NCBI GenBank assembly: GCA_964057225.1 | Contig: OZ059900.1 | Coordinates: 10,044,001-10,108,000, forward strand | DNA: 64,000 nt | Direction of reading: 5' to 3' | Source: Auanema rhodensis | Lineage: Eukaryota; Animalia; Nematoda | In this document: positions 1 to 64,000 of the stretch, piece by piece | How the letters are laid out: each line of letters opens with the position of its first letter | Numbering within the stretch: position 1 is the stretch's first letter | Notes under the pieces: model-generated | The model's database searches: none | What the model was told of the DNA's origin: nothing | Seen by the model: only the letters and a program-made list of their open reading frames with translations | Made by a program: the position numbers and the translations under genes

Positions 1-1419
1 AATGCAAAAGAATAGAGTACAAACGATAAAAACTATATTAATTCTGCAATTGTTGAACAGAAATTGGCTGTTAGCTAACAGTAGTAATGTTATTTTAACG
101 ACCGTGTAGAGGAAGACAAGTTGTACATTGAATTTAAGAAATAAAATGTGTTATGAGTATGTTGATATGCATAATAAAGATAAAGAAATAGAAGAAAAGA
201 ATATGTATAGCTTAGGTTTTAATTTCAAAATTTATGGAAGATTTCTGAAGCGACTCTTGATATCGAAATTATTTCACCAGAAACGCTAACTCTAATTAGA
301 TGATAGTCTTAGCAATGATACCACAGGTTTCACCACCTATCCTTATCCGACAATATAAGATTTATCGTATTTCATTCTCTTGGTAATATATCGTTCGGTT
401 GATTAAGAAAGCTGAAAAGCAAGAACCATGTCCATCAAGATATGATCATTAAAATGTTTTTCCTTTTAAGGATTTTTAATGTTCAAACTTTAACAAATTC
501 AGTTTGTACTAAAAAAAACTCTATTCATTTACTAAATTTGTAATTTTTTTGAATTTTTTTGTTCCCAAATGGTTTCTACTTAGGAAATATCCACAAATAT
601 CAATATATAATACCGAGAAGAGAAATATTTATTTAACCATATGATACTATGTGCAAAAAAGAAGAGAAAAGTTCTCTGTTAGCTTTGAAAGCTCAGGCAC
701 CTACTAAATTTACAGAAATCGAGTGAAACTTCGGTGTTGACTATTTCATAGATATGTGTGAGACCAAGCAATTATAAAGTTTTTATTGCTTGGCTGACCG
801 TTTCAAATTTCTTCTTTGACGTTACCATACTTTTTGTTTCTTTCATTGTGTTATCTAAGAAGATAACTATCAGATTGTATTTTGGTTAACAACGGATATC
901 GCATTTCGTGAAATTTGGACTTTGATTTCATTTTATGTAGTTATAGTTGACAAATATCATGATAATAAATAGAAATTAATCAATAATATCAGTGTAACAT
1001 GAAAATATTATAAAATTTTCAAAATCAAACAATTCTCTCTAATAAAAGAATTGAGATTTTCTGTTAATATTGAGAATATTGTCTTTTGTCCTCACATAAC
1101 TTAATATTTTCAAATTGTCATAAGTTTGCTGCGATTTGCAAGAAAAAAACATTTCTGTGATATGAAGCCACGAGAGACACCCCTTTTTGATATCAGATAA
1201 TAGTTTTCTGCGTGGGTGCCGAAGAAGGCAGAACAATCCAAACCTCAAAAAACTTAATTTTATGAATTCATTCATTACCACTTGCTACTGCTGTTGTCAA
1301 GTTTCAAATACCTTTCTCTCATATATACTCTAAATTCATTTCAACCTTTTGGTTGATTTGGATATATACCAAATTAATATTTCCGAAAAAACTTTCCTCA
1401 AACCTTAAATTTGAATATT

Positions 1420-1820
1420 ATGGATGAATTTCCTTATCTGTCACGTCACCTTTGTAAGTTATGAGATTTAAAAACTTTTATATTAGTTTTACTTGTAGAC
1501 AATCGGAGTGGTTCTCTAATCATTGAAAACCAAGCTCGAGAGGTAGACGAAAAACATTGTGAAATCCAAACTTATCAAACAACACCGCGTGTTACTCAAC
1601 TTTGCATTTTTAATGAAAAGGATTCTGACATGAGTGAGTATAGCTTGTGTGTTCAAACGTTATCAAGTTTTTTCTATTTCATTTCGAAATATCAAGTATA
1701 CTCACTTGTTTAGAACCTTCCCACCAATTTGATATTCAAAAAGAAGCTCCGCCTGTTTATGATGATAGTGATGTTGAAGACGACGATGAAGACGCTTTTA
1801 TACTCTATCAGGCTGTATAA
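1420..1820 (+). CDS. Small 3-exon orphan protein (~91 aa, acidic C-terminus)
   Basis: Hand-spliced at GTAAGT/TTGTAG and GTGAGT/TTTAG junctions: MDEFPYLSRHLYNRSGSLIIENQAREVDEKHCEIQTYQ...PPVYDDSDVEDDDEDAFILYQAV*. The frame stays open across both introns and AATAAA follows. No family recognised. Confidence 0.65.
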
Positions 1821-2258
1821 GTCCACATCCTGGATCAAAATAACAACAAGTAGAATTTTCCAACTTTTTTCTTGAAATGTTTTCATTTAATTTTAATGTA
1901 GAAATTTAATAAAAAATTTGATCTAATATCCTATTTCAATTTTATTTTCTCGGTCGGCGCTTTTGATTGCATATTTATTCCGCCAAGCAATTTCTCAACT
2001 GACAATTTCAACCTTTTCTTCCGATCTTTCAACTGTTCTTCAAAAAATTCTTCAGAATCTTTTCAAATACTATCAGAACAATTTTCCAAACATTGGCGTC
2101 GATTCAAAGGTTATGCGATTTTCATGGATAGAAACAGTGAGATTTTCTACCTAGATAAAGAAATTGATATTTGATCACAATTAGGCTGCAAATCTCATGA
2201 ATGTTTGCAACTAAATTGATTTAAACAAAACTTTTTTTTTAGATTTCAAGTTAAGATA

Positions 2259-2907
2259 ATGATAAATCTGACCCCGTCAACGGTTCAAACAAGTAGCAAC
2301 GATGGCATTCGAATGTTTTCATTTGCCATGTTCTGGGAATATATCAGTCTTAGGACAACGGTATTTCATAGTTTTTGAGAAAACATTCATTTACTATCTC
2401 TTCTCTCAGATTATTTTTTCTTTTTCAACTTTTTTTAAAAATCTTTCAATATTAGAATTTCAGAAATCTTATTCTGGTGTCCTGAATATTCATTATGAGC
2501 AAAAAAAATGAAAATTCTCATCGTAGACGATGTGTTAGTAAGTTGCTTCTATTTAACTTTTTCTAATTTCTTCCTTCTTAGTCGAAAATGGTCGAGAGAT
2601 CACGCATGAAGTCTATCGATTGGGTGAAAACCGATGCGATAATTCATATCCTGGGAAAGAAAGTTTTCTCAAACCTATTGACAAATCAAAAATAGAAGAA
2701 ATTGCTCTACGTGAAGAATATGAAAGTTTGTCTAGATTATTATTTCTACTGAACCTCATTGTACTTTCAGATGGTGATGTTTCATTGTTTTTCGATCGTC
2801 TTGATTTGGATGAAGGCGAAGGAATTGAATTCATGCAGTCGCGTGGTTTTTGACTCCCAGAAGACAACAAAGAGGACATACTGAATGATTGTCGAAGATA
2901 TAATTAA
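2259..2907 (+). pseudogene. Disrupted 3-exon orphan gene upstream of 5S
   Basis: Exon-like segments with splice sites join only if the A8 run at 2501 is frameshifted. There is an in-frame TGA at 2851-2853, after which LPEDNKEDILND..* continues. Copy 2 has the same lesions. Confidence 0.4.
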
Positions 2908-3377
2908 TTGAACTTCCTCTGCTATTTGAAGCCTCACTTATTTTTTTTTGAATTAGGATATTCAATTTTGAGTTCTTTTTTCGGAAAAAAGTTTTTAATT
3001 TATATAATTTTCTATTGTTTTCCAATTTTCTAGTGATTTCTCTATGTTTCTTTCTATCGTTTTCTAATTTTTTAGTGATTTTCAAATGTTTTCAATAAAA
3101 TATTTGTAGAAGCTGTTTAAATCACTTTTGGTTTTTTTTAAGAACTAATCGAATTTGTAAAACTTGAATTAAATCTTGCATTTTCACAAACAAATAGGGT
3201 TCACGTGAACAAAGTGAGAGAATTGATTTCACAGTTTAGAAAGAAAAATATATGGTTTTACCTTCATAACGCGATGATTAATCCAATATCCGGACAGAGT
3301 ATTGCCCAGATGTTTCATTTCTGATACAGCGGTCAGCGAAGTTCACGATTATAACTGCAAAACTAAAGTTTACATTC

Positions 3378-3496
3378 GCTTACGACCATACCACGTTGAA
3401 AGTACGCCATCCCGTCCGATCTGGCAAGTCAAGCAACGTTGGGCCCGGTTAGTACTTGGATCGGAGACGGCTTGGGAATCCCGGGTGCCGTAAGCT
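3378..3496 (+). rRNA. 5S rRNA gene, copy 1
   Basis: 119 nt GCTTACGACCATACCACGTTGAA...GTAAGCT, closely matching nematode 5S, followed by a Pol III T-run terminator. Confidence 0.99.
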
Positions 3497-3561
3497 TTTT
3501 CATTTTGATTTTGAATAGTAGTGAATTAAGGAATACGGTAACTTGAGGTAATTACGTATGT

Positions 3562-3581
3562 GCTCTAGTGATAAGCGGGAA
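3562..3581 (+). promoter_or_regulatory. GCTCTA-N7-GCGSGA motif downstream of 5S / upstream of cargo gene
   Basis: GCTCTAGTGATAAGCGGGAA; same-spacing copies at 8300, 9305, 13864, 22071 and 42961 (-). The 3' half resembles an E2F site. Confidence 0.55.
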
Positions 3582-4033
3582 GATATGTCATCATAACATA
3601 TTCAAATAAATTTTATTTTTATTGATTTTTATTTGTTATTTTAAATTCTACGCACCAATTGCTTAGAACAATGTTTGCAATATTTTCATTCATAATTAGC
3701 AAGAGAAGTACCTAGTGTTAAACAGAATTTGTTATATACGTATGTCTAGTTAAGACATTTAAGAGATACGGTAACTGTGAAAGGGCACCTGTAAATAAGT
3801 AGCTGTAAATTAAAAAAGTTTTAGGCCGGAATAATCGTTATTTCGAATTATTCAAATCTAATCAATATATCTCAATATATTGATTTTTTTCTTAATTGCC
3901 TCCATTGTTTTTTGTTTGCATTTTTTATTTCTTCTCGTTGCAGGTATTGACAACTGCTGCCTTTTTAATTTTTCGTTACTGATTCTCAATCGTAAGTTTG
4001 TTGTTGTTTTATTTATTATTCATCGTATTGAAG

Positions 4034-5034
4034 ATGGACAGATTTGGTTCTGCCGCAGGAAAAGATAATTTAATTGAATTGCTTATGAACGATGCAGAGT
4101 CTGAAAATGCATCTGATTTTATTATTCGAGCATTCGAACAATCAGTCGGGCCGGCTCCCATAATTTTACCTAGAGTTGAGCATTTAGCCTTCTCATTTCC
4201 TCTTGTTGATCGCCCTGCTGATCAATTTGTTTCTCCACCTGTAGGAGAAAGGCTTGAGAATGACATTTTAGACAATTTGGTAGGAGAAGACATCTATTCT
4301 GATTCTGAAGATATGGGAATATATTGGGTAAATATGCTTAAAGTAAGAAATTTCGAAGAATTTTTATTTCTAGGAAGACCCGACACAGGAAGATGAAACG
4401 GTGCCAGAAAATGTCAACGATACATCTATTGAAATACTCGAAGAAGACACGATTCCGCTTTCATCAGTGCTCAATGAAAATATGCCAGGCGAATATGAAG
4501 CACATGATGAAGACAACGGAATTGTAAGTCATTTTTCACTCAGTTATTGAAAAAAACGTTTGTTTTCAGGAAACTATCGACCTTACTGGAGAAGATGCTG
4601 ATAATGATACTAATCGTTTCTCTTTCAATTCTTCGAATACTTTGGTATTCAAGCTTGTAATATAAATTTTTATAATTATTTCATTTTTTCAGAGAAATCA
4701 TTATGATCTGGCTAATGATAATCAGAATATGTTAATTAACCGTGAATCAGATGATGAAAACAACGGGATTGTAAGTCATTTTACTCTCAGTTATTGAAAA
4801 AAATGTTTTTTTTTTGAGGAAACTATCGACCTCACTGGAGATGTTCCTGTACATGAGCTTGCTGATGAAAACCCAATGGAGACGGCTTTAGACATCGAGA
4901 ATAGGGAGAATGTACGCGACTCTGATAATACTGCAAGTCCTATTAGATATAGAACTGTTACGACTATTCTGATGCTGCCAGGTGGTGAAAGAAAGTTTAT
5001 CACTAGCGAAGAACCCGAACTGAATTTGTTGTGA
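4034..5034 (+). CDS. Acidic disordered orphan protein with repeated IDLT (SIM-like) motifs (cargo gene A)
   Basis: Five phase-0 exons splice into one frame: MDRFGSAAGK...GIYW/EDPTQED...DNGI/ETIDLTGED...NTL/RNHYDLAND...NNGI/ETIDLTGDV...KFITSEEPELNLL*. Preceded by a 48-nt 5'UTR exon. The last acceptor is a weak GAG. Confidence 0.75.
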
Positions 5035-6125
5035 GAAAAAATATTGTATTACAAAGATAAGAGCAAGTTGAAATTCTAGGGAAATTCTGATAAAAAGGAA
5101 ATGTTTAAGTCAGACGGTTTTCTATTCATAGACGTCTTTTCTCTAGTGTTTCATCAAGTTTTCTTCTCTAATCTCGTTATACTATTTGTTATTGTTACAT
5201 GTTATAGGTTTTTTGAAATTTTTCAAATGATTGTTTGTGTTGAATGGAATTTTTAATAAAGTTTGTTTGTTGTTTATAACTGTACAATGAAACTATAACA
5301 GTAAATAAATTAAAAAATAACATTTCCCAGGATAAAATATTGAATTATTCGAAATATGCGCTTAATGTGCACGGAAAATATAAACGATAACTATTTGAAT
5401 GAAATTTTCTTTTCTCTTAATATTCTGAAGAATTTGAATTATCTCTGAGATTGATTCTCAATATCCTACAATATCATAGAATAAGAAGTCTATTTCGTAT
5501 ATCTAAGATATTCCTTTTACTCTTCTCTTCATCTGTCTTAAACTTCATCGATTGTGTTATCTAAGAAGATAACTATCAGATTGTATTTTGGTTAACAACG
5601 GATATCGCATTTTGTGAAATTTGGACTTTGATTTCATTTTATGTAGTTATAGTTGACAAATATCATGATAATAAATAGAAATGAATCAATAATATCAGTG
5701 TAACATGAAAATATTATAAAATTTTCAAAATCAAACAATTCTCTCTAATAAAAGAATTGAGATTTTCTGTTAATATTGAGAATATTGTCTTTTGTCCTCA
5801 CATAACTTAATATTTTCAAATTGTCATAAGTTTGCTGCGATTTGCAAGAAAAAAACATTTCTGTGATATGAAGCCACGAGAGACACCCCTTTTTGATATC
5901 AGATAATAGTTTTCTGCGTGGGTGCCGAAGAAGGCAGAACAATCCAAACCTCAAAAAACTTAATTTTATGAATTCATTCATTACCGCTTGCTACTGCTGT
6001 TGTCAAGTTTCAAATACCTTTCCCTCATATATACTCTAAATTCATTTCAACCTTTTGGTTGATTTGGATATATACCAAATTAATATTTCCGAAAAAACTT
6101 TCCTCAAACCTTAAATTTGAATATT

Positions 6126-6526
6126 ATGGATGAATTTCCTTATCTGTCACGTCACCTTTGTAAGTTATGAGATTTAAAAACTTTTATATTAGTTTTACTT
6201 GTAGACAATCGGAGTGGTTCTCTAATCATTGAAAACCAAGCTCGAGAGGTAGACGAAAAACATTGTGAAATCCAAACTTATCAAACAACATCGCGTGTTA
6301 CTCAACTTTGCATTTTTAATGAAAAGGATTCTGACATGAGTGAGTATAGCTTGTGTGTTCAAACGTTATCAAGTTTTTTCTATTTCATTTCGAAATATCA
6401 AGTATACTCACTTGTTTAGAACCTTCCCACCAATTTGATATTCAAAAAGAAGCTCCGCCTGTTTATGATGATAGTGATGTTGAAGACGACGATGAAGACG
6501 CTTTTATACTCTATCAGGCTGTATAA
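6126..6526 (+). CDS. Duplicate of the 1420-1820 orphan gene
   Basis: Same exons and introns, with one P>S change (ACACCG to ACATCG). Confidence 0.65.
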
Positions 6527-7004
6527 GTCCACATCCTGGATCAAAATAACAACAAGTAGACTTTTCCAACTTTTTTCTTGAAAAGTTTTCATTTAATTTT
6601 AATGTAGAAATTTAATAAAAAATTTGATCTAATATCCTATTTCAATTTTATTTTATCGGTCGGCGCTTTTGATTGCATATTTAGTCCGCCAAGCAATTTC
6701 TCAACTGATAATTTTAACCTTTTCTTCAGATCTTTCAACTGTTTTTCAAAAAATTCTTCAGAATCTTTTCAAATACTAAAAGAATATCATGAAATCTCAT
6801 TTAACAAACATCGTATACCAGAACAATTTTTCAAACATTGGCGTTTATTCAAAGGTTATGCCATTTTCATGGATAGAAACGGTGAGATTTTCTACCTAGA
6901 TAAAGAAATTGATATTTGATCACAATTAGGCTGCAAATCTCATGAATGTTTGCAACTAAATTGATTTAAACAAAACTTTTTTTTTTAGATTTCAAGTTAA
7001 GATA

Positions 7005-7653
7005 ATGATAAATCTGACCCCGTCAACGGTTTAAACAAGTAGCAACGATGGCATTCGAATGTTTTTATTTGCCATGTTCTGGGAATATATCAGTCTTAGG
7101 ACAACGGTATTTCATAGTTTTTGAGAAAACATTCATTTACTATCTCTTCTCTCAGATTATTTTTTCTTTTTCATCTTTTTTTAAAAATCTTTCAATATTA
7201 GAATTTCAGAAATCTTATTCTGGTGTCCTGAATATTCATTATGAGCAAAAAAAATGAAAATTCTCATCGTAGACGATGTGTTAGTAAGTTGCTTCTATTT
7301 AACTTTTTCTAAGTTCTTCCTTTTTAGTCGAAAATGGTCGAGAGATCACGCATGAAGTCTATCGATTGGGTGAAAACCGATGCGATAATTCATATCCTGA
7401 GAAAGAAAGTTTTCTCAAACCTATTAACAAATCAAAAATAGAAGAAATTGCTCTACGTGAAGAATATGAAAGTTTGTCTAGATTATTATTTCTACTGAAC
7501 CTCATTGTACTTTCAGATGGTGATGTTTCATTGTTTTTCGATCGTCTTGATTTAGATGAAGGCGAAGGAATTGAATTCATGCAGTCGCGTGGTTTTTGAC
7601 TCCCAGAAGACAACAAAGAGGACATACTGAATGATTATCGAAGATATAATTAA
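7005..7653 (+). pseudogene. Duplicate of the 2259-2907 disrupted gene
   Basis: Same A8 run and in-frame TGA. Confidence 0.4.
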
Positions 7654-8124
7654 TTGAACTTCCTCTGCTATTTGAAGCCTCACTTATTTTTTTTTGAATT
7701 AGGATATTCAATTTTGAGTTCTTTTTTCGAAAAAAAAGTTTTTAATTTATATAATTTTCTATTGTTTTCCAATTTTCTAGTGATTTCTCTATGTTTCTTT
7801 CTATCGTTTTCCAATTTTTTAGTGATTTTCAAATGTTTACAATAAAATATTTGTAGAAGCTGTTTAAATCACTTTTGGTTTTTTTTAAGAACTAATCGAA
7901 TTTGTAAAACTTGAATTAAATCTTACATTTTTACAAACAAATAGGGTTCACGTGAACAAAGTGAGAGAATTGATTTCACAGTTTAGAAAGAATAATATAT
8001 GGTTTTACCTTCATAACGCGATGATTAATACAATATCCGGACAGAGTATTGCCCAGATGTTTCATTTCTGATACAGCGGTCAGCGAAGTTCACAATTATA
8101 ACCGCAAAACTAAACATTACCTTC

Positions 8125-8243
8125 GCTTACGACCATACCACGTTGAAAGTACGCCATCCCGTCCGATCTGGCAAGTCAAGCAACGTTGGGCCCGGTTAGT
8201 ACTTGGATCGGAGACGGCTTGGGAATCCCGGGTGCCGTAAGCT
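8125..8243 (+). rRNA. 5S rRNA gene, copy 2
   Basis: Identical 119-nt 5S followed by a T-run. Confidence 0.99.
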
Positions 8244-8398
8244 TTTTCTTTTTTTCAGAAAAAAAGTTCATGAAATTAGTTATTGATAATCAGATAAGCG
8301 CTCTATTGATACGCGGGAAAATGTTATACTTAAAAAGAAATACTCCAAATGTCATAGTGATTGGAGAAGAAAAGTGCATTTCGGCCGTAAAAGCAGTC

Positions 8399-9050
8399 AT
8401 GGATCCTCTGCAACAGCTAACGGACATAGTTTTTCCGCAAGAGAGTTCGGAAAAGATCCAACACTTCACGTGTAGCCGTTTGTTATGCTATTTGCCCCGA
8501 CAAGTAAGTTTAATTGTTATTTGTAATTATTTCATATCAAATGATCGTAATTTAATGATGAAACCAAACCATTCGAAGCATAATTAGAGTACTTGTAAAA
8601 TCGTTCAAATCTTAATATTGCATTTGTTTGAGGGACTCAACAGGAAATCAGATTGAAAACGGAGCTTGGAGCTGTTCTTCCTGTGAGGTGGCTTTCTCTT
8701 TTCAAGGTAAGCAACACTTTCATACTTATAGAATAAAAGAAATAGAAAGTATAGAAAAATGACTTTTTTATCAATTATTTTCAGTTTTTGAAAACCCCTG
8801 TTCCAAAATTGAATACAGCCGCATTGAAATTCTTATGTCCAACGAAGGACAATGAATGTGTATCGAACTTTAAGCATATTATCCAATTCTCGGGGCTCTT
8901 AGGACAATTTATGAAAAAAAGGTATTTCTATCTATAACCACCTTGATTTTTATGTTATAATTTTAATCTACTTTTTTTAACAATTTTGCATAATATTCTC
9001 AATTTGATAAATAATAAATAAAAAAATCTCATATATTATATTTTAGGTGA
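8399..9050 (+). CDS. Putative multi-exon orphan gene downstream of 5S copy 2
   Basis: ATG after the motif at 8300. Exon-like pieces MDPLQQLTDIVFPQ..., TQQEIRLKTELGAVLPVRWLSLFK and FLKTPVPKLNTAALKFLCPT... are bounded by splice-like sites. The first junction and the end are uncertain. Confidence 0.35.
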
Positions 9051-10295
9051 ATGCATCGCAACTCTGCAAATTGGCAAAATGCGTCGAGTGAAAAGAATAT
9101 TTTTTTTAATCTGTACGTTGTTTTTTTAAATTAGAAATTTCTGTTTTTTATTTTATAACATTTTGTATTTTGTGTACATGAATAAACATTTAATACACAT
9201 CTAAAGATATTTTTTAATCAATAGTATGATATAAGATGTTAATCAATATTATATATTGTTGTTTAAATTAGATGAACTGCTTGCTCCATTTAGAAAAACT
9301 GTTTGCTCTATTAATACGCGGGAATATATTATATTTTAAATAAAAAATACTCCAAATGTAATAATGATTATATTTCCAACTATTATTTTTTCTTATATAT
9401 ATATATAGCTAGTTAGATACTTTTTTTTCGAAATTATTGTTTAAAATTTGATAACAACATGACAGTTCCAAAGCCATTGATGACAGAATATGAGGAGACT
9501 AGAAGGTATTTCAAAGAAATTATAGATAACAAGGATTAAACATAGTGAGTTGTAAACTATATGCTATATTCTAAAACTTTTTGCCTTTGTCTTGTGAATT
9601 ATGTTATTTGTATTCAAATAACTTGATTTTATTCTGTGAATATGCTACGATTTGTTTTTTTATTTTTGAATTAGAACTTGTTTAAGGTTATGATGACCGC
9701 AAGACTTTTCATAATTTTTCCAATTTGTGATGTTATAAAGAAAATAAAAATTTTATAAATGGTTAAAGCTTTTATATGTTTGACATACCATTATATTTCA
9801 TTTGAAATGAGAAATTTGGGCGTTTTCCTGAAAATGTATTTTAGAGAGTTGTGGTGTACGGTATATTATATTTTTTTTAAAATATTTCCCTTCAAATGTT
9901 TCTTTTTATCTATATATTCATATGGAACTATATATTAAAAATATATTTGTATATAAGTTGATGAAGGGGGGAAGAGCACCACTACTGACATGAGTTCATG
10001 AAGATCACAGGTACTCGAAAAAAAATTCTGAAAAAAATTTTTTTTTGTGATTTTATATAAAAACTTTATATTTCTCATTATTATTATTATTATTATTATT
10101 TATATATATTTAATAATTTAAAGATAGAAAAAACAAAAAATAAACCAATTGACCAAATCTTACCCCTCACGTAAGTCATTAATGACCGGTACACCGAAAA
10201 TAGTCAAATCTGACACTTGTGGTCAAAAGAGCGAGTGCACTCGTATGAAGTACGATACATAATCTCAATGTTTATGTTTCTGACGACGTTGCAGT

Positions 10296-10484
10296 ATCGC
10301 TTCTCGGCCTTTTGGCTAAGATCAAAGTGTAGTAATCGTTCTTATCGAATTAACCTTCGATATGTGTTCCATTGGTTCACAATAAGGTTAACCGATTTTT
10401 GAGACCTGAGGTAGATGCTGGCTTGCTAGCTCCATCTCACGGGTCGACCCGCTCTTGCACTGCTGGCGGGAACGGCCCATCCCC
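10296..10484 (+). ncRNA. U2 snRNA gene (variant immediately 3' of the branch-site sequence)
   Basis: ATCGCTTCTCGGCCTTTTGGCTAAGATCAAAGTGTAGTA, stems IIa/IIb, Sm site GATTTTTG, stem III and stem IV loop TTGCACTG. Reads GTAGTAATCGTT instead of canonical GTAGTATCTGTT. Confidence 0.93.
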
Positions 10485-12811
10485 TTTGGGGGGAATAATC
10501 GTTCTTATCGAATTAACCTTCGATATGTGTTCCATTGGTTCACAATAAGGTTAACCGATTTTTGAGACCTGAGGTAGATGCTGGCTTGCTAGCTCCATCT
10601 CACGGGTCGACCCGCTCTTGCACTGCTGGCGGGAACGGCCCATCCCCTTTGGGGGGAATAATCGTTCTTATCGAATTAACCTTCGATATGTGTTCCATTG
10701 GTTCACAATAAGGTTAACCGATTTTTGAGACCTGAGGTAGATGCTGGCTTGCTAGCTCCATCTCACGGGTCGACCCGCTCTTGCACTGCTGGCGGGAACG
10801 GCCCATCCCCTTTGGGGGGAATAATCGTTCTTATCGAATTAACCTTCGATATGTGTTCCATTGGTTCACAATAAGGTTAACCGATTTTTGAGACCTGAGG
10901 TAGATGCTGGCTTGCTAGCTCCATCTCACGGGTCGACCCGCTCTTGCACTGCTGGCGGGAACGGCCCATCCCCTTTGGGGGGAATAATCGTTCTTATCGA
11001 ATTAACCTTCGATATGTGTTCCATTGGTTCACAATAAGGTTAACCGATTTTTGAGACTTGAGGTAGATGCTGGCTTGCTAGCTCCATCTCACGGGTCGAC
11101 CCGCTCTTGCACTGCTGGCGGGAACGGCCCATCCCCTTTAGGGGAGAATAATCGTTCTTATCGAATTAACCTTCGATATGTGTTCCATTGGTTCACAATA
11201 AGGTTAACCGATTTTTGAGACCTGAGGTAGATGCTGGCTTGCTAGCTCCATCTCACGGGTCGACCCGCTCTTGCACTGCTGGCGGGAACGGCCCATCCCC
11301 TTTGGGGGGAATAATCGTTCTTATCGAATTAACCTTCGATATGTGTTCCATTGGTTCACAATAAGGTTAACCGATTTTTGAGACCTGAGGTAGATGCTGG
11401 CTTGCTAGCTCCATCTCACGGGTCGACCCGCTCTTGCACTGCTGGCGGGAACGGCCCATCCCCTTTAGGGGAGAATAATCGTTCTTATCGAATTAACCTT
11501 CGATATGTGTTCCATTGGTTCACAATAAGGTTAACCGATTTTTGAGACCTGAGGTAGATGCTGGCTTGCTAGCTCCATCTCACGGGTCGACCCGCTCTTG
11601 CACTGCTGGCGGGAACGGCCCATCCCCTTTGGGGGGAATAATCGTTCTTATCGAATTAACCTTCGATATGTGTTCCATTGGTTCACAATGAGGTTAACCG
11701 ATTTTTGAGACTTGAGGTAGATGCTGGCTTGCTAGCTCCATCTCACGGGTCGACCCGCTCTTGCACTGCTGGCGGGAACGGCCCATCCCCTTTGGGGGGA
11801 ATAATCGTTCTTATCGAATTAACCTTCGATATGTGTTCCATTGGTTCACAATAAGGTTAACCGATTTTTGAGACTTGAGGTAGATGCTGGCTTGCTAGCT
11901 CCATCTCACGGGGACTCTCTGGTCGACCCGCTCTTGCACTGCTGGCGGGAACGGCCCATCCCCTTTGGGGGGAATAATCGTTCTTATCGAATTAACCTTC
12001 GATATGTGTTCCATTGGTTCACAATAAGGTTAACCGATTTTTGAGACCTGAGGTAGATGCTGGCTTGCTAGCTCCATCTCACGGGTCGACCCGCTCTTGC
12101 ACTGCTGGCGGGAACGGCCCATCCCCTTTGGGGGGAATAATCGTTCTTATCGAATTAACCTTCGATATGTGTTCCATTGGTTCACAATAAGGTTAACCGA
12201 TTTTTGAGACTTGAGGTAGATGCTGGCTTGCTAGCTCCATCTCACGGGTCGACCCGCTCTTGCACTGCTGGCGGGAACGGCCCATCCCCTTTAGGGGAGA
12301 ATAATCGTTCTTATCGAATTAACCTTCGATATGTGTTCCATTGGTTCACAATAAGGTTAACCGATTTTTGAGACCTGAGGTAGATGCTGGCTTGCTAGCT
12401 CCATCTCACGGGTCGACCCGCTCTTGCACTGCTGGCGGGAACGGCCCATCCCCTTTGGGGGGAATAATCGTTCTTATCGAATTAACCTTCGATATGTGTT
12501 CCATTGGTTCACAATAAGGTTAACCGATTTTTGAGACCTGAGGTAGATGCTGGCTTGCTAGCTCCATCTCACGGGGACTCTCTGGTCGACCCGCTCTTGC
12601 ACTGCTGGCGGGAACGGCCCATCCCCTTTGGGGGGAATAATCGTTCTTATCGAATTAACCTTCGATATGTGTTCCATTGGTTCACAATAAGGTTAACCGA
12701 TTTTTGAGACTTGAGGTAGATGCTGGCTTGCTAGCTCCATCTCACGGGGACTCTCTGGTCGACCCGCTCTTGCACTGCTGGCGGGAACGGCCCATCCCCT
12801 TTGGGGGAGAA
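10333..12811 (+). repeat. Tandem array of 15 units (163-174 bp) of 5'-truncated U2 snRNA
   Basis: Units start TAATCGTTCTT at 10333, 10496, 10659, 10822, 10985, 11149, 11312, 11476, 11639, 11802, 11975, 12138, 12302, 12465 and 12638. Each ends TCCCCTTT(G/A)GGGG..GAA. Confidence 0.98.
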
Positions 12812-12960
12812 TAATCGTTCTTATCGAAATAACTCGGTATGTGTTACCATCATAACACCGTGAGTAATGCTAAATTCCAGACATAGTATTACCCAGATGT
12901 TTTATTTCTGCCAGAAGTTGCACACTTTCTGATACCAGGGTCAGCGGAGCTCACTACACT
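12812..12960 (+). other. Degenerate U2 stem-II copy fused to the 5S upstream module
   Basis: TAATCGTTCTTATCGAAATAACTCGGTATGTGTT..., then CATCATAAC..GTGAGTAATGCTAAA..CAGAC.TAGTATT.CCCAGATGTTT...GGTCAGCG, homologous to the sequence upstream of all four 5S genes. Confidence 0.8.
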
Positions 12961-14363
12961 AAGTTTTCTCAAACCTATTGACAAATCAAAAATAGAAGAA
13001 ATTGCTCTACGTGTAGAATATGAAAGTTTGTCTAGATTATTATTTCTACTGAACCTCATTGTACTTTCAGATGGTGATGTTTCATTGTTTTTCGATCGTC
13101 TTGATTTAGATGAAGGCGAAGGAATTGAATTCATGCAGTCACGTGGTTTTTGACTCCCAGAAGACAACAAAGAGGACATACTGAATGATTATCGAAGATA
13201 TAATTAATTGAACTTCCTCTGCTATTGGAAGCCTCGCTTATTTTTTTTTTGAATTAGGATATTCAATTTTGAGTTCTTTTTTCGAAAAAAAAGTTTTTAA
13301 TTTATATAATTTTCTATTGTTTTCCAATTTTTATGTGATTTCTCTATGTTTCTTTCTATCGTTTTCCAATTTTTTAGTGATTTTCAAATGTTTACAATAA
13401 AATATTTGTAGAAGCTGTTTGAATCACTTTTGGTTTTTTTTAAGAACTAATCGAATTTGTAAAACTTGAATTAAATCTTACATTTTTACAAACAAATAGG
13501 GTTCACGTGAACAAAGTGAGAGAATTGATTTCACAGTTTAGAAAGAATAATATATGGCTTTACCCTCACAACGCGATGATTAATCCAATATCCGGACAGA
13601 GTATTGCCCAAATGTTTCATTTCTGATACCACGGTCAGCGAAGTTCACAATTATAACCGCAAAACTAAAGTTGAAGTTCGCTTACGACCATACCACGTTG
13701 AAAGTACGCCATCCCGTCCGATCTGGCAAGTCAAGCAACGTTGGGCCCGGTTAGTACTTGGATCGGAGACGGCTTGGGAATCCCGGGTGCCGTAAGCTTT
13801 TTCATTTTGATTTTGAATAGTAGTGAATTAAGGAATACGGTAACTTGAGGTAATTACGTATGTGCTCTAGTGATAAGCGGGAAGATATGTCATAAAAACA
13901 TATTCAAATAAATTTTATTTTTATTGATTTTTATTTGTTATTTTAAATTCTACGCACCAATTGCTTAGAACAATGTTTGCAATATTTTCATTTATAATTA
14001 GCAAGAGAAGTACCTAGTGTTAAACAGAATTTGTTATATACGTATGTCTAGTTAAGACATTTAAGAGATACGGTAACTGTGAAAGGGCACCTGTAAATAA
14101 GTAGCTGTAAATTAAAAAAGTTTTAGGCGGGAATAATCGTTATTTCGAATTATTCAAATCTAATCAATATATCTCAATATATTGATTTTTTTCTTAATTG
14201 CCTCCATTGTTTTTTGTTTGCATTTTATTTGTTTTTTTTTTTGCATTTTTTATTTCTTCTCGTTGCAGGTATTGACAACTGCTGCCTTTTTAATTTTTCG
14301 TTACTGATTCTCAATCGTAAGTTTGTTGTTGTTTTATTTATTATTCATCATATTGAAGATGGA
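12961..14363 (+). repeat. 5S cassette, copy 3 (5'-truncated; includes downstream promoter and 5'UTR)
   Basis: Near-identical to 2661-4038; identity ends just after the cargo ATG (GAAGATGGA). Confidence 0.93.
13680..13798 (+). rRNA. 5S rRNA gene, copy 3
   Basis: Identical 119-nt 5S followed by a T-run. Confidence 0.99.
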
Positions 14364-15815
14364 TACATCTTCCTCTGATGACTCAAGCATAGAAGACATT
14401 CTGGAGAACGTGGCTGCAATTTGTGATCCTACAGTAGGAATTGCTATTATTTGTAATTTCTTTATTGATTATTTTGAAGATGGATACATCTTCTTCTGAA
14501 GACTCTGATACTGATAGCATTCTCGAATATGTTTTTGGATTCGCAAATCGGATAATTGCTGATGATACATCAGAAAGTGATAGTGATGAAAATGGCGTCG
14601 AACATTCAGATCCATCATTCTGCGAACTTTCTCAGCCTGATGAAAACAGAGTAGCAAACGGTGTGCGGCATGTGTTCGAGAATGCTCAATTAGCTCGTTT
14701 CAATAATGAGACACGTGAGATTGAGTTAACTTCCCCTTTTCCTGTTGCTGTAGAGAATGGATCTCAATATCGTCAGGTAAACTCTTTCAAGTTGCAATAA
14801 ATTATTCATCATGTTTTCAGCAAATATTGGCTTCTGGGCAGAAAATTGAAGAATCTCTCAACAATTATTTCTCTAAGTTGGCGATTGTCGATCAGATTTG
14901 TGTTGAGCAGTTCGAAGAGGAACAAACAGCTTCTTTTCCTCTCAGAGCTTTGAAGCGAACCTGCATGTGTGATTTCCCTGGAGACTCCGAGTGTTCAATA
15001 TGCAAAAAGAAACTTTCTGATTTGGCTTCTTTGTGTGATTCGGCGTTGGATGTCATGGATCAGATCTATGATTGTTTGGTTGAAGGAATCACATCTACTA
15101 TGATTCCTATCTCGCTAATATGCCTTGCTGGAGAAAAGTTGGAGAGGATTATCAAATCAAATGAGAATTTCGAAAGTAGATCTGTGCCAAACAGTTCTTT
15201 GTATAGAATGGTAAGAATTACTTTTACAAATAGTGACTGTCAAATTGTTTCAGATATATCGTGATGAGCTTGCTGATAATAATCCGAATTCTACAGTCGT
15301 ACGTATATTTCCATTTTCCTGTTAATGTTTCTGAATTTGCAGACTGAATACATATTTCAAAGAATTTGCAATAGACATTCCCAATTCGTAAGTTTCATAT
15401 TGATTAACTATAATATTTGTTTGTCATTTAGCAAATAGCAAACATTGCTGAAGAACTGTCTATAATTGGAAAGACACATGAAAATGCAACAGAAAAATCT
15501 TCACGCAAGGATATTACGCAGAATAACAAAAAGAAAAAAGGACTTGTCAAACAATCTAACAGATCGCCTGCAGGTGGTAGTGTCAGATCGAGGATAACTA
15601 AAGAAACCAGCAAAAATAATACTCTGAAAGATTCTCCTGCTTCTCGAACCCGATCCAAGAAATGTAAAACCCCCAATTGTATTGATTCTCCTGCTTCTAG
15701 AACTAGATCGAAAAAGAGTAAAAAAATAAGTTCAAATGAAAAAGGCAAAGATTCGAAAATTACAGTAATTAAAAGAAAAAGAAAAAGTTTGGATGGTTCT
15801 CAATTCATATACTAA
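14359..15815 (+). CDS. Orphan protein with acidic N-terminus, CxC-x7-CxxC cluster and basic SPASRTRS tail (cargo gene B)
   Basis: Six phase-0 exons in one frame: MDTSSSDD..DPT/MDTSSSED..YRQ/QILAS..CMCDFPGDSECSIC..YRM/IYRDELADNNP../TEYIFQ../QIANI..SPASRTRS x2..KRKRKSLDGSQFIY*. Confidence 0.8.
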
Positions 15816-16446
15816 GCCAGATTTATTTGATCTCTATTGTTTTATCAATTTTAATCCTCTAATCTTGTTTTACACAAAGTTTTAATTGTATATTAGAGGT
15901 TTCTCAAATTTTTAAAAAGAATTACATTTGTTTAATAAATATTTTAGTAGAAGATTATTTGTTCTTTATCGCGTTGCAAGAAAATCAGAAAAGTGAATAA
16001 AACAAAATATATTTCGGAGAATACGGTATCAAAGATTGAAGATAGTCTGAACTTATAAACAATAACAATTCGTATAAATAAACACCACATATTGTTTTCA
16101 ACGGATAAAGGTATGTGACAGATAAAACAAGAATTTTGAGATACGGTAGCATAGAAGTGGCACATGTAAATAAGTAACTGTGAGTAAATAAAGGATTAGG
16201 CGGGAATAAAGTTGATTTTAAGTTGTTTAAACGGAATATATAAGATATTATATTGACTTATTTTATTAATATTAATTGCTTTGATTGTTTTTTAGTTGTT
16301 TTTTATTTGTTTTTATTTTATTTTTTATTTCTTCTTGTTGCAGGTATTGACAACTGCTGCCTTTTCAATCTTTCGTTACTGGTTCTTAATCGTGAGTTTG
16401 TTGTTGTTGTTTGTTGTTGTTTTATTTATAATTCATCATATTGAAG

Positions 16447-17726
16447 ATGGATACATCTTCTACTCATGACTCAGGCATGGATGACATCCTGGAGAACGTG
16501 GCTGCAATTGGTGATCCTACAGTAGGAATTGCTATTATTTGTAATTTCTTTATTGATTATTTTGAAGATGGATACATCTTCTTCTGAAGACTCTGGTAAT
16601 GATAGCATTCTCGAATATGTTTTTGGATTCGCACATCGGATAATTGCTGATGATACATCAGAAAGTGATAGTGATGAAAATGGCGTCGAACATTCAGATC
16701 CATCATTCTGCGAACTTTCTCAGCCTGATGAAAACAGAGTAGCAAACGGTGTGCGGCATGTGTTCGAGAATGCTGAATTAGCTCGTTTCAACTATTATAA
16801 ATGGGATGTTGAAATGACTTCCCCTTTTTCTATGTATGAAGAACAAGCAGTGGAAGACCGTCAGGTAAACTCTCTCAAGTTGCAATAAATTATTCATCAT
16901 GTTTTCAGCAAGTATTAGCCTTTTGGCAAAAAATGGAAAAATCTCTCAACAATTATTTCTCTAAGTTGGCGATAGTCGATCAGATTTGTGTTGAGCAGTT
17001 CGAAAAGGAGCAAACAGCTCCTTTTCCTCTCAGAGCTTTGAAGCGAACCTGCATGTGTGATTTTTCTGGAGACTCCGAGTGTTCAATATGCAAAAAGAAA
17101 CTTTCTGATTTGGCTTCTCTGTGTGATTCGGCGTTGGATGTCATGGATCAGATCTATGATTGTCTTTTTGAAGGAATCGAATCTGATATGATTCCTTATT
17201 CGCTAATATGCCTTGCTGGAGAAAAGTTGGAGAGGATCATCAAATCAAATGAGAATTTCGAAAGTAGATCTGTGCCAAACAGTTCTCTGTATAGAATGGT
17301 AAGAATTACTTTTACAAATAGTGACTGTCAAATTGTTTCAGATATATCGTGATGAGCTTGCTGATAATAATCCGAATTCTACAGTCGTACGTATATTTCC
17401 ATTTTCCTGTTAATGTTTCTGAATTTGCAGACTGAATACATATTTCAAAGAATTTGCAATAGACATTCCCAATTCGTAAGTTTTATATTGATTAACTATA
17501 ATATTTGTTTGTCATTTAGCAAATAGCAAACATTGCTGAAGAACTGTCTATAATTGGAAAGACACATGAAAATGCAACAGAAAAATCTTCACACATGGAT
17601 ACAGACGATGTACTTACTTTCAACAATCAGCTTGGAAGTTCTACCAGACATAAGACTATTGCGCCTATTTTCTTGGGCACAAAGCAGTGTATTACTAGTG
17701 AAGTACCAGAACTGAGTTTGTTATAA
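16447..17726 (+). CDS. Paralog of gene B with a gene-A-type C-terminus (cargo gene C)
   Basis: Highly similar to gene B up to EKSS (~17591), then switches to ..STRHKTIAPIFLGTKQCITSEVPELSLL*. Confidence 0.8.
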
Positions 17727-18181
17727 TCAAAAAGATGGTTATACAAAAATTTGAACAGTTTTACATTGATTTATTGAATAGGAATTGTTTGATCACTAGT
17801 GTTTTATCAATTTTAATGTTCTAGTCATGTTTTACCTTACGTTTTAAATATATGTATCCGGTTTTCATAATTTTTTTCATTTTTCTCAATGAATATTTCA
17901 AAAATTCATTTGTTTTTATGGTTTTTTATATGATTTTTTTAAAATAATGAAAAGAAAATTGTATTTTGAAAGATTAAGTTTTTTGGCTTTTGCCTTTTTC
18001 TAATTTTTTAGTACATTTTTCCGTAATACATACATACATCTTTCAAATTATTATTTTTTTCTTTTTTTCCGATTTCTAATTGTGTTATTGAGTTCCGTGT
18101 CTTCTAATGTATTTAGTTTTTTATAGCTCAAAACAGAATAGTTGTCTTTGTATATTAAAATATGTTTTTTACTATAATGTT

Positions 18182-18312
18182 TCAGTTATTCACTTTAAGA
18201 ACTCAAGTTACAACAGTTGACAACATGATGATTAACTTCTAATCAGTTATTCACTTTAAGAACTCAAGTTACAACAGTTGACAACATGATGATTAACTTC
18301 TAATCAGTTATT
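18182..18312 (+). repeat. Perfect 61-bp tandem duplication
   Basis: TCAGTTATTCACTTTAAGAACTC...CTTCTAA occurs twice, plus a partial third start. Confidence 0.95.
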
Positions 18313-19219
18313 AAGAAGGCAATGTTTCATTATTTACCCGTTTCTGTTTCAAACTTTGTCGTATTTTAGAAATATTATGAAATGCTCTTTATATATTTGT
18401 TAATGAGTCATACAACTGATCTATGTTTCTCGCTTGTTAAGAATATGTGGCTTGGTATTATTCTACTCTTGTGCGTAATTGGCAGCATTAGTTGAATTCA
18501 TAAGAGCAGTCTTAATGCTATTCCATATTCTAATTATGCTATGCAAATCCGATGAAGCATCCTCTCATTATGGCAACGCGCGCAATGTTTCTCTACATCC
18601 TCTAATCGATGCAGCTGTCCCATTATAGTTCGATTCCTCTCTTGAAATTGCGTTGTGTTTACAACTAGTCTGTTTGATCTCTCTCTTCTCTTATGCAGCT
18701 TGATAGAAATTTGAGCTTTAATTATTCAGTCGTGAGTTTACTCGAATTCTAGACAGTGTGATTCCTTTTCAATTAAATTCAACAATATCCATGATGTATT
18801 TCATTAACAAAGTCATGAGAATACTAATTAAGTTAGGCAGATATTGCGACTGCTCTGCTTCTCGTGAAACACTATTAATTCTCCTGAATTGTTTACTTTC
18901 CGTCTTATTATCCTTCCGGAAAATGTTCAGTTTCTCAAATAAATGTGTTTCCATCTGCATGGTTGCATTCGAATCTTATACGCTGTATCCATCTAACGTT
19001 AATCTCTCTTACCTATATTCATTTAACAATTAACTGAAACGCTTATCTGATCATATTAACGGATATTGCTGGAATAGCTCGTTGCTAGGGTACGCATAAA
19101 GCAAAATCCATGTAGCACATTTCTCATGTCATATGTGGTTTATTGGATATTCAATCCAAATTTTATAATTTTTTTGTAGAATTCTCAATAATTCTTTATT
19201 CTTTAACTATTTCATTTAG

Positions 19220-21503
19220 ATGGGTTTCTCAACAACACTCGAAGTCTGTGAATTTCCAGTCATAGATGTTACTGTATACTTCGACAGAGCTGAAGTTAAG
19301 CGTCTGCTAAAATGTGAAGTTCCAAAAGGAACTCATATAATTGATCTCAAGGTATTTATCAAAAATAATTTTAATGAAAATATTTTTTTGCAGAAACTTT
19401 GTCCAAATATGATTGAAAACTCGTATCGTGTTCATGGTGTAGATAAAACTATCATACATGTTGCTACAATAAAACCTGATCCTGAATATCGCAGTATTGA
19501 AGTAACTCTTTTTTTCTTTTTGAAATATGAATAAATAGTTTATTCATTTTGATAAACTTGAAAAAGCATATTCAGATGCATAAACATATACTATTGATTA
19601 TTGATGTTTGAGTAATTGTATTACTTAATCCCTCTGTTTCTATAACAACGTTTCAGATTTCGCGATTAGAAGAAGCTGTTCATATAGAGAAGTCAAATTA
19701 CCGAAAAGTCAAAGATAGCATGAACTTCATTGAGAGAAAAATAGATTTGGTGCAGAAGTTGATCTTACAGGTACTGCGAATAGAATATTCAGATTAATTT
19801 TGCAAAATTTAGTCCAGTGAAGGAACAATCTCTATTGATTCTCCAAGAAAAATTGATAAATTATCAACAAATATCACAAATCTGCTTGATTTGTTCATAA
19901 ATAAATCGAAAGATCTTATTAAGGGTAGGATTGTGTTGTTAAAATTTTACATACCTTATGAATGTTTTTAAGAGAAGGACAGATTGAATCAAGATCTTGA
20001 TATCGCTGAGTTCAGAATAGAGAAAACTGAAAGAGAATTGAGAGAAATGACCGATAAGAATGGGCCTCCTATACCGAAGTATTGAATTATTAGATTTTTC
20101 TGTTAAATTTCCTTAATTTGTTTCATCACAGTTTTCATTTTTAGAACAATCACAGTGATAGTTGAAAGTTGTGGGGGTGAAGCTGAGTTCGAGTTTGTGT
20201 ATCAAGTGCGTGAAGCCTATTGGCGCCCATCTTATGATTTTCGAATTACGAATGCAACGGAGGAAAAGGAGAACAATCTTAGAATTGATTACTACGGAGT
20301 AATTTCACAGAACACTGGTGAAGATTGGTCATGCACTCCAATAGTACTCTAGATTCATATTATATAATGCTTTACTTTACGATTAAGACTCTCTCTACTG
20401 CAAAACCAATTCTGGACAGTGAGATTCCATCAGCTGGAACGTTTATAGCATCTTTTGAAGCTGGCTCGGATGTTGATGGGCATATTCTAAGTAGTGCTGT
20501 AAGTGTTTGTTCAGTTTCCGATTAGAAATATCATTATACAACTATAATATGAAATATAAATATGCATATGCATATTAAATTGAATTATATCATATAGCTT
20601 AATATAATTATTTCATTTTAGTCATGCTCAACGAAAGAGAATGTTGTAGTAGAATATCCGATAGTATGTGAAGCACAGATACGTGATGGAAGCATCATGC
20701 ATCGAGTACGTTTTCTGCGTTCTCTTCTTTTATTTGAGACAAGTTTAGGTTGTGATTGCTCTAGTGGATATTCAACCAATACTCAACTATAACTGCATAC
20801 CCTCAAAAACTTCACAAGTTTTTGCAACAGTAGCTGGAGTAAATGAGAGCAGTATCAACTTTCTTGCCGGACCAATAGATGTATTTATGAACGAATCTTT
20901 TGTTGCTAAGGTTTATTTGTTATTCTCATACTGTTTCACTTATTTCTTTTTCTTTTTAAAGGCAACATTCAAGCACACGTTACCTAATGAGCATTTTATG
21001 GTACCACTTGGAACTTATCCAGCAATCAAAGTTGAGCATAAATTAGTGAAACAACGACGACAAATTGTGAGAATTTAATTCACTTTTAAGTTGCATTGCA
21101 ATTACGATTTCAGGATCTTTGCAAGAACATTTGTATAGATTTGAATGAGCAGGAAATTATCATTCATAACAAAGCAAAACACTCTATTGTTCTTACAATT
21201 ATTGAACCGTTTCCAAAGTCTAAAGATAACCGAATTAGAGTTAGTTGTTGGAGTTTAAACAGCATAGCTTAAGACTATTTTATTCAGATTAATGTCAGAG
21301 ATCCAGTGTACAAACATGAAGAAGATCAAATACGACCTTTTCTTGAAATTCCAACTACAGCTAGTGAAGGATGTATTATGAATATTGGTAATATTCTTGA
21401 ATGGACAGTTAAACTGGAACCCTGTGAAGATCAAACTCTCGTACTAGAATGGAATGCGGAGTATCCTGCAGATCATCGCTTGTATATAAAGTCCGGAATG
21501 TAA
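19220..21503 (+). CDS. DUF4140/DUF4139 domain protein (F37C4.5-like, MuiA family), multi-exon
   Basis: Family motifs VTVYFDRAEVKR, a coiled coil, AYWRPSYDFRI, YYGVISQNTGEDW...LSTAKP, FLAGPIDVFMNESFV and GNILEWTVKLEP. Confidence 0.88.
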
Positions 21504-22352
21504 AAATAGAAAGAGTATTCCTTATAATCATCGTCAATAATACATTTGGTGGTAGAGTTTTACCGGACATATCACTTTTATTTTTCATATTTCTGAGCTT
21601 ATCCGAAACATTCCATATACCAGAAATTCAAAAGATTTTTCACTATTTTATCTTTTTTTTGAGTGATCTTTCAACAGATATTCGACTTTTTTCTTCTGTA
21701 GTAGAACATACTCTAAGAAGTTATCTAACCTTTTCTCTTATAATGAAATACTACAAGTATTCTTCTTTGAATTTAAGCTTGAAGTACAAAATGATTGAAT
21801 ACTCAGTTATTTGAAAAATTTGAAAAATTCAAATTTTAAAGGTATGAAAATTTTGAAAACTTCTTGGGTGGTCTTTAAAAAAAGTCTTTAATTGTCAGTT
21901 TTTTGTATGCATAATTGAAATATTATACTTAATTATAATTATTATACATTTTATTTGTAATTATTGAATAATTAAATTTGAATAATTTGCTGTTTGGAAC
22001 ATAAGACAGTTCATCAGATTTCGTAAGTTCTCCAAAACTAGATCAGCTTAATAATACTTGAACTAAATGTGCTCTATTACAAAGCGCGAAAAATAGATTG
22101 AGAATCAAACTAATTAATTTTTATAATTTGATCAAACCTAAAAAATAAAGAAATTGACACTTGACATTATTCAAGTTCATGATGAATTGATTGAATAACA
22201 TTCTTTTTTCTAGGTAATCAATTCAAAATAGTTGATTTTTAAATTAAATTCAAGCCATAAATAATGGTCAGTTCATTTTGAGATTTTCAATTCTATTACC
22301 AGCTTGGTTTTAGGAATTTCGTGCGCCATTATATGATGATTATAATTATTAT

Positions 22353-22853
22353 ATGATAAACGAGACAGAAATTAATGATGCTCTAACCAATGATTTAGAA
22401 TTAAAAAATGCGAAAATTGCTCGTATCAAAGAGAGAATGGAGAATCGAGCTCTTCAAATAGACCGTATTGAGATTTCGAATTGGCTAGTGGGTGAACCAA
22501 TGCAAGTACTGAATGCAGCAATAGAAGAGAGGGAAACTAAAATAATAAGTGAACTCATGAACGAAATTAAATTAGACTTTGAAACCTACAAAATGAAAAA
22601 GAGAACTGCTCGAATCAGAAGAATGATTGAATTAACAGCTGATAGAAAGGGTATGGAGTACAGATTTGGTTATATGATTCATATGGAATTTCGCAAACTT
22701 CATTTTTTGATGATGGATTATTTAAAGTATTTTTCAAATCAGGTTGAAGTTTATACAAACGCTGGACTTCCATTGCCCCTGAGCATAGCGATAGAATTTG
22801 ATAAAAACCGGGTGTATTTCAGACAATTGAAACAGCATTTCGAAAAAAAATAG
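22353..22853 (+). CDS. 166-aa helical orphan protein, distant paralog of 42456-42815
   Basis: Long ORF with protein-like composition; ungapped similarity to the 42815 protein; upstream motif at 22071. Confidence 0.7.
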   Translation: MINETEINDALTNDLELKNAKIARIKERMENRALQIDRIEISNWLVGEPMQVLNAAIEERETKIISELMNEIKLDFETYKMKKRTARIRRMIELTADRKGMEYRFGYMIHMEFRKLHFLMMDYLKYFSNQVEVYTNAGLPLPLSIAIEFDKNRVYFRQLKQHFEKK

Positions 22854-23623
22854 TTAGTTTTAAAAGAGTTAATCTTTTCAATTTTTTTTTCAGTCATAGT
22901 ATTTGTTTATTTTTTGATAATAGACGGCATGGATCGGATCCCATGAATCATATAGACGAAGAAGAACTATTTCTTGACTGAGTTATATTGAAATTGTTAT
23001 TTTGCTATTTTGTAATGATTTCTGAATGAATTTTATTCTTCTTTTGTTGGAAAATAATTGAATATACATTTAAAACAGAACTTTCAATAATTAAAACAAT
23101 AAGAATAAGTAAATATCGAATTTGACAGTCTAACAGAATTTTTTATGAGATACAGTAATTGGTTATAAAGTTGATAATTGTTTTCTTTTGGAAATATTCA
23201 TTAGAAATGAACTTTCAGGACATTCTCAATCGAGAACCTGTAGTTCGTTTCTTGTATCATTGATTTTTGCTCTGTCATATATTGTATTTTAACATCAAAT
23301 AGTATAACATCTTGGTGTAATGGTTGTATTCCAGGTTAGTTGATAAACTCTCCTTGGATCATTCTTCTCCAGGTAAGTTACAAAAATAAAAATATTCACA
23401 ACTCTCTCTCTCTCTCTCTCTCTCCATCTCTCTCTCTCTCTCAAAACCACACTCAATTGCAATATGTCCTTCCTACTTCATCATGTATTCTCTCTATATA
23501 TACTGAATACCTTATATCAGCTTCACAATCCTAGATTCTGGTGTATACAACGATTTCCTCCATTTTGCGGTTAATTATCGTACTTATCACCTGATTGATG
23601 AGAATTAAACAATATTAATATGA

Positions 23624-23696
23624 ACATAGTAGTCTAGTGGTCCGAGTATTGGACTGCATTCTACACGGCCAAGTACAATCCCTTTCTGCGTTTTTT
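23624..23696 (+). pseudogene. Degenerate tRNA-like segment in left foldback arm
   Basis: A-box-like TAGTCTAGTGG, GAGTATTGGACTGCA (similar to the tRNA-Cys anticodon arm), degenerate B box AGTACAATCCC, then T6. Confidence 0.45.
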
Positions 23697-25482
23697 AAGA
23701 AAATCGATAGCAAATCGAAAATCCAAAAAACGCCCGGATGGATTTTAAACAAGAAAAAGTGTTTATTTTGGTATTTGAAAGCTGATATCTCAGTTCAAAC
23801 TCAATATTTTTGAATTTTAATTGAGTCCTTCTGTAGTTCTTATTCATCTCTTTTCGCTCACAGAATTTTCAAATACTTTCTCTTTTGGTTTGAAAGTTAT
23901 AGCTTCATGAATATGAGACATAAAGCTTAAACTTAGACTTTGAACTGCTCTATCTCTTTAACTATTAAGAATTTCAACAATTTTCGATCGGATTCACAAC
24001 CTACGTACTGAGATCTATCGAATGAACTGTCTATATTGAAGTTTGGAGCACTTTGAAATTTTGAAAATTAATGAAATTAGCCATTTTCAGATTTGAGAAA
24101 TGAATTTTTCGAGTTTTTCAACTTTTAAGAAGATTATACGATAGAGTTAAACGTGCTGATTTCAAATTTGAAAATCCCGATTTTCAAGTTTCACTTCTGA
24201 AGGAGTTATGAGACTTTAAAGTTGTTGACGTTGAGTATTCTGAAGGATATATCTCCGTTCAGACGAATTTTCAGAAATTCGCAATAAGCAGAATCTACTT
24301 CTACAAGTTTGATTTACTTATGTGATGAATTTCAAAGCATTTTCTTAAATTTTTTAGTTTTTGAAGAAATCATCCAATTTCATGTACTCCCCCCTTACCT
24401 ACTTTTCGACCGAAAACATCCGTCACCCTAGAAATATTTTGAAAATTTCTAATTTTTTTGTTAATTATATGATATCAACTATAACGAATTAAAGGTTTAG
24501 AGACGAAACAACGTAAAGATTGCTCTTCTCATACTTGGAATCTTAGTTTTTCATTATATTCTCCTTTGTGATACCTTTGAACATCAAAACGAGATTGCCA
24601 ATACATTGGAAGATGAAACAAAGATAATCTTAGAATATATATCTGAGTTCATATCACATAGTTAACTATGACATATAAATAACTTCAAATACTATAATTA
24701 TCTAAAACTCTTCTGAACCTATAAAAGTAAAAAAACTTCAGAGTAGATGGTTTATCGATCGATTTTCAGTGAAAAAGTAGGTAAGGGGGGAGTACATGGA
24801 ATGGGATGATTTCTTCAAAAATCAAAAATTTCAAGAAAATGCTTTGAAATTGATCACATAGGTAAATCAAACTTGTAGAAGTAGATTCTGCTTATTGCGA
24901 ATTTCTGAAAATTCGTCTGAACGGAGATATATCCTTCAGAATACTCAACGTCAACAACTTTAAAGTCTCATAACTCCTTCAGAAGTGAAACTTGAAAATC
25001 GGGATTTTCAAATTTGAAATCAGCACGTTTAACTCTATCGTATAATCTTCTTAAAAGTTGAAAAACTCGAAAAATTCATTTCTCAAATCTGAAAATGGCT
25101 AATTTCATTAATTTTCAAAATTTCAAAGTGCTCCAAACTTCAATATAGACAGTTCATTCGATAGATCTCAGTACGTAGGTTGTGAATCCGATCGAAAATT
25201 GTTGAAATTCTTAATAGTTAAAGAGATAGAGCAGTTCAAAGTCTAAGTTTAAGCTTTATGTCTCATATTCATGAAGCTATAACTTTCAAACCAAAAGAGA
25301 AAGTATTTGAAAATTCTGTGAGCGAGAAGAGATGAATAAGAACTACAGAGGGACTCAATTAAAATTCAAAAATATTGAGTTTGAACAGAGATATCAGCTT
25401 TCAAATACCAAAATAAACACTTTTTCTTGTTTAAAATCCATCCGAGCGTTTTTTGGATTTTCGATTTGCTATCGATTTTCTT

Positions 25483-25555
25483 AAAAAACGCAGAAAGGGA
25501 TTGTACTTGCCCGTGTAGAATGCAGTCCAATGCTCAGACCACTAGACCACTATGT
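25483..25555 (-). pseudogene. Degenerate tRNA-like segment in right foldback arm
   Basis: Minus strand TGGTCTAGTGGTCTGAGCATTGGACTGCATTC...AGTACAATCCC...T6. Confidence 0.45.
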
Positions 25556-26274
25556 TCATATTATTATTGTTTAATTCTCATCAATCAGGTGATAGACACG
25601 ATAGGTAACCGGAAAATGGAGGAAACCGTTTTATACACCAGAATCTAGGATTCAAGGAAAGGGAAAGCTGTTATGAGGTATTCATTATATCAGAGAGAAT
25701 ACATGATGAAGTAGGAAGGACATATTGCAATTGAGTGTGGTTTTGAGAGAGAGAGAGAGAAAGAGAGAGAGAGGAATAGAGAGTTGTGATTATTTTTATT
25801 TTTGTAACTTACCTGGAGAGGATATGATCCAAGGAGAGTTTATCAACTAACCTGGAATACAACCATTACACCAAGATGTTATACTATTACATGTTAAAAT
25901 ACAATATATGACAGAGCAAAAATCAATAAAGACAAACTGTATTTGTTATTTCAAACAACTTTTGTCAGAAGAATCTTGGTCGTTTTTTATATTTTTTAGG
26001 AATAAAAATACTTTTATTAGTGTTTTCAGAAGAGATTTGTATTTATATAATGTTCTAATCAAATACATTGGTACAATACTATTTATTCGTAACGATTCGT
26101 AAAACAGCATTATCATATCAAATGCTTATCTCAATTTCGTCTGGTATTTCACATTAGCAATATAATAACATCGCAGAAATGATTCATCCATTGTAAGCGC
26201 TATGTCTGCTGCTAATTTCGTCAAGTTAACGTATATATATATGAAGAGAGAAGTAAAGAAAGAAAGAATCGAAG

Positions 26275-26308
<34 letters not shown>

Positions 26309-26511
26309 CTTTTGTGTTATAAAATATCCATGGGACACCGATTAAAACGTAGCTCATCGTAGCAAATAATATCAAGCAGCCAATAGTTACTATAAACTTC
26401 AAAGTTGCAATTGTATTGCAGTAATTGAAGCATTATCTAATATGTGTCTACTAGTTATTGTATAAATTTGCTTCAAACACAAAGAAATTATATAGATATA
26501 TTAAAATATAT

Positions 26512-29500
26512 CTAATAGTATGGATATAAATGAGTATAGACATTTGTTCTGGTGACGGAGGATGAACGAAGATTAGCGTATGAATTGGATCGGAATAATT
26601 CCATTTGACGAACAGCTTGATTGAGTTTTGATGATATCTCGTTGTATTCATGTCGCATCTGTTAATAAATAACTTATATATATATACATATATACTATAT
26701 GTAAGTAAGTAAGCCTATATATTCTATAACTATATCTAGCTAGTATCTAGTACATCTAATTAAATTAAAAAGCTCATATGACATACTCGATCTCGGTTTA
26801 TTTTTTCACGAGACAATGATCTCTCCAACTGACCAATACGCGTCTGTAAATGATTAACATGGGTTTATTGAAGCTGATGACAAGATTGTGAAACATAGAA
26901 TTTACAATAACATTGTTATTAATATACTTTTAGATGAGAAAATATGAGCAAAAGCATCTGCATACTACGTTTAATACATATATTTATATATATATATATA
27001 TAGTTTATATTAAAATCCATAATTTTATATACTACACTAATACCACGGCAAATAGTGTACCTCATACAAACTCATTGTCATGTTGGATGGATTAGCAGAT
27101 TGGCTCTGAAAGATAGCACAAAATCAGCATTATGTCATGATTGCAACACTTATTAAATCAGTTTTAAATAGTTAAAAGAATTAGAATAAGTATTATATAT
27201 GAATACGCAATTACTGGTATTAGATTTCAAACTTACAGCATATCTGGAGCGTGGAGCATATCTCTCGCTGCTGGCCTGTAAATTATATAAACAGTTATGG
27301 AATCCTGCCGTTGAATAACTTACAGAAGTATGATAGTTAGTGTGCAAATCACGAACATAGCTATCAACACGAGAAAGACGTCCAGATCCCATGAAAAGAT
27401 CAGCTCGGCTTCTGTAATATAGCTATATAGTTATATTGACATGTCGCATTGTTACCCGCTGCGAGAAAGAGAGTCATAGAGCGAGCTTCTAGAGTTAGAG
27501 CGTGATAGTTCGTTATTTTTGCTTCCGCTGTACTCCATGAAGCTGACAAATGAACCGGAACGTGATGGTGGACGACTAACAGCACGAGATGGTGGTGTAG
27601 AGTACTCACGAGTACGAGTTGGTGCTGGGAACTGAGATGCATATCTGAAAATATCAATAGCAATATTGAAATAAGTTAATGGTTATGGTTACCTATAGTA
27701 ATTGCTTGCAGATCGTTGAGATCTCATAGCTTGCTTGCGTTCTCTAGCTCTGCTACGTGAACGTTCAATCAATCTGGTTGTAGAGTACAAAGCGTTAGAG
27801 AATGCACCTGAAATAGTTATAAAAATTATAAGCTAATTATACACATATAATTACCGGTGCTGACAATATCATCAAACATGGAAGTGTACATTCTTGATGG
27901 AGTATAAGAGTTAGAAGTATAGGTTGAACGATACTTGCTGGCATTTGACACAAATGGACTAAATACATAAGCGATATATTGATTGCTTAGCGGTATCATA
28001 CCTGATTGGAGTATAGCTGTTGCGATCAACTGGAACCCAAGAGTTGAATGAACTAGAGGATGGCATTCTTGGAGGAGGCAATTGGTTAAATGAATCCTGA
28101 ATTTATAATAAATTAGTTAACTGATCTCTAAGTATAATCAGACTTGGTCATAGCTGATGTGATCCCTGGGTGCGTGGCTTGCAGCAGAGGAACTGTCAGA
28201 TTGGCGTACAGGTGGTGGAGAGTAAGCTCTTTCTACTCTCTTCACTTCTTCCTGAAATAAATTGCATAGCATCAGGCAAAATTACCAGAAAATTTTACCT
28301 TTGGCTCTTCTGACTTTGGAGTCTCAGGTGGAACCTAGAAAAATGACAATATCATTAAAAATTAGATGAAAAAAACCTGTTCTTGAATTTCAGCTTCTGG
28401 TTCTTCAACTGGTTCAGGTTCAGCTTGTGGTTCTGGCTCTGCTTCAGGCTCAGCTTGAGGTTCAGGTTCAGCCTCAGGTTCTGGTTCGGGTGCAGCTTCT
28501 TCCTTAGGAGTGGGTGGACTGTAAAAAGAACAATGATATGCTTTCTAGCTTTCTTTAACTAACACAGGAGTAGAAACTTTAGGAGTAGCAACTTTAGGAG
28601 TTGATGCAGGCTCCTCCATCTTTGATTCTGGTACAGCATCGAAAGAAAAAGCAGACTTAGACTTGGCAGAAGCAGCTGTAGTTGGAGTTCCGGGGATGCT
28701 TCCATTGGCTACACTTCCGTTAACTACACGCTTGGATGGTGACTTTGGAGTGCCTGGGGCCTAGAACTAACATTTTAATTTTGTTTTTGTTAATTGAAAT
28801 CACCTCTTCACGTGCAGAGCGAGGAGTTGGTGGGATAGATGGAACAGCTGACTTGGGCGTAGGAGGAACATCCTCGCGGGGGGTGGGTGGAACAGAGCTC
28901 TTTGGTGTGCTTACTTCCTGAAAGAAAAATAGTTTAACTAAATAGTTCATTTCACATGCTACCTCTTTTGGAGTTGGAGGAACTGATCCAACAGCTGATT
29001 TTGGAGTTGGTGGTACTGATCCATTAGCAATGGGAGTGCTAGGAGCCTAATAAGTAAACAAACAAATTACTGTAAAAAAAATGACTAAAAGTACATCTTC
29101 GAAAGGTGTAGGTGGAACAGATCCAACAGCTGATTTAGGTGTAGGTGGTACTGATCCCACAGCAGATTTTGGAGTAGATGGCACCTGAAATTTGTGTCAA
29201 AAATATAAAAAGTTGTTGTTTAAATATAATATACCTCATCACGTGGGGTTGGTGGAACAGATCCAATAGCAGATTTTGGTGTACCGGGCACCTGAAATGA
29301 ATTGTTCAAAATCTAATGTATCAAAGAAACATGATCATACCTCATCACGTGGGGTTGGTGGGACTGACCCAATAGCAGATTTTGGTGTACCAGGAACCTA
29401 AAGTTCTAACATACTTCAAAGTATTGTACTGTTGTATTACCTCATCACGTGGAGTTGGTGGAACGGAGCCAACTTCCGATTCGGCAATAGTCTGTAAAAA

Positions 29501-32500
29501 CACGGCATGTTAAAAAGATAAGTGTTTGATGTTGTTACCTTGTCAAGTGGAGTTGGAGGGACAGAGCCAACAGCAGATTTAGGTGTTTGTGGTGTCTGGA
29601 AATAATTGTTTGTGTCCAAGTGACACGTGTTGAGTGTGTTTACTCACCTCCTCTAGTGGGGTTGGAGGAACAGAGCCAACAGCAGAAGTTGGTGTTTTTG
29701 GTACCTGAAATTATATAGAAGTGAATGAAAGAGTTAATGAATGCAGTGTAAAAACCTCAGCTACAGGTGTCTGAGGAACAGAGCCTACGGCAGACAGAGG
29801 TGTTTTGGGTGCCTAAAACGATGGGAATAGTTTCCAGAATCTATGAAGTGAGTATACCTCGTCACGTGGAGTAGGTGGTACAGAATCCTTTGGAGTGCTG
29901 GGTACCTAAACAAGTAAATAATGATTTATAATAATGTTTATATTTATATATTACGTCATCACGGGGAGTAGGAGGAACAGATCCAACAGCTGACTTAGGG
30001 GTTGATGGAACCTAAAATTGTTAAAATAGGGGGAGATATGATGAGGTAAAGCAAATATTATAATAGAATAAAAACATTGCTCGAATTTCAATCGATATTC
30101 AGAAAAATAAACAAAACACACCTCAGCAAGTGGAGTTTGAGGAACAGATCCAACAGCAGATCGTGGAGTTGCAGGAACAGATCCAAGAGCTGATCGTGGA
30201 GTTCCTGGGATCTTAAAAGAAAATGTTGAATCATATTGTTTTATGTTGACATAATAAATTAATAAAATGAAAAATGTTAAAGAATGTAATAAACATACGT
30301 CTGGAAGAGCAGCTGAACGAGGAGTCTGAGGAACCGATTTGTCGGCAGCTGGTGTCTGGACAGCCTATCAAAGACAAAGCGTGTAATAGGATGATCTAGG
30401 AGCTCGTTATACCTCTTCAGCAACAGCTGATCGTGGTGTTGGTGGCATATCGGCAGCGGGAGTACCTGGTACACTATCTCCTGAAGATTGTATATTATAA
30501 CATACACTACTAGTACAAATAAAGGAAAGAAAATAAAAAGTTTTTGTTTTAAATGAGAAAAACTGACCAGACACTTCTACAACAGGATTGTCGAGTTCGT
30601 TCAAGGAGCGTGGTCGTTTTCCCTCTGGTGGGGCTTGGAGTTCGAATTTCTTTGGTTCTTCTTCGTCCTAATATAAAATAATTAGAATTATAAAATAAAA
30701 TTAATAAATTACCTGAGCAGATGGAGCAGCTTCAACAGCTTCTGCTTCTACTTGTTCTTGCTGTAAATGACATAGTTGATTGCTTGTTTCTTTATATCAT
30801 GTTCAAGTGTTTATCACCTCAGGAGCTTCCTCAACCACTTCATCTACGGGAGCAGTCTCGGAGGCATCAACAGGTGCCTCCGCGTCCACGACTTCATCTC
30901 CAGATGGCTCTACGACCTCAGCAGCATTATCATCAGTTCCAGCTGCAGTGATGCTGATCTCAATACCATGTTCCTCAGCTTCTTCTGGCTTAAACGCATG
31001 CATTACTATCTTATTCCTGATAGGGTAAACCTGTTCTGAAGTAGCATCCTCAACAGGAGCGTCAACATCAGCCGTCTAAATACATAAAATGCATGTTATT
31101 TTTGCAAATGTTTCTTATGTAAAAAAAAATATTGTTAACTCCTCTCAAAAATCATTTGTTTTTCTCACGATTTCATTAAGTTTACCTCATTTTCTTCAGG
31201 AATTTGTTGAGCATCCTCAGTTGGCTCATCATCCTTAACTACCTGAAAATGTTGTTAACTGAACATTTTCCAAAACAACTGTTTTTTTTCATCTCATAGT
31301 TGAGATATATTGGCATTTTTTTAAACAGCAAATTTCAAATATAAAGGCAAAATAGCTCATGAATCGCTAATTATTATTGAAATTATTACCTGAGTCTCTT
31401 CATTGCTTGGTAATTCCTCGATTCCGTCCATGCTTGTAGTCATAGGATCAAGATATTCTGTGCCAGTGATATCAGGAACCTTAAAATGTAAGCTGATATA
31501 CTACATTGCATATATTATCTTCTTTGTAGAACATGAGCAGTGATTTTAACATATTAGATTATCTAACTAAAAAAACGAAACCAAAGAGATGAAGAAAGGG
31601 ATGAAAGGTGAAATGAAGCTGTTAAGCTATGATATGAAGCAATTTTATGGCTTAGAGAGAATTTTAGTCAAAGACGAGCTTGAAAGAAACTGAAGCAGCT
31701 TTACTGCGCTTGGTGGTTCTTTTCTTGAATGCTTTCTGTTCGATGGCACCAACTGGCCAGCATCAGCTTATCCTCTACACATCATCTCTCATTTCTCTGT
31801 TATCTCATTCTCAGCACTGTCTCCTGTCACTATCATGATGCTTATCTGTTTTTGTCAATGATATCCCACTCTAGTACACTATTTCCATGAAGCAATTTTT
31901 ATATTGTCCAAGCAGAAGCACTGTTCTATCTCATTTTCGAACAATATTATTCTTTTTTTTCTAACTTTTAGCTCTCTTTCATCCGTTCTCTCTCTTCCTC
32001 CCTCTTACTCTCTTATTCATCTTTCTTGAGTAAAAATAATAATTTTTGTTATTATTTTTTTCTAACAATTTTCATATTGGAACAAAACAACAAACACTAA
32101 TTTTAAGATATAAGCTCAATGACAGCTAATTCATCCTTGTAAAACCTTTTAACAAATGCTTTCAAAGTTGAGAAAAAATAAGAAAAACGATTGTTTTCCT
32201 ACTTATATCTTGTTGTATTTTTGTTTGTTTTATTGAAATAAAAAATTATTTGTTATTTAATAACTAAACAAATGTTGAAACTCATGTTATATCAGCTTGA
32301 TGATATTAACAACATGTTTAAATGCAACACAGCTTTATAGAAAACTTTTTGGAGAAAAAGAAAATAAATTGAACAAAATAATAATTTGTCGATTAACTAT
32401 ATTATAATTTGAAAAATTGTAAAGCATTAATTTTCTTATAGATAAACTATTTTCATGGTATTGATGTTGTAAAGTATGAAACAAACGTCGAAAAAAGTAC

Positions 32501-32698
32501 CTGATCTTCAGTTCTATCGTCTTCAGCTGGCTGATTTTTTGCTTGAATATCTTCATCTGCACCATCTGGCTCTCCAGAATCTATTAAAGTTATGTTCATT
32601 ACATATGGTACAAATTGATGCAAACCTCCAACTACTTCCTCTTGAAGTTCTTCTTGAGTATCATGGAACTCATCCTCAATAGGCTGGCTTTCCGACAT
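26512..32698 (-). CDS. Large multi-exon protein: acidic N-terminus, (V/A)PxTPKSAVGSVPPTP repeats, Ser/Tyr/Arg-rich region, C-terminal coiled coil
   Basis: Starts MSESQPIEDEF; many short exons encode PPTP repeats; ends TRIGQLERSLSREKINRDR/MRHEYNEISSKLNQAVRQME...HLYPYY*. Internal exon usage was not fully resolved. Confidence 0.85.
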
Positions 32699-35600
32699 CT
32701 AAAATCAAATTGCTTATATTCAAAACTTGAAAATAAACAGATAAATACATAAATAATAACACATTCTACTTCGTAAGCGATCAAAAATATTAAAAAAAAC
32801 ATTGTACATGTACATGTGATTAAGCTGGCTAAAGCTCATAGAGCACGCTGCTGTCTAAGACATCAAGCTATAAGAGATAGGAAACGAATCTTGGGCAAGA
32901 TACAGGAGGCATGTCGTTGTCAGTTGAAACGTAGGCGGATGCAATGTGTTCATCAAGGAAAGTGCACGATTGATGATCAACCGCACGTTCTTTGTTGTTC
33001 TTATAAACAGTTGGTTATCGCACACTCCGACTACGCTTTTGGATAACAACTGCGAGATGGAGAGATGAGCAGATATTGGATATATTTATATATATACACA
33101 TACATGTGTATACATGTATTCAAATTTTTTTTTCGTCGTAAACTTTGAGAGAACGTTCAAGAATCTGTCAAGAATGAGTTAAAGACATCATAAAATCAGG
33201 TGTTAAATTGCATCATATAAATCTTCACCAATGAGATCATTTAAACTCTGAATTTGATATTAAAGTAAATATTTTGCTTAATTCAAAAATAGGTAAGTTT
33301 GATTTTCATTCCGTTTAATGTTGAAGAAAATAGGGATCAACGCAATGATTGTGATATTTACAGTAAGATAAAGATCATCATACAGATTATACAGTAACTA
33401 AAGTTTTAGAGATAAAGGTCAAGAAGTTCGAGGTCAAGAAGTTCGATCAATCAATGCAAAACATGTTTTTATTATTTAAACTTATTCTTGAATAAAGTTT
33501 CTCAATGTGAAGAATCGTTAAACGGAAATATGAAAAATCATAAGAAGAATTGAAAATTAGTAAAATTACTGTAAATTTAAGTTTAAACATTAATATCGAA
33601 CCAGTTTTTAATGTTTCAAAAGCTATTTTGAAAGAGAGATATTTCTTAAAAAATTTCAAAATAAGTGATTGAATTCAGAGGAAAAAACGATATATTGTGT
33701 GATAGTTGAGAGAGTACATAAATTGAAAGCAAGAAATCGATGTTTAAGCATCACATTCGGAATGAATGCACAAAACGGCAGCCCTGCGGAAACTATTCTT
33801 GTTCCAACTGTTGTGTAAAAGACAATAGAGCATAGACATTGAACAACTTCACTGGTGGGTGGCAATATATCACTATAAAAACTGAGGTAAGATGTCAGGT
33901 TAGAAATAAAAAAATTAAGAAAAAAAAAACATTTGAGATCTAATGAGTGATTTTTGATTCGCTATATGTGTAGTATTTTGGAGTGATGGCTGTTTAACAT
34001 CAGAACATGTAGTTCATTACATGTTTTTAGAAAAAAAAGAGAAATGAAAAGTATACGAAGATTTGAGAAATTGAAAAAATGCTCTTTGAAGATAAAAAAA
34101 TGGAATTGTCGTTATTAATCTTTAAACCTAAAAAGTTTGAGAGAATAAGCTCAATGCAATACTTTGTTTATTTTTCAGAAAAGTTATTTCAATGAATGTG
34201 TATGAGCAAAATAAATAAAAATCAATGTAGTGATAGTTATAGGTTGATGTTAGGCTGAAGAGTGTTAAAAAAAAAGAAAAAAATAATAAAGAAAGATGGC
34301 ATAGTATGATGTAATAGCAAGTTTTCGCTCATAAGTATACAAAAAATATCTTTAACTGAGAATAATATTGCTAAAATATGAATTTTACATTCACATAGTC
34401 AGATAGTTATATATATATATATATATAAATATATAAACTATCTTAACTATGCTGCTGTTAAATAAAGTGTGAAGAGTGTGAACTCTGTTGATCGAGGATA
34501 ATTTCACATTATGATTATTCAATATATTCTTTTTGCGTTACTCTTCAATTTTCTCTTTCCCGCCTCTCAAATACATTGTAAACTAGTGTCATTTGGCAAA
34601 GTTAAAAATGAAAAAGCACAGAAGATGAAATGAAGTCTGGATGGATAACAAGAAGCTTGGAGATATTAGAATTTCGCTGAAGATAGAGCATTGGAGAATG
34701 AGCTGTAAAAAGACGATTAGAAGAATTAGAGACGACAGGATAAGCACATATTGTTAATGCAGAATGAATGGCAAGCTGTTCAACAGTTGTTCTCAAACGT
34801 GAAAATTGCTCAACGACAACGAATACTAGGTTTGACCAATCACTGATTGTGGGACTAGCAGAAAAAAAAAGTTTATTGCTTTATTATATTGAGTTTCAGC
34901 TCTAAATTTAGGATCATTTGCTAATTTATCATATGAATATAGCAAGCTATACCAAAGAAAGCCCCCACAAAACCTCTATTTCTCCAGAATTAGCGGTATA
35001 AATTTCTGAGCTAGTTGAGAAAAGTGTATGCAAATATGAATGATCTGAGATATTTGCGTAATTTTTGGGTGCATTTTCATATTTGAATTTGAAAGTTGTC
35101 AAATTCAGCAAACAAATAGCGTTATCCAGATTTAAACTCTTCGTCCCTTTATGCTATTTTTTACAAACTTGTCGTCGTTCGCTACTTCATTGCTCTGATA
35201 ATGACTTAGTTATTTCATCTTTAAAAACAAATAGAATCTATTTATTGATTTTTTTGTAAGGAGAAAATATAAGTCAAATATCTGCATACATTGACAATAG
35301 CGTTGCACTCGAAGATTGGCTCGACTCTTGTACTCAAATTCGTAGTACTATTCGCTTGTGTGAGAGCTTGAGAATGTGGTTGTTACATGTCTGCTTGATT
35401 AATGATTGGAGATAATCATATGAGAGCGTTTGTATTGAATTGATTCGAATTGTTTTCTTAATAACTTTCTCAACTATGCTCGAAATTCTCGTCCGACACA
35501 TTGCACTGCCTCAATGTCTTGCTTCATCTTCAAATTTAAAAAAGCAATTTTTTAATTTCAGCCGACAAAAAAACTTTTGCCTGAACTTCTTCTTAAAATT

Positions 35601-36758
35601 TTCATCCAAATGAGCGGCTGTCTTATGCGGGGGTAGAAGAGAGATCATTTTAAACTGTCTTCTCATGCTACCCTCTATCTCTCTTTCTCTCTATCTCCTA
35701 TTTACAACTCGTACACTTTCCGCGTTACAACTGTATTCGTCTTCTAGTTTATTCTTGATAGCAAAAACTTTTCATCTTTTTTTCCTTTTCTATTTATTCA
35801 TAATTTAGAAAATTTTTCATCAAAAACAGCATTTAATGAATGTTTTCAATGCGCTTCCATCTGCTAGCGCGGTATCTTAATATTGCATTAAAAAAACAAT
35901 AGTTTGATCAGCAACATATGCTACAACTCAATTAAACGGTTTCCCAGCTTTCAGCACATATTCATCTTCAGTGTAGCTAAACGTCATAACTTTGCCATTT
36001 GATCACAGTAATGGATTATTATTACAATAACTAACTTTTTTCACACTTAAACACAAAAACTGCTCAACTTGGCGTAGTATAATAAAGTCGATTAGTGTAC
36101 TAGGAAAATGGCACGCTGTAAATAGGGTTACGCAGCTGTCACAGATGTTCTGATGCTCATATCGCTTAGTTTTCTACATAATTCTGCACATTTTGTTTTA
36201 TAATAATAATCTTCATTGTTAAAGTTTATCATATATTCTATTATAATTTATAATTATTTGTTCTCTCGTTATGATATTTGAAAAATTTTGAGAATGAGTT
36301 GAAAAGATAGATGATTTTGAAAATTTAACGAGGAAGAAGAAAGAAGGCTAAAGAGATAGAGATTTGGAAACAAGAAGAAATCGATGAGCCAACAAGAGAT
36401 ACTCAGAGAAAGAGCAGATTTTATCGTTTGTATAGCCGAGACAAAGGTATTTGGTTTGAAAAGCAGGACTTTGCGATGTTTGAAGTTCAGCAGTGGAATG
36501 ATTATTTGCCAGCACTTAGTGAGACGTTCATTCATGAAACACGCATTCTTTCACATATCTCAAAAAACTTTGCTATTTTTGTCGCAACAGAAGCAAAGTC
36601 ATCAAGCATTTTCAATTATAACTCGTAGTTTAAGATTTTCTTCTTTATTTTTGTATATTCCTTCGAATTTTTTCTCAATTCTTCCAGATATTGTAATACT
36701 CTATACTTTCGTTTACGCTTGTTTTATCGAAAAATATTATAAACTAAAGTAATTAAGG

Positions 36759-39700
36759 ATGATGTGGGTCATTCTGTCTTGGGTAATGGTCGCCTCTATT
36801 TGCTACTTTATTGTGAAGCATGTGGACAACCAACCTGAAGAGAATATTGACACCCAAAATAAACAATCTCATTCAACTGTTCAAAGTTCGACTAATGTTC
36901 GGTATAACATATATTAACTGAGAATAATTATATCTTAATTTAATGTATTTAAGCGGTGGCAATGAATGGGTTAACATTCTATTGAGCTGGATTTATAACA
37001 ATGTGCCAGGTGCCCCTGAGCCATTAAAAGAATGGATTCGCTCATTGAATGATGCTGCCAAAAAAGTTAGCTCGGTAGATTAAAATGCAAATTCATAACT
37101 AGTTCTCATGCTGCTATTTACTTTAGAATAAGTGTGGTGTCATATTTGAAGGATTTGGTGATCATAGAGACGATAAACAGGCACCGAAAATTGATAACAT
37201 TCGTGTCGAACAAGGACCACGCGATCACCTGGTATTATTTTAAAACTTGAACTTGAATTTATAAACTTTTTCGAAACGAATAACCTTTTTACAGACAATA
37301 CGATCTAATATTCACATACCTGTTTTACGATTAAATCTTGTATCTTCTCAACGAACATCTGATCGACTTGTAGTAAGTAATATGAAAGCCGTTATCACAG
37401 ATTTACGAGGCGAAGTAAGAAACCATTTATCTATTTCTGGAAATAAAAACATTGATTTAGATTGAATGTCGTGTAGCAATGATTGCTAATCAAACCTATG
37501 TCATGAGTTGTTTCAGTGGACGTCCAGAAATGGATGTTGATCTTATCTATACGGACACGAATGCCGTTAGTATTTTTTTGTTGTAAATACAGCTTTTCGT
37601 TCATAAATCTCGATGTAACAATTGAAAACAAATTTTTTTAGCAAGTTTTTGTGCCACCGCCACTTGTGGAAGAGTGCATTCGAAGATGCCTTCTGTCAGC
37701 TGTCACTAACATCAACGTATCGCAGCTTATTAACACCAGTGTAACAGAAATGGATAAATCAAACGATTATCCAAAAATGTTTGATTCCATGAATAGACAA
37801 ACAGCTAAACCAAACGTGAGTTGTGACTTTGTTTTGCGCATTTTCTCTTAAATATTTTCATTAAAATACAGAAACAGCTTTATATAAACATTGTAGAAAA
37901 ATTACCTTTTATAGGAACCGAGCTGGACAAGTGTTACCAAAGAACCACTGACTAAAACTAATGGAGCTGTAGCTAAATCACCTGAAATGTTTGAAAAAAT
38001 TAGCATTATCAGTAATAACGCTCTACAGCCAAGATCATCACAAACAAATAAATTAAAAGTTAATCTTCAAAGTATCACTGGAATAGATAGTATGATACAG
38101 CCAAAAGCAGCATTGTGTAATATATACATATATTAGGTCATCGTACACAAAATGTTCACGTAGTTGTGGAGATGGATGAGCCACCGCAAAGATTTAGCTC
38201 AACGCTTCTGCGCCATCCTACAAGTTCTCTAGCGGAGACTGAACACACATTGTATGCCACTTGGGTGCATTTGAAAATCTTACTAATAAATACATTATTT
38301 CAGCTATCTATCACCAGCATCCGAAGAAATTCTATTTGAAGTTTATGAGGACAATGAAAATGAGCTTGATGATAAGAATTTCCTCGGTTTAAGTATTGTT
38401 AATTTTGATGAAATTCGAAAAAGTGATAAGGTAATCCATATAGTATTCACAAACTGAAAAAAATCTGCTTTTCTAGAGATTACACGACTTAAAATTACAA
38501 GGTCGTCCCTATACTAACGATGTGGTCAGTGGAGAACTACGCGTTCTGGTAGGAAAATCTAATACTTTCTTCGTTTAACTGAATATTATTATTTAGTTCG
38601 ATTTCTTCTTCGATCCAACAGCAGTTAATGATGGCACATTGACTGACGTGGTTAAGATTAGAGATAGCAAAGGTACTGAATTCCGTGAAACATGTATAAC
38701 AAAGCGACAAACAATCGATGGACAGCAGTATTTGAACTTCAATAGACCATGTAACTCATCACCCGAAGTTGTGGATGCGCCAAATAATGTAATTATACCA
38801 TCTGCAACTACTCAAATCACTGTAAAGACAGTTTCACACGTATGTCTTTACTGTGCTTTGAACAACTATTTTCTTGTTTTCTTCAGCAACTCAAAGAAAA
38901 GCCAATTATTCACTCAGTTACTGGTTCTATGGAAAATGCTGTTGATCCTGAAACTCAGCTCATTTTAAATAAACGCTTTAACGCTGAAAATACAGAAGCT
39001 ATTAAGCAGTTAACGGTTGGATTTTAACTTTAATATCATTATAACTGGCATGTTAAGGATGAACTCAAACAAGTTAAAAATACCCAGAAGCCTGTGAATA
39101 ATGCTAAAACTGCCGATGATGAGCGACAGGGTCGTAGCAAAGGTTTATATGCGGAGTTAATGCTAGGTTTTATTTTCAACATGATATTTCAGAGAGAAAG
39201 AAACATGAAGGATCTCGTGATCGTTCATTCTTTGGTGAGATGCGCGACCGCTTGAGTGGAAGATTCAGGCGAAATCATAAGCGGTAATTTGGTGTTGCTT
39301 TTTACTTTTCTAAATAATGTATTCAGCTCCAAAAGTGCAGATATTAACAGCGCTGATATTGAAGAAGCTGTATCACTTCCCCCCAGTAGAGATCCCAGTC
39401 GTAGTCGTTATATTGGTGAGTAGAAATGCAAAATACTGTAGTTTGCGCTTATCAAAAACATTCAGATTATAATAAAGATACAAAGTATATGGAAACACGT
39501 TCTGTCGGAGGCCGATCAGGCAGTTCCAACAAGAGTTTGTATCAGCATTCGTCACTGGTCTTAGAATTAGAACAAGACGGACGTCAAAAGTATTATTTAT
39601 CATTCCGTTTTAAACCCTTCTCTAATCTAATTTTAGTTATCTTCTGATTCCTCCCGCAGTTTTAAGTGAACCAGCGGCTTCTAACTTGATGAAAAGAGGA

Positions 39701-40125
39701 AAGAAACTTCACATTTACAATGATCATACATTCGTAGCTGTAAAAATCAAAGGGTATATTAGCTTTTTAAAACTATTCGCATGTTACATTACTATTTTAG
39801 CGGAGTCAGCTGCAATGTATGTGAAAATCGGATAAAGGCCAGCTTCTCCAAGCAAGCATATCAATGCAGAGGTATGGATAATCACAATTTTATTCAATTT
39901 TACAATATACTACTTCTAGATTGTAAACTGGTCTGTCATAAGTCATGCCATTATAAAATAGATGGATTCTGCTCTCAAAGCTCAATATCGAAATTGCAAA
40001 TGTGAGTAATATTTTCAGAATACTTACAGTATATAATCAAATTTTTTAGAGCGCGAGACATAGATTGGGCACATTTTCTTAGTCATTATCCGCTAGAGGA
40101 ATTCATATCATTAGACGGAATTTAA
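36759..40125 (+). CDS. C2CD2/TMEM24-like protein: N-terminal TM anchor, SMP-like region, C2 domain, C1 (DAG/phorbol) zinc finger
   Basis: MMWVILSWVMV..., EWVNILLSWIY, VVEMDEPPQRF, EEILFEVYE..FLGLSIV, KLHIYNDHTFVAVK..CNVC..YQCRDCKLVCHKSC..FC, ending ...EFISLDGI*. Confidence 0.88.
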
Positions 40126-40885
40126 TAATTTAAATACATTAGCTTATTATTTATGTTGTTGCAGAACTTGCCTCACCCAATGAAATTTATACTTCAGGTG
40201 TTATTTCGATATTAAACTTTAGAATTAAACAAGTTAAACAGACAAATACACAAAAATTAGTAGATGAAAGAAAATAAAAATATATTTTATAAAAACTAAT
40301 ATAGTTTAATAGTATTTATATGATTTTTACGATTAGATGGTCGCAATTCTAGGATGTGATGATAATTGTTATTTTTTAATTCGCCCAACTGTTTCCAAAA
40401 CTACTACAAAAATTTCAGAAATCAAACTATAATTCTCTAGAAAGATGGAAAATCTATTAATTCTCGAATTTGAATATGCTATTAGTGTATAATAATAAAG
40501 ACTCGCAATTGATACTAAGTGGTTTTAATAATTTGCAATTTTTCTAAATTTTGATTGATTTTCCCAATATGTTTTCAATTTATTCGAATTTTTCTATAAA
40601 AGCAATAGTAGTTTTTTGTTTCTCATAAACTTTATTAACAAACAACAACAAATAACAACAAACAAATAGAAAACAAACAATAAATTCAACAAACAGACAG
40701 ATGAAAGAGCGAAATAGCCATGAGATCTCATATCTATAATGAGAAGAGCGAATTTTGTGGAAACGCATAACATCGTTTAACAAGAAAATTGGGTTACACT
40801 CGTATTTTGGCTATACTCATAAGGAAATTCTAAATCATTGTTTTAACTGATATATATTCGAATGCTAACATCTTTTTGATAACTT

Positions 40886-41367
40886 CTAAAGAGAATCTTC
40901 GAATTCAGCTTTATTATTGTTGTTGTCGACAACATGATCTTTCTCATTAGGGTATTCGTTAAAATCGGATGAAGGCGAGTTGTTATGAATAGATGCAGAT
41001 AAGTGAAGAGGTGGAACATCATTTTCAAAATTTAGTACATTGTCTTCGGGGTCCACGTTCTCTTTTTCATCTGAAGGTTCGATCGTAGTGGTACAACTCT
41101 GAATTACTATTTTCTATTGATAAAAATAGCAATTCCACTTACTTGTCTAGTATAATGAAATTGAGGTTCGATCTTCTTATAAAGAAGATTAGGAATATCG
41201 TCTCTCATAGTAGTGCAAGGATTGAGCCAGTATGGATGAATCCGAGTACATCTTGGACGACGTTCAGGCCTGGGAGAAACAACTGAATTTCTATCAGGAG
41301 ATAACTGAACAACGAGGTCTGGCCGTTCCTTCAAGATGGATGAAGACACTGTCTCATTTGAAGACAT
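40886..41367 (-). CDS. 2-exon disordered orphan protein (~145 aa) with KEN box
   Basis: MSSNETVSS...HYTRQ, intron 41142-41099, then SCTTTIEPSDEKENVDP...EDSL*. Phase-0 splice keeps the frame open. Confidence 0.7.
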
Positions 41368-42455
41368 AATTAGAGTAGATCAACAGTATGAAAAAGGTAA
41401 AGGTACTCTAAACAAGAGGCTTCATGAGTTAATGTTCAGACTACAAAAAATAACAACAACAAAAAATTTTAGGCCAAAAAAAATTAATAACTAATAATTA
41501 CGGTATACTACCGTAATCTATGCTTTCCCGTCGAATCTTCAGTCGGATTTTCAATTTTTAATTTTTCAAACTTTTAAAATTCAAATAAATTCGAAATTCA
41601 AATTCTCGTTTAAAATTATCATATATTATTATAATTTTTATGAGTATAATTTTATTTTAGTTCCTTGTTTTGGCAATTTTCTATAAACACTTTGATATTT
41701 CTGCTGTAATCATGGTGTAATCATGAAATCTTTAAAAATCAACAGTTTTGACCAGCTCTGAAAAAGCTAACGCCCTATTACTTTACAATAAAAGCAGCTA
41801 TTATATAGTATCAGACAAAGGGTAAGAGGAATCCCAACTTTCATTTAAATTAGAAATCAAATTATAAGTATTCCAAACGCAATACTTTTTTCAACTGCGT
41901 AATATGTCAAAATTTAGCTAAAGCTGTAGCATTCACGAATATGAATGATCTTTCCCTTTAAATAGAAACAATGTATATCAAACTCAAACCTTACTTGAAT
42001 AGTTTTAGATGTTTTTTCACCTTTTTTTTTTGTTTTGATGTTGTTTTACTTTATTTTTTACTTTTGTTTTACTATATTTCTATTCTCTAATGCTCTACAT
42101 TCGATCTACATCTTATCAGTTATCGAAAACAATGTATAAAATATATAATAGTATTGATTTTTTTAATTACTGGAAAATCTGTTTTTCAAACTTTTGAATC
42201 ACAAAAATTAGTGTCGAAGTTTTAAAACTCTTTTCTTATTTTTCAAAGCTCCGATTGATTATTTTCTCTGTAGCTCACTAGAACTAAAGGAAAAACAATT
42301 CCACATTTATAATGAAATGGAGATATACGGATAAACGTGTAGATATTGATAAGTAAGAATTGTTAGGTATAAATGTTTATTATAATAAAAAACAAATTTA
42401 TAATTAAATATCGAATAAATAAAATCTCAAGTAGATGCCGGTCATTTGTTAAGTT

Positions 42456-42815
42456 TTATTCAGGTTCATTGAAAACCTCGGCGCTGAAAACAAATTTCAA
42501 TACAAATCAGAATTACAACACTTACGTTTTCATCTTCAAACTGTCATTTAACCCCCTGAATCTATACTTTTGGTACTTAAACTCGGCCAATTCATCAGCA
42601 GAGACAAGACATCCTTCGCGTATGCTTTGCTTTATTTCCTTAAGCATTTCTTCCATTCTATCAATAATCATACAATGAAGTTTGAGATGTTTCACTTGTA
42701 AGGTGTGAGTTAGCCGTTCTTCTACTTGAGTATGAGAAGCAAACTCGGTTAACTTCTGTTCACAAAGATCTCTGATTTGTTCATCACTGAGATCGTTTTC
42801 GTTGTTCAGGCTCAT
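42456..42815 (-). CDS. 2-exon helical orphan protein (~105 aa) downstream of 5S copy 4
   Basis: TTCCAG acceptor then MSLNNENDLSDEQIRDLCE...LKMKT, phase-2 intron, AEVFNEPE*; motif at 42961-42980. Confidence 0.72.
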
Positions 42816-43029
42816 CTCTTTAACTGGAAATAAGTATTTAACTTCAAAAACAACTGCAATTATAATAAAATGATTAAAAACATTAAAAAAACATATAAAA
42901 TTGTTATACAGAAGAATAATTAAATCGATATAGTGTTTGAAATTCTTGCAATATCTAACTATCCCGCGTATCATTAGAGCACCGATAACTATTATCTCAT
43001 AGGTTTTTCATTTCTTCAAAGGATAAAAA

Positions 43030-43148
43030 AGCTTACGGCACCCGGGATTCCCAAGCCGTCTCCGATCCAAGTACTAACCGGGCCCAACGTTGCTTGACTT
43101 GCCAGATCGGACGGGATGGCGTACTTTCAACGTGGTATGGTCGTAAGC
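43030..43148 (-). rRNA. 5S rRNA gene, copy 4 (dispersed, inverted)
   Basis: Reverse complement identical to copies 1-3, with a T-run terminator. Confidence 0.99.
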
Positions 43149-43444
43149 GAATTAAAAGGTTAGTTTTGCGGTTTCATAAGGAATTTCGCTGACCGAGGCA
43201 TCAGAAAGTGCGCAACTTTTGGCAAAAAAAAATAAAACAAATACAATAAAACATCTGGATAATACTCTGTCTGAATTTTAGCATTACTCACCGAGTTATG
43301 ATGACAAATCTTCACATGAATCCATATATTAAATAAATTTCCCATCATTACTTATATCTCCAAATCAGTTAAGCTTATAGCTTGGATTACAATACGAAAA
43401 ATGGGATAACAATGAATTGGTGAAAGTGGCAGATATATGCGTTT

Positions 43445-43474
43445 GGTGTCAAAAATCGGTTGATCTTATTGTGA
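43445..43474 (-). pseudogene. U2 snRNA relic (Sm-site region)
   Basis: TCACAATAAGATCAACCGATTTTTGACACC versus array unit TCACAATAAGGTTAACCGATTTTTGAGACC (27/30 identical). Confidence 0.75.
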
Positions 43475-46400
43475 TCGATGATTCAGATAAAATGTTTTGG
43501 ATTGTCTTAATATTCACAATGTGTAGTAATTGTCTTGTAGATTCGTTAATATAAATGCAGTTTGATTAATCAAATTTAGTAGTTGTCAACTACGAACCTC
43601 GTAATTTTGTTATTATTTCTAAGCTAACTAGGTAAAATAGGGAGAATAGGTGTTTTTTTTTTCAAATAATCTTTATTGTTTCCTTTGTTTTATTTCAACT
43701 GTCGGAAATTGGCGTTATTTCGGTTATTTATACAGCGCTTTCATCATAATATCTAATGTCGTTTCTTGAACTAAAAGCGAAGAAAAGTAAAGAATAAAAT
43801 TGCCTATACACGCTCAATTAGCTTTATAGTCCATAGTTAGTTCAAGCTGACATTTCAATTTATTTCTTTTTCTGAAAAGGAACAAAGAAAAATGAATACT
43901 TTATAACAGCAATAATCACATTTTTTCTACATTTAATCTTTAATATTAACATGAACATAATCATATTAGATATCTATTCATTAAAAATTGAATTGATTTA
44001 TATTGTTATGAAATTATAAAATTTATATTTAAATTATAACATTCATTAACAATAGGATATCTAATCTCCTATTCTCTTTTTATTATAATTTCCGTTTAGT
44101 TCTCAATTTAGATTATTCAATCTATCATCCAACTTCAATATTTATTTCTATTTTGCCACTGATAAACCTTTTACTTTAAGTTTTGGCATTCATAATATTT
44201 GGAAGATAATCCTTCACCAAATAAAAAGAAAAGTTTTTAAAAGTTTTTCTTACAAGTCCATTGCATTCTTCATCCATCCTTTGTATTAATTTTCATTCTT
44301 TTAAACTTTTTTCTTTTGCATAAAATCTTTGTTTTCTCTTCACAAAAGTGTTTTAGCATTTTTCATGAGCTTCACACACTTTCCATTCTAACCTGGCTAA
44401 AGCATCCTGGCAACCATGATAGCATAACTGAGCAAAAAACATTATTTCCGTTCAAGATGTCTTATCATGCATATAGCTCTATGAACCTTTTGAAGAACTC
44501 TTGAAGTGCACTTAGTTGTTTCATATAAAAAATAGAAAAAACTAAGCTTCTCTCATTAATTTTAGTTTTTTTCTGACTTGTGCTTCAGTATAAAAACCAA
44601 ACTCTATTATATATCATTATTCACATGTTATTTATATCTTTTTAATAGATAGCATTCTATGTTTTTTTGTCTTAATGTTCGACAATGCAAATTGATTTTA
44701 CTTTAATTTTTATTACAAGAATGTCAGCATTTAATCGTATATAATCATCTTTTGTTCTTTCACAAAGCATGTTTTTCAACATGTGACAGCTTGTGCAACA
44801 GCTTACTTCAATACCTTTTTCAATATTTTAATTTTTTTCAAAATAATGACACTGATTTTTGAGTTGAGAAGAACACCCTTATTTTATGCTATTAGAACGT
44901 TTTGATATTAAAAAACAATATTTTTACTTTTAAAACTTTATTTTTTCTTTTGACTTGACACATGCTTAACCTAATTTTTTATTCAAAAATTTTCCTCCTT
45001 GTAAAAGCTACATTGACTCATCCCAATTTCAATAGAAAAATGTGCTATTCAGCTGAGTTTTCTGCTCTATTCAAGTGAATTCTGCAATATGCACTTAGAA
45101 CATCCTTTACAAATGCATTGGTCAAGAAATGGTCAATCGATTTGATGCATGCTTGGCAAGTACAACGAGTACCCCAAACTGACGTAAAGCATTCATTATT
45201 TCTTTTCTCTGTTTGAATGTATATCTTGTTTAATGTTCAGTTTCATCTGATTGAGTGTAGAATGAGAGGAAGGACTACTGAAGTGAAAAGAAAAGTAGTC
45301 TGAAGGAACGGATATGCATCATAATATTTTACGATTAAGAGAGAAAGAGGAAGATTAGAGAAATTTTTGGAAATAAACGTTAGATGTGAAGCAAATACAT
45401 TTCTGTTGTGAGCTAGAAATGACTTCATGATTAGAAATGTTAGAAACTTTTTCTTTTAGAACATCAAAATTATATTTTCCTCATTTTCTTCTATAAATGT
45501 ATTCTTTCTCGGTAACTTTATATGTTAGCATAAACCCGTTGAAATGTCTCAACTTTTGATTTTGTCCTTTTCTCTCAAACTACAAGAAGCTTTTTCCAAA
45601 TATTTGAATGTTATGCTCTTTTAATTATTTAATCTGGTTTATTGCTCTTATGATTTGCATATTTTTTATTAAATTCTATAATCTTATTTTATTTTTAGTA
45701 AGAATCGTCAGCAACCTAGCAATCTTACTAATCTTCTACTAAAATAGTTGACCCACTCCTTCACTAAAGTCGTAATTTTCCTTTTTTTTTTAAAGGAAAC
45801 AAGCTAAATGTTGGAGTGGGTCAACTTTATGTTCTCATATGAATAAAGGTGCAGCTAAGTCGGATTTGAAAATCAAGTTCGTTCAAATGGAAAGCAGGTT
45901 AATAACAAGTTTTATAAGTTTACTTTTCAACTAATAGTTATAATAAAGAATGATTTCAAAAATTAGTCATATACGTGAAAACTAATCCAAAAATATGTTT
46001 CGCATAATACTAGAAAAATGATTATTTCCTAATGAAATTTTGTGTCAACTAAGAAGATAGAAGATATATTCTGCTTAGTGATATGCCTGAAAAAATCTTC
46101 TCCTTCATGGTTAAAAATAATAAACAAGCTGCAGAAAAAGTTTAATTTCTTCAATATTTTTGTAGTAAAGAATGTTAGTTGATCTCTGAATCAACATTTG
46201 AATTCGAATTCGAGCTCTCTAGCACTTCCAAAATGTATTACAACCTCATTTTGAGCACAGAATGAGTTTTCGTCGTTCAGTTTGTGAAGAAAAAGTTTAT
46301 TTAACTTATGACTATGCTTGAATGCACTTTAAGTCTTTTTTAAGCTGAAATTTTCATTTTGATCAAACTAAAAACTCATTCCGTTAGAGTATGTATACAT

Positions 46401-49164
46401 ATATGAGACGTATGATCTAACATTAGACATCTTGGTTATATAAGTTTACTTTTCAATTAAAAGTTTAAGAAAACAAAACAAAACATTTCAAAAGTTATTC
46501 CTGTACTTCTAAACTAATCCAATAATATGTTCTCATGATTTTGATCCAAAAAAATATCTTTTCATTCAAATTAATTAAAGATTGAAACATCTCTCCTGTA
46601 GTGTAGCATATTGAAATATTAAATGGTTCTACTCATTCCCCATTCATGGAAAACTATGAATTTCTTTTTGAACCATTTTCTCTTTCAACTCAATCATTAT
46701 TCAAACAAAAACAGGACGGCCAGTAAATATACTTATCGATATCTGAAGCTGATTCTGTGTTCAATGCAATAGCTGTATTTATGTTCATTAATACAATAGC
46801 TAACGCATAATTTACCTTAAAATTAGTGATATTCATGATTAAATTTAGTTTTCGTCCAAAAAAGATATGAGCGAATACATAGAAGGGAGGAATATATATT
46901 TCAAGCCAATCTTAATAATTAACTGTATGTAGTTATTGATTTTCATTAGAGTTAATTGATTATTGATTGGAGTATATGATATTGAAAAACTCTTAGTAGA
47001 AAAATCTCAAATACTGTTTTATTCATTTTCTACAAATAAATAATAAAATTAATTTTTTTTTTGAAAGTAAGTTGTAGTTTTTATTTTTAAATATCAAACA
47101 AATGAAAAAAGCATTGTTTACAGCTGTTGAAAGTCAAACAACTCCATCCGTTTGCCAAGAAATGTTGCGGTTTTTGTTATTACTTTGAAAAACACGTACT
47201 GATATAAGTACAAACAGGTATACACTGCTTTATCTTTATGTGAGGTATGTTTTTAATTTTTTGAAAATAAAAGTTATAAAGAAAAGAATAATCAACGTAT
47301 GAAGTCATCAAATTTTCTCAAAAATTACGTTCAACAATGTGAAATAGTTTTCTTTCATTTCTTTTACGTGCATCTGTTAAATTATCAGAATGAGCTATTA
47401 ATAAAGTACAAAAATAAAAAAATCCAAAAAACAATTGTATTTCAAAGATTTTTCTATTTTTTTCTTATCTTTTGCTATTTTAAAAAAATTCTCATAGTTG
47501 AAATAACGTTCATTGCTGTCATTCTGTTCCCATTCTCTAACATTTTTTTTTCAAACGAAAAAAGAAGAAGCAGATTTATAGACTTTCGTTACCCTGTGAG
47601 ATAATTTATACAGCATAGTCCTCCGTTCATTCTTTTTTTTAAGAGGAGAAAAAAATGATTTTCAATTTCATTTTACTGTGGTTGGCAAGAGATTTCCATT
47701 TGGGTGAATGTGAAAAATGATTTGTTTACTATAGTGTGAGAAGAAATTGAAAATATCTAAAAGAACAGTCTTCAAAATTTAGATGCTGTACTGTAATTTG
47801 AAAGGAATTATTTTATTTCATAACATTTTTTTCTCGCGGTTATTTTGTTGAAGAAAATAAAAAAATTCCCAAATTTATTTCACATGAAAATCGTAAAACC
47901 TGATAAGATTTTCAAAATTAGTTATGTTGATAATGGAGGGAAAATGTTTTCTTGTATAACTGAAAACTATCGAAAGAATTGATTTACTGACTGAAATTTG
48001 AACAATAGTCAACTTAAAATCATATAACGTCTTTCGGTTCTACTCACATCTGGATTTGTTCATAAGCTTGTTCACTTTTTTTTCTAAAAATTACCTGAAG
48101 ATACCTCAAATATATATTCATATATACGGATGTGAAAAGACTGCACAGCGTCTCTTCAATCCCTTCCGTGTTCAATGAGCCTCGCAAACCTTTTTGTTTT
48201 CTATCTTTCCCTGTGTGATCAAAGACTCTCACAGTTGTAAAGAATGTTCGGCAACGCTTCGCTCGATTGAGAGATGAGGACGTTGACGACGAAGAAATGA
48301 AAGAGAAATGAGATGCAGGTGCGTGTATGTGGACGTTTGTGAAGAGTGGTCGGTGCTAAGAGAGCAAGCAAATGTGAGAGATACTGAGAATGATGGGACA
48401 GATCAAGGGCCGAAATGCGTATATATCGAACAGACGTCAGAGCGTTAGTATGCAGTAGAGCAGAGAAGCAGATCGTATGCAGGACATAGAGGGACATGAT
48501 CAGGGTTATGAGAGAGTAAATGACATGAAAAAATGGTAGACAATTGAGTTAGAAAAAGAAAATGAAAAGAATGAAGATGTGGGTGTATGTAGAAAAGGCT
48601 ATCTAGATAGTAGAGAAGAGGAAAAAAGGTGAGAGATGGTTTGAGCGGAGTGGAAGATAGAACTAGATAGAACACACGAATGGAACACGGACTAGAGAAT
48701 GAAGACATTGACAGCCAAAGCGAAGATGGTTGAAATGTGTTCACAAAACAAAAACTGGATACTCCGAAGAACTTCTACTGTTCCGTTTTGATTTTTTTTT
48801 TGATTAAATAATGAAATAATATGATCAATGAGGAGCATTTATTATAAGTAATAAATGTTGGCCAATGGGAAAAACAACGTTTGTTACATCCCACCGTCTC
48901 TCGCATTTCACCATTCATTATTTAAAATTATTGATTCAATTTGTAATAGGTTATACACCTATATTAACCTGTTATTTTTCTTATTTTTTGAAATCTTTTC
49001 TAAAAAAAATACTAATAATTAGATTAATTTGTTATTTCTTTCTTAAAATTGTTATGATTGAATATGCCAATGCTGTTTTCATATCTGATAGTTAAATTGA
49101 TTGTGGACACTGCTTTTGAATATTATCATGCTAGACATTGTAGATAGTTACGTATCCACACGAA

Positions 49165-49231
49165 GACAACTGGCTTTCATGCTGATCTCAGAGCTCTTAA
49201 AAGTCTTAGATCGACAAGAAAGCCGGATGTC
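49165..49231 (-). ncRNA. mir-82: bantam/mir-80-81-82 family pre-miRNA (mir-82-like)
   Basis: The 3p arm (49190-49169) reads TGAGATCAGCATGAAAGCCAGT, two mismatches from C. elegans miR-82 as I recall it. It pairs along its length with the opposite arm, with a ~11-nt loop. Confidence 0.85.
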
Positions 49232-52200
49232 CTGTATGCTATTATAAAATATGATATGACTATTACATATAAATAGTATATTAATATTTAAAAAATAAAC
49301 TTACTATATATGTATTGCGATGGATATAGTTAACAGCGATTGTTTTCGATGATGCATACCAGAGAACGATTGTTGCTGTATTGATGAGATTGTTGACTGA
49401 CCGACTGTGTAGTCGTCGATCTTGCATCAAATGAAAATGCAAGAGACTGGCAGGAATTGAGGTTAAACAAGGAGAGCCTGTTTCACATAAACTATGCTGT
49501 ATAGCAGCGGGTGCAAATGGGAGAGAGTGGGAGAACAGAAGAGTGGAAAACAAGATGACTAAGTTTAAAAACTGAAAGAAAGATGTGATCGAGCGCTGCT
49601 ATTTTTCAGCGCCAGCAGCTATACAGCAACAGGCACACTGAAGTAGATGTAAAAGTGTGATGATGGCTAAGAGTATATGGGGAAATCGAAAAATGAAAGG
49701 AGAACACAAATGTATGGGGCCAGGATAGGACGAAGGAAGTAAAATCCAACCGTCGACGCAAGATTTCAAGTTGCGAGATGAATAGATTGAATGATCACGA
49801 CATCATTTTCTATCCAATAACTTGACACTATGCGTTAAGCGTAGCTAGACTGCCGACGACCGATGTGGGTAACCTCCGACACAAGGACTGAACGAATTAG
49901 CCATTGACCTGGGCGTATACACACCGTTGTCAACCAATGCATTGTAGGCGGAGCCTATATCAGACATAGGGTAGAGACGCGGAGGACAATTCCATCAGAC
50001 AGTACAAGATATTGAGAGAAAAAGTAATGTGATGGTATGAGAGATTATACAAATACCGGAGAGGCAGATGGGCGTTACCATTCTTCAGATCGTGATTGGC
50101 GATGACAATGTGTATATGTTTGTGTGCTCACTCCCACCATCATCTACGCTCTCCCTCTAGTACATCCCATATGTCTCTAATCAACACAACCCTCTCACAT
50201 TTCCTTACAGCACGGTACACTCTTCGCATCTTAGTCTCTCTTTTCATCTCTAACTCTGGCTATTTGTAATGCTATAACGATTGCTCGTTGGTTTCCTCCA
50301 CGTCACGTTTTGTAACTGATGTCCCTGCCTAACTCTCTTTCTCTCTGCATCAAATTTTACGAACCTCTGTACACCCAGCAACTCTCTTCAACAATTCGGC
50401 TCTCTATTCGACTTTTTCAATCTTTTCCATCAGTACAATCTCTCAAACGGAACTCTGTCTATCCAAGTAGAAATAAAAATATAAATTTTTCCTTTTAACA
50501 ATAAGTTATCAGTGAAATCAACATAAACTCCAATTTCCTAAGAAAAAATAAATAAGTTCAATAAATGGAAAAGAATAAATATGAAATATTGATTAGATAG
50601 GTAAACTAAACCACTTATACACACATACGCACACATCGACAAAGTAACGGAGACAAGAGAAAAGGAAAAAATACTGATTTTGACCCTCCACCCCTGTTGC
50701 TAATGCACACACATACATTACGTCTAATGTACTGAAAGCATAAGTTCTAACAGTCACAAGCTAGTGAACAAACTAACATCTACCACACACAAGATAATAT
50801 TTTGAGAATGAAAATAGCTGTGTATGTGTGTTGATTAGGACTTTGATTTGAGTATTATAACTAACTAAACAGATATAATCAATATAATTTAAATGTATAT
50901 CAACATTCAAAAATAATAATATATACTATATACTATGTATATATATATTCAAATATTTTATTGCAGATTGTACAATGATAAATCAATATTATATTGTCGT
51001 ATTCGTTAAGTCAAGATGTTGCTCAGCTGTGAGTGAGAAGAAAAGATGCATTACTAAGCATTAAACTTCTGATTATAATGGAAACATGTGCTTATGTTTA
51101 TACAAACTAGACAATAGATCAAAAGCTATTGATTTTTTCACATGTTATCGCATATGTTTTCAATTTTCTCCATAATCTCAAATCATAAACTATATCTGAG
51201 GGTAATATTCCAAACGTTCAAATTCCAACACAGCAGAAAAACGAAGAAAATTTTCATTCAAATCAAAACCAAAAGAAATTGGAAAAGAATTTTCACCAAA
51301 AACCACATAAAAACCTGGCACATGTGTGATTAATCAAATCCTTCTTTTTTTTCACAACATCTTAACTATATAGTACATATACATATAGACATATTTGTAT
51401 GAATAGCTTTAGAATCCCTCTTCAATTGCAATTCATTCATATCTATTTTGAAATTGAACTTTAGGGGGGGGGGTGAAGGAATAGGTATGTATGTATATGT
51501 ACATAAAATTTCAAATAATAGTTTATCAAACTATTTTTTTTATAATTTATGTATACATATACATTTACCTTTTCTTACTTTTTTGACATTTTGTCATTTG
51601 ACAAGATACAAGCAATCATGTTATGTACCTATGATTATATATGAAAAAACAATTTCATTCTTGTGTTCTATTCTAATGAAAAAAATATGCAAAATGATAG
51701 TTTCATGCATATAATATATAATCAATAGTTATATTTTATTATATGTATATAGTTATAATAAATATAAATTTATAACTAGATTGCTTGTATATAGTCGTAT
51801 ATCACATGTATTTCCATTAATGATGATCTCTTCCTCATATTCTTCTTATTACTATAAACTTTTTTTCTATTAGTATTTCATTCTTATCATTTTTCATTTT
51901 TCCCATTTGTTTTCAAAATATAAGTCTTTTATCATATAAAATACAACACATATATATACATATTATTGATTATATTTCTTTTTTTATCAAATTTAATACT
52001 TTTAGTTTTTCTTATAATGTTATAGTATTGCCGAATTTTATCGATTTTTTTGAGTTTCTGTCAAACTAATTGTTTCCGCTTCTCTTTTGTTTTCTATCAA
52101 TATTCACGCAATTTGTATTACATATTATATAATTCAAATTAATATCACATAGTAGTTAATGTATTCTTCTTTATTCAATTTAATAAGTTTAAGTTTATTA

Positions 52201-54139
52201 TTCGTATCAAGATTGTTCATTTTATACAATTTGTCTTTTTTCTTCTATCGTTGATTGTTTCCTATTAATCTATTACTCTCTCATGCTCCCATTTTTTTCT
52301 CTAATAATCTATACTATGAACACGAATATTATTTTCATTTCGCTTTTTCAGTGTTTGCAATGCTTTTTCATTTTTTTCTTTCATTGCAAATTAATTAATA
52401 TCGATTTTGTTCAAACAATTCTGATAATGATAGCAGATTTAAGATGTTCTCTCTCTCACTCTTTCTTTCTCTCTCTTTCTCTTTTACACATCCATATATG
52501 TATTGATTGTTTGCTATATTTTCAAGATAAGATTGATGAATCTTTATGCTTTCTCTTTACCTATACATTGAAACACAATTCTTATACAATATATAACCAG
52601 ATTATAATAGCAAATGCCATTAAAATAATAATAAAGAATAATATGATATATGGCATATTTCAGAATAACATTAACAGTATTTCTTCGCCACATAATTATA
52701 GATGAAATCATCATGATCGTCACCAACCAAAGGATTTTAAAAATGAAAAAGAAGGATACAACTAGTCATTACATTCGATTAAAATCTTTGAAATATTCCA
52801 ATAAAAGATCACTTTCTTTTTTTTCTAAAACAAAAAAAGGCTGTAAATCTCTTCAGTCTGCATAAATCTATCTGTAGTTTTTTCACCCGCCAAATGAATT
52901 TCAATGAAACTTGCGCATGTTCAGACTATATACTGTATGAAAGATTGAAAAAAAGTTTTATCCTATTTCAGTCTCTAATTTCGTATACTATTAATATCTT
53001 TTCTCTCTTTCTCTCTCTCTCTCTTTCTTTCACTTTTGATACTCTCTACCTGTCTTTCTCTCTTTTTCTCTATCTCATAGATATATACATTTATATCAAG
53101 TATAATATCTTTCAGTTTTGTCTCTTATATCTGTTTGGTAGAGCGCTCAATGTCCTCTGACCTGAACAACTCTATATTTGGTATTTTCTCGTGTCAGGGC
53201 TATCGGAACTATCTTATGATAGATATGTGCTTGATAAGAGAAAAAGAATCAGACAAAAAAATAACTTTTCAAGGCCGAAAATGACTGTCATTCCTTGTAT
53301 CTATATAGGCAATCTGCCTAAGTCAAACGTTCTTAGCAAGATAAGTAGAGAGAGAGTTTGAGAAAGAGAGTTAAGACACAAAACAGTAGCTATATGCTTG
53401 TAAACCATATATGCTTCATTTTATAATTTCATTGACATTCCTTGTGAGTTGATTATTCTAATTTGATATGTTTGATATACAGAAACGAGTATAATGATGC
53501 CGTTGAATATGATGATAAACCTATTCATTTCCCGGAAATTCAAATAAAATTCGGAGATAATATCAAGATTTACAGTGGATTCAATGATTTAGTATTATAG
53601 CATTGTTTAATGAATTTATAAAGACAATATATTAAAACTGTTTGATATTCCTGTTAAAATAATTGTAGGCAAATAATTTAATTAATTATACAAGTTAATC
53701 AGTTTTAATTGATTGATACGTAATGAAAAAGTGAGTTGAAAAGCTAAAAAGTGATTAAAATGCATTTCAATTTGAATTAGTTTGTTCACCAAATGACTTT
53801 TTCTATTTAATCAAGCAAATAAATCAAAAAATCGATTACAATTCGTAACTTCTTCAGCATATTATATATACATATACATATATATTTATATTTATATCTA
53901 TCTATTGCGCATAGAATTGCTAAAAGGGTTTAGGAGTAAGGGGTGGTTAATTTATGGGAGATGTCTTACTATTCATTTATTATCTTTAATTATATTTTAT
54001 TACTACCTGCAATGAAATAGAGCATGGCCAAGTCTATCTATAATATGTGAACATAGACGGGGATTTTATTCGCTTAAGTGAAAAATTATTATTGTTATAT
54101 CTATACAGTTGAATTGCAATCTGAATGAGTTGAAACGAC

Positions 54140-54212
54140 AGTTTCGTTTATTTCACATTGATTACTCAACTATGAAAGCGAGAATGAGATCATTTGAAAG
54201 TAGTTAACGGCT
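54140..54212 (+). ncRNA. Second bantam-family pre-miRNA candidate (mir-81-like)
   Basis: TGAGATCATTTGAAAGTAGTTA at 54185-54206 (seed GAGATC). The upstream TTATTTCACATTGATTACTCA can pair with it, with bulges. Confidence 0.6.
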
Positions 54213-57200
54213 AGCTATGAAATGGATGAGAGATTATAGTAGCCTCTTTCTGAAGGCCAATAGGTTTTTAAACTATTTCAGAAGTAAATTCTTTAAATTC
54301 TGTAATGCTGTAGGAGATGTATTGATATCTAAAACCATTGGAATAGGTTTCATTTTGGTTATGCTAGTTGTCAAAATAATTAGTCAATTATACGCATATT
54401 TCTTTTGAAATTTTTGAATATTTTGGTGCAAATTATGTATAATAACAGTATTATATTATATGATAATTATTGATTGTTCTTATAATAATTATATATTTAT
54501 ATAATAATTCTATGTATATTTGACCCTTTGCTATTTGTATATGCACAGTCAAACCGTTCGCTCACTTCCATATAACATATACAATGCGGAGAGAAACAGT
54601 TAGTACTAAAGATAGTTCCATAGTCATCTCTGTGAACAATAGCTATACAGGTTAAGTTATTCAGATGGCGTGTTCCGTTTATAGCCTAGTCAGTTGTAAG
54701 AACTGGATAAGTGAAGAATAAGAAATATGGTTTTTATGTAGCATTGTATCAAACTCACCAGACAGACGGATAGTAACGATTGTTGAAATGAACAACATAG
54801 CATGAATATCGGCCTGACAATGGGTAAGTGATCGCGTCATTGGTGCAATTCAGCGGAAAAATGCATTCAGTCTATGTGTGTTGCGGACAGGATGATTAGT
54901 CAGCCATAGGCAGCTGAACGATTTTGCAGATGTCATGCAGTTGGCTGACAGTATTCCATTTAATCTTTTCAAAAATATTCGTCCTGTACATTTTTTTGGA
55001 AGAGTATAGCCACATGAAATGCATATGACGCTTCAAGTACAACGCTAGGTCAAGCTATAGGAGGGGAGGGGGCTTTATTATGAATTTTAATGAAATGAGC
55101 TATTGAAGAGGTACTTTGCTGCTCATTTACACATGTAACTGACTGCTCATAATTCATGTTCTCAGTAATTTATTCACATTTTCTTGTACTTTTTCCCATT
55201 TGCATGAAGTTGTATGTAATGAGCATATTAATACACAAATAGCAAAGTAATTCAATGTTGACTAATCCATCGTTGTAATGCAAATAGGCTAATGCTCTGT
55301 ACGGTATCGGCTTAGCCTTTGGCTGTGTCCCGCAATGTCACTAGCAATTCTAATTGTCTTCCTGTTCTCTCATACATCACTCATTTCTGTGACTGCTTCG
55401 ATCTATAACTCTCACGTTATGTCTGATCTCTATCTTCTTAAGCTCTTTTTGTCTATACCACCTCAATCTCTGTTGGACCGCTCTCATAATGTACAATCTG
55501 TACTGGTCACCCCTGCTGAGCTAGATGGTCGAAACAAGCCGTTTCGGAAGAGGGCAAGGTCAAGTGTTTGTCGACATTACTCTGTCATCCGGTCCGCGCT
55601 TTTAGTCAACTCGAATGCCGCTCAACTAAATGAGGGAATGTTGAAGAAAAGAGAAAGGTTAGCTGACAGAAAGCAAAAAATCAAAAAACGTCACTTCGAC
55701 TCAAAAAGATACTAATCACTCTTACACATGAATTACCGAATCTAGTACAGCATTTCTATGCAGCCCACTTCATTTCATCTTCATTCTTTCGTTAATTTTC
55801 AATGATCCGCGTTAAATCCGTAACTAACTCAAGCTACTATTGATATAAGAAAGCCGATGAACAAACGAGAGAATTATTTTGCCGCCATGAATCGTCTAAC
55901 AATACGCAATTAGTTTCATCGTAATATGACTCACAATGCAAAATTTATATTTATATATGTATATATATATTTTTTTGTTGTCTCATTCATCTTTTAAAGA
56001 TGAAAAGAAATTCAATTTCAACATATGAAAGAGAACAAGGGATGAAGTTATTCATCTTTCCGATTATTTCCCTAATAGTCACAATAACTATATACATTTG
56101 ACTCACTAACTATGAGTCAAGACAACTGTAACAATGACTATTTCAGTTTTACTCTATGAGATATTGACTGAATCAATAATGAGTATACTAGATGATGAAC
56201 AGTATAAAGATCTCAATGATGACAATGCTGCTGATGATGATGAACAGGAATAAATAAAACTTATTTGAACTGTGTATGGTGTGCCTGAACAAATTTCTAC
56301 TTAAACATGTCCCATAGAAAGTAAATATAGCATTGTGGTAATGATAAAAGGGATCACAAATATCATTCTAATAATTATATACCATATAATCTATGTTCAA
56401 AATGTATAAAAATCTGTTTTTTTCATGATATATTATATATAATGTATTCAAATTTTCACATATTTTCTATAATAATAGAATAATCGATATAGAGTTTAAA
56501 CGTGTCAATTTTTGACTGTTGTTATGCAGGAAACCTGTGTTATACACATGCCTATGGCAAAAGGTTATATTATTTCCTTTTAATTATATTCTCTTCTTGA
56601 ATAGAAAATATTCTGAAACAATTGAAAATACTATACTTTGTATAATCCAGCTTGTAAACATATAGTATCCATGTATAAACTATAATAAATATTCCATTTT
56701 ATGATGATATGTCTCATTATTCGTTATCATTTGCATGATTCATGTCATATAACCTATTAATCTATGAATTAAGATATACAGAAATTATAAAATATGCATG
56801 AGGTCAGGTCATATTACCTGATTGATATTCTCTTGATCATATATCTTTTTTATTATCTTATATGTGAATCATTGTATATGCAAATAGATATGAAATATGC
56901 GTTGTGCATATCATCAATATCAACGAAATTGATTATAATTCTGGTTAGCGCTTGAGAAAGGGGCCTGAAAGAATCATATGAATCTTTCAAATGTTATAGA
57001 TCTCTTTCTAATCAAGAGGGGTTTTCAAAATACAAATCGATAGTAAAGAACATGGTTGTTTTGAGAAAAATATGTATTCAATCTGTATATTACACTGAGC
57101 TAAGTTTGTTCAAATTAACAAATATATACTATATATTATATAATTTAGATTCAAATATCTGCCTATATGATTTTTGAACTATGAAAATTTCTAGCAATCG

Positions 57201-58024
57201 AATGAAAATATGTTAATTTTTTGTTTTTATAAACTCGAATTTGTTGCTTGTTGCCATTATAATTGAAATATTAGATTTCTTTTTTGCTTCAACCAAAATA
57301 AGTTTTTTTCATTTTTATTCTTTTTTTTTTTTACAAAAACAGCATTGAGCAATAAAAGTGAGAAATCGTTCTAGTTGCAATGTATTGTACGTGACAGCTG
57401 AAAAATGCTGAAAAGGAAATGTTTAGTTAATGTATTAAGAGTAACTTTGCTTCAATAAAATGTACAAACACATTTCTTCTATTTAGCCTCGCATTAAATT
57501 TTCATTTGTGTAGTTCGATGAAGAAATGGAGAAAAAACAGTAAAATTCATTCAAATATTCTCCAGAAAACAGATAGTTTCAAGTAATCAAAATGCTTTCT
57601 TTGAGGGATTGAGTAAGCTTATGGGAAAAGTTATAGTTGTAAGCTTAAAGCTTATCATTTTTATTATTTATTCATATGTTTTCATGCAAAAATTAAAAGC
57701 ATAATTTATTAGAACCAAGTAAGAAGAACATGCAATCTTTACTATATATATAATTAGATTACTATTCCATTTAGTTTAGTTAATATGTTTTATAATAGCT
57801 CTTTAAGCTGTACATAGTAGAAAAAACGGAAATCCATTAGACTTTTATACATTATAGTATAATTTCTATATAGTTAAGGCCGGAAATAATCCGGAAATCA
57901 GAAAATGGAAAAAGGATGGACCAAAACAGAGAACATAAAATCTTAGCAGCTCATCATAATCATTTGATTCAACTAACAGCAATAGCTGTCAGACAAGCTA
58001 CATCTAAACTATTTCAAGTTAATC

Positions 58025-61000
58025 ATGTACGGCTTGATTATTGATAATATCGTTACTTATATTCGTGAAAGATATGGAGAAGATGCATGGAATGAAATTA
58101 AGGTGAGACTTTACTATACTTTACTGCAATCTACCTATTGTTCAAAAGATAAATTACCGTAAAACATTACTTATACTAAGCGTTACCTTCGAATAAGAAT
58201 GAATTTTTCTTTCCAATTACAAGTCATAAATTACAAGATGTTGTCCTTCAAAAGTATTAGCCTTTTTCCTACAAGGTCATGCTATATGCTATAAAAACAT
58301 GAATATTAGATATAGCTATCAATGCATTTGTCATTCATTTTTGAAAAAAAAAACACAACAAGGCAATTCTGATTAATTTACAACGTGAATTCACATTTTC
58401 GCTACTTTGGGCATTTTCACTTACTCAGGATTGATCTATACGTTTTTTTTTGCTGCAGCTAATGAGAAAAAACTTTTTTTCCGCGTCAAAATGCAGAAAG
58501 ATCTGATTTTTTCAATGAGGCGCTTCAAAAATTTCACAGCCCCGATTTGGCGCTTATCTTAGCCACACCGCTTAAATATCGAGGTCAGCAAAAATGGCGC
58601 CGGGAAAAAAGCGCATAATGTCGCTTTCAAAAATATTTTGATGTCTCAGAGTTTTTTTCATCTCATCGTCCTTTTTTTTGCTGAAAAGGTTCCGAAACAG
58701 ATTGAGGTCATCCGTCGTTTTTTTTTGGCTTTGTCATTGACAATATTTGAAGCAAACATGAACGTTTCTTACATTTCGAGGGCATTAGCAAATATATTTT
58801 GAAAAGTTATGTAGTTGTAAGATAGATATTTGAGTAATGTTGAGTTAAAAATAGTTTTAACTGTACTAATTATATGTTATTTACTATATTCTTATAGAAA
58901 GTTATATAAACATAACTTATCTTAAATTCATATTATATAAATTGATTTAAGTATGTTTCGGGACTTGCGCAAGATGTATATGGTATGGATGACATATATT
59001 CAGAAGGTTTAGCTCATAAACTGATTTGGGCTTGTCATGATGTGACTAATGAAAGTGTGGATACCATCCTTAACAATGTTGGATTTTCGTTTTATCGATT
59101 TTTAGCCAAATACGAATTTCACAAGGTTTTTGGCGCTAAAATTTATAATTATTTGTAATTATGTATAACAGATTGTTCGGGTACTTGGAAGGACGTTTCC
59201 ACAATTTTTAAATGGTTTGGATAATCTTCATGAATACTTGAGATTCTCATTTCCAAAACTCAAACCACCATCATTCTATTGCGAACATGAGAGTAGAACC
59301 GGACTTACACTTCATTACAGGTTGTATTGATAAAGGGCAGATGGTTTAAAACAAATTTTTGTCTACTTTAAGAAGTAAACGTCGAGGATTCTTGCATTAT
59401 GTGCAAGGACAAATTAAAAATATTGCTAAAGAACTGTTTGAAACGGATGTGGAAATTGAGTTATTGGATCATGAGCATGATAACAGCATGGAGCATGTAA
59501 TTATGCGACTTCATTTCAATAATGTTCATTTCTTTCGATCGGTAATTAATAGAAACATAATTCAGTTTTGATCAAAGTAAAACTTATTACAGGATCGTTC
59601 ATATCAACAAGTTTCAAGCGTAACTAGTACTATACGTATAACATCTGACATCTTTTTTGATATTTTTCCATTTATTATTGTTTTCAATCGTGGAATGAGA
59701 ATAAGGTATGATCAGATTTCTTTTGCATTTTGTGTCGCTTTGCATGATTTTTCGGGAGAAGACTAGTAGTGTACGCATGCTTTTAAGAAATGTTGGTATT
59801 GGACTTTTACGTGTGATGTCAAATTTGGTCGGGAAAAAAATAAATCAACATTTTTTCTTGATGAGACCATTTATCCGGTTTCGATGGGAAGAAGTAATTG
59901 ATTGTATCATACTGGGTCATATTACAAAGTGATTTTATAGATAATGCTGCATTCCAATAATATATTTGAGCTTATGTCAAATGATCCAATTATTGAAGAT
60001 GATGAAGTGATGTTCAACTATAAACATACTGATCCTGATCAAAGTATTGTTTTTATAAATTATGCGGTTTATATTGCATGATAAAACTTACTACAGTGGC
60101 TGAAGAACGATCTCGAATGACAGATAAAGAACGTGAAAAGTTTTTATCCTTAAAAGGGCAAATGTTTTATATGGAAGAATGGGAAAGTATCTGCTTTATG
60201 GGAATACCAGTGTAACCTTTATACACTCAAAGTTGTTTTTTTTGAATTTTGAATTTTAGAATGAGCAACTTAGGCCAAATGTATAAATCAGGTCTTTTCA
60301 TCAATGATTTTGCTTTGCATGACAGTAGCAGAGATTTGGTGTTAGCTAGTACGCAACAAGCAGCTGAATTAAAGCTTCTTCTGCATCAAGTATATATTGA
60401 TTATTGAAAGGCTAGAGTTATACTATTAATAATTAAGGAAGCTCAAAAAAGTCAGAATATGTCTGATAATATGGTTAAACTGAAATCTGAACGAAAACGT
60501 GCAGATCAGTTGTTATATCAGATGCTTCCTCGTAGTGTAGCAACTTTGCTTCGTAATGGAGAGAGTGCTGTAGCATGCTGCGAGGTTTGCGTTTTCTTGT
60601 TTTTGATTTGAGTATAAAATTTTATTTCACAGAACTTTGAATCTGTCTCAATTGTGTTCACTGATGTGGTCGGATTTACGAATATTTGCAGCACTATGGA
60701 ACCACTAGAAGTCGTAGAACTACTTAATTTGATGTACACGAAATTTGATCAAGTAATTGATACTCATGATGTCTACAAGGTAATTTTTATAATCAGTCGA
60801 AGAGTTGGGAGGTTTTTCGATCAATATAGGTGGAAACAATTGGAGATGCATACATGGTTGTATCTGGTGCTCCGAATAGAACTCAACATGATGCTGAATA
60901 TGCTATTGATAGTGCTATGTCATTTATTCGCGAAGTTGGTGAATTAGATGATATCAAACAAGCAGTAACAATAAATATACGGTAAAGTATAACACACGGA

Positions 61001-61628
61001 ATAGCATATAAAGAATGGTTGTGTAGAGCTGGCGTTCATTCTGGAGCAGTAGTTGCTGGTGTTGTTGGCCTCAAAATGCCTCGATATTGTCTATTTGGTG
61101 ATACTGTTGTCTTAGCTAATGCTATGGAAGCACATTCTAAGGTATGTTCCAGGACGTGTAAGAAAAATAGAAAATCTCTCTTTTAGCCGATGAGAACAAA
61201 AGTTAGTCAAGCTACAAAGAAAAAAATTGAAAAACAAGCTAAAGGGCTGTTCGTTTTTGAAGAAGCTGATATTGTTGAAGTTAAGGTATTTCAATCTACT
61301 TTTAATATTCCGAGCTTAATAAAATTATCATTTTTTCTAGGGGCAATCCTTACAAACATTTCTGATTAAATGTAAAAATGCAGAAGCACGAGCACCAACT
61401 CCTCGTTATGAGCCAATGACTGATGAAGAAGAAGCGGATGAAGAGGTCGACGAGCTATCGGTTTTAAGTTGATAATATAGAGCATTATAACAGAGATCAT
61501 TCCAGAAAACTGTTAATCGTGCAACCAAGGAGCTGAAAAAAACGAAAGGACGAGCTACATACACACCAGTCTCGGACGCCGAAATTGAAACCTTTTCCAG
61601 AGCATCTAGAACGTCAAGCCGCTTCTGA
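58025..61628 (+). CDS. gcy-31: Atypical soluble guanylate cyclase (H-NOX, PAS-like, coiled coil, cyclase)
   Basis: MYGLIIDNI..., [96 protein letters not shown]. Confidence 0.92.
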
Positions 61629-61919
61629 TAACAATATATACACAGAACACAAATTTTCTGAAGTAAATATACGTAGACACCTCTAATATAACTGAAATCA
61701 CTCATGACATGACATTCATTGAATAAAATAAATGATAATCATCATAGAAACAAGAACGAAGAAGAAACAGATAAATACAGCTATCTGACTTTTAACGGAT
61801 CCGTGAGAAAGAATGCTGGAAGGGGATTTTAGACAATTCACCTAAAAAGATTTCCAAGAGCGATATAATCAAGATTTCTGTGCCTTATGGTCAGCACAAG
61901 TCGCATCAGGAAACACCTG

Positions 61920-63391
61920 TTTTCAGAGAGCAATTGCCAGTTACGCTGGCTCCTAGAAAATGTTTTCTAAAGGGTATTGGTTTGGAACGGTTAGTATCCA
62001 TCAGAAAATGTTATTTTCTGTGGGTCAGCGTAACCAGTATTAAGAATCGCTCACTTTCGGATTGCTTCATACAAGTTACGCTAACCCCCCGAAACATTTT
62101 TTCCAGGAGTGATATAGGTTTCAGGAAAACTAGTCTTAAAAATAACTTTTTCTGTGGATCAGCGAAACATGCAACGTTATCAGTTTCAGACAGATTAAAT
62201 TTGCAGGTTACGCTGGTCCACAAAAAAACTTTTTCTAGTGATATAAGTTTTCAGTAGCTTATTGTTTTAGGGTGTTGTAGGATATGCAGGCAATGCTTAC
62301 TACAGTAGTCTCATCAAGTGTCAAGACCAGAGAATGAGTCTTTGTATAAGGGCAGTCGTTCACAACCGCTAGTGTACATCAGAAAATATTTGTTTCCTGG
62401 GGATCAGTGCGAATAACTTCCAAGATCGTTAGTTCACAGATTTTGGAAGAGATTCACACTGACCCACAGAAAATGATTTTCTGAATCAGGGTATTGGTTT
62501 GGAACGGTTAGTGTTCATCAGAAAATTTTATTTTCTGCGGATCAGAGCGAATAACTTCCAAGATCATTAGATTAAAGATTTTGGCAGAGATTCACGCTGA
62601 TCCACAGAAAATGATTTTCTGAATCAGGGTATTGGTTTGGAACGGTTAGTATCCATCAGAAAATGTTATTTTCTGTGGGTCAGCGTAAACAGCATTAAGA
62701 ATCGCTCACTTTCAGATTGCTAATGCGAGTTACGCTGGCCCCCAGAAAAAATTTTTCTAGTGATATAGGTTTTCAGTAACTTATTGTTTTAGGGTGTTGT
62801 AGGATATGCAGGTAATGCTTACTACAATAGTCTTAGCAGGTGTCAAGACCTGAAAATGAGTCTCCGTATCAGGGCTGTCGCTCAAAACGGTTAGTATCAA
62901 TCAGAAAAATTATATTTGATGTGGATCAGTGCGAACAACTTCCAAGACCGTAATATCAAAGATTTTGGAAGAGATTCACGCTGATCCACAGAAAATGATT
63001 TTCTGAATCAGGGTATTGGTTTGGAACGGTTAGTATCCATCAGAAAATGTTATTTTCTGTGGGTCAGCGTAACCAGCATTAAGAATCGCTCACTTTCAGA
63101 TTGCTAATGCGAGTTACGCTGGCCCCCAAAAACATTCCTTAAAGAAGTGATATAGGTTTCTGGAAACTGGTTGTTTCAGGGTGTTGTAGGATGTGCAAGC
63201 AGTGTTTAGTACAGTAGTCTCATCAGCTGTCAAGACCAGAGAATGATTCTTTGTATAAGGGCAGTCGTTCACAACAACTAGTGTCAATCAGAAAAATTTT
63301 ATTTGCTGCGGATCAGTACGAATAACTACCAAGTTCGTTGGTTCAAAAATTTTAAAAGAGATTCATACTGACCCACAGAAAATAATTTTCA
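61920..63391. repeat. Complex array of ~9 hairpin modules and three ~150-bp linkers
   Basis: Recurring stem TTTTCTGYGGRTCAG...CTGRYCCACAGAAAA with two or three loop types. The linker containing AGGGTGTTGTAGGAT..GTCAAGACC recurs at ~62237, ~62758 and ~63148. Confidence 0.88.
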
Positions 63392-63601
63392 GTTTTCTTA
63401 GTTCGAGTTGTCTTAATATATTCAAGGGATCAGGTGTTATAATGTGTATTAGCTGGTAATAAGTTCAGTAGTTTAAGTTTTTTCAAGGAATTGCTGGAAA
63501 AGGCTATTTTTTCTCAAAAATTTCTTTTTTTTTCACGTGGATAAGCGTGAACATTGATAACAACTTAGAGAAAAAGTCATTCGTTGTCAAAAAGCCGAAA
63601 A

Positions 63602-63862
63602 TTAATATATCGTGTTCAGATTTGCAATTAGAATTAGACAGCTGTAAATGTTTTCAATTTTAGCCAATGTTTCGGTTTGTATGCCTTTTGACTGAATATC
63701 ATATTTCCGAAAAGGATTATTCTTAAATTGGTTGCTTACCATTATATAGAAGGTGATATTCAATATTATAATTAACAGGATAATTTGAATCAAGCGAACG
63801 ATAGCACGCATCCTGCGCAAAGGATTAAGATTAATTGCTTTCAGTTTAGTCGTTCGATCCAT
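63602..63862 (-). CDS. Possible type II membrane-anchored ORF or gene fragment
   Basis: Basic N-terminus plus a hydrophobic stretch after an acceptor-like TTTAG; no continuation identified. Confidence 0.25.
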   Translation of the reverse strand: MDRTTKLKAINLNPLRRMRAIVRLIQIILLIIILNITFYIMVSNQFKNNPFRKYDIQSKGIQTETLAKIENIYSCLILIANLNTIY

Positions 63863-64000
63863 TCTCTAAAGGTTTGCTTAATTGGTATAATGAGCAAATG
63901 TTAGGTATATGAATATAGCATAAACTATATGAGATACAGAGAGGTTTAGAGAGAAAGTAAGATTGAATGCTTTTATCAAGTCATATGAAAATCAAAAAGA

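Follow-up and report, generated by a model that had tools for sequence, protein, structure and literature searches.

Solitary, identical 5S rRNA genes mark a switch of relatedness in a cluster of duplicated lineage-specific genes of Auanema rhodensis

The 64-kb stretch of Auanema rhodensis DNA analysed here (the window) raises the question of what 5S rRNA genes do when they stand singly among lineage-specific protein genes: do they anchor recombination between their neighbourhoods, or do they travel as the vehicle of a mobile cassette that swaps its cargo? Both roles had been put forward in the original prediction. In textbooks, 5S genes exemplify the homogeneous tandem array; in nematodes they are classically tied to SL1, and the classical 5S-SL1 repeat unit of C. 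elegans is about 1 kb. About 110 SL1 genes are found in the tandem array with 5S in C. elegans (PMC1657053).

As listed in Table 1, the window contains four 5S genes. All of them matched Rfam RF00001 over model positions 1-120 with the same score (gathering score, 38), and pairwise comparison of the four 119-bp genes gave 119/119 identity, as had been claimed. A T5-T6 run lies directly 3' of each copy, the T5 terminator being that of copy 1. The genes are spaced 4.7-30 kb apart among protein genes. No SL1 leader was found in the 64 kb at up to 3 mismatches, in agreement with the original prediction, and no SL1 or SL2 match was obtained with Rfam. The organization thus departs from the classical nematode 5S-SL1 repeat, with SL1 absent, the 5S genes solitary and their flanks unique. 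Upstream, the 5S copies have about 135 bp in common (about 130 bp had been proposed), with 70-78% identity between distant copies. Between copies 4 and 1, identity was 78% over -1 to -60 and 70% over -61 to -135, with a 39-bp indel, and it dropped to background beyond the module; in copies 1-3, the module is part of larger duplications common to these three. The module contains a GGTCAGCGAAGTTCAC block and TTATAA at about -29, and is probably an external promoter. Each 5S unit would be a self-contained Pol III gene, made up of the upstream module, the 119-bp gene and the T-run terminator.

Table 1. Positions of the features within the 64-kb window
Feature	Position	Strand	Description and basis
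Duplicated segment copy 1	845-3506	+	Ua, Ub, upstream module, 5S copy 1; self-BLAST
Ua, segment copy 1	ATG 1420	+	small gene upstream of 5S copy 1
Ub, segment copy 1	ATG 2495, stop ~2853	+	small gene upstream of 5S copy 1
5S copy 1	3378-3496	+	Rfam RF00001, 107.5 bits
Box GCTCTAGTGATAAGCGGGA	3562-3580	+	65 bp past 5S copy 1
Gene A	3944-5037	+	5'UTR exon 3944-3991; splicing in RNA contigs
Gene A coding exons	4034-4326, 4373-4523, 4570-4643, 4692-4770, 4819-5037	+	
Duplicated segment copy 2	5551-8253	+	Ua, Ub, upstream module, 5S copy 2; self-BLAST
Ua, segment copy 2	6126-6526	+	91 aa; introns 6160-6204, 6340-6419 from RNA contigs
Ub, segment copy 2	7241-7599	+	89 aa; introns 7284-7327, 7472-7516 from RNA contigs
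5S copy 2	8125-8243	+	Rfam RF00001, 107.5 bits
Box	8300-8318	+	56 bp past 5S copy 2; 80 bp before predicted ATG 8399
Gene G2, predicted	8399-8937	+	~124 aa, 3 exons; GT..AG/ORF model
Fifth box (1 mismatch) + 45 bp	9305-9369	+	local copy of 8300-8362, 86%
U2 gene and 163-bp-period array of U2-derived units	10273-12877	+	Rfam U2; repeat families D1, D2
U2 snRNA gene (one, full)	10296-10485	+	Rfam U2
Truncated 5S upstream module, copy-4 type	12838-12960	+	alignments; directly after U2 array
Duplicated segment copy 3	12961-14363	+	Ub 3' fragment, upstream module, 5S copy 3, box, UTR exon and intron
5S copy 3	13680-13798	+	Rfam RF00001, 107.5 bits
Box	13864-13882	+	65 bp past 5S copy 3
Copy 3 UTR exon	14269-14316	+	identical to 5'UTR exon of gene A
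Gene B coding region, predicted	14359-15815	+	~400 aa; sequence and ORFs
Gene C	16129-17875	+	tandem duplicate of B
Gene 4b, predicted	40886-41367	-	145 aa, 2 exons; ORF model
Gene 4a, predicted	42456-42815	-	105 aa, 2 exons; ORF model
Box	42962-42980	-	49 bp past 5S copy 4; 146 bp before predicted ATG 42815
5S copy 4	43030-43148	-	Rfam RF00001, 107.5 bits
Copy 4 upstream module	43149-43325	-	39-bp insertion vs copies 1-3
U2 snRNA relic, 30 nt, Sm-site region	43445-43474	-	upstream of 5S copy 4

The same 5S gene is found in a classical setting elsewhere. In a soil nematode metagenome contig (L001), the 5S is 117/119 identical to that of the window, and this contig and a second one (L002) keep the classical 5S-SL1 tandem repeat. 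Neither the box described below nor any similarity to the upstream module was present in the soil nematode unit. Public sequence collections, when scanned, yielded matches from another species only. Since a relative with a near-identical 5S keeps the classical repeat without the box, the arrangement in the window, with its unrelated flanks, is derived. Dispersal of 5S has been called 'very occasional' in review, whereas here it is accompanied by the co-duplication of orphan genes and by a conserved box past 5S, a combination of which we know of no earlier description.

The duplicated segments were then compared by self-BLAST and alignment. Segment copies 1 and 2 are 98-99% identical, with 41 substitutions and a 39-bp indel. 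Segment copy 3 is 96% identical to 2661-4038, and its first part (12961-13808) matches 7407-8253 at 97.4%. Copy 4 has only 43016-43207 in common with the other 5S copies. The tracts between 5S copies are thus 2662, 1404, 849 and about 190 bp long, with boundaries that all differ. Such high-identity, nearby tracts of differing extent and age, diverged by 0.9%-3.8%, are those of segmental duplications. The junction at 12960/12961 sits inside exon 2 of Ub, and because the duplication starts there, copy 3 holds a truncated gene fragment.

The right ends of two of these tracts lie at the 5S genes. Homology between copies 1 and 2 stops 10 nt past the 5S 3' end (3506/8253), so that the breakpoint proposed for this pair held. 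Homology between copies 2 and 3 likewise stops 10 nt past the 5S 3' end; the two right ends are not independent of each other. For copies 1 and 3, the breakpoint had been placed at the ATG of the cargo gene. The homology does end there, at 4038/14363, five bases inside the ATG exon; however, it falls on an exon boundary, and the genes compared there, A and B, are paralogs.

Divergence differed between the two sides of 5S. Copies 1 and 3 differ at 27 of 717 sites upstream of 5S (3.8%) and at 5 of 537 sites downstream (0.9%; Fisher p=0.0017). Upstream of 5S, copies 1 and 2 differ at 15/717 sites (2.1%), and the private changes number 17 in copy 3, 11 in copy 1 and 4 in copy 2. Copy 1 is nearest to copy 2 upstream of 5S and almost identical to copy 3 downstream. 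Therefore, relatedness switches at the 5S gene, which supports 5S as a recombination anchor, the first of the two roles proposed; since one window shows only one or two independent events, the anchor is based on a small n.

What had been described as a different spliced orphan gene after each 5S held in part. No homolog or Pfam domain was found for any gene downstream of the 5S copies, including gene A and the predicted gene 4a (no significant Pfam match); for gene B, there was no Pfam domain, and a search of 1.84 billion representative proteins gave zero homologs at E<=0.001. The genes are, however, not all different, and splicing downstream of 5S was seen in RNA contigs for gene A only. The 271-aa product of gene A is acidic and contains two NGIETIDLTG motifs. 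All 5 of its GT..AG joints were present in RNA contigs, four of them in both RNA runs; the remaining one, 4771-4818, was present in run X12, and X10 showed offset variants of it. The predicted product of gene B is acidic at the N-terminus and basic in its tail, and the middle exon (14821-15210) is rich in Cys. The 48-nt 5'UTR exon is identical in genes A and B, which also have its intron in common; the coding exon of both begins exactly at the ATG past a 42-nt intron, and their 3' similarity is weak. The duplicate that gave gene C takes in the 5' region of B from 14054, but not the 5S or the box, and 14054-15513 matches 16129-17601 at 90% with patchy divergence (self-BLAST). As judged from these alignments, the supposedly different cargo genes A, B and C are paralogs of one another. 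Ua and Ub, absent from the earlier description, were co-duplicated with the 5S segment, and are the only other genes with splicing in RNA contigs; the genes at 8399, 42815 and 41367 are GT..AG/ORF predictions.

U2 snRNA sequence lies upstream of the 5S upstream module at two places, the end of the U2 array and the relic near copy 4. At the array end, the module is truncated at about -27, the point from which the copy-3 duplication runs. The relic is identical to U2 nt 82-111 at 27 of 30 positions and scored 45, while shuffled sequences reached 29 at most; the Rfam covariance model gave no U2 match there. No U2 sequence was detectable upstream of 5S copies 1-3. The locus may thus be likened in part to linked U2-5S genes, 5S being apparently joined to U2 at these two places; its copies, too, are dispersed and identical, and their flanks differ.

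On balance, we favour, as a probable rather than a secure reading, a young local-duplication cluster that was reshaped by recombination at the 5S copies, with nothing transposing. The cluster would consist of locally duplicated, lineage-specific protein genes with solitary 5S units and the U2 array embedded in it, and its growth would have come from duplications, both segmental and tandem, whose ends differ. Homology patches for ectopic recombination or gene conversion between the copies would then have been provided by the identical 5S genes, so that similar tracts start, stop or pass to another partner at a 5S gene. In this reading, copy 1 is a recombinant, with a left flank (Ua-Ub) of the copy-2 type and a right flank, comprising the box, the promoter and the 5'UTR of gene A, nearly identical to that of copy 3. 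Copy 3 arose when a piece of the copy-2 type, whose start lies inside Ub exon 2, was pasted over an older 5S unit linked to U2, and the truncated upstream module is what this event left behind where the U2 array ends.

A 19-bp box, GCTCTAnTGATAnGCGGGA, lies 3' of every 5S gene. The GCTCTA..GCGGGA motif described some 50-70 bp past 5S was thus recovered, and a fifth, 5S-less box was added; 5 matches were found in the window against 0.05 expected. The fifth box (9305-9323) has no adjoining 5S or 5S relic, the next ORF is only 26 aa, and its region is a local 63-bp derivative of the copy 2 box region. Outside the 5S flanks, the box core occurs in the 64 kb nowhere except in this derivative. The conservation profile gave 119/119 for 5S, 70-78% for the upstream module and 17/19 for the box, whereas identity in the spacer and past the box was 45-59%, which is background when compared with 48 +/- 7% for unrelated 60-mers. 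By this profile, the box is an isolated conserved island, that is, a separately conserved putative cis element. GCGGGAA is present in 4 of the 5 boxes, and this right half resembles an E2F site. E2F-type sites have a TTTSSCGC/GCGGGAAA core, which is bound by E2F/DP at Pol II promoters. The box most likely represents the promoter start of the downstream Pol II gene or a boundary element that separates the Pol III unit from the Pol II one. Between the box and gene A, the only RNA piece in the contigs is one of low depth at 3666-3860.

Since the box stands beside 5S in 3/3 independent cases, and the sole copy away from 5S derives locally from one of the others, it could instead belong to the 5S unit as a downstream factor-binding, roadblock or termination element of Pol III, with the protein genes being mere neighbours in a compact genome. 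The position of the box 49-65 bp past the terminator in all three independent downstream flanks and the background identity on both sides of it are consistent with this reading. Nevertheless, we consider it unlikely: the 5S-box distance is variable, the relative with a near-identical 5S has no box, and the homology of 8300-8362 with 9305-9369 begins at the box and extends toward the gene side, away from 5S. We know of no downstream element of this kind in 5S genes.

It is also conceivable that 5S and the box form a portable expression module, in which a highly active Pol III gene and the promoter or boundary element next to it would keep chromatin open, thereby favouring the origin or survival of new lineage-specific genes immediately past them. 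This would account for the recurrent association of 5S with co-oriented orphan genes, the next downstream gene being co-oriented and without homolog in 4/4 cases, and gene A is indeed expressed and spliced in the RNA contigs. However, only three of these cases are independent, for which co-orientation has a chance of about 1 in 8; moreover, gene C has neither 5S nor box, and Ua and Ub are equally orphan-like yet lie upstream of 5S. We therefore regard such a module as doubtful. Little credence is likewise given to its genome-wide extension, in which 5S, having departed from the SL1 array, became a dispersed '5S plus box' module that stands repeatedly and directly upstream of co-oriented lineage-specific genes, acting both as a recombination hotspot by which their 5' ends are reshuffled and as a platform for new-gene expression.

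The cassette that would be moved by an unseen recombinase or transposase, carrying and swapping fast-evolving cargo genes, is highly improbable: 5S, the upstream module and the box do recur at four places, one of them inverted and 29 kb off, but the copies have no common termini (their shared tracts run from about 190 bp up to 2.66 kb), the gene fragment in copy 3 is truncated, and A, B and C are paralogs rather than swapped cargo. Terminal inverted repeats were not credible (only AT-rich pairs, 71-83% complementary), and inspection of the junctions at 845, 5551, 12961, 3506 and 8253 found no target-site duplications. As the original prediction had noted, the window holds no recombinase or transposase; Pfam scans found no transposase, recombinase, reverse transcriptase or other mobile-element domain in it, and its longest ORF is 166 aa. 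In addition, the 5S-box spacers of independent copies could not be aligned; the unit was therefore not copied in one piece in recent times. Contigs of the DNA runs X9 and X11, which carry other organism labels, were too fragmentary for their gaps to count as empty sites.

Non-allelic homologous recombination and gene conversion are familiar at dispersed repeats, such as yeast tRNA and LTR repeats and the primate 'core duplicons' with their fast-evolving genes. The cluster resembles such repeat-driven segmental duplications in its mosaic tracts of different ends and ages round a shared core, in the switch of relatedness at the core and in its lineage-specific flanking genes; it differs in having a 119-bp Pol III gene as its core, in its kilobase scale and in that only one or two events can be seen. 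Mobile elements that bear 5S include SINE3 and other 5S-derived SINEs and the Cassandra and Ajax TRIM retrotransposons (PMC10946416). These likewise spread 5S or 5S-promoter sequence to many sites; however, their 5S-derived promoters sit inside SINE bodies or LTRs with defined ends, whereas here full-length, identical 5S genes have external flanks, and kilobases of unique upstream DNA were co-duplicated. No LTR-like ends, SINE-like ends or poly(A) were found at the 5S copies of the window.

Taken as a whole, the link between 5S and SL1 is broken at this locus, where solitary, still-identical 5S genes stand among young genes, and 5S homology patches are seen, in the sequence, to reshuffle neighbouring promoters and 5' exons. 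If the arrangement is local only, it is an ordinary segmental-duplication cluster. If it holds genome-wide, it would show, in concrete and testable form, how lineage-specific genes may have their turnover shaped by a housekeeping Pol III gene, and the 19-bp box would be a new cis element at the border of Pol III and Pol II units.

Rfam recovered four full-length 5S rRNA genes from the 64-kb window, each at 107.5 bits and exactly where the original prediction had placed them, and the four copies were identical at 119/119 bases. The absence of SL1 noted there was likewise confirmed, since no SL1 leader was present within the 64 kb. A complete U2 snRNA gene and a U2-derived array were situated between 5S copies 2 and 3. 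The stretch 10273-12877 consisted of one complete U2 snRNA gene followed by approximately 14 head-truncated U2-derived units with a period of 163-164 bp (173 bp in some), and the first unit scored 147 Rfam bits vs 60-86 for the later ones. Upstream of copy 4, a 30-nt U2 relic was found (27/30 identical; score 45 vs a shuffle maximum of 29). A similar relic was sought upstream of copies 1-3, where the local alignment score equalled the shuffle mean and the covariance-model scans gave no U2.

Features of the 5S cluster and of the soil nematode contigs compared with it
Feature	Position	Strand	Identity	Description	Source
5S copy 1	3378-3496	+			Rfam
5S copy 2	8125-8243	+			Rfam
5S copy 3	13680-13798	+			Rfam
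5S copy 4	43030-43148	-			Rfam
Fifth box	9305-9323				
Gene Ua	6126-6526	+		91 aa, spliced	
Gene Ub	7241-7599	+		89 aa, spliced	
Complete U2 snRNA gene	10296-10485				Rfam
U2-derived array	to about 12877			163-bp period	Rfam and repeat analysis
Shared tract	845-3506 = 5551-8253		98-99%		self-BLAST
Shared tract	2661-4038 = 12961-14363		96%		self-BLAST
Shared tract	7407-8253 = 12961-13808		97.4%		self-BLAST
Shared tract	14054-15513 = 16129-17601		90%		self-BLAST
Shared tract	8300-8362 = 9305-9369		86%		self-BLAST
Soil nematode contig L001	1-1149				
Soil nematode contig L002	1-1212				

The self-BLAST tracts indicated that the 5S genes sit in shared stretches with very different lengths and ends; for copy 4, only 43016-43207 was common to the other copies. 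Between independent copies, identity in the upstream module (the conserved ~135 bp 5' of each 5S gene) was 78% at -1 to -60 and 70% at -61 to -135, with a 39-bp indel, and it was 49% beyond -135. The box, a 19-bp sequence downstream of each 5S, was identical at 17/19 positions. The identities of the 5S-box spacer (45-59%) and of the post-box sequence (43-53%) were at background level, since unrelated 60-mers in the window averaged 48 +/- 7%. The approximately 10 bases preceding the 5S +1 (3368-3377, 8115-8124, 13670-13679, and 43149-43158) varied between otherwise near-identical copies, and copies 1 and 2 differed there by substitutions at 8115, 8116, and 8121.

The box (GCTCTAnTGATAnGCGGGA) occurred 5 times in the 64 kb vs 0.05 expected, four times at 65, 56, 65, and 49 bp past the 5S end in copies 1-4. 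The fifth box, a local derivative and the only other occurrence of the box core in the window, had no adjoining 5S, and no decayed 5S was found beside it. The homology of this derivative begins at the box and continues gene-ward; the ORF that follows the fifth box has 26 aa. The distance from the box to the first ATG was 80-476 bp, and at gene A, the gene downstream of copy 1, a low-depth RNA contig begins 85 bp past the box. We favour the inference that the box serves the Pol II gene downstream of it, as a promoter element or as a boundary. The box may instead act in a Pol III unit, since each independent box adjoins a 5S. A relic of a tRNA D-arm or A-box was rejected, as the resemblance is no more than loose and ARAGORN found no tRNA. 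An snRNA-type proximal element was dismissed, the box being unlike the U2 upstream region by eye.

RNA and DNA contigs from four public runs were aligned to 3510-8120, a stretch chosen to avoid 5S and U2 sequence. The RNA contigs demonstrated that gene A is spliced, with introns at 3992-4033, 4327-4372, 4524-4569, 4644-4691, and 4771-4818, all of them GT..AG, and with a coding exon starting exactly at the ATG (4034), directly after the 5'UTR intron. Of the spliced downstream genes originally predicted, gene A was thus substantiated, and those at 8399, 42815, and 41367 remain GT..AG and ORF predictions. The gene A product is an acidic protein of 271 aa with two NGIETIDLTG stretches; these NGIETIDLTG(E/D) stretches, in their acidic context, resemble SUMO-interaction motifs. 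The coding sequence of each stretch runs across an exon-intron module that is present in duplicate (4496-4566 and 4743-4813, 89% identical). No small-RNA gene was found between the 5S and the ATG of gene A when 3497-4033 was scanned by Rfam with relaxed settings. Two more small genes, Ua and Ub, both spliced and on the + strand, are carried in the duplicated stretch that precedes the 5S. Both Ub copies appear to be transcribed, since the RNA contigs carry variants of each, at 7400, 7426, and 7554. The copy-3 duplication begins at 12961, inside Ub exon 2, and copy 3 therefore holds a gene fragment.

No protein of the cluster gave a significant Pfam match. A word search with the 42815 gene and gene A exon 1 returned no candidate homolog, and an exhaustive HMMER search with exon 2 of gene B, which lies downstream of copy 3, returned zero matches. 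The Atlas results were below the recognition threshold, and weak gag-like leads with only 65-91 common features were treated as chance. As far as the searched databases show, the orphan status claimed for the downstream genes holds.

A 48-nt 5'UTR exon was identical in genes A (3944-3991) and B (14269-14316), which also share the following intron; gene C carries this exon too, with 4 differences, and the 3' ends of A, B, and C were weakly similar. Judged from these similarities, A, B, and C are paralogs of one family. The gene A RNA contigs end at 3967, precisely the point at which a k=31 assembly graph would fork were there a second transcript linking the same UTR exon to the first coding exon of B. 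From this contig end, we infer that B is expressed too. Given the shared UTR exon and the paralogy, the breakpoint between copies 1 and 3 is thus an exon boundary between paralogs; its predicted location at the ATG was right, and the exchange of unrelated cargo proposed there was not upheld. The differences between B and C fall in clustered patches. The largest (14702-14853 vs 16790-16941) takes in 25 codons at the end of exon 1b and 11 at the start of exon 2, with 36/108 nt differing (dN 0.39, dS 0.70), and only 1 site differs in the 44-nt intron inside it (p=1.5e-5). Over all predicted introns 3/269 sites differ vs 67/843 in exons, and no donor for either patch version was found within the window. 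On these predicted exon models, the patch could result from conversion from a distant paralog via a spliced template, or from selection acting on a single segment of the protein.

In the segment common to copies 1-3 upstream of the 5S, copy 3 carried 17 private changes, copy 1 carried 11, and copy 2 carried 4; substitutions numbered 15/717 between copies 1 and 2 and 27/717 between copies 1 and 3. Downstream of the 5S, copies 1 and 3 differed by 5/537 substitutions and one 23-bp indel. Because this upstream/downstream contrast was significant (Fisher p=0.0017), copy 1 is a recombinant that matches copy 2 in type on its left flank and copy 3 on its right, switching at the 5S. Furthermore, the end of the U2 array is followed by a 5S upstream module of the copy-4 type. 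This module breaks off at about -27, precisely at the start of the copy-2-like piece in copy 3. The truncated module indicates that an older U2-linked 5S unit was overwritten from one non-homologous end as far as the 5S. The identical 5S genes would serve as homology in such events, and both the tract switch and the truncated module fit ectopic recombination or gene conversion via the 5S. The view of the 5S as a recombination anchor is thereby supported, by one or two independent events.

The other proposal, a mobile cassette with interchangeable cargo, was not sustained. There were no credible terminal inverted repeats flanking any unit, no target-site duplication at the junctions, and no mobile-element domain in Pfam scans of the window ORFs, and A, B, and C are paralogs. 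The longest ORF in the window was 166 aa, in agreement with the absence of a recombinase or transposase noted originally. The 5S-derived SINEs and the Cassandra and Ajax TRIMs have defined ends and 5S-derived promoters inside the element (PMC10946416), whereas here full-length 5S genes were co-duplicated with kilobases of unique DNA, which does not match such elements. The earlier observation was otherwise largely correct.

Several repeats were observed elsewhere in the window. A large near-perfect palindrome at 23259-25927 has arms of 890 nt that are 97% complementary and separated by 346 nt, with further inverted pieces flanking it and no nearby ORF with a Pfam domain. Approximately 12 degenerate ~100-bp repeats at 28956-30216, GC-rich (42% GC) and with strong GC skew, have the look of repetitive minus-strand coding sequence rich in Thr, Ser, and Pro. 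A 61-bp unit is perfectly duplicated in tandem at 18182-18303, and 61971-63399 holds a direct-repeat cluster (units of 96-300 nt, 71-98% identical; spacings of 138, 384, and 517-522 bp).

The 3' half of the window 5S, used as the query in a scan of public metagenome contigs, gave two soil contigs from another nematode species, with a 5S identical to that of the window at 117/119 positions. There the 5S lies in a classical tandem repeat of ~680 bp that has SL1 on the other strand, and L002 includes a variant unit with an extra ~125-bp insert. As for further 5S loci of Auanema rhodensis, the metagenome scan gave this other species, and the bacterial-genome and viral collections gave none. Unlike the window, the soil nematode unit has no box and no similarity to the upstream module. 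Since a relative with so similar a 5S keeps the SL1 tandem repeat and has neither module, the solitary 5S arrangement and both flanking modules are derived in the lineage of the window. A 5S-SL1 array has been described in C. elegans (PMC1657053), linkage with other gene families is described as uncommon for 5S and its dispersal as 'very occasional' (PMC10946416), and our literature searches on dispersed 5S in nematodes gave general statements only. What remains new here is that the 5S genes, in a derived and dispersed organisation, keep conserved flanking modules within an orphan-gene cluster that is changing fast.

What the first reader, a model, noticed from the sequence alone, without database searches (positions are those of the whole stretch)
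10296..12860. U2 snRNA gene extended by 14 extra head-less U2 copies starting exactly at the branch-site sequence
Seen: after the U2 gene, U2 nt ~38-189 plus a short GC hairpin (TCCCC-TTT-GGGG) repeat in tandem, 15 units in all. Every unit keeps stems IIa/IIb, the Sm site, stem III and the stem IV loop, but lacks the U6-pairing 5' end and the GUAGUA branch-site sequence. Established: Sm binds the AU5G site, U2A'/U2B'' bind stem-loop IV, and the U2-specific non-LTR retrotransposons Keno and Utopia insert at about this U2 position. Inference: the array could be (i) a footprint of repeated events by a U2-targeting retroelement acting in trans, (ii) a rolling-circle product, or (iii) unequal crossing-over seeded by the downstream U2-like sequence. 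A read-through RNA would be a multivalent Sm/U2B'' decoy, or a precursor of ~150-nt U2-like RNAs.
Basis: partly seen in the sequence, partly recalled or inferred. Interest (0 to 1): 0.85.

Follow-up and report, generated by a model that had tools for sequence, protein, structure and literature searches.

The report
U2 gene with headless-copy tail array
A normal U2 spliceosomal RNA gene in this nematode-type genome is followed by 14 promoter-less copies of its own back part, which begin at the spot where a resident U2-specific jumping gene (Utopia type) cuts; it is most likely a scar of that activity grown by unequal crossing-over, not a new RNA gene.

Summary
An intact U2 gene (10296-10485) is followed by 14 complete head-less units (U2 nt 38-190 plus a 10-11 nt tail) and a 39-nt partial unit.

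The "GC hairpin" is not an addition. It is the conserved native 3' flank of every U2 gene here.

New points:
- The same tail|nt-38 junction occurs at all eight U2 loci of this chromosome, with 0.5 to 14 units, plus old relics. It is absent from the large U2 array on another contig. That points to one old founding event, not 14.
- The genome carries a young, strictly U2-array-bound Utopia-type retrotransposon (RT plus restriction-like endonuclease). Its 3' junction with U2 falls on the same nucleotide, 38.
- The unit variants are mosaic and form multi-unit blocks, so the array grew by unequal crossing-over or gene conversion.
- Only one snRNA promoter block exists, upstream of the gene.

Best reading: a neutral U2-derived mini-satellite, seeded at the Utopia site and then expanded at the DNA level.

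RNA output and copy number could not be tested.

The scan already reported the sister locus 76 kb away (s1-378812) with the same reading.

The parts
10235..10254 (+). snRNA proximal-promoter-like block (about -61 to -42 of U2), conserved upstream of all U2 gene types of this genome; the only copy in the window
   Evidence: Upstream alignments by eye. A degenerate pattern search gives 1 match in 64 kb, none inside the array; the match is expected, since the pattern was built from these U2 upstream regions, this one included.
10296..10485 (+). Intact U2 snRNA gene, 100% identical to seven other U2 genes on the same contig
   Evidence: Rfam RF00004 146.7 bits, model 1-192; own-genome search; BLAST
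10480..10495 (+). Native 3' hairpin (CCCC-TTT-GGGG) plus GGAA tail; the same piece ends every unit
   Evidence: Conserved with compensatory changes in U2 loci of contigs C1, C3, C4 and C5 and in metagenomic U2 genes L052 and L055
10496..12811 (+). 14 head-less units (U2 nt 38-190 + 10-11 nt tail). Seven haplotypes in the order a a a a b a c a d e a b a f g, counting the gene's own 38-190 part as the first a
   Evidence: Rfam alignment of one unit; no ORF of 70 aa or more
12812..12850 (+). Terminal partial unit (U2 nt 38-77, 88% identical), the most diverged piece; the same partial piece ends an old relic locus on contig C5
12841..12956 (+). Copy of the sequence that lies immediately upstream of 5S genes (80-85% identical to that module elsewhere)
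13680..13798 (+). 5S rRNA gene downstream of the array, same strand
   Evidence: Rfam RF00001 107.5 bits

Best explanation
The array is a promoter-less, probably neutral mini-satellite made of the 3' four-fifths of U2 (nt 38 to the 3' hairpin and tail). Its founding junction (U2 3' tail joined to U2 nt 38) arose once, long ago. It arose at the nucleotide where the resident U2-specific Utopia-type non-LTR retrotransposon nicks U2. The most likely route is that the element's reverse transcriptase primed from that nick on an RNA ending in the U2 3' tail, either a pre-U2 or a Utopia/U2 co-transcript. The 5' side would then have been resolved by homology with the target gene, giving a clean duplication of nt 38 to tail. 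An alternative route is insertion of a U2-headed element relic. After that, the number of units changed locus by locus through unequal crossing-over and gene conversion at the DNA level. That produced 14 units here and 0.5-6 at the sister loci. Shown here: the anatomy, the shared junction, the coincidence with the Utopia site, the mosaic units, and the single promoter. Inferred: the RNA-templated founding step and the lack of function.
For: Every head-less unit starts at T38. In the contig C1 array at least seven head-less U2 copies start at nt 38 directly after the same element 3' end, and one starts at nt 39 after a short non-coding insert. A full-length element lies between U2 nt 2-96 and U2 nt 38-190. 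Its 1092-aa ORF has RVT_1 (3e-28) and matches solved R2 proteins over the RT and over the C-terminal zinc finger plus restriction-like endonuclease. All 40 scored copies of its 3' end lie in the C1 U2 region, and 27 of them are 100% identical. Published Utopia and Keno 3' junctions are at U2 nt 39, which is nt 40 here (PMC4640811). A scorpion homologue (43% identity) sits in U2 with that junction. The unit contains nothing beyond the conserved 3' hairpin + AGAA, so it holds only sequence expected in a U2 transcript. The junction pattern has 36 hits against 0 in the control. They lie at the eight C8 loci plus four one-mismatch relics, and none lies in C1. Unit numbers differ among paralogous loci. 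All four combinations occur for C/T x 10-nt insertion and for C/T x tail type, identical units are interspersed, and the block a-b-a recurs at lag 7. There is one promoter-like block only.
Against: There is only one founding event, so the coincidence with the nick site (roughly a 1-2% chance for a random breakpoint within +/-1 nt of 190) cannot be replicated. A 4-nt microhomology (TAAT) between the ancestral flank (GAGAATAAT in the C4 locus and in metagenomic L054) and U2 nt 38-41 could by itself explain the junction. No tail|38 junction exists in the C1 array, where the element is active, so such events are at best rare. No element copy was found near the C8 loci among the 40 scored. The true 3' end of pre-U2 or mature U2 in this animal is unknown. 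No read data could be laid, so transcription is untested and the copy number rests on the assembly.
Confidence: 0.55

Rival explanations
1. Plain DNA-level partial duplication (replication slippage, or unequal exchange at the TAAT microhomology between the 3' flank and U2 nt 38-41), later expanded by unequal crossing-over. The match with the Utopia site is coincidence.
For: The flank GAGAATAAT is found at the single-copy C4 gene and in a metagenomic relative, giving a 4-nt overlap with U2 nt 38-41. The junction arose once. Growth is clearly at the DNA level. No element copies were seen on this contig.
Against: Both breakpoints fall on meaningful positions. The 5' one is at the same nucleotide as three other independent junction types at nt 38/39 in this genome. 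The 3' one is only a few bases past the conserved 3' hairpin. Many other 4-nt overlaps were available.
Confidence: 0.25
2. Each of the 14 units is a separate retro-insertion of a U2 transcript at the nick site of the gene.
For: The four gene-proximal copies of the unit sequence (the gene's own nt 38-190 plus the first three head-less units) are identical to each other, and the most distal unit keeps the ancestral tail. That is the gradient expected if new units enter at nt 37/38 of the gene.
Against: Identical variant units are interspersed (b at positions 5 and 12; a at 6, 8, 11 and 13). All four gamete combinations occur, and a three-unit block recurs. None of this can be made by proximal single-unit additions. 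No such junction exists in the C1 array, where the element is active.
Confidence: 0.08
3. The array is functional: read-through transcripts act as multivalent Sm/U2B'' decoys or are cut into ~150-nt U2-like RNAs.
For: Every unit keeps the Sm site, stem-loops III and IV and the 3' hairpin. Units are 97-100% identical.
Against: There is one promoter block only. The conserved 3'-end hairpin, probably a 3'-end signal (my inference), lies directly after the gene. Internal products would lack a cap (general knowledge). Sister loci carry decayed, internally deleted or truncated units, so there is no purifying selection on the units. High identity is explained by homogenisation. No RNA run was listed among the holders of the stretch, which is weak evidence.
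Confidence: 0.05
4. Rolling-circle origin (DNA circle, or a circular RNA copied by reverse transcriptase) gave a multimer in one step.
For: Perfect head-to-tail units with one junction type; four identical gene-proximal copies of the unit sequence.
Against: The same junction exists at loci with a single or partial unit and in 88%-identical relics, so it predates any multimer. The mosaic haplotypes need recombination anyway.
Confidence: 0.03
5. Assembly artefact: the true locus holds one or a few units.
For: No spanning reads could be examined. All public runs are kept as short contigs.
Against: Seven distinct unit haplotypes occur in a fixed order. Arrays of other lengths occur at paralogous loci, including an inverted pair with 5 and 6 units. 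The assembly is chromosome-scale, 112 contigs. Eight runs from three studies hold at least half of the sampled words of the stretch.
Confidence: 0.03

Closest known systems
Utopia (and Keno) insertion scars in U2 genes (Kojima & Jurka 2015, PMC4640811)
   Same: The head-less U2 part begins right at or after the GUAGUA box: nt 39 in the paper, nt 38-40 here. The 5' U2 part is missing. The setting is an array of U2 genes, in a genome with an active Utopia-type element.
   Different: What precedes the head-less part here is not the element but the 3' tail of the preceding U2 copy. No element sequence lies in or next to the array.
U2_sat, the U2 gene-derived satellite of Ciona that YURE elements (Utopia relatives) insert into (mentioned in PMC4640811)
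   Same: A tandem repeat derived from a U2 gene in a genome with Utopia-clade elements.
   Different: I could not see the unit boundaries of U2_sat, because the supplement text holds no sequence. Whether it starts at the nick site is therefore unknown. Here the array is still attached to an intact gene, and no insertions lie in it.
R2 retrotransposon and 28S co-transcripts: downstream target sequence on the RNA guides priming (Luan & Eickbush 1996, recalled from memory, not read here)
   Same: An endonuclease/RT of the same superfamily. The element is probably co-transcribed with its host gene, which makes RNAs ending in host-gene 3' sequence available at the nick.
   Different: For R2 this gives precise element insertion. 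A pure host-sequence retro-duplication is my inference, not a described outcome.
snRNA retro-pseudogenes (for example L1-made U6 chimeras, human U2 pseudogenes; from memory)
   Same: Promoter-less snRNA copies that may derive from RNA.
   Different: Those are dispersed, often 3'-truncated or chimeric. They are not tandem and not placed inside their own gene at a specific site.
Tandem snRNA gene arrays (this genome's C1 U2 array, 2.46-kb units; human RNU2 from memory)
   Same: Tandem organisation and homogenisation by unequal exchange.
   Different: Those units are complete genes with promoters. Here the units are 163-nt gene fragments behind a single promoter.

Membership tests
U2 snRNA gene (Rfam RF00004), applied to the head-less units | 5' domain: stem I, U6-pairing sequences and the complete GUAGUA branch-site box | tested here: not met
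   Units start at nt 38. In the Rfam alignment of a unit the 5' part has no real counterpart.
U2 snRNA gene (Rfam RF00004), applied to the head-less units | Stems IIa/IIb, Sm site, stem-loops III and IV | tested here: met
   Rfam alignment, 83 bits, high posterior over these parts.
U2 snRNA gene (Rfam RF00004), applied to the head-less units | Own upstream snRNA promoter element | tested here: not met
   The block conserved upstream of all U2 gene types occurs once in the window, at 10235-10254.
Utopia non-LTR retrotransposons (for the element on contig C1 that defines the site) | Single ORF with RT, C-terminal zinc finger and PD..D/ExK restriction-like endonuclease | tested here: met
   RVT_1 at 3e-28. 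R2 protein structures match residues 237-771 and 903-1044, including the CCHC and PD...D...K positions.
Utopia non-LTR retrotransposons (for the element on contig C1 that defines the site) | Site-specific insertion in U2, with the 3' junction right after the GUAGUA box | tested here: met
   At least seven copies abut U2 nt 38. All 40 scored 3' ends lie in the U2 array region. The paper gives nt 39, which is nt 40 here, so agreement is within 0-2 nt of microhomology.
Utopia non-LTR retrotransposons (for the element on contig C1 that defines the site) | RT groups with named Utopia families in a tree | not tested
   No named Utopia sequences were at hand. Indirect support: the best named homologues are from Globodera pallida and a scorpion, and the scorpion copy sits in U2 at the same site.
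RNA-derived (retro) copy | The copy holds transcribed sequence only and ends at the RNA's 3' end | tested here: inconclusive
Satellite grown by unequal crossing-over | Copy-number variation among paralogous loci, mosaic (recombinant) units, multi-unit blocks | tested here: met
   0.5 to 14 units at eight loci. The four-gamete test is positive for two site pairs, and the a-b-a block recurs. TRF scores periods 163, 327 and 490 equally.

The most novel reading that the evidence does not exclude
A site-specific retrotransposon (Utopia) can copy its host gene's own transcript into the nick it makes in that gene. This would create a head-less tandem duplicate running from the nick site to the RNA 3' end, which then seeds a gene-derived satellite. 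It would be a concrete, testable route from a target-specific retroelement to a satellite, and a record of the pre-U2 3' end written into DNA.
Probability: 0.35. Interest if true: 0.65.

Novelty: new variant of a known kind. Interest (0 to 1): 0.45.

Why it matters
The finding links three things that are usually studied apart: a target-specific retrotransposon, the 3'-end formation of an snRNA, and the birth of a tandem repeat.

If the founding junction was made by target-primed reverse transcription of a U2-tailed RNA, the locus is a natural example of a retroelement duplicating part of its target gene, not itself. It would also help explain U2-derived satellites such as the one reported in Ciona.

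If the junction is only a microhomology duplication, the array is an ordinary pseudogene mini-satellite.

Either way, the eight loci with 0.5-14 units are a convenient marker of unequal exchange. The intact genes at their heads are probably among the working U2 genes of the animal.

Tried and rejected
There is therefore no read-level test of copy number, of junction-spanning RNA, or of the locus in the related organisms B and C.

The flanks of the 40 element copies could not be fetched, and the exact element terminus could not be fixed from non-U2 insertions.

The closest metagenomic homologue contig (L047) ends before any U2 could appear. P0003 has no contig on record.

The supplement of PMC4640811 holds no U2_sat sequence. 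A literature search for truncated U2 tandem repeats gave nothing specific.

I tested whether the sequence after the terminal partial unit is the 5' end of the short U2-site element. There is no significant similarity: only a shared 10-nt start between the C1 relic and that element, and a weak resemblance to the window.

The bacterial promoter/terminator scan is irrelevant for this eukaryote. There are no ORFs in the array.

Full report
**1. What is there**

Tandem Repeats Finder reports one array at 10333-12850 with period 163, 15.2 copies and 97% matches. Rfam finds a single full-length U2 gene at 10296-10485 (146.7 bits). It also finds 5S rRNA genes at 3378, 8125 and 13680 on the plus strand and at 43030 on the minus strand.

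BLAST with the gene shows 14 units covering U2 nt 38-190, from 10496 to 12800. Each is followed by a 10-11 nt tail. A 39-nt partial unit (nt 38-77, 88% identical) lies at 12812-12850.

An Rfam alignment of one unit shows stems IIa/IIb, the Sm site and stem-loops III and IV. The 5' domain is missing. No ORF of 70 aa or more lies in the array.

- The units start at T38 and so keep the last UA of GUAGUA.
- The "short GC hairpin" is not something added to the units (see section 3).

**2. The genome**

The window is contig C8, 10.044-10.108 Mb, of a 181-Mb assembly in 112 contigs. Several points suggest a nematode:
- The 5S sequence looks nematode-like to me (from memory).
- Contig C3 carries a large tandem cluster of full-length SL1-like genes, below Rfam's cut-off.
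- The best named homologue of the retroelement described below is from Globodera pallida.

U2 genes fall into four groups:
- a large tandem array on contig C1 with 2.46-kb spacing;
- a single gene on C3;
- a single gene on C4;
- eight genes on C8 that are 100% identical to the window's gene.

**3. The hairpin and tail are native**

All U2 gene types, including the single-copy C3 and C4 genes that have no array, are followed by CCCC-N3-GGGG plus (A)GAAT. The C1 type has TTCCC...GGGAA, a compensatory change. Two metagenomic U2 genes also fold a short hairpin at this position (L052 ACCCC...GGGGT; L055 has a different, weaker stem).

This is therefore a conserved 3'-end feature of U2 loci in this lineage. 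It is either part of the RNA or its 3'-end signal. A unit is simply U2 from nt 38 to the end of that feature.

**4. The same junction is at every C8 locus**

All eight C8 genes are followed, after the same tail, by U2 from nt 38 on. The amount differs between loci:
- a 68-nt piece at two loci;
- 114 nt at one locus;
- several decayed pieces at one locus;
- one unit plus a deleted one at one locus;
- 5 and 6 units at an inverted pair of loci 76 kb downstream;
- 14 units here.

A pattern spanning the junction has 36 hits in the genome against 0 for the control. All are at these loci, plus four one-mismatch relics on C5 and at C8:9.14 Mb. None is in C1.

The C5 relic is 88% identical. It reads as an old U2 pseudogene, then the tail, then a nt 38-77 partial piece, followed by the same downstream start as in the window.

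So the junction is old and arose once. The simplest ancestral state is gene + tail + about 40 nt of U2.

**5. A U2-specific retroelement cuts at the same nucleotide**

In the C1 array at least seven U2 copies lack nt 1-37. They are preceded by one and the same non-U2 sequence, which ends ...AACCAT directly before TAATCG.

In L046 a full-length element lies between U2 nt 2-96 and U2 nt 38-190. Its 1092-aa ORF has a reverse-transcriptase domain. The ORF matches solved R2 proteins over the RT and over the C-terminal zinc finger and restriction-like endonuclease.

All 40 scored copies of the element's 3' end lie in C1 between 10.93 and 12.12 Mb, and 27 of them are 100% identical. It is therefore young and confined to the U2 array.

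A short 783-nt non-coding insert sits between U2 1-79 and U2 39-190. The regular C1 unit carries a relic of such a junction 312 nt downstream of each gene.

Kojima and Jurka (PMC4640811) describe exactly this family. Utopia (restriction-like endonuclease) and the unrelated Keno share a 3' junction at U2 nt 39, the U2 5' part is often missing, and Utopia occurs in nematodes. This U2 has one extra A, so their nt 39 is nt 40 here. The two extra bases (TA) can be microhomology.

A scorpion homologue (43% identity) sits in U2 with its 3' junction right after GUAGUA, in tandem with a second copy.

The "U2-targeting element" it asked for exists in this genome.

**6. How the array grew**

The 15 copies of the unit sequence (the gene's own nt 38-190 part plus the 14 head-less units) fall into seven haplotypes, in the order a a a a b a c a d e a b a f g. 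These are defined by:
- a C/T site;
- a 10-nt insertion near U2 nt 150;
- three tail variants;
- one singleton.

All four combinations occur for C/T with the insertion, and for C/T with tail type. Identical units are interspersed, and the block a-b-a recurs seven units apart. TRF scores periods of one, two and three units equally.

This is the signature of unequal crossing-over and gene conversion. It is not what single additions at one end would give.

The terminal partial unit is the most diverged piece, as expected for the array edge or the original seed.

**7. How the junction arose (inference)**

Both ends of the unit fall on meaningful positions. The 5' end is at the Utopia nick. The 3' end is a few bases past the conserved 3' hairpin, so a unit holds only sequence expected in a U2 transcript.

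I propose that the bottom-strand 3' end at the nick primed reverse transcription on an RNA ending in the U2 tail. That RNA would be either a pre-U2 or a Utopia/U2 co-transcript. The cDNA is homologous to the target, so the 5' side would be resolved by annealing. The result is gene + tail + head-less copy.

Priming would be helped by the overlap between the flank (GAGAATAAT in C4 and in metagenomic L054) and U2 TAAT.

The same overlap is also the main argument for the rival, a plain microhomology duplication. No such junction has formed in the C1 array, where the element is active.

My probabilities:
- about 0.55 for a Utopia-linked single seeding followed by DNA-level growth;
- 0.25 for coincidence;
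- small values for the other readings.

**8. Function**

Only one copy of the promoter-like block conserved upstream of all U2 genes exists in the window, at 10235-10254. The conserved 3'-end hairpin and tail follow the gene directly and recur after each unit.

Sister loci carry deleted and decayed units, so the units are not under selection.

A decoy or precursor role is therefore unlikely (about 0.05), but it was not tested. Among 20 public runs none is on record as RNA.

**9. Earlier notes of this scan**

I read these after I had reached the reading above.
- Another agent reported the sister locus with 5-6 units (s1-378812) and also read it as a by-product of the U2-specific element.
- Other notes describe the Utopia-type element, its U2(1-96) head, and the short non-coding riders.
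- My own analyses of those loci agree with them.

**10. Verdict**

The array is a real and neatly explained structure. It is a new variant of known kinds: a gene-derived mini-satellite and a Utopia target-site scar. It is not a new RNA gene.

What remains interesting is the possible retro-duplication mechanism. That can be tested by mapping the U2 3' end and by a priming assay.

Noticed in passing
window 10480-10495; L037, L038, L004, L048, L052, L055: A CCCC-N3-GGGG hairpin followed by (A)GAAT lies at the 3' end or flank of every U2 gene type of this genome, with compensatory changes (TTCCC/GGGAA); two metagenomic U2 genes also fold a hairpin there (ACCCC/GGGGT in L052). It looks like a lineage-specific 3'-terminal stem or 3'-end signal of U2.
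   Followed up: partly
L046 (contig C1:11146500-11156400), minus strand: A full-length Utopia-type element (ORF 1092 aa, RT plus zinc finger plus restriction-like endonuclease) is flanked by U2 nt 2-96 and nt 38-190. At least 40 copies of its 3' end lie in the C1 U2 array region, all 40 scored, and 27 of them are identical.
   Followed up: yes
L042; L046 reverse complement 3836-4849: A 783-nt non-coding insert lies between U2 1-79 and U2 39-190. Every regular C1 array unit carries a relic of this kind of junction (U2 39-78) 312 nt downstream of the gene.
   Followed up: partly
window units at 11803, 12466, 12639; L031-L033: There is a second break hot spot near U2 nt 150. Three window units have a 10-nt insertion there, and head-less pieces at three sister loci end at nt 151-152.
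   Followed up: no
window 10335-10342 versus L052, L055, L056: This genome's U2 reads AATCG right after GUAGUA, where metagenomic relatives and a scorpion have the usual TCTG (or TTCTG). The change sits at the Utopia cut site.
   Followed up: no
L034 (contig C8:10180902-10190901): Two U2 genes in inverted orientation, 6.3 kb apart, carry 5 and 6 head-less units. It looks like a palindromic duplication of the whole locus.
   Followed up: partly
window 12841-12956, 13566-13680, 8002-8070: The roughly 110 bp after the array are an extra copy (80-85%) of the sequence that lies immediately upstream of 5S genes. U2 loci of this contig are regularly linked to a 5S gene on the same strand.
   Followed up: partly
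L054 (metagenome contig, minus strand): A U2-like gene whose nt 39-190 part is normal but whose 5' part has a different sequence in place of the branch-site box. It is either a variant snRNA or a pseudogene of an unknown soil eukaryote. Its flank reads GAATAATAC, like the C4 locus here.
   Followed up: no
contig C3:6.74-7.10 Mb of the same genome: A large tandem cluster of full-length SL1-like spliced-leader genes (252/504-bp spacing) scores 54-62 bits, below Rfam's 75-bit cut-off.
   Followed up: no
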